A stretch of DNA of 24,000 bases. It comes from Bdellovibrionales bacterium GWA2_49_15 (GTDB lineage Bacteria > Bdellovibrionota > Bacteriovoracia > Bacteriovoracales > Bacteriovoracaceae). Position 1 is the stretch's first letter, and the number at the start of each line of letters is the position of its first letter. The stretch covers positions 9,547 through 33,546 of the forward strand of contig MEPP01000018.1 of NCBI GenBank assembly GCA_001769855.1. The letters are read 5' to 3'. A program made the translations under genes and the position numbers. The notes beneath the pieces are model-generated. The model was not told the DNA's origin, did no database searches, and saw only the letters and a program-made list of their open reading frames with translations. Shown piece after piece: positions 1 to 24,000 of the stretch.

Positions 1-54
1 CGGCACATCTAGAAAGACTTTTCTTCTGCTTGCTAACAAAGTACGATATTGGTC

Positions 55-360
55 ATGGAAAAAAATGATTGTTGTGTAGTCGGAGAATTTTTCAAACTTT
101 TTTCAAACCCACTGCGGTTGCGCATTCTTTGCGCTTTATCTGAGGGGGTGAAAACAGCGACGGATCTCACCAAAGAACTTAATGTCAGCAAACACAATCT
201 TTCGCAACAACTTAAAGTCCTTAACCTCGTGAACATAGTTGCTTTTGAAAAGAAAGGCCGTTTTATTTATTGCTCGATCGTAGATAAAGAACTTCTTCAC
301 TTATTTAAAAATATAAGCTCTCACAGAAGTTTAAAGCAATTTAAAAAACGTGGCAAATAA
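55..360 (+). CDS. ArsR/SmtB-family winged-helix transcriptional regulator
   Basis: The ORF spans 49..360, and I prefer the ATG at 55 over the TTG at 49. It has the typical ArsR/SmtB HTH core FKLFSNPLRLRILCALSEG..TATDLTKELNVSKHNLSQQLKVL and is about 100 aa. A vicinal Cys pair sits at the N-terminus (DCCVV). The classic ELCVCDL metal site is absent. Confidence 0.8.
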   Translation: MEKNDCCVVGEFFKLFSNPLRLRILCALSEGVKTATDLTKELNVSKHNLSQQLKVLNLVNIVAFEKKGRFIYCSIVDKELLHLFKNISSHRSLKQFKKRGK

Positions 361-399
361 TGGGAATAATGGGTACGAATAATGCGAATAATGGGTACG
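356..399. repeat. Tandem direct repeat, 2 x 22 bp (AATAATGSGAATAATGGGTACG), built from four AATAATG cores
   Basis: Direct reading gives 356-377 aataatgggaataatgggtacg and 378-399 aataatgcgaataatgggtacg, with one mismatch. The AATAATG cores start at 356, 365, 378 and 387. The repeat overlaps the arsR-like stop codon at 358-360. Confidence 0.85.
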
Positions 400-807
400 T
401 GATACTTTCCAGGAACTGCGCGCATACTGCTTGTATCGACGACAATTTTTGCAAAAACCACTCCGCAACGGAAGTGCGATGTGTGTAATGACGGATTTGG
501 GTTTTATTCACAGTCGTAAACGAAATAGCTGATGCACTTGTTACCATCTTTATCTTATGGATAAGAAATTATTGCAAGGGCCTGTACTTAACCTTTCTGA
601 TTATTGGCCAAATCGTGATCTTTTTCGAAGGTCAAAATAGAATCGAAAAGATGTTGCTCAACCTGACTTCAACCCTGACGTCCCTGCACGGCTGCTTCGC
701 ATTTCGCAGGGAGAGCGTGGCTGAAATGTTTGGTTTTTCGAATGTCCAGCGCACTTTTATTTAAAAATATTGCATCAAGGGCATTGTGGCCCTAGACTAC
801 TTATGAC

Positions 808-1146
808 ATGAGACAATTTAGAATCTCCACATTTATCGCATTATTCTTTCTTGGATTTTATAGTTTCCAAACGGTAGCGCAAGTCGCGCACATGGCTCAA
901 CATGCGACACTACATGTACAGTCGTCCGAGAAATCGGCCAGTCAACAAATCAATACTACACATACCAAGGCCCATGAATGTCCTTATTGTTCTTTCTTTA
1001 AGGAACACAGTGCCAAAATAATTTTTGCGACGTCTTTGGCCATAATTTTTGAAAATCTACCTGATTTAGTTGTGGTTACGAATTCATTTCTCGATGAGAC
1101 AGTTTTAATTTTTCATTCTGCGCGTGCTCCTCCCGCCGTTGCCTAA
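808..1146 (+). CDS. DUF2946-family protein (N-terminal signal/TM segment, HxCPYC motif, C-terminal ARAPP tail)
   Basis: A hydrophobic N-terminus (FIALFFLGFYSF) is followed by AHECPYCSFF and the C-terminal HSARAPPAVA. This matches the HCPYC ... RAPP pattern I recall for DUF2946 proteins. I see no clear Shine-Dalgarno sequence upstream. Confidence 0.6.
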   Translation: MRQFRISTFIALFFLGFYSFQTVAQVAHMAQHATLHVQSSEKSASQQINTTHTKAHECPYCSFFKEHSAKIIFATSLAIIFENLPDLVVVTNSFLDETVLIFHSARAPPAVA

Positions 1147-1187
1147 ATTCGTTTAAATTTATCATTTCTTTTTATTTTAAGGATTTT

Positions 1188-2279
1188 ATGAATAGTTTTA
1201 ATCAAACTGTAGTATTTGTTATGTTAACAGTTTTGCTCTTGGCGTCTCCTGCCTGGTCTCAAAGTGCAAAAGGTAAAGTCTTTAATCCCGACATGAGTGC
1301 CAATTTTTTAGGTTTGTTCCAGCGGGGCACGGCCCTCACTGATGATCGAACAGAAGTACCTCATAATGGCTTTTCTCTTCAAGAAGCCGAGTTGCAATTT
1401 ACCTCCGATGTGGATGCTTACTTCAAGGCCGTGGCCCTGCTTGGGATTGCACAGGAGGCGGGAACGACTGAATACGGAATAGACCCCGAAGAGGTCTATC
1501 TTGAAACCATCTCTTTACCGAATGTGGCCATTAAGGCCGGACAATTCAAGATGGCCGTAGGCAAACACAATCTTCTCCACAGCCATGCTTATCCCTTTTT
1601 AGATGCTCCACTGATTCATCAGGAACTTTTGGGCGATGAAGGGTTAACTGAAACTGGGGTTTCCGCTGCGGTTCTTTTTCCTTTCAGCTGGTTCTCTGAA
1701 TTAACTCTACAGGCCTTAAGTTTATCCAATGAAAATTTGTTCGCCAGTCCCAGCAGTAGTCAAACTGGTTCTTTGGCCCATCTTAAGAATCTCTGGGACC
1801 TGACTGAGAACCTGACGCTGGAGCTTGGTCTTTCAGGCGTCACGGGGAAAAATCATTTCGACAAAACAAGTACAGTCTTGGCAGGCGACCTAACTTTCAA
1901 GTGGCGTCCTGCTGAGGGCGGAAAATATCAAGCTTTCATCTGGTCGAGTGAGTTTCTAGACGGCAATCGCAAGGGGCTGACAGATGAAGTAACTGGCGAC
2001 CCGGCGGAACATTTAGGTGGCATGGCGACTTGGATTCAATATCAATTTGCCGCTCGCTGGTGGATTCAAGCACGCTATGAGGAGTTGGGGCTCCCACATC
2101 CAGCCAGCATTCCCTCAGAAAAGAAGCAAAGTGCCCTGATTGGTTTCTATCCCTCAGAATTTTCCGGTTTCAGATTTCAGTATGATCATTTGAAAACACA
2201 AGGTGTTGCGGATGATGATCATACATTTTCTCTTCAATACAACATTAGCATTGGTGCCCATCCCGCCCATGCTTACTAA
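1188..2279 (+). CDS. Outer-membrane porin-like beta-barrel protein associated with metal uptake loci
   Basis: It has a signal peptide (LLLASPAWS-QS). The N-terminal pattern is NPDMSANFLG...GFSLQEAELQFTSDVDAYFKA...PEEVYLETISLP..IKAGQFKMAVGKHNLLHSHAYPFLDAPL. That pattern is typical of a barrel family found next to metal ABC and TonB loci. The rest shows alternating beta-strand character, and the C-terminus is His-rich (GAHPAHAY). Confidence 0.6.
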   Translation: MNSFNQTVVFVMLTVLLLASPAWSQSAKGKVFNPDMSANFLGLFQRGTALTDDRTEVPHNGFSLQEAELQFTSDVDAYFKAVALLGIAQEAGTTEYGIDPEEVYLETISLPNVAIKAGQFKMAVGKHNLLHSHAYPFLDAPLIHQELLGDEGLTETGVSAAVLFPFSWFSELTLQALSLSNENLFASPSSSQTGSLAHLKNLWDLTENLTLELGLSGVTGKNHFDKTSTVLAGDLTFKWRPAEGGKYQAFIWSSEFLDGNRKGLTDEVTGDPAEHLGGMATWIQYQFAARWWIQARYEELGLPHPASIPSEKKQSALIGFYPSEFSGFRFQYDHLKTQGVADDDHTFSLQYNISIGAHPAHAY

Positions 2280-2291
2280 GGAAGCAAATAT

Positions 2292-3194
2292 ATGAAAACA
2301 TGCTACATATTCACCGTACTTTTTTTAACCACCTGGTCGTGCATCACCCATGCCAAACTTAGTGTTGTCACGACTACCACAGACCTTCGCGCCCTTACTG
2401 CAGAAGTAGGGGGAGAATTCATCACCGTCGATAGCATTGCCAAAGGCACGCAAGACCCGCACTACATTGAAGCCAAACCTTCTTTCATGATCAAAGTGAA
2501 TCGGGCAGATTTGCTCGTTTCCATTGGGCTTGAATTGGAAATTGGCTGGCTACCCAATATTATTCAAGGGGCCAGAAATCCAAAAGTCCAAAAATGGCAA
2601 AGGGGTAATTTAGAAGTTGGCCCGATGGTTGAACCACTTGAAGTACCAACAGGAAATATTTCTCGTGCTCTCGGCGATGTTCACCCGGACGGCAATCCTC
2701 ATGTGACGCTTGATCCAATAAGAGCGGGGCAAATCGCTCTCTTCATTGCTGAACGTCTTGGTGAACTCGATTCTGAGCATAAAGAGACTTTTGTAAAAAA
2801 TGCTCAAGCAATACAAACACGATTACAGGAAAAAACTAAAGTCTGGCAGAATAAAATCGATCACTCTGGAATAAAAAAGATTGTCACCTATCATAAAACA
2901 TTGACCTATTTTCTGAATCGCTTTCATCTGGAAAATCCTGCTATCTTAGAACCGAAACCTGGGATACCTCCCACTAGTGGACATATCATGGCGGTCATCC
3001 AACTGATTAAAGAACAGAAAATTTCCTTGATTCTAGTTGAGAATTTCTTTGATCCGACGGTTACGGAAAAGATTAAAAATAACGTGCCAACAATTCGTTC
3101 GGCCACTGTTGCCGTTGCGGTAGACGGAGCGCCAAATATTGCAACTATTGATGAACTTTTTGAAACCCTTATCAATACAGTGTGTGGGCGGTAG
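2292..3194 (+). CDS. Metal ABC transporter periplasmic substrate-binding protein (ZnuA/TroA/MntC cluster-9 family)
   Basis: It has a signal peptide and the metal-ligand motifs QDPHYIEAKPS and DGNPHVTLDP, plus TYHKTLTYFLNRF. At 300 aa it has the right size. It lacks the long His-rich loop of canonical ZnuA, so metal specificity is open. Confidence 0.85.
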   Translation: MKTCYIFTVLFLTTWSCITHAKLSVVTTTTDLRALTAEVGGEFITVDSIAKGTQDPHYIEAKPSFMIKVNRADLLVSIGLELEIGWLPNIIQGARNPKVQKWQRGNLEVGPMVEPLEVPTGNISRALGDVHPDGNPHVTLDPIRAGQIALFIAERLGELDSEHKETFVKNAQAIQTRLQEKTKVWQNKIDHSGIKKIVTYHKTLTYFLNRFHLENPAILEPKPGIPPTSGHIMAVIQLIKEQKISLILVENFFDPTVTEKIKNNVPTIRSATVAVAVDGAPNIATIDELFETLINTVCGR

Positions 3195-3196
3195 TT

Positions 3197-4039
3197 ATGC
3201 CAATTTCTGAAGTTATTACCTTTCTTGCGGCCCCTTTTGTGATGTGTCTCCTCTTGGCCGGTATCCACTGCTATCTGGGGTTGCACGTCCTGGCCCGAGG
3301 AGTGATTTTCGTTGATCTAAGTCTTGCCCAGGTCGCGGCCTTTGGTGCCACCGTCGCGATATTTTTTGGCCTTGATCATCATTCACCAGGAACATATTTT
3401 ATCTCTCTGGCAAGCACACTCGGGGCCGCGGCGCTCTTTGCCTTTGCCAGACGACACGAAAAATTATTTTCTCAAGAGGCGGTTATTGGGATTGTCTATG
3501 CACTTGCTTCTGCCGCCGTCGTTCTGGTGGTGGACAAAATCGCTCACGGCGCCGAGCACATCAAAGACATTCTCGTGGGGCAAGTGCTGTGGGTAAGCTG
3601 GCATGATGTCATCAAAACGGCATGCATCTATTGTGTGGTGGCAATTGTTCATTACATTTTTAGGAAGCAAATAATTGCTGCCTCATTTGAAGCCAACTCC
3701 CAGAAGACTGCATTTTGGGATTTTCTATTTTATGCCCTATTTGGTGTCGTCATCACTTCGTCTGTAAGCATGGCAGGAGTCTTACAGGTGTTTGCCTACT
3801 TAATTGTGCCGGCAGTGGTTGGAAGTTTGTTCTTTACCACGATCCGTGCGCGTCTGATCTTCGGTTGGATCTTCGGTCTTATTTTAAGTTTAATTGGGAT
3901 TATACTGGGCCACGTTTTCGATTTGCCAGTAGGCGCGCTTATCGTGGTTTGCTTTGCTTTGGTTCCTGTGATTCTGCTTTTGCTTTCACCAGTGCTGAGA
4001 AGAAAAAAGTTCGCTGCCGATACAAAAAATTGCGTTTGA
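3197..4039 (+). CDS. Metal ABC transporter permease (ABC-3 family, ZnuB/MntB/TroC-like)
   Basis: The ATG at 3197 lies 2 nt after the binding-protein stop, and the ORF track start at 3182 would overlap that gene. The protein is about 280 aa, highly hydrophobic, with about 8 predicted TM segments. Its position directly downstream of the ZnuA-like gene supports the call. Confidence 0.75.
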   Translation: MPISEVITFLAAPFVMCLLLAGIHCYLGLHVLARGVIFVDLSLAQVAAFGATVAIFFGLDHHSPGTYFISLASTLGAAALFAFARRHEKLFSQEAVIGIVYALASAAVVLVVDKIAHGAEHIKDILVGQVLWVSWHDVIKTACIYCVVAIVHYIFRKQIIAASFEANSQKTAFWDFLFYALFGVVITSSVSMAGVLQVFAYLIVPAVVGSLFFTTIRARLIFGWIFGLILSLIGIILGHVFDLPVGALIVVCFALVPVILLLLSPVLRRKKFAADTKNCV

Positions 4040-4083
4040 ATCAAAAGTAACCAGACCAACTTTACTTGAGTCGTTTTGTCTGT

Positions 4084-4338
4084 TTATTCGGATGCAGTGC
4101 CAGGTTTTTTCTTCAGCTCTTTTAAAATTTCATTTTCAAAATGTATAATTTTGGCCTTCTCGATGCGTGTTATGCGCTGAAAAACCTGTTTGAACCCTGT
4201 CTTCATCCACTGCAACTGCGTAGCATATTGAGAACAATATTTGCACATCATCAGATGCATTTTGAGTTCCAGCTTTTTCCCCCATGAAAGGTCTTCATCA
4301 GAACTCAAAGATCGTACAATTTCCTTACATGACAGCAT
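4084..4338 (-). CDS. Small soluble ZAS-type (zf-HC2, RsrA-like) anti-sigma factor
   Basis: The 84 aa protein has no TM segment. It carries Cys4 plus H-x3-C-x2-C (MHLMMCKYC). It lies 33 nt downstream of the ECF sigma gene on the same strand. Confidence 0.7.
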   Translation of the reverse strand: MLSCKEIVRSLSSDEDLSWGKKLELKMHLMMCKYCSQYATQLQWMKTGFKQVFQRITRIEKAKIIHFENEILKELKKKPGTASE

Positions 4339-4371
4339 ATGTTACCCTTTGGACACCTGAAGGCTCGGCCT

Positions 4372-4965
4372 TCAAGGCCTCGCTTTTCCCTCGATACATT
4401 CTCTCAGGCGATTTCGTGCTCGAAACAGGAGAACCCCTAGATTAGTGACAGTGACATTCAAAATATTGCAAATATCCGGGGAATCGTGATCGTCTATTTC
4501 CTTAAGGCAAAAGGCCATTCGTTGTGTGAGAGGAAGGCCATCCAAGCAATGCTCAATCAACTTCATGTTTTCAGTTGCTAAGATAAAACTTTCAGGGTCG
4601 ATAGGTGGTTTAGTCCATTTACCATTTTCATCAAAACGAGCTTCAACCACATCTTCTATGGGGTCATGGTTATGAGATTTTTTCTGCTCCCTCCGTTGTT
4701 CAGAGGCCTTGTTGTAGAGGATGCCAAACAGGAAAGTGCGAACGTGAGACTTCGCTTCAAATTTTGGGACGACATCATAGAAAGTCACCCAAACACTCTG
4801 CACAATTTCTCGGGCGATATTTGAATCAAAACCTAGCCCGAGGGCCCCTTTATACAAATGCTCCGTATAGGCCCGCACGACGGATTCGATCGCATCTGGA
4901 TCGCGGTTTGTTAATCGCCCTACAAACACACTCGATCGAAAATCTATTGAGTTTTCTTGTCCCAT
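4372..4965 (-). CDS. ECF-type RNA polymerase sigma-70 family factor
   Basis: A region-2-like segment reads AREIVQSVWVTFYDVVPKFE..SHVRTFLFGILYNKA. A region-4 HTH reads LPLTQRMAFCLKEIDDHDSPDICNILNVTVTNLGVLLFRARNRLRECI. At 197 aa it has the right size. Confidence 0.85.
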   Translation of the reverse strand: MGQENSIDFRSSVFVGRLTNRDPDAIESVVRAYTEHLYKGALGLGFDSNIAREIVQSVWVTFYDVVPKFEAKSHVRTFLFGILYNKASEQRREQKKSHNHDPIEDVVEARFDENGKWTKPPIDPESFILATENMKLIEHCLDGLPLTQRMAFCLKEIDDHDSPDICNILNVTVTNLGVLLFRARNRLRECIEGKARP

Positions 4966-4986
4966 AATTTTACTCGGAAATTCTTT

Positions 4987-5026
4987 TGTTTAGATATAAA
5001 CATAACCCAAAAAAAGCATCTAAACA
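4987..5026. promoter_or_regulatory. Perfect 9 bp inverted repeat TGTTTAGAT-N22-ATCTAAACA between marR-like and sigma genes
   Basis: Direct reading gives tgtttagat at 4987-4995 and atctaaaca at 5018-5026. The right arm overlaps the MarR-like stop codon at 5020-5022. Function is unknown; it could be an RNA hairpin or a protein-binding site. Confidence 0.4.
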
Positions 5027-5511
5027 ATACTCGTATTGATGCCTCGAAGAGTCCTTAAAAAATCTGGCGAGAGTCGTGGCATGAGCTTGGTAACACGTTT
5101 TATGTGGGGCGGGAGAATTTTTTCAAACAAGCGTTCTCCTTTCCGTGTCAGTTCCACGAGTTCTCGCCCGCCTCTTTCGCCTGTGGGAAGTGTCGTGGTT
5201 AGATGATCTGTCTCAAGGCGACGTAGAAAAGTGGAGATATTACCACGGGTCACACAGAGCCTTTGAGCAATATCAGATGCAGATAACGGGCCATAAAAAT
5301 AGACCAAAAACAGAATTTGAAAGCGTGAGATAGAGCAGTTTTCCTTCAGCAGCTCACGTTCTAATGTACGATATATCTTTTGAAATGATGCCATAAGCAC
5401 TCGCCAGCTTTCAACCTCCGGGAGTTTCAGTAGGTCATCAAGTTCGTGCTTTTTTTCACGTTCTCGGGCCCGAACTACTTTTGGGGGCGAAATGGTCTTT
5501 GATCTTTTCAA
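5020..5511 (-). CDS. MarR-family transcriptional regulator
   Basis: The winged-helix core reads ISRFQILFLVYFYGPLSASDIAQRLCVTRGNISTFLRRLETDHL...RELVELTRKGERLF. The start is uncertain. The ORF track start at 5511 is a TTG preceded by agagagga, and an internal ATG (Met40) is also possible. Confidence 0.75.
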   Translation of the reverse strand: MKRSKTISPPKVVRAREREKKHELDDLLKLPEVESWRVLMASFQKIYRTLERELLKENCSISRFQILFLVYFYGPLSASDIAQRLCVTRGNISTFLRRLETDHLTTTLPTGERGGRELVELTRKGERLFEKILPPHIKRVTKLMPRLSPDFLRTLRGINTSIV

Positions 5512-5591
5512 GTGTTCCGTTCCTCTCTTTACACATCATTGTCGATGAAATCGTACTTTGAACAACTTCCCCATGCAAGAGACATGAAGTT

Positions 5592-5855
5592 TCAAATACG
5601 GATTCTGCCTGCTATTCTTTCCGCCTCTTTTAATTTTTTAAAAACAGTTTCTTCGATCTCTGCTATTTGCTCTTTATCTACACGCATCGTTTTGGCAAAT
5701 AATGATTTTACCCTATGCTTCATGATCGTAAGATGAGTGGCATAGCTTGAGCAGTGTTGGCACATCAGAAGGTGCATTTTAAGCTCAGCCTTTTTCATTA
5801 ATGAAAGGCTTTCACCCGAATTTAAAATATGCACAATCTCTTTACAAGGCAGCAC
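5592..5855 (-). CDS. Second small soluble ZAS-type (zf-HC2) protein, paralog of 4084..4338
   Basis: The 87 aa protein has a GTG start 3 nt after the DUF547 stop. It has the same Cys4 plus H-x3-C-x2-C (MHLLMCQHC) and no TM segment. My hand alignment to the other copy gives about 39 of 76 identical positions. Confidence 0.65.
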   Translation of the reverse strand: MLPCKEIVHILNSGESLSLMKKAELKMHLLMCQHCSSYATHLTIMKHRVKSLFAKTMRVDKEQIAEIEETVFKKLKEAERIAGRIRI

Positions 5856-5858
5856 TAC

Positions 5859-6722
5859 TTATTCTCCATTAAGTGACCAATCGTAATCGAGATAACTTAT
5901 ATTAGCTTCCCTGATTACTTTCTTTTCATCAGGCGTCCTTCCCATTCGAGCGGCGACAAAAGATTGCACTGAACTCTCTCCATTTTTAAAATCAGCACCG
6001 TACCACTTAAAAATAGTCGAAAGATGAAGTTCAGAGGAATCAACAATAAAGCGATTGGAACTGGAATTATTAAGGAAACCATAAGTGGCATCTTCTAATT
6101 GTTCATTTAATCTCTTTGCAATATAGGCCTCTCTCCTTAGGGCCGGACAGCTTTTCGATGCACAGTTTACGGCAAAATGAATGCGGGGATCGTTGAATTT
6201 TTTAAGCCTCGAACGCAAAGATGGCTCAAGTTCTTGCACTGCCTTTACATCCTGGCGAATCAACCCCTGTTCAATATTATCCAAGTTACGTTTTGCACCA
6301 AGAAGTGTAAAAAAGTGTTTTTTCCAGGGACTGGAAAACAAACTTCCAATCTCCTTGATCGACTTGACGGGATAATGGTCTAAGATTAATTTAACCGTAA
6401 AGGCATTGTAGGCATTAATAAGGAAAGCAAGTTGTTCTTCGCGATTAAAAACGTGAAAACTGGACTGTGTTACGGATTCCAGTTCCTTTAAATATAACTC
6501 AAATTCTGATGATGAGTTGACCAGTTTGCCATAGGCCATCTGAGTTCCGTGTTCTTGGCTAGAAATATATTTTTTAAGAATACTGGTCCAACTTGAATGA
6601 TTATGATCAAAGTGATGTATTTCTTTAGCATGGGAACTTTCAAGTTCCGTGGCAAAACTTGAAGTAAGAACAACAAGGATTATCCCGCACAAGAGTGGTT
6701 TCATCATCATAAATTGGTTCAT
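5859..6722 (-). CDS. Secreted DUF547 domain-containing protein
   Basis: It has a signal peptide (KPLLCGIILVVLTSSFA). The DUF547 signature stretch reads LINAYNAFTVKLILDHYPVKSIKEIG...PWKK..F.LLG...LDNIE...DPRIHFAVNCASKSCPAL...FKWYGADF. A good RBS (aaagggga) lies 6 nt upstream of the ATG. Confidence 0.8.
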   Translation of the reverse strand: MNQFMMMKPLLCGIILVVLTSSFATELESSHAKEIHHFDHNHSSWTSILKKYISSQEHGTQMAYGKLVNSSSEFELYLKELESVTQSSFHVFNREEQLAFLINAYNAFTVKLILDHYPVKSIKEIGSLFSSPWKKHFFTLLGAKRNLDNIEQGLIRQDVKAVQELEPSLRSRLKKFNDPRIHFAVNCASKSCPALRREAYIAKRLNEQLEDATYGFLNNSSSNRFIVDSSELHLSTIFKWYGADFKNGESSVQSFVAARMGRTPDEKKVIREANISYLDYDWSLNGE

Positions 6723-6777
6723 CGGTCATCCCCTTTAATTTTCTTCTTAGCTATTAGTGAAGGTAGGCATGTTATTC

Positions 6778-6794
6778 TTACAAAACGCTTGTAA
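6778..6794. promoter_or_regulatory. 17 bp palindrome TTACAA-aacgc-TTGTAA in the divergent promoter region (candidate MarR-type operator)
   Basis: Direct reading gives ttacaa at 6778-6783 and ttgtaa at 6789-6794, which are reverse complements. The site lies between the DUF547 operon (start 6722) and the arsenosugar-type operon (start 6904). A sigma70-like TTGAAA (6815-6820)-N18-TAATAA (6839-6844) follows. Confidence 0.3.
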
Positions 6795-6903
6795 CTGCCT
6801 GAAAAAAGGACTGATTGAAAAAAAATGCATCTGCTGTGTAATAAAATGCGGCCTCACCTCACTTACCAGTTGAAGGCAATTTTTTTAAAAGGGGTAATAG
6901 GGC

Positions 6904-9066
6904 ATGCAAAGGTCACTCATCTTCAAGATAATCACTTTCGCACTTCTCGTGACCCTCATCGCTCTCTTCTGGGTGTTTAGGCTAGATCGCTTTTTTACCT
7001 TGGATAATTTGAAAATCAGCAGGGAGGCCTTGCGTCAGTATTATCAGATACGGCCCGTCTTTGTGATCGCAAGCTATTTCACTGTCTATGTCGTATCAAC
7101 CGCCCTTTCTTTGCCAGGAGCAACGATCCTAACTCTGGCCGGAGGTGCAATTTTTGGTCTTTGGACAGGCACCCTCATTGTTTCTATTGCCAGCACATTG
7201 GGCGCAACAGCTGCGTTTTTAATGTCGCGCTTTTTACTCCATGATTTTGTTCAAAAACGTTTTGCGGACAAGCTTGCTTCTTTTAATGCTGGAGTTAAGA
7301 AGGATGGGGTCTTCTATCTATTTTCGTTGCGCCTGGTTCCTGTTTTCCCTTTTTTCCTGATCAACCTTGTAATGGGATTAACTGCCATTCCCGTCAAGAC
7401 GTTCTTTTTTATCAGTCAGCTTGGGATGCTCGCCGGGACCTTTGCCTACGTCAATGCGGGGACACGTTTAAGTAAAATAGATTCACTTAAAGGGATTCTT
7501 TCCTTTGAAGTACTATCGGCCTTTGCCTTTATTGGCATTCTTCCCCTCCTATCTAAATTCATGATTGATTTTTATCGCTCTCAAAAGGTCTTGCGCCACT
7601 TCCAAAGGCCCAAAATCTTCGAATACAATGTGGTTGTCATCGGTGCAGGTTCCGCAGGCCTGGTGGCTTCCTACTTCGCTTCTGCTGTCAAGGCCAAAGT
7701 TGCCTTAGTCGAGAAGCATAGAATGGGTGGAGACTGCTTAAATACCGGCTGTGTCCCAAGTAAGGCCCTTATTCGCTCTGCCAAAATTGTTTCCAATATT
7801 CGCCATGCAACTGACTTTGGGTTAAACGAGATTAAACCAGAATTCGATTTTGCCAGAATCATGGAGCGAGTTCAGAGAGTTGTGAGAACTGTTGCCCCCC
7901 ATGACTCGACTGAACGCTACTCTAAATTGGGAGTAGAATGTTTTCAGGGTGACGCGAAGATTATTTCGCCCTATGAAGTCAAAGTCGGCGAGGAAATTCT
8001 TACCGCACGAAATATTATTGTGGCCACAGGTGCCAGTCCCTTGGTGCCACCGATCCCAGGACTAAACGATATTACCTATCTAACCAGCGACACGATCTGG
8101 AATTTACGTCAGCTTCCCAAAAAATTTCTTATCTTGGGTGGTGGCCCAATTGGTTGCGAGTTGGCCCAGGCGTTTGCTCGCTTTGGATCGGAAGTGCATA
8201 TCGTGGAGATGGCCCCACGGCTCATGATCCGTGAAGATGCCGATGTGTCTGAACATATTACCCAACGTTTTACCAATGATGGAATTACCGTTCATGTGGG
8301 AACGAAGGCAAAAGGGGTTAGGCGTGACGGAGAAACAAAATATTTATTGTGTGAGAAAAATGGGAATGAAACACGCATAGAGTTTGATGAAATTCTTTTG
8401 GCCTTGGGACGAAAAGCGAATGTAAGTGGTTTTGGCTTGGCAGAATTGGGGGTTGAAATTTCCACGCGCGGAACCATCGACCATGATGAATTCTTGAGAA
8501 CAAATTACCCCAATATTTACGTGTGTGGAGATGTTGCGGGCCCATATCAATTTACTCACACCGCCGCCCATCAGGCTTGGTATGCCATGGTTAATGCACT
8601 TTTTGCTCCCTTTAAGAAATTTAAAGTTGATTACCGTGTGATTCCATGGTGCACCTTTACAGACCCCGAAGTGGCACGTGTGGGAGTGAACGAACAAGAG
8701 GCCAAGGAAAAGGGGATTGCTTGTCAGGTGTCGAAGTATGCGATCGATGATCTCGATCGAGCCATTGCCGAAGACCAGGCCTATGGTTTTGTGAAGGTCC
8801 TCACGATTCTGGGTACAGATAAAATCTTAGGCGTAACCATCGTTGGCCCCCATGCAGGTGACATCATTGCTGAATATGTGGTTGCTATGAAACACGGTAT
8901 CGGTATGAACAAGATTCTCGGGACGATTCACATTTATCCAACCTTTGCCGAGGCCAACAAATACGTAGCGGGAGTTTGGAAACGGGCAAATGCTCCTCAG
9001 TTTGCACTAAACATGCTTGCACGTTTTCATGCGTGGCGAAGAGGAAATGCAAAGGGGATTGTATGA
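6904..9066 (+). CDS. Fusion protein: N-terminal DedA/TVP38/TMEM64 (SNARE-associated) membrane domain plus C-terminal FAD-dependent pyridine nucleotide-disulfide oxidoreductase (class I, CxxxxC)
   Basis: The N-terminal ~230 aa are polytopic and carry the DedA-type motif LPGATILTLAGGAIFG. The rest has the FAD fold YNVVVIGAGSAGLVAS, the redox disulfide GGDCLNTGCVPSK, the NAD fold LILGGGPIGCELAQ, and the dimerisation-domain pair HIYPTFAE. It has no C-terminal Cys pair and no NmerA domain. Confidence 0.85.
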   Translation: MQRSLIFKIITFALLVTLIALFWVFRLDRFFTLDNLKISREALRQYYQIRPVFVIASYFTVYVVSTALSLPGATILTLAGGAIFGLWTGTLIVSIASTLGATAAFLMSRFLLHDFVQKRFADKLASFNAGVKKDGVFYLFSLRLVPVFPFFLINLVMGLTAIPVKTFFFISQLGMLAGTFAYVNAGTRLSKIDSLKGILSFEVLSAFAFIGILPLLSKFMIDFYRSQKVLRHFQRPKIFEYNVVVIGAGSAGLVASYFASAVKAKVALVEKHRMGGDCLNTGCVPSKALIRSAKIVSNIRHATDFGLNEIKPEFDFARIMERVQRVVRTVAPHDSTERYSKLGVECFQGDAKIISPYEVKVGEEILTARNIIVATGASPLVPPIPGLNDITYLTSDTIWNLRQLPKKFLILGGGPIGCELAQAFARFGSEVHIVEMAPRLMIREDADVSEHITQRFTNDGITVHVGTKAKGVRRDGETKYLLCEKNGNETRIEFDEILLALGRKANVSGFGLAELGVEISTRGTIDHDEFLRTNYPNIYVCGDVAGPYQFTHTAAHQAWYAMVNALFAPFKKFKVDYRVIPWCTFTDPEVARVGVNEQEAKEKGIACQVSKYAIDDLDRAIAEDQAYGFVKVLTILGTDKILGVTIVGPHAGDIIAEYVVAMKHGIGMNKILGTIHIYPTFAEANKYVAGVWKRANAPQFALNMLARFHAWRRGNAKGIV

Positions 9067-10037
9067 TAAATGAGTTAATTTTTCCATTCACACAGATGTT
9101 GGGGAAAAATAATCTAGAACTCACTCGCAACCCAACAGAGATTTTACAAATTAATGTGGGCAAGCTGTGCAATCAGGTTTGTCATCATTGTCATGTGGAA
9201 GCAGGGCCAAACCGCACGGAAATAATGACTAAAAGTGTCGTCAATCGCCTGTTAGAACTTTTGGCCGGGAGTCGCAGTATTCACACAGTGGATTTAACCG
9301 GCGGGGCCCCAGAATTGAATCCCCATTTCAGGACGTTAGTGAGGGAATGTCGCAAGCTCAACAAAAAGGTTATCAATCGATGTAACTTGACCGTGCTTTT
9401 TGAAGATGGCCAGGAGGATACGGCCGGTTTTTTACGGGAGCATCGAGTCCATGTGGTGGCCTCGCTTCCCTGCTATTCAAAAGAAAACTTGGAAAAGCAA
9501 CGCGGGGACGGAGTGTTCGATAAGAGCATCCGCGCACTTCGGATGCTCAATAGTCTAGGATACGGACTAAGAGAGGAGGCACCGCTGTTGGATCTTGTCT
9601 ACAATCCGCTAGGGGCGTTTCTGCCACCCACTCAGGAGACACTTGAGAATAAATATAAAGAAGAGCTGCGAAATCTTTTTGGCATCGAATTTAATCACCT
9701 TTACACCATTACCAATATGCCGATTAAGCGTTTTCTGCGAGAGCTTGAAAGAGCAGGAAAATTACAAAAATATATGGAATTACTCCTTGCCAATTTTAAT
9801 CCTAAGGCCGCTTTAGGAGTTATGTGTCGCTCACTTATCTCTGTGAGCTGGGATGGGAAAATCTTTGACTGTGACTTTAATCAGATGTTGGACCTTCCCC
9901 TTGTTGGAGTGACCAAAACTATCTGGGACATCAAAAGCTTTGCGGAAATTGAGATGAAACCTATTGCTCTAGGCAATCACTGCTATGGCTGTACAGCAGG
10001 AGCAGGAAGCTCTTGCAGTGGCACGGTAGCGAAATAA
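9063..10037 (+). CDS. arsS: Arsenosugar-biosynthesis radical SAM protein ArsS (TIGR04167-type radical SAM with C-terminal Cys-rich domain)
   Basis: The ATG at 9063 overlaps the upstream stop (ATGA), and the ORF track start at 8976 would overlap the previous gene by about 90 nt. The radical SAM cluster motif is CNQVCHHC within INVGKLCNQVCHHCHVEAGP. The C-terminal motif is HCYGCTAGAGSSCSG, the Cys version of the position that is Sec in some family members. Confidence 0.8.
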   Translation: MINELIFPFTQMLGKNNLELTRNPTEILQINVGKLCNQVCHHCHVEAGPNRTEIMTKSVVNRLLELLAGSRSIHTVDLTGGAPELNPHFRTLVRECRKLNKKVINRCNLTVLFEDGQEDTAGFLREHRVHVVASLPCYSKENLEKQRGDGVFDKSIRALRMLNSLGYGLREEAPLLDLVYNPLGAFLPPTQETLENKYKEELRNLFGIEFNHLYTITNMPIKRFLRELERAGKLQKYMELLLANFNPKAALGVMCRSLISVSWDGKIFDCDFNQMLDLPLVGVTKTIWDIKSFAEIEMKPIALGNHCYGCTAGAGSSCSGTVAK

Positions 10038-10058
10038 TAAAAGAAAGTGGAGGTGTAT

Positions 10059-11114
10059 ATGGCCAAAAATAATGATAACCCGATTGAAAGTGTCAAAGAG
10101 TATTATGGCGACGTTTTGAAATCAACTAAGGACCTAAAGACGAGTGCCTGTTGTGTTAACGGTGCTCCTCCTGCGCGAATTCGCGCCATTTTAAAAGACA
10201 TTCACCCAGAAGTTTTAGATAAGTTTTATGGTTGCGGTTCGCCTATTCCACCAGCGTTGGAGGGCAAAACTGTCCTTGATCTCGGCTCAGGAACAGGAAG
10301 GGATTGTTTTATTCTCTCCAAGCTTGTAGGAGGCACAGGCAAAGTCATTGGTGTTGATATGACTCAAAACCAGATTGATACCGCTAACAAGCACCTTGAT
10401 TTTCATACCAAGCAATGGGGGTATGCTCGGCCTAATGTGGTTTTTCGTCAGGGATATATCGAAGATTTGGAAAGTGTTGGGATTAAAAATGAATCCGTCG
10501 ATATTGTAATCTCAAACTGTGTTCTCAATCTTTCACCTAATAAGGAACGAGTATTTGCGGAAATATTTCGCGTCTTAAAGCCAGGAGGCGAGCTTTATTT
10601 CTCTGATGTTTTTGCCGATCGCCGAATTCCAAAAGAGCTGACAACTGATCCACTTCTTCTGGGTGAGTGTTTAAGTGGTGCCCTTTATATTGAGGATTTT
10701 CGTAGGATTCTTTCGCGACTTGGATGTCATGATTATCGGACTCTTTCAAAGTCGCAGATTGCCATTTCTGACTCTGAAGTTGAACACAAAATTGGAATGA
10801 TTAATTTTAACTCCATTACTATCCGTGCGTTTAAACTCGATCTTGAAGATCGTTGCGAAGACTACGGGCAAGTTGCCTACTATAAAGGCAGCATTGATGA
10901 GTGTCCGAATATTTTTACTCTGGATGATCATCATATCTTTACAAAGGATCAGCCGATGTTGATCTGTAAAAATACCGCTTCCATGCTGTCGCAGACACGT
11001 TTTGCCAAACACTTTAAAATAATAGGTGAGGCAAATAAGCATTTCGGTCCTTTCAATTGTGAGATGAATGGAGTTTCCAAGGTCGCAAACATGGCATTGT
11101 CCCCTTGCTGTTAG
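10059..11114 (+). CDS. arsM: Arsenite S-adenosylmethionine methyltransferase ArsM
   Basis: The ATG at 10059 lies 5 nt after gtggagg, and the track start at 10047 is a GTG inside that RBS. The SAM motif is VLDLGSGTGRDCF. Four Cys sit in the contexts expected for ArsM: TSACCV, FYGCGSP, SNCVLNL and LGECLSG. At 351 aa it has the right size. Confidence 0.85.
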   Translation: MAKNNDNPIESVKEYYGDVLKSTKDLKTSACCVNGAPPARIRAILKDIHPEVLDKFYGCGSPIPPALEGKTVLDLGSGTGRDCFILSKLVGGTGKVIGVDMTQNQIDTANKHLDFHTKQWGYARPNVVFRQGYIEDLESVGIKNESVDIVISNCVLNLSPNKERVFAEIFRVLKPGGELYFSDVFADRRIPKELTTDPLLLGECLSGALYIEDFRRILSRLGCHDYRTLSKSQIAISDSEVEHKIGMINFNSITIRAFKLDLEDRCEDYGQVAYYKGSIDECPNIFTLDDHHIFTKDQPMLICKNTASMLSQTRFAKHFKIIGEANKHFGPFNCEMNGVSKVANMALSPCC

Positions 11115-11124
11115 TTGATAGAAT

Positions 11125-11856
11125 ATGCACAACAAAGTAAAAGATTCGCTCAGTGTTATTATTCCTGTGGGCCCTGGCGAAGCGGCCTATTGCAAACTCT
11201 TGCAGGATTTATTTAATCGGCCCTTTGAACAAAGGATCGAAGTTATTTTCTCGGCAATAGAACAACCTCCTTCAGATTTAAATCAGAGCATCCCTCCTCA
11301 TGTTAAGTTCATTTGGATAGCTGGAAAAAAGGGTCGGGCCGAGCAGTTGAACCGAGGCGCCAAAGCAGCGATGGGTGAGACTTTATGGTTTGTCCACGCT
11401 GATAGTCGCTTTGATAATCCGCAAATCATGAAAATGCTCACAACAAAATGTGGACAGAAAAAAAACTCATTTTTCTATTTCGATTTACGTTTTTCTTCGG
11501 ATGGCCCACGCTTGATGCCTCTTAATCAATTAGGTGTATGGATTCGTTCACATATCTTTGGGATTCCTTTTGGGGATCAGGCCTTTGTCATTAATCGTCA
11601 TCTCTTCTGGCAATTAGGTGGTTTTCGTGAAGATGTTCCCTATGGCGAAGATCATCTGTTTGTGTGGGCAGCAAGACACGCCGGTTTTCCCATTCAGCCG
11701 ATTGGACATTATGTTTTCACCAGTGCACGACGCTATGAGCTTCATGGTTGGGGAAAGACAACCATCAAACATATGTGGCTGACATTCCTCCAGACCATAC
11801 CTCTGGCCATAAATCTTGTCTTCAAGAAACGATTGAAGAAAGGAAAGCAACTATGA
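11125..11856 (+). CDS. GT2-like transferase, TIGR04283-type (rSAM/selenodomain-associated, arsenosugar-cluster transferase 2)
   Basis: It shows LSVIIPVGPGE, LWFVHADSRF and IPFGDQAFVINRHLFWQLGGFRE..PYGEDHLF, the pattern of this GT2 subfamily. It sits between arsM and the DUF2064 gene, as in known clusters. Confidence 0.7.
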   Translation: MHNKVKDSLSVIIPVGPGEAAYCKLLQDLFNRPFEQRIEVIFSAIEQPPSDLNQSIPPHVKFIWIAGKKGRAEQLNRGAKAAMGETLWFVHADSRFDNPQIMKMLTTKCGQKKNSFFYFDLRFSSDGPRLMPLNQLGVWIRSHIFGIPFGDQAFVINRHLFWQLGGFREDVPYGEDHLFVWAARHAGFPIQPIGHYVFTSARRYELHGWGKTTIKHMWLTFLQTIPLAINLVFKKRLKKGKQL

Positions 11857-12569
11857 ATGCGGCCTTGGCCATCTTCGTGAAAACTCCTGGATTGTCGCCA
11901 GTCAAAACACGATTGGCTGCCAGTACAAACTCAAACTTTGCAGAGGAGTTCTATCTTCAGGCCATCGGGATTACACGTCTCGTTGTTTCAGCAGCGACTC
12001 AGGCGCAACCCGAGATAAACCCTTACTGGGCAGTGGCAGAGCAAGACGGCCTTGGACATTTTCTATGGAGTGACTTCTCCCGGCTAGGCCAGGGTGATGG
12101 CCCTCTCGGCGATCGTCTTGCATTCGTTTATAATGATCTCAAGAGACATCATGATGCTGTTATTTTTATTGGTGCCGATTGTCCCCTTCTCACTGCTCAG
12201 CACATCATCAGGGCATACGACCTTTTGGCCACAAGGCCAAGACAAGATCATTTCGTTATCGGACCGGCCCAAGACGGTGGCTTCTATCTTTTTGCAGGTG
12301 GGAAGCATATCTCCAAAGAAGAATGGAGTAGTGTTCAATATAGTCAAAGTGATACTAAAAACCAACTAAGCAAAATTTTAAATAAACGAGGAAGAGTCAT
12401 GGAACTTGAACCATTATCTGACATAGATACACACGATGATCTGATCGGTCTTGCTCAGACAATTGTGACAAAAGAAAATCTCCTTGATGTTCAGATTAAG
12501 CTACTTAATTGGATAGCAAAGAGTGAAAAGGAAAAAATAACTTCCTCTGCCGGGAACAAAAAATATTAA
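11853..12569 (+). CDS. DUF2064 / TIGR04282-type transferase (rSAM/selenodomain-associated, arsenosugar-cluster transferase 1)
   Basis: The ATG at 11853 overlaps the upstream stop (ATGA), and the track start at 11748 lies inside the previous gene. The N-terminus reads ALAIFVKTPGLSPVKTRLA. It also shows GDRL, VIFIGADCP and IGPAQDGGFYLFA, all typical of DUF2064. Confidence 0.75.
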   Translation: MNAALAIFVKTPGLSPVKTRLAASTNSNFAEEFYLQAIGITRLVVSAATQAQPEINPYWAVAEQDGLGHFLWSDFSRLGQGDGPLGDRLAFVYNDLKRHHDAVIFIGADCPLLTAQHIIRAYDLLATRPRQDHFVIGPAQDGGFYLFAGGKHISKEEWSSVQYSQSDTKNQLSKILNKRGRVMELEPLSDIDTHDDLIGLAQTIVTKENLLDVQIKLLNWIAKSEKEKITSSAGNKKY

Positions 12570-12677
12570 TGTTTAAATCTAATGTCTCAGGATTTTATGT
12601 GCAACACTCACAATCGCTTAATATTTCAGGTCTAAGGATGCGAAAGAACGCTTTAAGAAGAAGTTAGATATCATTTA

Positions 12678-12705
12678 TTGACCTCCTCCATCACAATGTT
12701 ATCAT
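12678..12705 (+). promoter_or_regulatory. Sigma70-like promoter TTGACC-N16-TATCAT upstream of PAP2 gene
   Basis: Direct reading gives ttgacc at 12678-12683 and tatcat at 12700-12705. A perfect 13 bp palindrome ATCAAC-T-GTTGAT follows at 12722-12734, then GGAG at 12735-12738, then the ATG at 12747. Confidence 0.4.
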
Positions 12706-12746
12706 ATCGTCGACTCAGGTTATCAACTGTTGATGGAGATTATTAA

Positions 12747-13427
12747 ATGGTGCAAAACTTTAAAATTACAAACTTAAGTATTCTATTTCTTCTGCTTGTC
12801 GGCCTCTCTTCCATTACCGGTAATCTGGCCCAGGCACAAGGACATCATCACCATGTTCTCTGTCATCTTAAAAAGTTTTTAGGCCCCTACCCTGCCAAGG
12901 GATCGGCGGAGGAGGCCGAAGACTTTGCCTTCCTTTTGTATCTTCAAGAAGTCAGAACACCTGAGCAGTGCGCTGAGGCGGCAAAGGAAGTTCATGTTAG
13001 CTTGGAGACTTTTTTCGGTGGCGAAAATGGTCCACTGTCGCCAGCGGAAGTTAAACGTCTTAAGTTTTTCCTCTACTATCATTTTCTTAAAGCTGGCATC
13101 CATTCCACGGTTGGCAAACAAATTTTTAAACGTCCACGCCCCTATGTCGCCAATCCAGCTCTTGTTCCCTGTATCGAAAAGGCAAAATCCTATGCCTACC
13201 CAAGCGGTCACGCCGCAGTCGCAAGAGTTTTTGCCCGAGTGCTTGCCAAGAAATTTCCTGAACGTGCCGCTCTTTTCTTAGAGCGCGGAGACGCTGTTGG
13301 TATGAATCGAATGTTAGGTGGCGTCCATCACCCCACTGATATTGACGCAGGGCAAAGGCTCGGTGATGCCCTCACTCATCGCCTTTTTTCTTCACCAGAA
13401 TTTTTACAAAAGTTAGATAAGCTTTAA
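12747..13427 (+). CDS. Secreted PAP2-superfamily (class A acid phosphatase-like) phosphatase
   Basis: It has a signal peptide. All three PAP2 motifs are present: K-x6-RP (KQIFKRPRP), PSGH, and R-x5-H-x3-D (NRMLGGVHHPTD). Confidence 0.85.
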   Translation: MVQNFKITNLSILFLLLVGLSSITGNLAQAQGHHHHVLCHLKKFLGPYPAKGSAEEAEDFAFLLYLQEVRTPEQCAEAAKEVHVSLETFFGGENGPLSPAEVKRLKFFLYYHFLKAGIHSTVGKQIFKRPRPYVANPALVPCIEKAKSYAYPSGHAAVARVFARVLAKKFPERAALFLERGDAVGMNRMLGGVHHPTDIDAGQRLGDALTHRLFSSPEFLQKLDKL

Positions 13428-13536
13428 AAAACTACTGACACTTCATTCCACCCTTGATGCAGGCGGAGACTCTGCAAGGCTTCTGCATTCTCTATCCCGC
13501 CAAGCTGCAAGCACGAGGCAGGGACGAGGACCCGAT

Positions 13537-14073
13537 TTACGAATTTGACTTGATGGCATCAGTTGTAAGCAGGTCCTCAAAAAAGTAAGCTGAAAGTTCA
13601 CTCCTGGATTTTACACCTGCCTTCTTATAGATAGTATTGGCATGATTTCTGATGGTTCGATCGGAGCAATTTCTTATATCGGATATTTCTTTGAGACTTA
13701 GGCCTTTGATAATAAGAAGAGCGATATCACGTTCGGAGGATGTGAGTTCCCAGTCGGTAAATGTACTTTCAAGGTGCTGTTGAAAGTCTTTGGCGAAATA
13801 GGCAGATCTTTTCTTCCAACGGACCAAATCGGCTTCAAGCTGACCCATTGCATTCCTGAAGCGATGACGATTGTCGACGAATAAGCTCCAGCCAATCACA
13901 GAGCCAACAGATACGGCTGCTACCATCCCAATCTCGGCCAATACATTCCTAAATGATAAAAAGGAAAATCCTCCGTCCTGAAGTTTGATTTGAACATCTC
14001 CGACGATGAGCAGGGCAAATGCACCAATTGCTATAGCTAAGCAGATAAGTTTTACTAGATTAGATTTTGTCAT
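13537..14073 (-). CDS. Membrane-anchored LuxR/FixJ-family HTH regulator (two N-terminal TM helices, no receiver domain)
   Basis: The TM segments are LVKLICLAIAIGAFALLIV and IGMVAAVSVGSVIGWSLFV. The C-terminal LuxR HTH reads LTSSERDIALLIIKGLSLKEISDIRNCSDRTIRNHANTIYKKAGVKSRSEL. Confidence 0.75.
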   Translation of the reverse strand: MTKSNLVKLICLAIAIGAFALLIVGDVQIKLQDGGFSFLSFRNVLAEIGMVAAVSVGSVIGWSLFVDNRHRFRNAMGQLEADLVRWKKRSAYFAKDFQQHLESTFTDWELTSSERDIALLIIKGLSLKEISDIRNCSDRTIRNHANTIYKKAGVKSRSELSAYFFEDLLTTDAIKSNS

Positions 14074-14224
14074 GTATTACGCGATAAGTTGGCGGCATTT
14101 TCCTAAATGTCACGGCATATTTTTGCTCATAATGACTAATGACTCATATCTATTTTTAAGTATGACTGTCAATATTCTTCGATCAACTAGTTGCCGAGCA
14201 GCATTAGAGATTAAAGGATATGCA

Positions 14225-15079
14225 GTGAAAGAGAGCTTCCGTCTACCACTCCTGGTCATCTTTTTACTCGGATCTATCAACCTGGGTATGCCGAGTTTTT
14301 CGGCCGAACCAGTTGAAAAAAATGAGGACCTAAGTACGCTTAAATTTGAAGCAAAAGACGATTTTCTTCAATCCATGAAGTGGGCCTACCAAGGGAGTTA
14401 TCTCCAATTTTCGTCTACACAAAATTTAGTCTTTACCGCTGCTGCCATAGGTGCGATTGGATATTTTATTTACAATGATAAGATGATTTCAGAGAAAGCT
14501 GTTAGAGAGAATAAAAATGAAGGATTCATCCGTCTTGTAAGTAAGAGCAGTATTTTCTTCAACACTCCTATTCTGCCCATGACTTTTTATTACTGGGGTC
14601 GAACTCACCAAGATGCAAAGATGGTAAGGTTTTCTCAAGAGTATCTGGCAGCTTTATTTTTGACTCTGGCGGAAGCAGCGGCCATATCCATTATTCCGGT
14701 GCACCAACGACCGGACAAAAAAGATTTATCCTTTATAGAGACAGCTTTTCGAGGACAGTCCTCCTTTCCCTCAGGTCATGTGATTGGCTACACAGTTCTG
14801 GGTTTTAAAAGTTTGCAATTCTACGGGCCAGAGTACGCGATCCTACCATTAGGATTGGCAGTGGCCACGGCCTTTGAAAGAGTACATTCTGAGAAACACT
14901 ATGCTTCCGATGTGATCGCCTCCAGCTTCATTGCACTATTGGCTTCCGAGGGCGTCAGGTATGCTTCCAACTACGATAAAAACCACCCCATTTATGAATG
15001 GATTTTTAAACACGAATTCACACTTCAATATATAAGAAGTGATCAAGTGCCTGGTCTACTGGCAACAGTAACTTTCTAA
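14225..15079 (+). CDS. Membrane PAP2-superfamily lipid phosphatase
   Basis: I prefer the GTG at 14225, which follows aaagga and gives VKESFRLPLLVIFLLG.. as a signal or TM start. The ATG at 14162 is the alternative, and the ORF track start at 14006 overlaps the divergent LuxR gene. It shows PSGH (SSFPSGHVIGY) and R-x5-H-x3-D (ERVHSEKHYASD). The first motif is degenerate (..VHQRP). Confidence 0.7.
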   Translation: MKESFRLPLLVIFLLGSINLGMPSFSAEPVEKNEDLSTLKFEAKDDFLQSMKWAYQGSYLQFSSTQNLVFTAAAIGAIGYFIYNDKMISEKAVRENKNEGFIRLVSKSSIFFNTPILPMTFYYWGRTHQDAKMVRFSQEYLAALFLTLAEAAAISIIPVHQRPDKKDLSFIETAFRGQSSFPSGHVIGYTVLGFKSLQFYGPEYAILPLGLAVATAFERVHSEKHYASDVIASSFIALLASEGVRYASNYDKNHPIYEWIFKHEFTLQYIRSDQVPGLLATVTF

Positions 15080-15090
15080 AAGGTTATTTA

Positions 15091-16188
15091 ATGATTATCC
15101 TTTTCTGGTTGCTCTCATTTAGTGTTCACGCTACTGATTCTGTTCTACCGGCAAATGTTTTTTGGATTCATTATAAGGCCCAGGTTTCGATCGGCGAGGT
15201 TCAGGCCAACTTGAATCGCCACCATCTAGTCGCACGAGAAATACAGTCAAATCCTTTTCGTGCCCATGTATCGAAATTCTTGACACCTGAACTGGAAGAA
15301 AAACTAAAAAAAGATATCTATGTGGCGCAAATTTCCTACGACAATACCCCTCTCTATCCCGACCATTTTTATTCACCCTTTGGATTTACTCCAAAACAAA
15401 GAGATAACTGGACTACCGGATGGATCATTGCAGTTCCCAGTATTTTACTTATTTTTGGATCATCCGTTTGGGATTGGGGAAATACAGGTGCGCATATGGG
15501 GTTTGGAAATGAGGGATGGTACGGGCAACATTCATATAGTGGCGGCGCGGATAAATTCGGACACATGACCAGTCATTATATTGAAACTCGAATGACTACC
15601 TGGCTCGCCTTACAGGCCGGACATGACATAAAAACGGCCCGAAAAATCGGACTTTATACCGGAGCTTTTGTGGGATTGGCCTTAGAGGTGGGAGATGGTT
15701 TTAGCAAATATCGTTTCTCAACTGAAGATCTCTTTATGGATTCCATTGGTATTTTTTCCGCTTGGTTGCTGGATACTTATCCGGCGCTCGATGAATTTGT
15801 AGGTATCCGGTGGCAGTGGTGGCCAAGTCATGAGTATCGCGATTCAAGAAATACCGCCAAAGTCGATGTGACAAGTGACTATAGTGGCCAAAAAGTATTC
15901 TTAAGTTTTAAAGCAGCAGGGGTGCCGGTTTTAAGAGAAAATATCTTTACGCGATATCTAACTTTAGATTTTGGTTTTTTTACCCGCGGCTACGAACCTG
16001 ACTTCACTCCAGATGATAAAACTGACAACATTCAGAGGCGTTATTTCTCTGCTGGCATCGGTATCAATTTAGGAACCCTAATTTTTGATTCCAATCCTGA
16101 TTCAACTGCGGTTCGCACTGCCGGATCGATTACTAAATATTGGATACCTCCTAATGTCACCCATGCGGTCATCCGTGAAGAGCTATAG
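15091..16188 (+). CDS. Secreted protein with a DUF2279 (YfiM-like) core and beta-rich C-terminal extension
   Basis: It has a signal peptide (LFWLLSFSVHA). The core NEGWYGQHSYSGGADKFGHMTSHY...GLALEVGDGFSKYRFSTEDLFMDSIGI resembles the DK-x2-H ... E-x2-D ... S-x2-D-x3-D-x2-G pattern of YfiM/DUF2279. This assignment is made from memory only. Confidence 0.4.
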   Translation: MIILFWLLSFSVHATDSVLPANVFWIHYKAQVSIGEVQANLNRHHLVAREIQSNPFRAHVSKFLTPELEEKLKKDIYVAQISYDNTPLYPDHFYSPFGFTPKQRDNWTTGWIIAVPSILLIFGSSVWDWGNTGAHMGFGNEGWYGQHSYSGGADKFGHMTSHYIETRMTTWLALQAGHDIKTARKIGLYTGAFVGLALEVGDGFSKYRFSTEDLFMDSIGIFSAWLLDTYPALDEFVGIRWQWWPSHEYRDSRNTAKVDVTSDYSGQKVFLSFKAAGVPVLRENIFTRYLTLDFGFFTRGYEPDFTPDDKTDNIQRRYFSAGIGINLGTLIFDSNPDSTAVRTAGSITKYWIPPNVTHAVIREEL

Positions 16189-16235
16189 GAGGATGGTCTA
16201 TTGCAGGAAGAAGCCGTGCAGGATTTGGAGCGAGA

Positions 16236-17843
16236 ATGAGAGACAAGTTTTCATCGGTTACGCAAACTGAAACGATTTTATTTTTTTCTATATTCCTCGT
16301 TCTCCTCCACAATATTACATTTTTCAAGAAGGTGATTGAGACCTATGTCCAGAGTCCAAACGGATGGTTATATGTCTTTTCGGTAGCAATCGTTTTATCA
16401 TCTGTTATTAATTTGCTATTTACGTTTGTGCGATCCAAAAATACCACCAAACCCATTTTGATTATTGTTTTATTGCTTTCATCGATGACAGGGTATTTCA
16501 TTGATCATTATGGAATAGTGCTGGATGAAATTATGCTCATCAATGTCACTAAAACAAATTCGGCTGAGGCGTTGGAACTATTTAATTTTCAATTTGTGAT
16601 GTACTTCATCCTTCTTGGATTATTACCATCTTTCATTATTTATAAAATTAAAATCGTAGATACCAGCTTCAAAGCTGAAGTTCTCTCGAAAGTTAAAAAT
16701 ATTATCGCTTCCTTGTTCATTATATTTGGAATGCTTGTTCTTTCTGGAAAGTTTTATGCTTCTTTTTTTAGAGAAAACAAACCGCTTAGATACTACACGA
16801 ATCCAACCTATTTCTTCTATTCGACAGGAAAATACCTAAGCATGTGGATAAAGGAAGGTAATACCGCGATGGCACATGTGGGGGAGGATGCGGCAATATC
16901 ACCTTTGGATGTGGATAGAGATTTGATAATTTTAGTTATTGGAGAAACGGCAAGGGGGGATAGGTTCTCTTTAAATGGGTATTCGAGAGAAACCAATCCT
17001 CTTCTCAAGAACGAAGATGTTGTGAGTTTTTCGAACTTCTCTTCCTGTGGAACGTCGACCGCCATTTCAGTCCCCTGTATGTTTTCGCAATTTGGGAGAA
17101 AGAATTACAATGATAAAAAAGGAAAAATCACAGAAAACTTATTAGATATTCTTTCGCATTCAAAAAAAGTCAATATTTTATGGCGAGATAATAATTCAGA
17201 CTCCAAAGGTGTAGCCTCGCGCATGCAGTATGAAGATTATCAAAGTAGGGAGAGAAATACGATTTGCGATGTTGAGTGCCGTGATGAAGGGATGTTGGTG
17301 GGATTGCAGGAATATATCGACAAGCAAGTCGATGGTGATATTCTGATTATCTTGCACCAAATGGGGAATCATGGACCGGCCTATTACAAACGATATCCTG
17401 GGGAATTTGAAAGATTTCAACCAGTATGTCGTACAAATCAGCTTGAGAAGTGTTCCACTGAAGAGATCAGTAACGCTTACGACAATGCCATCTTGTATAC
17501 CGATTATTTCCTGGCCAAGACTATTGCCTTTCTTAAGCCAAATACAAAAAAATTTGAAACAGCGATGTTTTATGTGAGTGATCATGGTGAATCATTAGGA
17601 GAAGGTGGCCTATATCTTCATGGGCTTCCCTATTTTATGGCACCATCAGAGCAAAAAATGGTTGGCGCTGTTTTATGGGTTGATAATAGAATTATGGCGA
17701 GAAATCACACGAGTTACCCGATGTTAATGAAGAAATCGTCCCTTCCTTATTCCCATGACAACATTTTTCACACCATCTTAGGCCTATTTCAGGTGGAAAC
17801 ATCCATTTATAATAACAAATTAGATATTCTCAGTGAGCAATAA
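16236..17843 (+). CDS. eptA: Phosphoethanolamine--lipid A transferase (EptA/PmrC/MCR family)
   Basis: The N-terminus has about 5 TM helices, followed by a sulfatase-fold domain. Family motifs are GETARGDRFSLNGYSRETNP, SCGTSTAISVPCMFS (catalytic Thr region), HQMGNHGPAYYKRYP, NAYDNAILYTDYF and FYVSDHGESLGEGGLYLHG. A GGAG lies 5 nt upstream of the ATG. Confidence 0.9.
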   Translation: MRDKFSSVTQTETILFFSIFLVLLHNITFFKKVIETYVQSPNGWLYVFSVAIVLSSVINLLFTFVRSKNTTKPILIIVLLLSSMTGYFIDHYGIVLDEIMLINVTKTNSAEALELFNFQFVMYFILLGLLPSFIIYKIKIVDTSFKAEVLSKVKNIIASLFIIFGMLVLSGKFYASFFRENKPLRYYTNPTYFFYSTGKYLSMWIKEGNTAMAHVGEDAAISPLDVDRDLIILVIGETARGDRFSLNGYSRETNPLLKNEDVVSFSNFSSCGTSTAISVPCMFSQFGRKNYNDKKGKITENLLDILSHSKKVNILWRDNNSDSKGVASRMQYEDYQSRERNTICDVECRDEGMLVGLQEYIDKQVDGDILIILHQMGNHGPAYYKRYPGEFERFQPVCRTNQLEKCSTEEISNAYDNAILYTDYFLAKTIAFLKPNTKKFETAMFYVSDHGESLGEGGLYLHGLPYFMAPSEQKMVGAVLWVDNRIMARNHTSYPMLMKKSSLPYSHDNIFHTILGLFQVETSIYNNKLDILSEQ

Positions 17844-17893
17844 TTCATACAGTCAGGGATAATTTTTTTGCGCCAGTTGGCATCTATCAAAGC

Positions 17894-19057
17894 TCAGATC
17901 AACTGAAGTCTAATCAATCCAACAAGGCCGCCGGCGAGAACAAGCCAGGCGGAATTAATCCGATACCGAATTAGTGCGAAAGCAGCTGCTATTGTGATGG
18001 AGGCGGTAGTGATGTCCACGATTGCCGCGCGCCCAAGATGCCAGGTTACAACGGCCATCAAAGCTAAAGAGGCCACATTAACTCCATCAAGAAACACTCG
18101 CGCCCCGGCCGATCGCTTCAGACGGGGGATCAGAGGGGCACTGATCGCGACGAAGATGAAGGCCGGAAGAAAAATGCCTACAGTCGCCAATAGGGCACCC
18201 GTTGGTCCTGAAAGGAGATAACCAATAAAAGTGGCCGTAGTGAAAACAGGTCCAGGAGTGAATTGCCCGACTGCGGTGGCGTCCAGAAGCTGTGCTTCTG
18301 TGAGCCAGTGGAACCGTTCAACGAGATCGGTTCGGAGGAAGGCGAGTAGAACGTATCCGCTTCCAAACAAAACCGATCCGACTTTAAGAAAAAAGTAGAA
18401 TAGACCGGAGAGACTAAAGGATGCTCCGAGCATCGCGACTCCAGCAGATAACCCGGTCTTTGGCACGACAGCAGAGGCCGTAAGGGCCAGTAGGCCCAAG
18501 AATCCTTTGGGTTTCTTGGGGGTATCCAGAGCTTTCGCAAACAAGTAGCTGATGACGCCGCCGATGAAAATTGTGAAAACCTCGTTCATACCAAATGCGT
18601 TGGCGATGATGGCAAGAATACAAATCAGCGCAAGCGGCCAAGTTTTAATAGCGGTACGCCCAAGCCCCCACAAAGCTTGAATGACGACAGCGATGATAAC
18701 GGGCTTCACACAAAATAAGATTCCATCAACGCTCGGAAGATTTCCATAGCGAGTATAGGCCCACGCGATTGCCGTCACGATTAAGGCAGCAGGCAAGATA
18801 AAGCATACACCCGCGACAATCAGTCCGCGCCAGCCCGCTCTGAGGTGACCGATGTGAATGGCCATCTCTGTCGAGTTTGGGCCGGGGATAAAGTTAGTAG
18901 CACCAAGAAGGTCTAGGAATTCACTTCGCTCGATCCACTTTCTGCGCCGAACAACCTCATCTTCCATCATGGCGATGTGGGCGGCAGGCCCACCGAATGC
19001 CGTCGTTCCAAGTTTGAGGAATACCAGTGCGATTTCTTTCAGGGAAGATGTTTTCAT
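17894..19057 (-). CDS. chrA: CHR-family (ChrA-like) chromate/oxyanion transporter
   Basis: I prefer the start at Met27 (19057), which gives MKTSSLKEIALVFLKLGTTAFGGPAAHIAMMEDEVVRRRKWI, the typical ChrA N-terminus. The track start is 19135. The protein has duplicated CHR halves, with the second half showing GSGYVLLAFLRTDLVERFHWLTEAQLLDATAVGQFTPGP. It is about 387 aa and polytopic. Confidence 0.85.
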   Translation of the reverse strand: MKTSSLKEIALVFLKLGTTAFGGPAAHIAMMEDEVVRRRKWIERSEFLDLLGATNFIPGPNSTEMAIHIGHLRAGWRGLIVAGVCFILPAALIVTAIAWAYTRYGNLPSVDGILFCVKPVIIAVVIQALWGLGRTAIKTWPLALICILAIIANAFGMNEVFTIFIGGVISYLFAKALDTPKKPKGFLGLLALTASAVVPKTGLSAGVAMLGASFSLSGLFYFFLKVGSVLFGSGYVLLAFLRTDLVERFHWLTEAQLLDATAVGQFTPGPVFTTATFIGYLLSGPTGALLATVGIFLPAFIFVAISAPLIPRLKRSAGARVFLDGVNVASLALMAVVTWHLGRAAIVDITTASITIAAAFALIRYRINSAWLVLAGGLVGLIRLQLI

Positions 19058-19226
19058 TGGGCACCTGAACGCTTTTTTGCTACACGCCCGGATCGGGTTG
19101 TTCATAAGATATTTTTCGAATGCATTGAGCATCATACCAGATTACCTCCATTGCTAAGGCGTTACACAAAACCATGAAACATGAGGTCAGCCACAATCAT
19201 GTCGAATTTGATTTGGGATGATTTCC

Positions 19227-19511
19227 TCATATTCGTCCCTTCTTTTCTTCCTCGTTTAAAACTACCTCTCGATGTAGCTCTCGGATTTGGTCGCGAAGAA
19301 TGGCCAGTACCTTGTGACCAGTTTTGGTCAGGGAGTATTCCTTGCGCGCGCGCAGGCCGCTGTTTGGATCGGTTTCTTTGCGGTATGGTGGAGAATGTGA
19401 ACTTTCCAGAATAAAAGTAAAATTTCCCGTTGAAGATTTTTCATGGATATTGCGAAAACCGTAGTCGATATAGGTATTTATGTCAAGCCATGGGATGACT
19501 CTAGTTAGCAT
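19227..19511 (-). CDS. PadR-like winged-helix transcriptional regulator
   Basis: The 94 aa protein shows YGFRNIHEKSSTGNF...ILE...RARKEYSLTKTGHKVL. This resembles PadR (YGYEI..., LE..G, RKYY.LT..G). It sits upstream of chrA on the same strand. The N-terminus is short for the family. Confidence 0.5.
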   Translation of the reverse strand: MLTRVIPWLDINTYIDYGFRNIHEKSSTGNFTFILESSHSPPYRKETDPNSGLRARKEYSLTKTGHKVLAILRDQIRELHREVVLNEEEKKGRI

Positions 19512-19576
19512 CGAGAATGTCCTGTCTAATGGCCTGGTTTATTCGTTGACCTTTATAGGGCGCTCATATATCCTTC

Positions 19577-19596
19577 ATTCCAAGGATTCTTGGAAT
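19577..19596. promoter_or_regulatory. 20 bp palindrome ATTCCAAG-gatt-CTTGGAAT covering the RBS and start codon of the ArsR::rhodanese gene
   Basis: Direct reading gives attccaag at 19577-19584 and cttggaat at 19589-19596. The ATG is at 19595-19597 and the putative SD aagga at 19582-19586. A TTGACC box lies about 30 nt upstream at 19545-19550. Confidence 0.45.
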
Positions 19597-20266
19597 GACA
19601 GGAAAAAACGCCAAACAATCACTGTACGAATTTGTTGCCCAGGTTGGCAAAGCTGTTTCCAGCCCTAAGCGACTGGAGATATTGGATACACTTTCACAGA
19701 GTGAAAAGACAGTGGATGCCATAGCTAAACAGATCGGAATCAGTCTCAAGTTGGCCAGTGCCCACCTGCAAGACTTAAAAGCTGTGTCGTTAGTAGATTC
19801 GCGACGGGATGGAAAATGTGTTTACTATCGTGTCGCAGATTCTGATGTAACGACGTTCTGGGTGGGATTAAGGACTCTTGCCGAAAAACGTCTGTCCGCT
19901 ATGCAGGACATATTGAAGGGTTTTGTGGGCGAGCCGAATACCTTGACACCTATGGACCACAAGACTCTGATGGCGAGGGCCAAATCCGGTGATGTCATCA
20001 TCATTGACGTTCGACCACAAGAGGAGTTTGAAGCCGGTCATTTTCCTGGGGCCCGTTCTCTGCCGCTTGATCAGCTTAAAAAAACATTAAAGTCCCTTCC
20101 CAAGAGCAAAGCGATCGTCGCCTATTGTCGCGGCCCGTACTGTCTACTGGCAGAGGATGCCGTGGCAATTTTGCAACGGAAAGGGTTTCGGGCAACAAGG
20201 TTTCCAGAGGGGGTCTCGGAATGGATCGCGGCAGGCCTGCCTATTGAGAAGAATACAATCTTGTAA
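19595..20266 (+). CDS. ArsR/SmtB-family regulator fused to a C-terminal rhodanese domain
   Basis: The N-terminal HTH reads SSPKRLEILDTLSQSEKTVDAIAKQIGISLKLASAHLQDLKAVSLV. The C-terminal rhodanese domain reads IIIDVRPQEEFEAGHFPGARSLP with the active-site loop AYCRGPYC. Confidence 0.85.
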   Translation: MTGKNAKQSLYEFVAQVGKAVSSPKRLEILDTLSQSEKTVDAIAKQIGISLKLASAHLQDLKAVSLVDSRRDGKCVYYRVADSDVTTFWVGLRTLAEKRLSAMQDILKGFVGEPNTLTPMDHKTLMARAKSGDVIIIDVRPQEEFEAGHFPGARSLPLDQLKKTLKSLPKSKAIVAYCRGPYCLLAEDAVAILQRKGFRATRFPEGVSEWIAAGLPIEKNTIL

Positions 20267-20277
20267 TGGAGGTCAAA

Positions 20278-20628
20278 ATGAAAACTCTCTTTATCTTAAA
20301 CGATGCTCCCTATGGAACAGAACGAAGCTATAATGGTCTGCGTCTGGCAGGTTCGCTCGCCAAACGCGAAGGGGAGCAGGTCAAAGTGTTCCTGATGGGA
20401 GATGCGGCCTCTTGTCCGAAGAAAGGACAGAAGCTTCCTCAAGGTTACTACAATATTGAGATCATGATTAAGAACGTTGTACGTCAAAATTCAGAAGTTG
20501 GTGTCTGCGGGACTTGCATGGATGCTCGCGGCATCGCCGAACCCGAACTGATGGAAGGTGCCAAGCGAAGCACGCTTGATGAGCTGACCAATTGGACCCT
20601 CTGGGCCGATAAAGTCATCGTATTTTAG
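20278..20628 (+). CDS. DsrE/DsrF-like sulfur-relay family protein
   Basis: The ATG at 20278 lies 5 nt after ggagg, and the track start at 20266 overlaps the upstream stop. It shows MKTLFILNDAPYGTERSYNGLRLA and the conserved Cys loop VCGTCMDARG. It is 116 aa. Confidence 0.75.
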   Translation: MKTLFILNDAPYGTERSYNGLRLAGSLAKREGEQVKVFLMGDAASCPKKGQKLPQGYYNIEIMIKNVVRQNSEVGVCGTCMDARGIAEPELMEGAKRSTLDELTNWTLWADKVIVF

Positions 20629-20691
20629 TTTATGTACAGGACGTGCAGTATGCCGATGTGAGCAGGAGCGATCATCGGCGATGGGGGCGTT

Positions 20692-21852
20692 ATGAGTGAA
20701 GCAAAAACAGTCTTGATCCTTGGCGGCGGTGCCGGTGGTATTGTTGCTGCCAATACTTTGCGAAAACTTCTGCCGAAGCAACATCGAATTGTTGTGATCG
20801 ATCAGGAGGACAAGCACCTTTTTGCCTCTTCTCTTCTGTGGGTGATGATTGGAATGAGGAGGGCGGATCAGATCGCGCGTCCTCTCGGTCGGCTGAATCG
20901 CAAAGGAATCGAGTTTATCCAAGGGCATGTCGAGAAAATCAATCCTGAAGCCAAATCAGTTCAAGTCTCGGGGCGAGAATTCTCTGGTGACGCCGTAATT
21001 ATTTCTTTGGGAGCCGATCTGGTTCCTGAAAATATTCCCGGTCTCAAGGAGTCAGGCCGAAACATCTACACCCTCGATGGCGCAAATGCCATTTACAGAG
21101 ACCTCACTGCTTTTCAGGGCGGAAAGATTGTGATTCTGACGGCGAACCCTGTGTATAAATGCCCTGCGGCCCCGTATGAGGCGGCGATGTTGGTTGAATA
21201 TTTTTGTCGAAAACACGGCATCCGCAACAAGACAGAGATTGCTCTTTACGCTGCCGAACCAGGCCCCATGGGCACGGCCGGACCGGAGGTGTCTGCCGCT
21301 GTTCGGCAGATGGTGGAATCCAAGGGAATCAAATACTACCCAACTCATCAAGTGACGGAAATTGAGCCCAAGTTAAGACGGATAGTTTTCGCTGGGGGTG
21401 TCACTGCAAATTTTGACTTACTCTTTTTTGTTCCACCCCATCGCGCACCCGAAGTTGTAAAACAAGCTGGACTCCTTGGCGAAAATGGCTGGGGAGTTGT
21501 TGATCGCAACACCCTTCAAACGAAGTATCAAGGAATCTATGCCATCGGCGATGTTGTTGCCATTCCTTTGAAGATGGGAAAACCCCTTCCTAAAGCTGGT
21601 GTATTCGCCCATGCACAGGCCGAAGTTGTCGCGCGAAACATCGCCCGTCAGTGGACTGGGCATCAGTGGGAGGCCAGCTCATTTAACGGACACGGACAAT
21701 GCTTCATCGAAATTGGAGATCACCGTGCTGGACTTGGAAGTGGAAATTTCTACGCGGAACCAACCCCGACCGTAAAGATCAAGGCCCCTGGCATCGCTTG
21801 GCATTTACTCAAGATACTTTTTGAAAAATACTGGCTCACAAGGTGGTTTTAA
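20692..21852 (+). CDS. sqr: Sulfide:quinone oxidoreductase-type FAD-dependent oxidoreductase
   Basis: The FAD fold reads VLILGGGAGGIVAA. Candidate redox Cys residues sit in YKCPAAPYEAA and GHGQCFIEIG, in the positions expected for SQR-family enzymes. It also shows IYAIGDV and is 386 aa. Confidence 0.75.
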   Translation: MSEAKTVLILGGGAGGIVAANTLRKLLPKQHRIVVIDQEDKHLFASSLLWVMIGMRRADQIARPLGRLNRKGIEFIQGHVEKINPEAKSVQVSGREFSGDAVIISLGADLVPENIPGLKESGRNIYTLDGANAIYRDLTAFQGGKIVILTANPVYKCPAAPYEAAMLVEYFCRKHGIRNKTEIALYAAEPGPMGTAGPEVSAAVRQMVESKGIKYYPTHQVTEIEPKLRRIVFAGGVTANFDLLFFVPPHRAPEVVKQAGLLGENGWGVVDRNTLQTKYQGIYAIGDVVAIPLKMGKPLPKAGVFAHAQAEVVARNIARQWTGHQWEASSFNGHGQCFIEIGDHRAGLGSGNFYAEPTPTVKIKAPGIAWHLLKILFEKYWLTRWF

Positions 21853-21853
21853 A

Positions 21854-22975
21854 GTGGAACGACAGATTTATTTGGATTTTAATGCCAGCACCCCAATCGC
21901 ACCAGAGGTGCTTGTGGTCATGCAACCTTATCTAGCTGGTGATTGCTTTGGTAATCCGTCAAGTGTGCATCGCTTTGGAAAATTGGCCGGCTTGGGAATT
22001 GCAAAGGCCAGACAGCGGGTCGCAGTCCTTCTCGGATGTGAGACCAACGAAGTCGTCTTTACCAGCGGAGGAAGCGAAGCGAATAATCATGCCATCAAAG
22101 GCGCGTTCTTCGCCCGACGTGATCAGGGGAACCACATTATTACAACGGCCATCGAGCACCCGGCCGTTCACGTCCCATGCGAATATCTAAAACGCTTTGG
22201 GGCCGAAGTGACATACCTGCCCGTTGACGGCACTGGACGAGTCGATCCCGATTCAGTGAGAAAAGCGATTACCAGGAAAACTATTCTAATTTCTGTCATG
22301 CACGCAAACAACGAAGTTGGAACTATCCAGCCCATCGAAGAAATCTCGAAGATTGCAAAGGAAAATCAAATTATTTTTCATAGCGACGCTGCCCAATCGG
22401 CTGGAAAGGTCGCGACTCATGTGCAGACACTCGGTGTGGACCTGCTTTCTATCGCTGGTCATAAATTCTACGCTCCAAAAGGGATTGGCGTTCTCTATAT
22501 TAAAAGGGGCGTTGCTATTGATTCATTAATCCACGGCGCAGGTCACGAACAGGGACGACGTGCGGGCACAGAAAATACCGCGTCTATAGTGGCCCTGGGA
22601 GCGGCCTCTGATCTTTTCTCCTCGGGTCGTGAGATGAGTTCGGTGCAAGAATTTAGAGATTTATTCTGGGCGCTGTTACAAGAAACTTTTGGAAAGAAAG
22701 TGCAGCGGAATGGACACCCGACATTAGTTTTGCCAAATACCCTGAATGTCTCATTCGTTGGCCACATTGGAGGAGAGATTTTACGGAAATTAAAAGGTGT
22801 AGCGGCATCAACGGGCTCCGCTTGTCACTCGGGAGAAACAAAAATGTCGCCCGTCCTTGAGGCCATGGGAATATCGCCGGAGATTGGGCTTGGGGCGATA
22901 AGATTCAGCTTGGGTAGAACAACGACCGAAGAGGAAATTCGTATCGTGCTTAAGCAGATGAGGGAAATATTATAA
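21854..22975 (+). CDS. Cysteine desulfurase (NifS/IscS-like class V aminotransferase)
   Basis: I prefer the GTG at 21854, 1 nt after the sqr stop and preceded by aaggtgg. The ATG at 21821 would overlap sqr by 32 nt. It shows IYLDFNASTP, the PLP-Lys motif SIAGHKFYAPKGIG and the active-site Cys in STGSACHSG. Confidence 0.85.
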   Translation: MERQIYLDFNASTPIAPEVLVVMQPYLAGDCFGNPSSVHRFGKLAGLGIAKARQRVAVLLGCETNEVVFTSGGSEANNHAIKGAFFARRDQGNHIITTAIEHPAVHVPCEYLKRFGAEVTYLPVDGTGRVDPDSVRKAITRKTILISVMHANNEVGTIQPIEEISKIAKENQIIFHSDAAQSAGKVATHVQTLGVDLLSIAGHKFYAPKGIGVLYIKRGVAIDSLIHGAGHEQGRRAGTENTASIVALGAASDLFSSGREMSSVQEFRDLFWALLQETFGKKVQRNGHPTLVLPNTLNVSFVGHIGGEILRKLKGVAASTGSACHSGETKMSPVLEAMGISPEIGLGAIRFSLGRTTTEEEIRIVLKQMREIL

Positions 22976-23011
22976 ATGCGCCTCATTTTAAGGATGCCTC
23001 TTGGTATCTTT

Positions 23012-23092
23012 TCATATAACACCAATAGTTATTTGTTTTCCTCCAAGCTCGGAATCGTCTTTACCAATGAAAAACGTTGGCGTTAGAATAAA
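23012..23092 (-). pseudogene. Decayed duplicate of the C-terminal end of the downstream barrel gene (fragment only)
   Basis: Positions 23032-23092 align to 23243-23303 with 9 mismatches in 61 nt by my hand count. The minus-strand translation FILTPTFFIGKDDSELGGKQITIGVI* parallels LILTPTFFIGKNDSEFGGKQIGQRYEAWLRFYF* of the intact gene. The fragment lacks the terminal aromatic signature. Confidence 0.55.
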
Positions 23093-23201
23093 TACATTGC
23101 CTGGGAAAACGCAGACTAAGGCCACTTTCTAAAAACTATAATAGAAAATTATACAAATCTTCAACGATTATTAGAGAGAATGAAGACAATTTCCATAGGC
23201 C

Positions 23202-24000
23202 TTAGAAATAAAATCTTAACCACGCTTCGTATCGTTGCCCTATTTGCTTTCCTCCAAACTCAGAATCGTTTTTACCAATAAAAAACGTAGGCGTTAATAT
23301 CAATTCGAAGTTTGTTATGGGTTTATAACTGAGAGGAGCAGCCAGAGTAAAACTGTTATCTTGTAGATTAATTATTGAATAGAGTGACGGAGTAAAATAG
23401 ACCCAGGCGAATGGTTCAGGTTGAATGATTTTAAGATAGAGATAGTCTCTCATCAAAACAGGTTTTTGAAAATTCATCTTTACGGAGTTTTGCACTTGTA
23501 GGATTTGTGGCACATTCCCGGTTGCGAGAACACTGCTAAGATATTCACGATAATTTTCAAACTCTGTTTTTGTTAGCCCGGCACCATTGTGATAGTATTC
23601 AGTGATGAGAGTCGTGTTGAGTGAGTTTAAATATCGAAAGCCAACTAGGTTTGAGCTTGCATTTCTTCTATCTGTACCAAGGGCATCGTTGATAACGAGA
23701 TTTGTCGTAGCATTTCTAAATACACTAAATTCTCCGTGTATCTCCAAGTTTTCAAAAATATTTCTTGAAAAATCGAATCCAACTTGTTTGGCATTTACCT
23801 TGCTAGAGTAAGCCAAAATGTCTAGGTCTGTATTCCAAAGTAGGAAATAACTTTTTAAAGCAAGGTCGGTATTTTCAAATTCGCCATTGTGATTCACTGC
23901 TGCTTTTGCAGGGAGGATAACTGCTGAAAGCGTGATGGTTTGAAGTGAATCAGAGATAATACTTTTTGTGTATTCGCCCGTGAAAGAAACAATCCCTGTT
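23202..24000 (-). CDS. Outer-membrane beta-barrel protein, partial (5' end beyond window edge)
   Basis: The reading frame stays open from the track start (a GTG at 23897) up to position 24000, with no stop. It shows an alternating amphipathic strand pattern, and the C-terminus ends ...EAWLRFYF with a terminal Phe, typical of barrel OMPs. I did not recognise the family. Confidence 0.55.
   Translation of the reverse strand, partial: TGIVSFTGEYTKSIISDSLQTITLSAVILPAKAAVNHNGEFENTDLALKSYFLLWNTDLDILAYSSKVNAKQVGFDFSRNIFENLEIHGEFSVFRNATTNLVINDALGTDRRNASSNLVGFRYLNSLNTTLITEYYHNGAGLTKTEFENYREYLSSVLATGNVPQILQVQNSVKMNFQKPVLMRDYLYLKIIQPEPFAWVYFTPSLYSIINLQDNSFTLAAPLSYKPITNFELILTPTFFIGKNDSEFGGKQIGQRYEAWLRFYF

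What the first reader, a model, noticed from the sequence alone, without database searches (positions are those of the whole stretch)
6904..12569. Complete, translationally coupled arsenosugar-type (ArsS/ArsM) organoarsenical operon with uncharacterised partner enzymes
**Seen in sequence.** Five co-directional genes have minimal spacing, with ATGA stop/start overlaps at 9063-9066 and 11853-11856.
- ArsS-like radical SAM: CNQVCHHC plus the C-terminal CTAGAGSSC domain.
- ArsM: all four expected Cys contexts.
- A TIGR04283-like GT2 transferase.
- A DUF2064/TIGR04282-like transferase.
- The operon is headed by a DedA::disulfide-reductase fusion.

**Established knowledge.** ArsM plus ArsS are the steps assigned in cyanobacteria to making the 5'-deoxyadenosyl-dimethylarsenical precursor of arsenosugars. 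The two transferases and the DedA/reductase partner are linked to ArsS only by comparative genomics (the 'rSAM/selenodomain-associated' set), and their reactions are not defined.

**Inference.** This diderm, which shows no photosynthesis genes in view, probably makes an arsenosugar, an arsenosugar-lipid or a related organoarsenical. The end product and its physiological purpose (detoxification, membrane lipid or bioactive compound) are unknown.
Basis: partly seen in the sequence, partly recalled or inferred. Interest (0 to 1): 0.75.

Follow-up and report, generated by a model that had tools for sequence, protein, structure and literature searches.

The report
Common ArsM/ArsS arsenosugar gene cluster
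This is a real five-gene cluster for turning arsenic into sugar-linked organoarsenic compounds, but the same cluster occurs in hundreds of non-photosynthetic bacterial species, so this copy is an ordinary and probably not self-sufficient member of a known kind.

Summary
Five co-directional genes at 6904-12569 have ATGA stop/start overlaps at 9063 and 11853 and gaps of 21 and 10 nt. They encode a DedA::flavoprotein fusion, ArsS, ArsM, a TIGR04283 GT2 and a TIGR04282/DUF2064 protein.

- **Family tests.** ArsS passes its NCBIfam equivalog cutoff (442.8 vs 300). ArsM misses every NCBIfam cutoff but matches solved ArsM structures (E 1e-107) with all four Cys contexts. Both transferases fall just under cutoff (166 vs 182; 118 vs 134), as do syntenic orthologues elsewhere.
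- **Distribution.** The source is a Bdellovibrionales MAG. ArsS relatives gave at least 584 matches in a one-genome-per-species collection. The full five-gene set recurs in 22 of 51 well-flanked loci.
- **"Complete" is not supported.** A third of related clusters carry an MTA-phosphorylase paralogue, and many carry PiT and ArsC. This window has none.
- **New leads.**
  - DUF2064 folds like CofC/FbiD nucleotidyltransferases, not glycosyltransferases.
  - It is fused in-frame to the GT2 in 11 of 49 loci.
  - The reductase has Tyr where disulfide reductases have the catalytic His.

Proposed route: DDMAA, then arsenoribose-1-P, then NDP-arsenoribose, then a β-riboside.

Verdict: new member of a known kind, moderate interest.

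The parts
6904..9066 (+). DedA (VTT-domain membrane protein, residues ~1-235) fused to an FAD/NAD(P)H pyridine-nucleotide-disulphide-oxidoreductase-type flavoprotein (residues ~240-713). It has the redox pair GGDCLNTGCVPSK, Tyr in place of the catalytic His (HIYPTFAE) and no C-terminal Cys pair.
   Evidence: Pfam: VTT_dom 88.6 bits, Pyr_redox_2 228 bits, Pyr_redox_dim 109 bits. NCBIfam best hit is NF004991 at 530 vs cutoff 620; MerA scores 404 vs 454. PDB matches to MerA and LipDH are about equally good. The motif is conserved in 48 homologues, and alignment to LipDH HAHPT is. The two parts are fused in 36 of 43 loci and split in 7.
9063..10037 (+). ArsS, a radical SAM enzyme that adds the 5'-deoxyadenosyl group of SAM to dimethylarsenite. 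It has the CX3CX2C cluster motif and the C-terminal DUF3641 Cys motif. Its start overlaps the upstream stop (ATGA).
   Evidence: TIGR04167 equivalog 442.8 bits vs cutoff 300; the next family scores 38 bits. Radical_SAM plus DUF3641. The sequence is 100% identical to a protein of Bdellovibrionales bacterium GWA2_49_15. The reaction is described in PMC13598754.
10059..11114 (+). ArsM, the SAM-dependent arsenite methyltransferase. All four catalytic/As-binding Cys contexts are present. GGAGG lies 6 nt upstream of the ATG.
   Evidence: PDB 5EVJ E 1.4e-107 over residues 3-335; CmArsM 4FR0 E 6e-91. All NCBIfam ArsM models are below cutoff: 191.9 vs 263, 165 vs 500, 117 vs 400. The same holds for the Rhodanobacter orthologue.
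11125..11856 (+). TIGR04283-type GT2 (GT-A fold) glycosyltransferase with an invariant H-x-D metal motif, an E-D pair and a long C-terminal helix.
   Evidence: TIGR04283 166.4 bits vs cutoff 182, with no competing family. The AF2 model has pLDDT 93.2. Foldseek hits are Leloir GT-A enzymes: K4CP, WrtF, PcManGT, GalNAc-T2, TarP and BcsA. Invariant residues are listed.
11853..12569 (+). TIGR04282/DUF2064 protein, predicted here to be a nucleotidyltransferase (CofC/FbiD/MobA-like) rather than a glycosyltransferase. Its start overlaps the GT2 stop (ATGA).
   Evidence: TIGR04282 118 bits vs cutoff 134. DUF2064 63.6 bits. PDB 3CGX E 1.5e-5. The AF2 model has pLDDT 93.6. The top named Foldseek hits after 3CGX are nucleotidyltransferases. 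It is fused in-frame to the GT2 in 11 of 49 loci.
5859..6722 (-). Divergently transcribed DUF547 protein, an exported protein with a conserved C-x4-C-P motif. It is an accessory partner found in about a quarter of related clusters.
   Evidence: PF04784 101.6 bits. It lies next to the DedA-fusion gene in L002, L003 and L004 and within 8 kb of ArsS in 12 of 51 loci. All 15 homologues have hydrophobic signal-peptide-like N-termini (judged by eye), and C187, C192 and P193 are conserved. It has no PDB sequence relative.

Best explanation
This is the five-gene core of the widespread ArsM/ArsS organoarsenical (arsenosugar-type) cluster, here in a Bdellovibrionales MAG.

**Steps established for the families**
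- ArsM methylates As(III) twice to dimethylarsenite.
- ArsS uses a SAM-derived 5'-deoxyadenosyl radical to make 5'-deoxy-5'-dimethylarsinoyl-adenosine (DDMAA), an arsenic analogue of methylthioadenosine (MTA).

**Steps inferred here**
1. Adenine is removed from DDMAA by phosphorolysis, giving 5-deoxy-5-dimethylarsinoyl-alpha-ribose-1-phosphate. A third of related clusters encode an MTA phosphorylase paralogue for this. One cluster also encodes a nucleoside hydrolase and an MTR-kinase-like enzyme. This window encodes neither, so a gene elsewhere in the genome must do this step.
2. The DUF2064 protein is a CofC/FbiD-like nucleotidyltransferase. It converts that sugar-1-phosphate to an NDP-arsenoribose.
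3. The tightly coupled GT2 (an inverting family) transfers the arsenoribosyl group to a hydroxyl acceptor. That acceptor is probably a glycerol moiety and possibly a lipid head group. The product would be the beta-riboside found in natural arsenosugars.

**Speculative**
- The DedA::flavoprotein is a membrane-anchored NAD(P)H-dependent reductase. It may keep methylarsenicals trivalent or re-reduce ArsM's dithiols.
- Its DedA half may move a lipid or an oxyanion across the membrane.
For: **Membership**
- ArsS passes TIGR04167.
- ArsM aligns to solved ArsM structures with all four Cys contexts.
- ArsS chemistry is DMAs(III) to DDMAA and is redox-neutral (PMC13598754).
- arsS and arsM are co-transcribed in Synechocystis, and arsS is the first committed arsenosugar step (bioRxiv 10.1101/2022.09.23.509062).

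**Conserved synteny across phyla, out of 51 well-flanked loci**
- DUF2064: 40.
- GT04283: 38.
- DedA plus flavoprotein: 33.
- ArsM: 26.
- Full five-gene set: 22.

**Adenine-removal step**
- An MTAP paralogue sits inside the Bacteriovoracia cluster L002 and passes its cutoff (TIGR01694 292 vs 274.85). Pfam PNP_UDP_1 genes of the same kind lie in the Parachlamydiales clusters L003 and L004.
- Homologues of this gene lie near ArsS in 17 of 51 loci.
- L002 also carries an MTR-kinase-like gene and a RihC-like nucleoside hydrolase.

**DUF2064 as a nucleotidyltransferase**
- The model is confident (pLDDT 93.6).
- The best solved matches after 3CGX are CofC/FbiD guanylyltransferases, then KdsB, GlmU and IspD. 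None of the named top-50 hits is a glycosyltransferase.
- Invariant K10, K18 and R20, plus D109, D190 and D192, echo FbiD's three-aspartate, two-Mg2+ motif (PMC6450877).

**GT2 as a true glycosyltransferase**
- GT-A Leloir matches and invariant H-x-D and E-D residues.

**Coupling of the two transferases**
- In-frame fusion in 11 of 49 loci and overlapping stop/start in 31 of 49.
Against: - No experiment exists on this locus or on any TIGR04282 or TIGR04283 protein in the searchable literature.
- The window lacks the adenine-removing enzyme, so steps 1-3 above depend on an unseen gene.
- The closest characterised relatives of DUF2064 activate three-carbon phospho-acids (PEP, 3-PG), not sugar-1-phosphates.
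- The correspondence of the three Asp residues to FbiD is by pattern and spacing, not by residue-level superposition.
- ArsM and both transferases are below NCBIfam cutoffs.
- Half of the ArsS loci have no adjacent ArsM.
- The acceptor and the final product are unknown.
Confidence: 0.6

Rival explanations
1. The DUF2064 protein activates the aglycone rather than the sugar. Like CofC/FbiD, it would make an NMP-linked three-carbon phospho-compound, such as a glycerol-phosphate or phosphoglycerate derivative. This would later form the phosphodiester of phosphate-type arsenosugars or arsenosugar phospholipids. The GT2 would take its ribosyl donor from elsewhere, possibly DDMAA itself with adenine as the leaving group.
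For: - The nearest characterised structural relatives use PEP, 2-phospholactate or 3-phosphoglycerate (PMC6450877).
- Two thirds of the clusters, including this window, lack an MTAP paralogue. A route that does not need ribose-1-phosphate would explain that.
Against: - GT-A/GT2 enzymes normally use NDP- or polyprenyl-phospho-sugars.
- The frequent fusion of GT2 to DUF2064 fits donor synthesis followed by donor use.
- An MTAP paralogue or an MTR-kinase-like gene inside some clusters points to a ribose-1-phosphate intermediate.
Confidence: 0.15
2. The cluster is only a detoxification unit. ArsM and ArsS convert toxic As(III) and DMAs(III) to inert DDMAA or volatile methylarsines. The transferases and the DedA-flavoprotein would serve an unrelated envelope function and are neighbours for other reasons.
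For: - ArsM confers arsenite resistance when expressed in E. coli.
- The window lies among metal and sulfur stress genes: a chromate transporter, ArsR-rhodanese and ZnuA.
Against: - Association with the transferases recurs in 38-40 of 51 loci across phyla, with overlapping reading frames and fusions. That is hard to explain without a shared pathway.
- arsS mutants of Synechocystis are not arsenite-sensitive.
- A phosphate/arsenate-type PiT transporter inside related clusters suggests uptake rather than export.
Confidence: 0.1
3. The cluster acts on another metalloid, such as Se, Sb or Te, or on a non-metalloid substrate. The arsenic naming would then be an over-extension from the cyanobacterial enzymes.
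For: - TIGR04167, TIGR04282 and TIGR04283 were first defined as the 'rSAM/selenodomain-associated' set, and JGI names still say so.
- Some family members are selenoproteins (PMC9312934).
Against: - ArsS scores far above the equivalog cutoff.
- The adjacent methyltransferase matches arsenite methyltransferases with all As-binding Cys contexts.
- ArsC-type arsenate reductase is linked in 9 of 51 loci.
- The selenium link concerns Sec as a residue of the enzyme, not the substrate.
Confidence: 0.05

Closest known systems
Synechocystis sp. PCC 6803 arsM-arsS arsenosugar genes (Xue et al. 2019, as cited in bioRxiv 10.1101/2022.09.23.509062; ArsS chemistry reviewed in PMC13598754)
   Same: Adjacent, co-directional ArsM and ArsS. 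ArsS belongs to the same NCBIfam equivalog family, TIGR04167. ArsM has the same four Cys contexts.
   Different: - The gene order here is ArsS then ArsM.
- The ArsM is unlike the cyanobacterial 'AsSugarArsM' model (117 vs 400 bits) and closest to algal ArsM structures (5EVJ, E 1e-107).
- The host is a non-photosynthetic Bdellovibrionales MAG.
- The two genes are embedded with three further partner genes.
NCBIfam 'arsenosugar biosynthesis' set: TIGR04167, TIGR04282 and TIGR04283 (formerly the rSAM/selenodomain-associated transferases 1 and 2)
   Same: Same three families, same tight linkage, and the same names on relatives in RefSeq/GenBank.
   Different: - The window's two transferases score 16 bits below each cutoff.
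- NCBIfam calls TIGR04282 a glycosyltransferase, whereas its predicted fold and invariant residues match nucleotidyltransferases.
CofC/FbiD plus CofD/FbiA of coenzyme F420 biosynthesis
   Same: - A MobA-like nucleotidyltransferase makes an NMP-activated phospho-compound that a partner transferase consumes at once.
- FbiD is inactive without FbiA (PMC6450877).
- That dependence resembles the fusions and overlapping frames of DUF2064 with the GT2.
   Different: - The partner here is a GT-A glycosyltransferase, not a CofD-type phosphotransferase.
- The substrate is presumed to be a sugar-1-phosphate.
- TIGR03552 CofC scores only 18.9 bits.
First steps of methionine salvage (MtnP, or MtnN plus MtnK)
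   Same: Related clusters carry an MTAP that passes TIGR01694, and one carries an MTR-kinase-like gene plus a nucleoside hydrolase. DDMAA is the arsenic analogue of MTA.
   Different: These genes are absent from this window. Their activity on DDMAA is untested.
Mercuric reductase MerA and dihydrolipoamide dehydrogenase
   Same: FAD/NAD(P)H fold, CxxxxC redox pair and dimerisation domain, with E about 1e-75 to 1e-80 to both. Tyr replaces the catalytic His, as in MerA.
   Different: - No C-terminal Cys pair and no NmerA domain.
- An N-terminal DedA membrane domain.
- A conserved basic C-terminal extension.
- Below the cutoffs of every NCBIfam model.

Membership tests
ArsS (TIGR04167, arsenosugar biosynthesis radical SAM protein) | Score above the curated equivalog cutoff over the full length | tested here: met
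   442.8 bits vs 300, covering model positions 2-302 of 303.
ArsS (TIGR04167, arsenosugar biosynthesis radical SAM protein) | CX3CX2C radical SAM cluster motif plus the C-terminal DUF3641 domain with a C-x2-C-x7-C/U motif | tested here: met
   CNQVCHHC and HCYGCTAGAGSSC are present. C36, C40, C43, C307, C310 and C318 are invariant in 16 homologues.
ArsS (TIGR04167, arsenosugar biosynthesis radical SAM protein) | Adenosylation of DMAs(III) to DDMAA | not testable with these tools
   The activity is known for the characterised enzyme only (PMC13598754).
ArsM (arsenite S-adenosylmethionine methyltransferase) | Score above an NCBIfam ArsM cutoff | tested here: not met
   - PRK11873: 191.9 vs 263.
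- NF040538: 165.4 vs 500.
- NF038099: 116.9 vs 400.
- The Rhodanobacter syntenic orthologue fails likewise.
ArsM (arsenite S-adenosylmethionine methyltransferase) | Full-length homology to structurally characterised ArsM, with the four conserved Cys (CmArsM C44, C72, C174 and C224 contexts) | tested here: met
   5EVJ E 1.4e-107 over residues 3-335; 4FR0 E 6e-91. TSAC, GCG, SNCV and GECL are aligned.
TIGR04283 family GT2 | Score above the curated cutoff | tested here: not met
   166.4 vs 182. Syntenic orthologues score 153-191 as separate genes and 116.8 for the GT2 half of the fused L030 protein. No other family competes.
TIGR04283 family GT2 | GT-A fold with a metal-binding D-x-D-type motif and linkage to ArsS | tested here: met
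   AF2 model pLDDT 93.2. Foldseek hits are GT-A glycosyltransferases. H91-x-D93 and E175-D176 are invariant. The gene lies near ArsS in 38 of 51 loci.
TIGR04282 / DUF2064 | Score above the curated cutoff | tested here: not met
   118 vs 134. Five syntenic orthologues score 113.8-131.4. The Pfam DUF2064 cutoff is passed (63.6 vs 25.8).
TIGR04282 / DUF2064 | Gene adjacent to TIGR04283 and ArsS | tested here: met
   - Near ArsS in 40 of 51 loci.
- Overlapping stop/start with the GT2 in 31 of 49 loci.
- Fused in-frame to the GT2 in 11 of 49 loci.
CofC/FbiD-type nucleotidyltransferase (works-like comparison, not membership) | MobA-like NTP-transferase fold with a three-aspartate, two-Mg2+ site | tested here: inconclusive
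   - The fold matches (Foldseek E 4e-9 to 2e-8, TM 0.61-0.64).
- Invariant D109, D190 and D192 fit the pattern (PMC6450877).
- No residue-level superposition was seen.
- TIGR03552 scores only 18.9 vs 105.
Classical disulfide reductase (LipDH/GR type) | Catalytic His-Glu dyad (H-P-T-x-x-E) in the interface domain | tested here: not met
   The window has Y-P-T-F-A-E where LipDH has H-P-T-M-S-E. The Tyr is present in all 12 most common motif variants among the 48 cluster-linked homologues.
Mercuric reductase MerA | C-terminal Cys pair and a score above TIGR02053 | tested here: not met
   404.5 vs 454.45. There is no C-terminal Cys pair, and the only universally conserved Cys are C279 and C284.

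The most novel reading that the evidence does not exclude
The TIGR04282/TIGR04283 pair may be an activate-and-transfer module that makes and uses a nucleotide-activated organoarsenical sugar, NDP-5-deoxy-5-dimethylarsinoyl-ribose. Such a metabolite has not been described in the literature I could search. It would be fed by MTA-salvage-like phosphorolysis of DDMAA and would deliver a beta-arsenoriboside to a glycerol or lipid acceptor. The DedA::MerA-like flavoprotein may be a membrane-bound reductase for methylarsenicals. If so, predatory and other heterotrophic bacteria, not only algae and cyanobacteria, would be sources of arsenosugars or arsenosugar lipids.
Probability: 0.3. Interest if true: 0.65.

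Novelty: new member of a known kind. Interest (0 to 1): 0.35.

Why it matters
The steps after DDMAA in arsenosugar and arsenolipid biosynthesis are still unassigned to enzymes. These compounds are major forms of arsenic in seafood and in the marine arsenic cycle.

This window adds no new kind of system. The comparison it prompted does give a concrete, testable enzyme order:
- an MTAP paralogue;
- then a CofC-like nucleotidyltransferase (DUF2064);
- then an inverting GT2.

It also suggests that TIGR04282 is misnamed as a glycosyltransferase. Finally, it points to culturable carriers of the same five-gene cluster, such as Rhodanobacter denitrificans and R. fulvus, in which the idea can be tested.

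Tried and rejected
1. **Promoter and terminator scan of 5500-13600.** Counts did not exceed shuffles, so it gave no operon boundaries.
2. **Rfam scan of the whole window.** No riboswitch or other RNA family was found.
3. **Literature searches.** I searched for the extended cluster, the TIGR accessions, DUF547 with arsenic, and arsenosugar phospholipid biosynthesis. No experimental work on the partner enzymes turned up. The library omits most subscription papers, including the primary Xue 2019 and Cheng 2021 reports.
4. **Unbiased all-vs-all ORF clustering of neighbourhoods.**
   - It was swamped by shadow ORFs in high-GC genomes.
   - After masking known genes it added only FA_hydroxylase (21 loci), DUF3047 (10 loci) and bufferin-like DUF692/DUF2063/DoxX neighbours.
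   - None of these is in the window.
5. **PAP2 gene at 12747-13427.** I considered it a sixth member and rejected it. It was found only in the same organism's contig L001, and it follows a 177-nt gap.
6. **PDB sequence searches.** Those for DUF547 and the GT2 found nothing. ArsS has no solved relative beyond the generic radical SAM core.
7. **Phylogeny against ArsL.** Not built. ArsS scores 442.8 bits to TIGR04167 and at most 38 bits to any other radical SAM model, so the assignment is not in doubt.
8. **Direct comparison with Synechocystis ArsS.** I could not obtain that sequence.

Full report
**1. What is in the sequence**

The region holds five co-directional ORFs:
- 6904-9066, 720 aa.
- 9063-10037, 324 aa from the ATG at 9063.
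- 10059-11114, 351 aa from an ATG that lies 6 nt after GGAGG.
- 11125-11856, 243 aa.
- 11853-12569, 238 aa.

The junction sequences show ATGA stop/start overlaps at 9063-9066 and 11853-11856. The other two junctions are gaps of 21 and 10 nt. Translational coupling is therefore plausible at two of the four junctions. Promoter and terminator scans were not enriched over shuffles, and no Rfam family matched.

The ArsS protein is 100% identical to a protein of "Bdellovibrionales bacterium GWA2_49_15". That record names the five products only generically: oxidoreductase, radical SAM protein, methyltransferase type 11 and two hypothetical proteins.

**2. Family tests**

| Protein | Result |
|---|---|
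| ArsS | Passes equivalog TIGR04167, 442.8 vs 300 bits. The next radical SAM model scores 38 bits. |
| Methyltransferase | Fails every NCBIfam ArsM cutoff: 191.9 vs 263, 165.4 vs 500, 116.9 vs 400. |
| Methyltransferase | Aligns end to end with solved ArsM structures (5EVJ E 1.4e-107; 4FR0 E 6e-91). TSAC, GCG, SNCV and GECL are conserved. |
| GT2 | TIGR04283, 166.4 vs 182 bits. |
| DUF2064 | TIGR04282, 118 vs 134 bits. |

I accept the methyltransferase as ArsM on the structural evidence. However, syntenic orthologues from Bacteriovoracia, Rhodanobacter, Parvibaculaceae and Gemmatimonadales score 153-191 and 113.8-131.4 bits, and no other family competes. The cutoffs are simply strict.

**3. 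How common it is**

Of these, 584 were confirmed as ArsS relatives. The 80 best came from Bdellovibrionota, Rhodanobacter and other Lysobacterales (including cultured strains), Myxococcota, Gemmatimonadota, Leptospira, Alphaproteobacteria, Acidobacteriota and a planctomycete.

I ran tblastn with the window's proteins and with extra proteins from a Bacteriovoracia relative. Among the 51 loci with at least 5 kb on both flanks, genes within 8 kb of ArsS were:
- DUF2064: 40.
- GT04283: 38.
- DedA plus flavoprotein: 33.
- ArsM: 26.
- PNP/MTAP: 17.
- PiT: 15.
- DUF547: 12.
- ArsC-type phosphatase: 9.

The full five-gene set occurs in 22 of the 51 loci. Several Rhodanobacter loci have exactly the window's gene order. 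The window is thus one instance of a recurrent cluster whose members NCBI already names "arsenosugar biosynthesis" proteins.

**4. Why "complete" is doubtful**

In Bacteriovoracia and Parachlamydiales relatives the cluster reads as follows:
- Divergent side: DUF547 and a second GT2.
- Main strand: DedA-flavoprotein, PiT, ArsS, ArsM, PNP_UDP_1, GT04283, DUF2064, then in some loci DUF3047 and ArsC.

The extra genes of locus L002 were identified:
- The PNP_UDP_1 gene passes the MTA phosphorylase equivalog (TIGR01694, 292 vs 274.85).
- The same locus has an MTR-kinase-like gene (133.6 vs 275), a RihC-like nucleoside hydrolase, a thioredoxin-type ArsC and a PiT-like transporter.

The ArsS product DDMAA (PMC13598754) is the arsenic analogue of MTA. 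These genes are therefore the obvious candidates for adenine removal and C1 phosphorylation. None of them, and no arsenic transporter or reductase, is in the 24-kb window. The pathway must be completed in trans, if it is completed at all.

**5. The two transferases**

- **DUF2064.**
  - An AlphaFold model built on 46 homologues is confident (pLDDT 93.6).
  - After the uncharacterised 3CGX, its best solved matches are 3-phosphoglycerate and PEP guanylyltransferases (7P97, 6BWG/6BWH, 2I5E). KdsB, GlmU, IspD and sugar-1-phosphate thymidylyltransferases follow. None of the named top-50 hits is a Leloir glycosyltransferase.
  - Invariant residues are K10, K18 and R20 in an N-terminal K-T-P-x5-K-T-R-L motif, D109 in G-x-D-x-P, and D190-x-D192.
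  - These resemble FbiD's three-aspartate, two-Mg2+ site at D116, D188 and D190 (PMC6450877). That match is by pattern and spacing only.
- **GT2.**
  - Its model (pLDDT 93.2) matches true GT-A glycosyltransferases.
  - H91-x-D93 and E175-D176 are invariant.
- **Coupling.**
  - The two genes are fused in one reading frame in 11 of 49 loci.
  - They overlap stop/start in 31 of 49 loci.

I therefore read the pair as an activate-then-transfer module. GT2 is an inverting family and MTAP gives an alpha-1-phosphate; both points are established knowledge, not tested here. The expected product is then a beta-riboside, which is the configuration of natural arsenosugars.

**6. The DedA fusion**

- DedA and the flavoprotein are fused in 36 of 43 loci and are separate neighbouring genes in 7. 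The association is therefore functional.
- The flavoprotein is about equally close to MerA and to LipDH.
- It keeps the CLNxGC redox pair in all 48 homologues.
- Where LipDH has the catalytic His (H-P-T-x-x-E), this protein has Tyr, as MerA does. It has no C-terminal Cys pair.
- "Disulfide reductase" is therefore not assured.
- ArsS turnover is redox-neutral, so the enzyme more likely serves arsenic redox state or ArsM thiol regeneration. This is speculation.

**7. Accessory and rejected parts**

- **DUF547 (5859-6722, minus strand)** recurs beside the cluster. Its N-terminus is hydrophobic and looks like a signal peptide in all 15 homologues, and it has a conserved C-x4-C-P motif.
- **PAP2 at 12747-13427** is not conserved elsewhere, so I exclude it.

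**8. Verdict**

- The locus is a new member of a known kind.
- The useful output is a testable enzyme order for the unassigned later steps, and a probable renaming of TIGR04282 as a nucleotidyltransferase.

Noticed in passing
window 4084-4338 (-) and 5592-5855 (-): Two small paralogous ORFs (84 and 87 aa, 49% identical, E 8e-26) carry an H-x3-C-x2-C motif of the anti-sigma zf-HC2 type. They bracket a MarR gene (5020-5511) and an ECF sigma factor gene (4372-4965). The second follows DUF547 after 3 nt, so DUF547 heads a minus-strand string of regulators that diverges from the arsenic cluster. Neither small ORF hit Pfam.
   Followed up: partly
window 12747-17843 (+): Envelope-lipid modification genes lie downstream of the cluster: two PAP2 phosphatases (12747-13427, 14006-15079), a DUF2279 lipoprotein (15091-16188) and an EptA-like phosphoethanolamine transferase (16236-17843). 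A LuxR-type regulator lies on the opposite strand (13537-14073). This set is not conserved next to ArsS elsewhere.
   Followed up: partly
window 17894-22975: A metal and sulfur stress set: chromate transporter (17894-19135, minus strand), ArsR-HTH::rhodanese fusion (19595-20266), DsrE-like protein (20266-20628), sulfide:quinone-reductase-like flavoprotein (20692-21852) and class-V aminotransferase/cysteine desulfurase (21821-22975).
   Followed up: no
window 2292-4039 (+): ZnuA-like periplasmic metal-binding protein and an ABC-3 permease. The 363-aa ORF at 1188-2279 and the 231-aa ORF at 23202-23897 (minus strand) have no Pfam match.
   Followed up: no
L015, L017, L024, L026, L029, L030, L041, L052, L064, L068, L078 (e.g. 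L030 11804-13213): Natural in-frame fusions of the TIGR04283 GT2 (N-terminal) with the TIGR04282/DUF2064 domain (C-terminal) occur in 11 of 49 loci, mostly in Bdellovibrionota. The database protein P0244 (403 aa, PF09837 plus PF00535) also combines the two domains.
   Followed up: yes
L003 and L004 (Parachlamydiales MAGs) vs L002/L005 (Bacteriovoracia MAG): MAGs assigned to Parachlamydiales carry the cluster in the same gene order as Bacteriovoracia. Both ArsS proteins are about 67-70% identical to the window's ArsS. This suggests horizontal transfer or mis-binning.
   Followed up: no
e.g. L070 11882-12715 (-); 21 loci, mostly Lysobacterales: A fatty-acid-hydroxylase/sterol-desaturase family membrane protein (PF04116, 96.6 bits) sits immediately downstream of DUF2064 in many loci. 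DUF3047 (PF11249) recurs in 10 loci. Both hint at a lipid or envelope destination. Neither is in the window.
   Followed up: partly
L026/L047 (Bacteriovorax STB_52) and L056/L078 (Bacteriovoracia CA_2019_TPBF_111): Some single MAGs hold two ArsS loci. In Bacteriovorax STB_52 one locus is full and the other lacks ArsM and the DedA fusion. In CA_2019_TPBF_111 both loci are full.
   Followed up: no
L013, L022, L036, L040, L046, L053, L069, L074: Bufferin-like genes (DUF692-like, DUF2063-like, DoxX and a sigma factor) lie within a few kb of the arsenic cluster in several loci. L002 also has a weak BufA1 hit. This suggests shared metal-stress islands. Only the DoxX assignment was checked against Pfam, and that match was below the gathering score.
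   Followed up: no

Follow-up and report, generated by a model that had tools for sequence, protein, structure and literature searches.

A TVP38/TMEM64-FAD oxidoreductase fusion beside arsS: tyrosine at the catalytic histidine position and a loose link to arsenosugar genes

The 24,000-nucleotide stretch of the Bdellovibrionales bacterium GWA2_49_15 genome analysed here (the window) carries a gene in which a DedA-type membrane domain is followed by a class I pyridine nucleotide-disulfide oxidoreductase (Table 1). As the preliminary description had stated, this is one open reading frame of 720 codons, uninterrupted on the plus strand, and both parts lie in that frame: Pfam places VTT_dom (PF09335) at residues 73-187 (E 6e-25), Pyr_redox_2 (PF07992) at 241-558 and Pyr_redox_dim (PF02852) at 580-686, the succession that defines a TVP38/TMEM64-FAD oxidoreductase fusion. 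The DedA motif begins at residue 70. The reductase part has the features of a class I flavoprotein disulfide reductase, namely the CxxxxC pair (C278/C283) and two Rossmann motifs (from residues 247 and 411) already recognized in that description, and a dimerisation domain. In the AlphaFold model (mean pLDDT 77, pTM 0.65) the N-terminal domain is entirely helical and closes with a long helix (201-230); a short linker then leads to the reductase fold, after which comes a final helix (699-712) that is probably amphipathic. Residues 665-689 are modelled poorly in the monomer. Foldseek with this model returned dihydrolipoamide dehydrogenase (LipDH) and mercuric reductase (MerA) equally, at 32-34% identity, and a sequence search for a solved DedA relative found none.

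Table 1. Features of the fusion gene and its neighbours, in window coordinates.
Feature	Position	Strand	Basis or remark
DUF547 protein, divergent	5859..6722	-	recurrent fusion neighbour, 22 related loci
DedA(COG0398)-flavoprotein disulfide reductase fusion, 720 aa	6904..9066	+	
YdjX-type DedA/TVP38 membrane domain, residues 1-232	6904..7599	+	Pfam; AlphaFold model all-helical
Class I pyridine nucleotide-disulfide oxidoreductase domain	7612..9063	+	best match PRK06370.1-3, below cut-off
Redox-active CxxxxC pair C278/C283	7735..7752	+	conserved 120/120
Glu435, end of second strand of NAD(P) Rossmann fold, NADH-type	8206..8208	+	
Tyr678...Glu683 in place of His-Glu acid-base pair	8935..8952	+	Y in 76/76 and 120/120
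C-terminal helix, residues 699-712, at position of MerA Cys-Cys tail	8998..9039	+	AlphaFold, alignment
ArsS radical SAM enzyme	9063..10037	+	TIGR04167 442 bits, cut-off 300
ArsM arsenite methyltransferase	10059..11114	+	PDB 5evj E 1e-107; PRK11873 below cut-off
TIGR04283-like GT2 glycosyltransferase	11125..11856	+	166 bits, cut-off 182
TIGR04282-like CofC-fold protein (DUF2064)	11853..12569	+	117 bits, cut-off 134

A purine-rich stretch precedes the ATG of the fusion gene, whose TGA (9064-9066) overlaps the arsS ATG (9063-9065) by 4 nt; further along the run, the start of the TIGR04282-like gene overlaps the TIGR04283-like stop, again by 4 nt. A scan for promoters and terminators returned nothing beyond chance. 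The fusion had been described as the first gene of an arsenic operon. It is indeed the first gene of the plus-strand run, but that run is an arsenosugar-biosynthesis cluster rather than a resistance operon: arsS scores above its cut-off, the arsM, TIGR04282 and TIGR04283 homologues are clear but below theirs, and neither arsB/acr3 nor arsC nor arsR was found among the annotated flanking genes. Elsewhere in the window, positions 2292-5511 hold ZnuA, ABC-3 metal uptake genes, an ECF sigma factor and a MarR regulator, and homologues of the last two recur in some related arsenosugar loci. An EptA-type phosphoethanolamine-lipid A transferase (16236-17843, plus strand) scores above the general cut-off and far below all MCR cut-offs; two PAP2 genes (12747-13427 and 14006-15079) lie near it. 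At 17894-22975, a ChrA chromate transporter gene on the minus strand is divergent from genes for an ArsR-rhodanese fusion, an SQR/FCSD-like flavoprotein and a class V aminotransferase.

The fusion architecture is common, and has already been named and published. RefSeq plasmid entries at NCBI with the same architecture are called [quoted passage not shown], many ESM Atlas clusters (one of 1,100 members) show this domain set, and at least 8,000 proteins, counting all scored candidates, match the fusion in our homologue search. PF07992/PF02852 is the commonest fusion partner of COG0398 DedA proteins (Todor et al. 2023, PMC10127716). No functional study or biochemical role of fused members was found in the literature searched, as the preliminary description had also said of this architecture. 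What is new here is a correction concerning one active-site tyrosine, together with counts that show a loose association with arsenosugar genes. A frameshift or mis-assembly artefact was considered and ruled out, the best 120 homologues, which were aligned, being full-length (92-100% query coverage, 62-74% identity). Natural split forms also exist, as adjacent genes.

The preliminary description had taken an HxxPTxxE pair as catalytic. The motif is present as spelled, yet its His676 is the first histidine and not catalytic; the site of the catalytic His in LipDH and GR, five residues before Glu683, is Tyr678 in the fusion. In alignments, the catalytic His of Thermus E3 and the MerA Tyr (5x1y) both fall opposite this residue. 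Tyr678 and Glu683 are invariant among 76 reductases of the family and among the 120 full-length homologues, whereas the true LipDH rows of the alignment have His. In GR, LipDH and large TrxR the His-Glu pair is reported to be invariant, and Tyr replaces it in MerA and transhydrogenase (Ojha et al., PMC1924876); Tyr678 in place of the catalytic His therefore argues that the fusion is neither a lipoamide-type nor a glutathione-type enzyme.

Scores against curated models agree in leaving the reductase outside each named class. The best NCBIfam match is PRK06370.1-3, at 530 bits (E 5e-159) against a curated cut-off of 620; the fusion scores 407 against TIGR01350 (LipDH, cut-off 408.8), 404 bits against TIGR02053 (MerA, cut-off 454) and 272 bits against the SthA model (cut-off 465). 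SthA is further characterised by a single Cys in the redox motif, whereas the fusion keeps both, and C278 and C283 are each invariant among the 120 homologues. The earlier judgement that this is no canonical MerA, lacking both the C-terminal Cys-Cys pair and NmerA, is borne out. The interface Tyr is that of MerA, but the last Cys of the fusion is residue 607, no NmerA domain is present, no mer genes were identified among the neighbours, and the TIGR02053 score is below the cut-off; a single one of the 120 homologues has a Cys within its last 30 residues. The family is widely misnamed dihydrolipoamide dehydrogenase or mercuric reductase, and the invariant Tyr and the missing Cys tail are arguments against these two names. 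Judged by sequence, the reductase is similar to the catalytic core of MerA, minus its Hg-delivery parts, and belongs to none of MerA, LipDH and GR. Residue 435 is acidic in 67 of the 76 family members (Glu in 63, Asp in 4). An acidic residue at this NAD-site position in these folds favours NADH, and Glu435 suggests NADH as the cofactor.

Many database names imply a dihydrolipoamide dehydrogenase (E3), here anchored in the membrane, but this is highly improbable. The TIGR01350 score does come close to the cut-off, and the fusion is the only class I reductase in an assembly that has E1, E2 and GcvH genes; yet the catalytic His is Tyr, carriers usually hold one or two true lpd genes besides, and no gene here is orthologous to the lpd-E2 block of two congeners, a sign of an assembly gap. 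No other PF02852 gene or dihydrolipoamide dehydrogenase was found in this assembly, where sucA-sucB, other E1/E2 genes and two GcvH genes are present despite the absent lpd; the congeners G303 (99% complete) and G304 likewise have no lpd match. An assembly gap fits the missing orthologues of the true lpd block, and real loss of lpd may also have taken place, since even the 99%-complete G303 has none. That the fusion serves as the sole E3 of the genome was rejected as unlikely, because of Tyr678 and the missing lpd block.

The reductase might instead act on metal ions, as a non-canonical reductase for Hg(II) or U(VI) in the manner of the cyanobacterial MerA-like protein Slr1849, a putative member of the same reductase subfamily. 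Both ions are reduced by Slr1849 with NADPH (PMC4307280). MerA is also the top sequence match among solved structures, the Tyr is MerA-like, and a cyanobacterial "mercuric reductase merA1_2" (L139:4935-7270), a subfamily member with the same motifs, converges on a related DedA gene. We nevertheless consider metal-ion reduction improbable, given the missing Cys-Cys tail and NmerA domain, the TIGR02053 score, the NADH-type Glu435, and a set of recurrent neighbours among which no mer genes were identified.

The membrane domain is 31% identical to E. coli YdjX (E 6e-23) and matches YdjZ as well, while YghB (E 0.02) and YqjA are barely matched. The Glu and Asp in re-entrant helix 1 of YqjA/YghB align with non-acidic residues in the fusion (Ala73 stands opposite the Asp), and in re-entrant helix 2 R143 is kept and the second Arg is absent; lacking these acidic residues and the second Arg, the domain belongs with COG0398 (YdjX-type) and not with the COG0586 UndP flippases, which have two acidic residues and two Arg. 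COG0398 proteins have been proposed, from similarity to eukaryotic homologues, to be phospholipid scramblases rather than UndP flippases (Todor et al. 2023, PMC10127716), and by this analogy the DedA domain of the fusion is most likely an energy-independent lipid scramblase. The idea of a membrane-tethered reductase is supported. Its reductase domain would face the cytoplasm: it would need NAD(P)H, a basic linker follows the last membrane helix, and the split homologues point the same way; unfused Bdellovibrionota reductases of the subfamily are short, at about 475-510 aa, and some have no space for a signal peptide.

The gene order DUF547 / fusion / PiT / arsS / arsM / MTAP / GT / GT recurs across many families. 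Related loci often include the PiT phosphate transporter and the MTAP-type phosphorylase, and sometimes ArsC, AhpD/CMD or a sterol-desaturase-family gene, the last in 10 loci. Copies of the fusion without arsS often adjoin the glycosyltransferases or ynjBCD-ynjF. On annotated plasmids the fusion occurs with ynjBCD and a CDP-alcohol phosphatidyltransferase, or with a TonB receptor and a nucleoside transporter; on the Burkholderia glumae plasmid pBIN_2 (L140) it lies with TIGR04282, TIGR04283, MTAP and an MFS transporter, with neither arsS nor arsM in the 17 kb covered. Altogether 49 Burkholderia plasmid records match the fusion. A Citrobacter plasmid (L121) has it inside a DUF692-DoxX-ynjBCD-ynjF block found on conjugative plasmids of enteric bacteria, and matches scoring equally to this copy come from Klebsiella, Providencia and Salmonella. 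In genome G123 the fusion (L066:5188-7196, minus strand) and an arsM-like gene point away from each other, and behind the latter comes a radical SAM gene; this one, with weak matches to the Rv1681 family and TIGR04167, is not ArsS, and the locus may encode another organoarsenical pathway.

Among 301 Bdellovibrionota genomes, 68 encode the fusion and 22 more encode a reductase of the subfamily that is either unfused or truncated at a contig end, making 90 carriers. For the 16 unfused Bdellovibrionota reductases fetched as a test, a DedA gene lay directly upstream in every case. DedA and reductase form a constant unit, fused or adjacent, of which arsS is a frequent but optional partner. The link to arsenosugar genes is real: arsS is found in 34 of 90 carriers versus 20 of 211 non-carriers in the Bdellovibrionota (odds ratio 5.8), and in 23 of 37 versus 92 of 214 in a Pseudomonadota sample of 251 genomes weighted towards relatives of one Burkholderiales genome (odds ratio 2.2), although these ratios overstate independence because the genomes are related and some are incomplete. 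TIGR04282 likewise occurs in 47 of the 90 Bdellovibrionota carriers versus 27 of the 211 non-carriers, reductase and arsS are no more than 15 kb apart in 19 of the 301 genomes, and the two are adjacent, as read by eye, in 8 of the 23 Pseudomonadota genomes that have both. Nearly all Pseudomonadota carriers (34/37) have arsS, TIGR04282 or ynjB; the 14 without arsS include 7 with ynjB and 11 with ynjB or TIGR04282. Taxonomy confounds the further comparisons in this sample, in which ynjB is present in 7 of 14 arsS-free carriers versus 10 of 122 arsS-free non-carriers and arsS in 0 of 17 ynjB genomes versus 115 of 234 others.

Nonetheless, the fusion is not an obligatory member of the arsenosugar cluster. 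The preliminary description had named a distribution independent of arsS/arsM as evidence against its reading, and that picture holds in part: enrichment is clear, but 56 of 90 Bdellovibrionota and 14 of 37 Pseudomonadota carriers have no arsS, and 39 of the 90 have neither arsS nor TIGR04282. Conversely, the reductase is missing from 20 of 54 arsS genomes in the Bdellovibrionota and from 92 of 115 (80%) in the Pseudomonadota, and in several genomes of the window's own family it has housekeeping genes as neighbours. A search for a reductase clade dedicated to arsS found none; arsS-adjacent copies are scattered over the tree with 14 changes, at least 6 of them forced, counts that are not unbiased since the loci were partly picked for arsS adjacency. 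In the tree the window copy clusters with those of other families (98 SH-aLRT), and both fusion and arsS are absent from three congeners; grouping with the family's own copies is not rejected by an AU test (p 0.11), and the case for horizontal acquisition together with arsS is suggestive only.

We tentatively read the fusion as an accessory reductase that faces the cytoplasm, acts on organoarsenicals or partner thiols, and is anchored to a lipid scramblase. It would be a homodimeric FAD enzyme, held at the cytoplasmic face of the inner membrane by its YdjX-type DedA domain, in which hydride passes from NADH to FAD to the C278-C283 disulfide. Tyr in place of the dimer-interface His, as in MerA and SthA, makes a bound metalloid centre or a dedicated partner a likelier acceptor than free lipoamide or GSSG. 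The likeliest acceptors at this locus would be pentavalent methylarsenicals, arsenoribosides (As=O), and oxidised thiols of ArsM or of an AhpD-type partner. ArsS converts DMAs(III) to DDMAA (PMC13598754) and so requires trivalent arsenic; the fusion may serve to keep arsenic trivalent for ArsM and ArsS. Alternatively, it may process the arsenoriboside where this is joined to membrane lipid, while DedA would shift the lipid from one leaflet to the other. The MTAP, CofC-like, GT2 and phosphatidyltransferase neighbours suggest a route from DDMAA to arsenoriboside and then to lipid. In either role the module would be accessory, not an obligatory step.

For this organoarsenical reading we count the 4-nt overlap with arsS, the recurring gene order and the arsS/TIGR04282 enrichment, the arsS-free Burkholderia glumae plasmid locus that keeps both glycosyltransferases and MTAP, the scattering of arsS-adjacent copies, and the DedA gene upstream of all unfused reductases fetched. 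Against it count the many Pseudomonadota arsS genomes without the reductase, the carriers lacking both arsS and TIGR04282, and the copies among housekeeping genes in the window's family; moreover, ArsM can use glutathione in vitro, so that a dedicated reductase is not needed.

Those same arsenic-free carriers would suit a general membrane module for redox stress or lipid repair, with an AhpD/CMD-type partner or an oxidised membrane thiol as its substrate; shared islands or common regulation would then have brought it next to arsenosugar and ynj genes. Its neighbours include CMD/AhpD, DoxX, DUF692, thioredoxin and ECF sigma genes, and the occurrence of COG0398 follows aerobic metabolism (PMC10127716). 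However, close association with arsS and the glycosyltransferases is seen repeatedly in unrelated lineages, and loss of the acid-base His speaks against ordinary disulfide exchange, which leaves such a module a serious but rather unlikely explanation. Complementary routes of organoarsenical production (arsM, arsS, MTAP, glycosyltransferases) and import (ynjBCD, ynjF) could also share a single membrane step, in which the Tyr-type flavin-disulfide enzyme reduces the As=O head group of an arsenoriboside or arsenolipid and is coupled to an arsenosugar-phospholipid scramblase; this more specific proposal we regard as unlikely. Radical SAM clusters require reductive activation, the Tyr-Glu pair is common to the fusion and SthA, and sterol-desaturase-family genes recur nearby, all in line with a diaphorase- or transhydrogenase-like electron donor whose acceptor would be the [4Fe-4S] cluster of ArsS, a membrane desaturase or hydroxylase encoded nearby, or quinone. 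Such a donor is quite unlikely, in that both Cys are invariant in the fusion family while E. coli SthA, 27% identical, has one, and in that the ArsS reaction is redox-neutral once started (PMC13598754). The soluble reductase domain and the short list of candidate acceptors make both the post-ArsS arsenosugar and arsenolipid steps and questions of COG0398 DedA substrates testable.

Compared with known systems, the fusion has the architecture and length of the NCBI bifunctional TVP38/TMEM64-FAD oxidoreductases (53-55% identity over 95-99% of the query) with no structural difference, the window copy standing in an arsS-arsM context. Against PRK06370.1-3 it falls below the cut-off, is without the first 34 positions of the model, and is joined to DedA. 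With LipDH and GR it shares fold and CxxxxC, and with LipDH the acidic NAD-site residue, but differs by Tyr678 for the catalytic His. The E. coli locus ydjXYZ-ynjABCDEF encodes a related DedA domain in YdjX and has no reductase; elsewhere the fusion is found alongside ynjBCD, ynjF and AhpD-like genes, and ynjB, ynjC and ynjF have no match in this genome. The characterised Synechocystis ArsM-ArsS arsenosugar pathway is without this fusion, as are most arsS genomes of the Pseudomonadota sample, while arsS, arsM and both glycosyltransferase-like genes are present here. MerA is alike in fold (TM 0.88 by target), in the inner CxxxxC and in Tyr-Glu for His-Glu; unlike MerA, the fusion has no Cys-Cys tail, NmerA or mer operon, and does have an NADH-type acidic residue and a DedA partner. 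The cyanobacterial NIES-970 merA1_2 has in common with the fusion its active-site motifs, its C-terminal helix and its association with a DedA gene.
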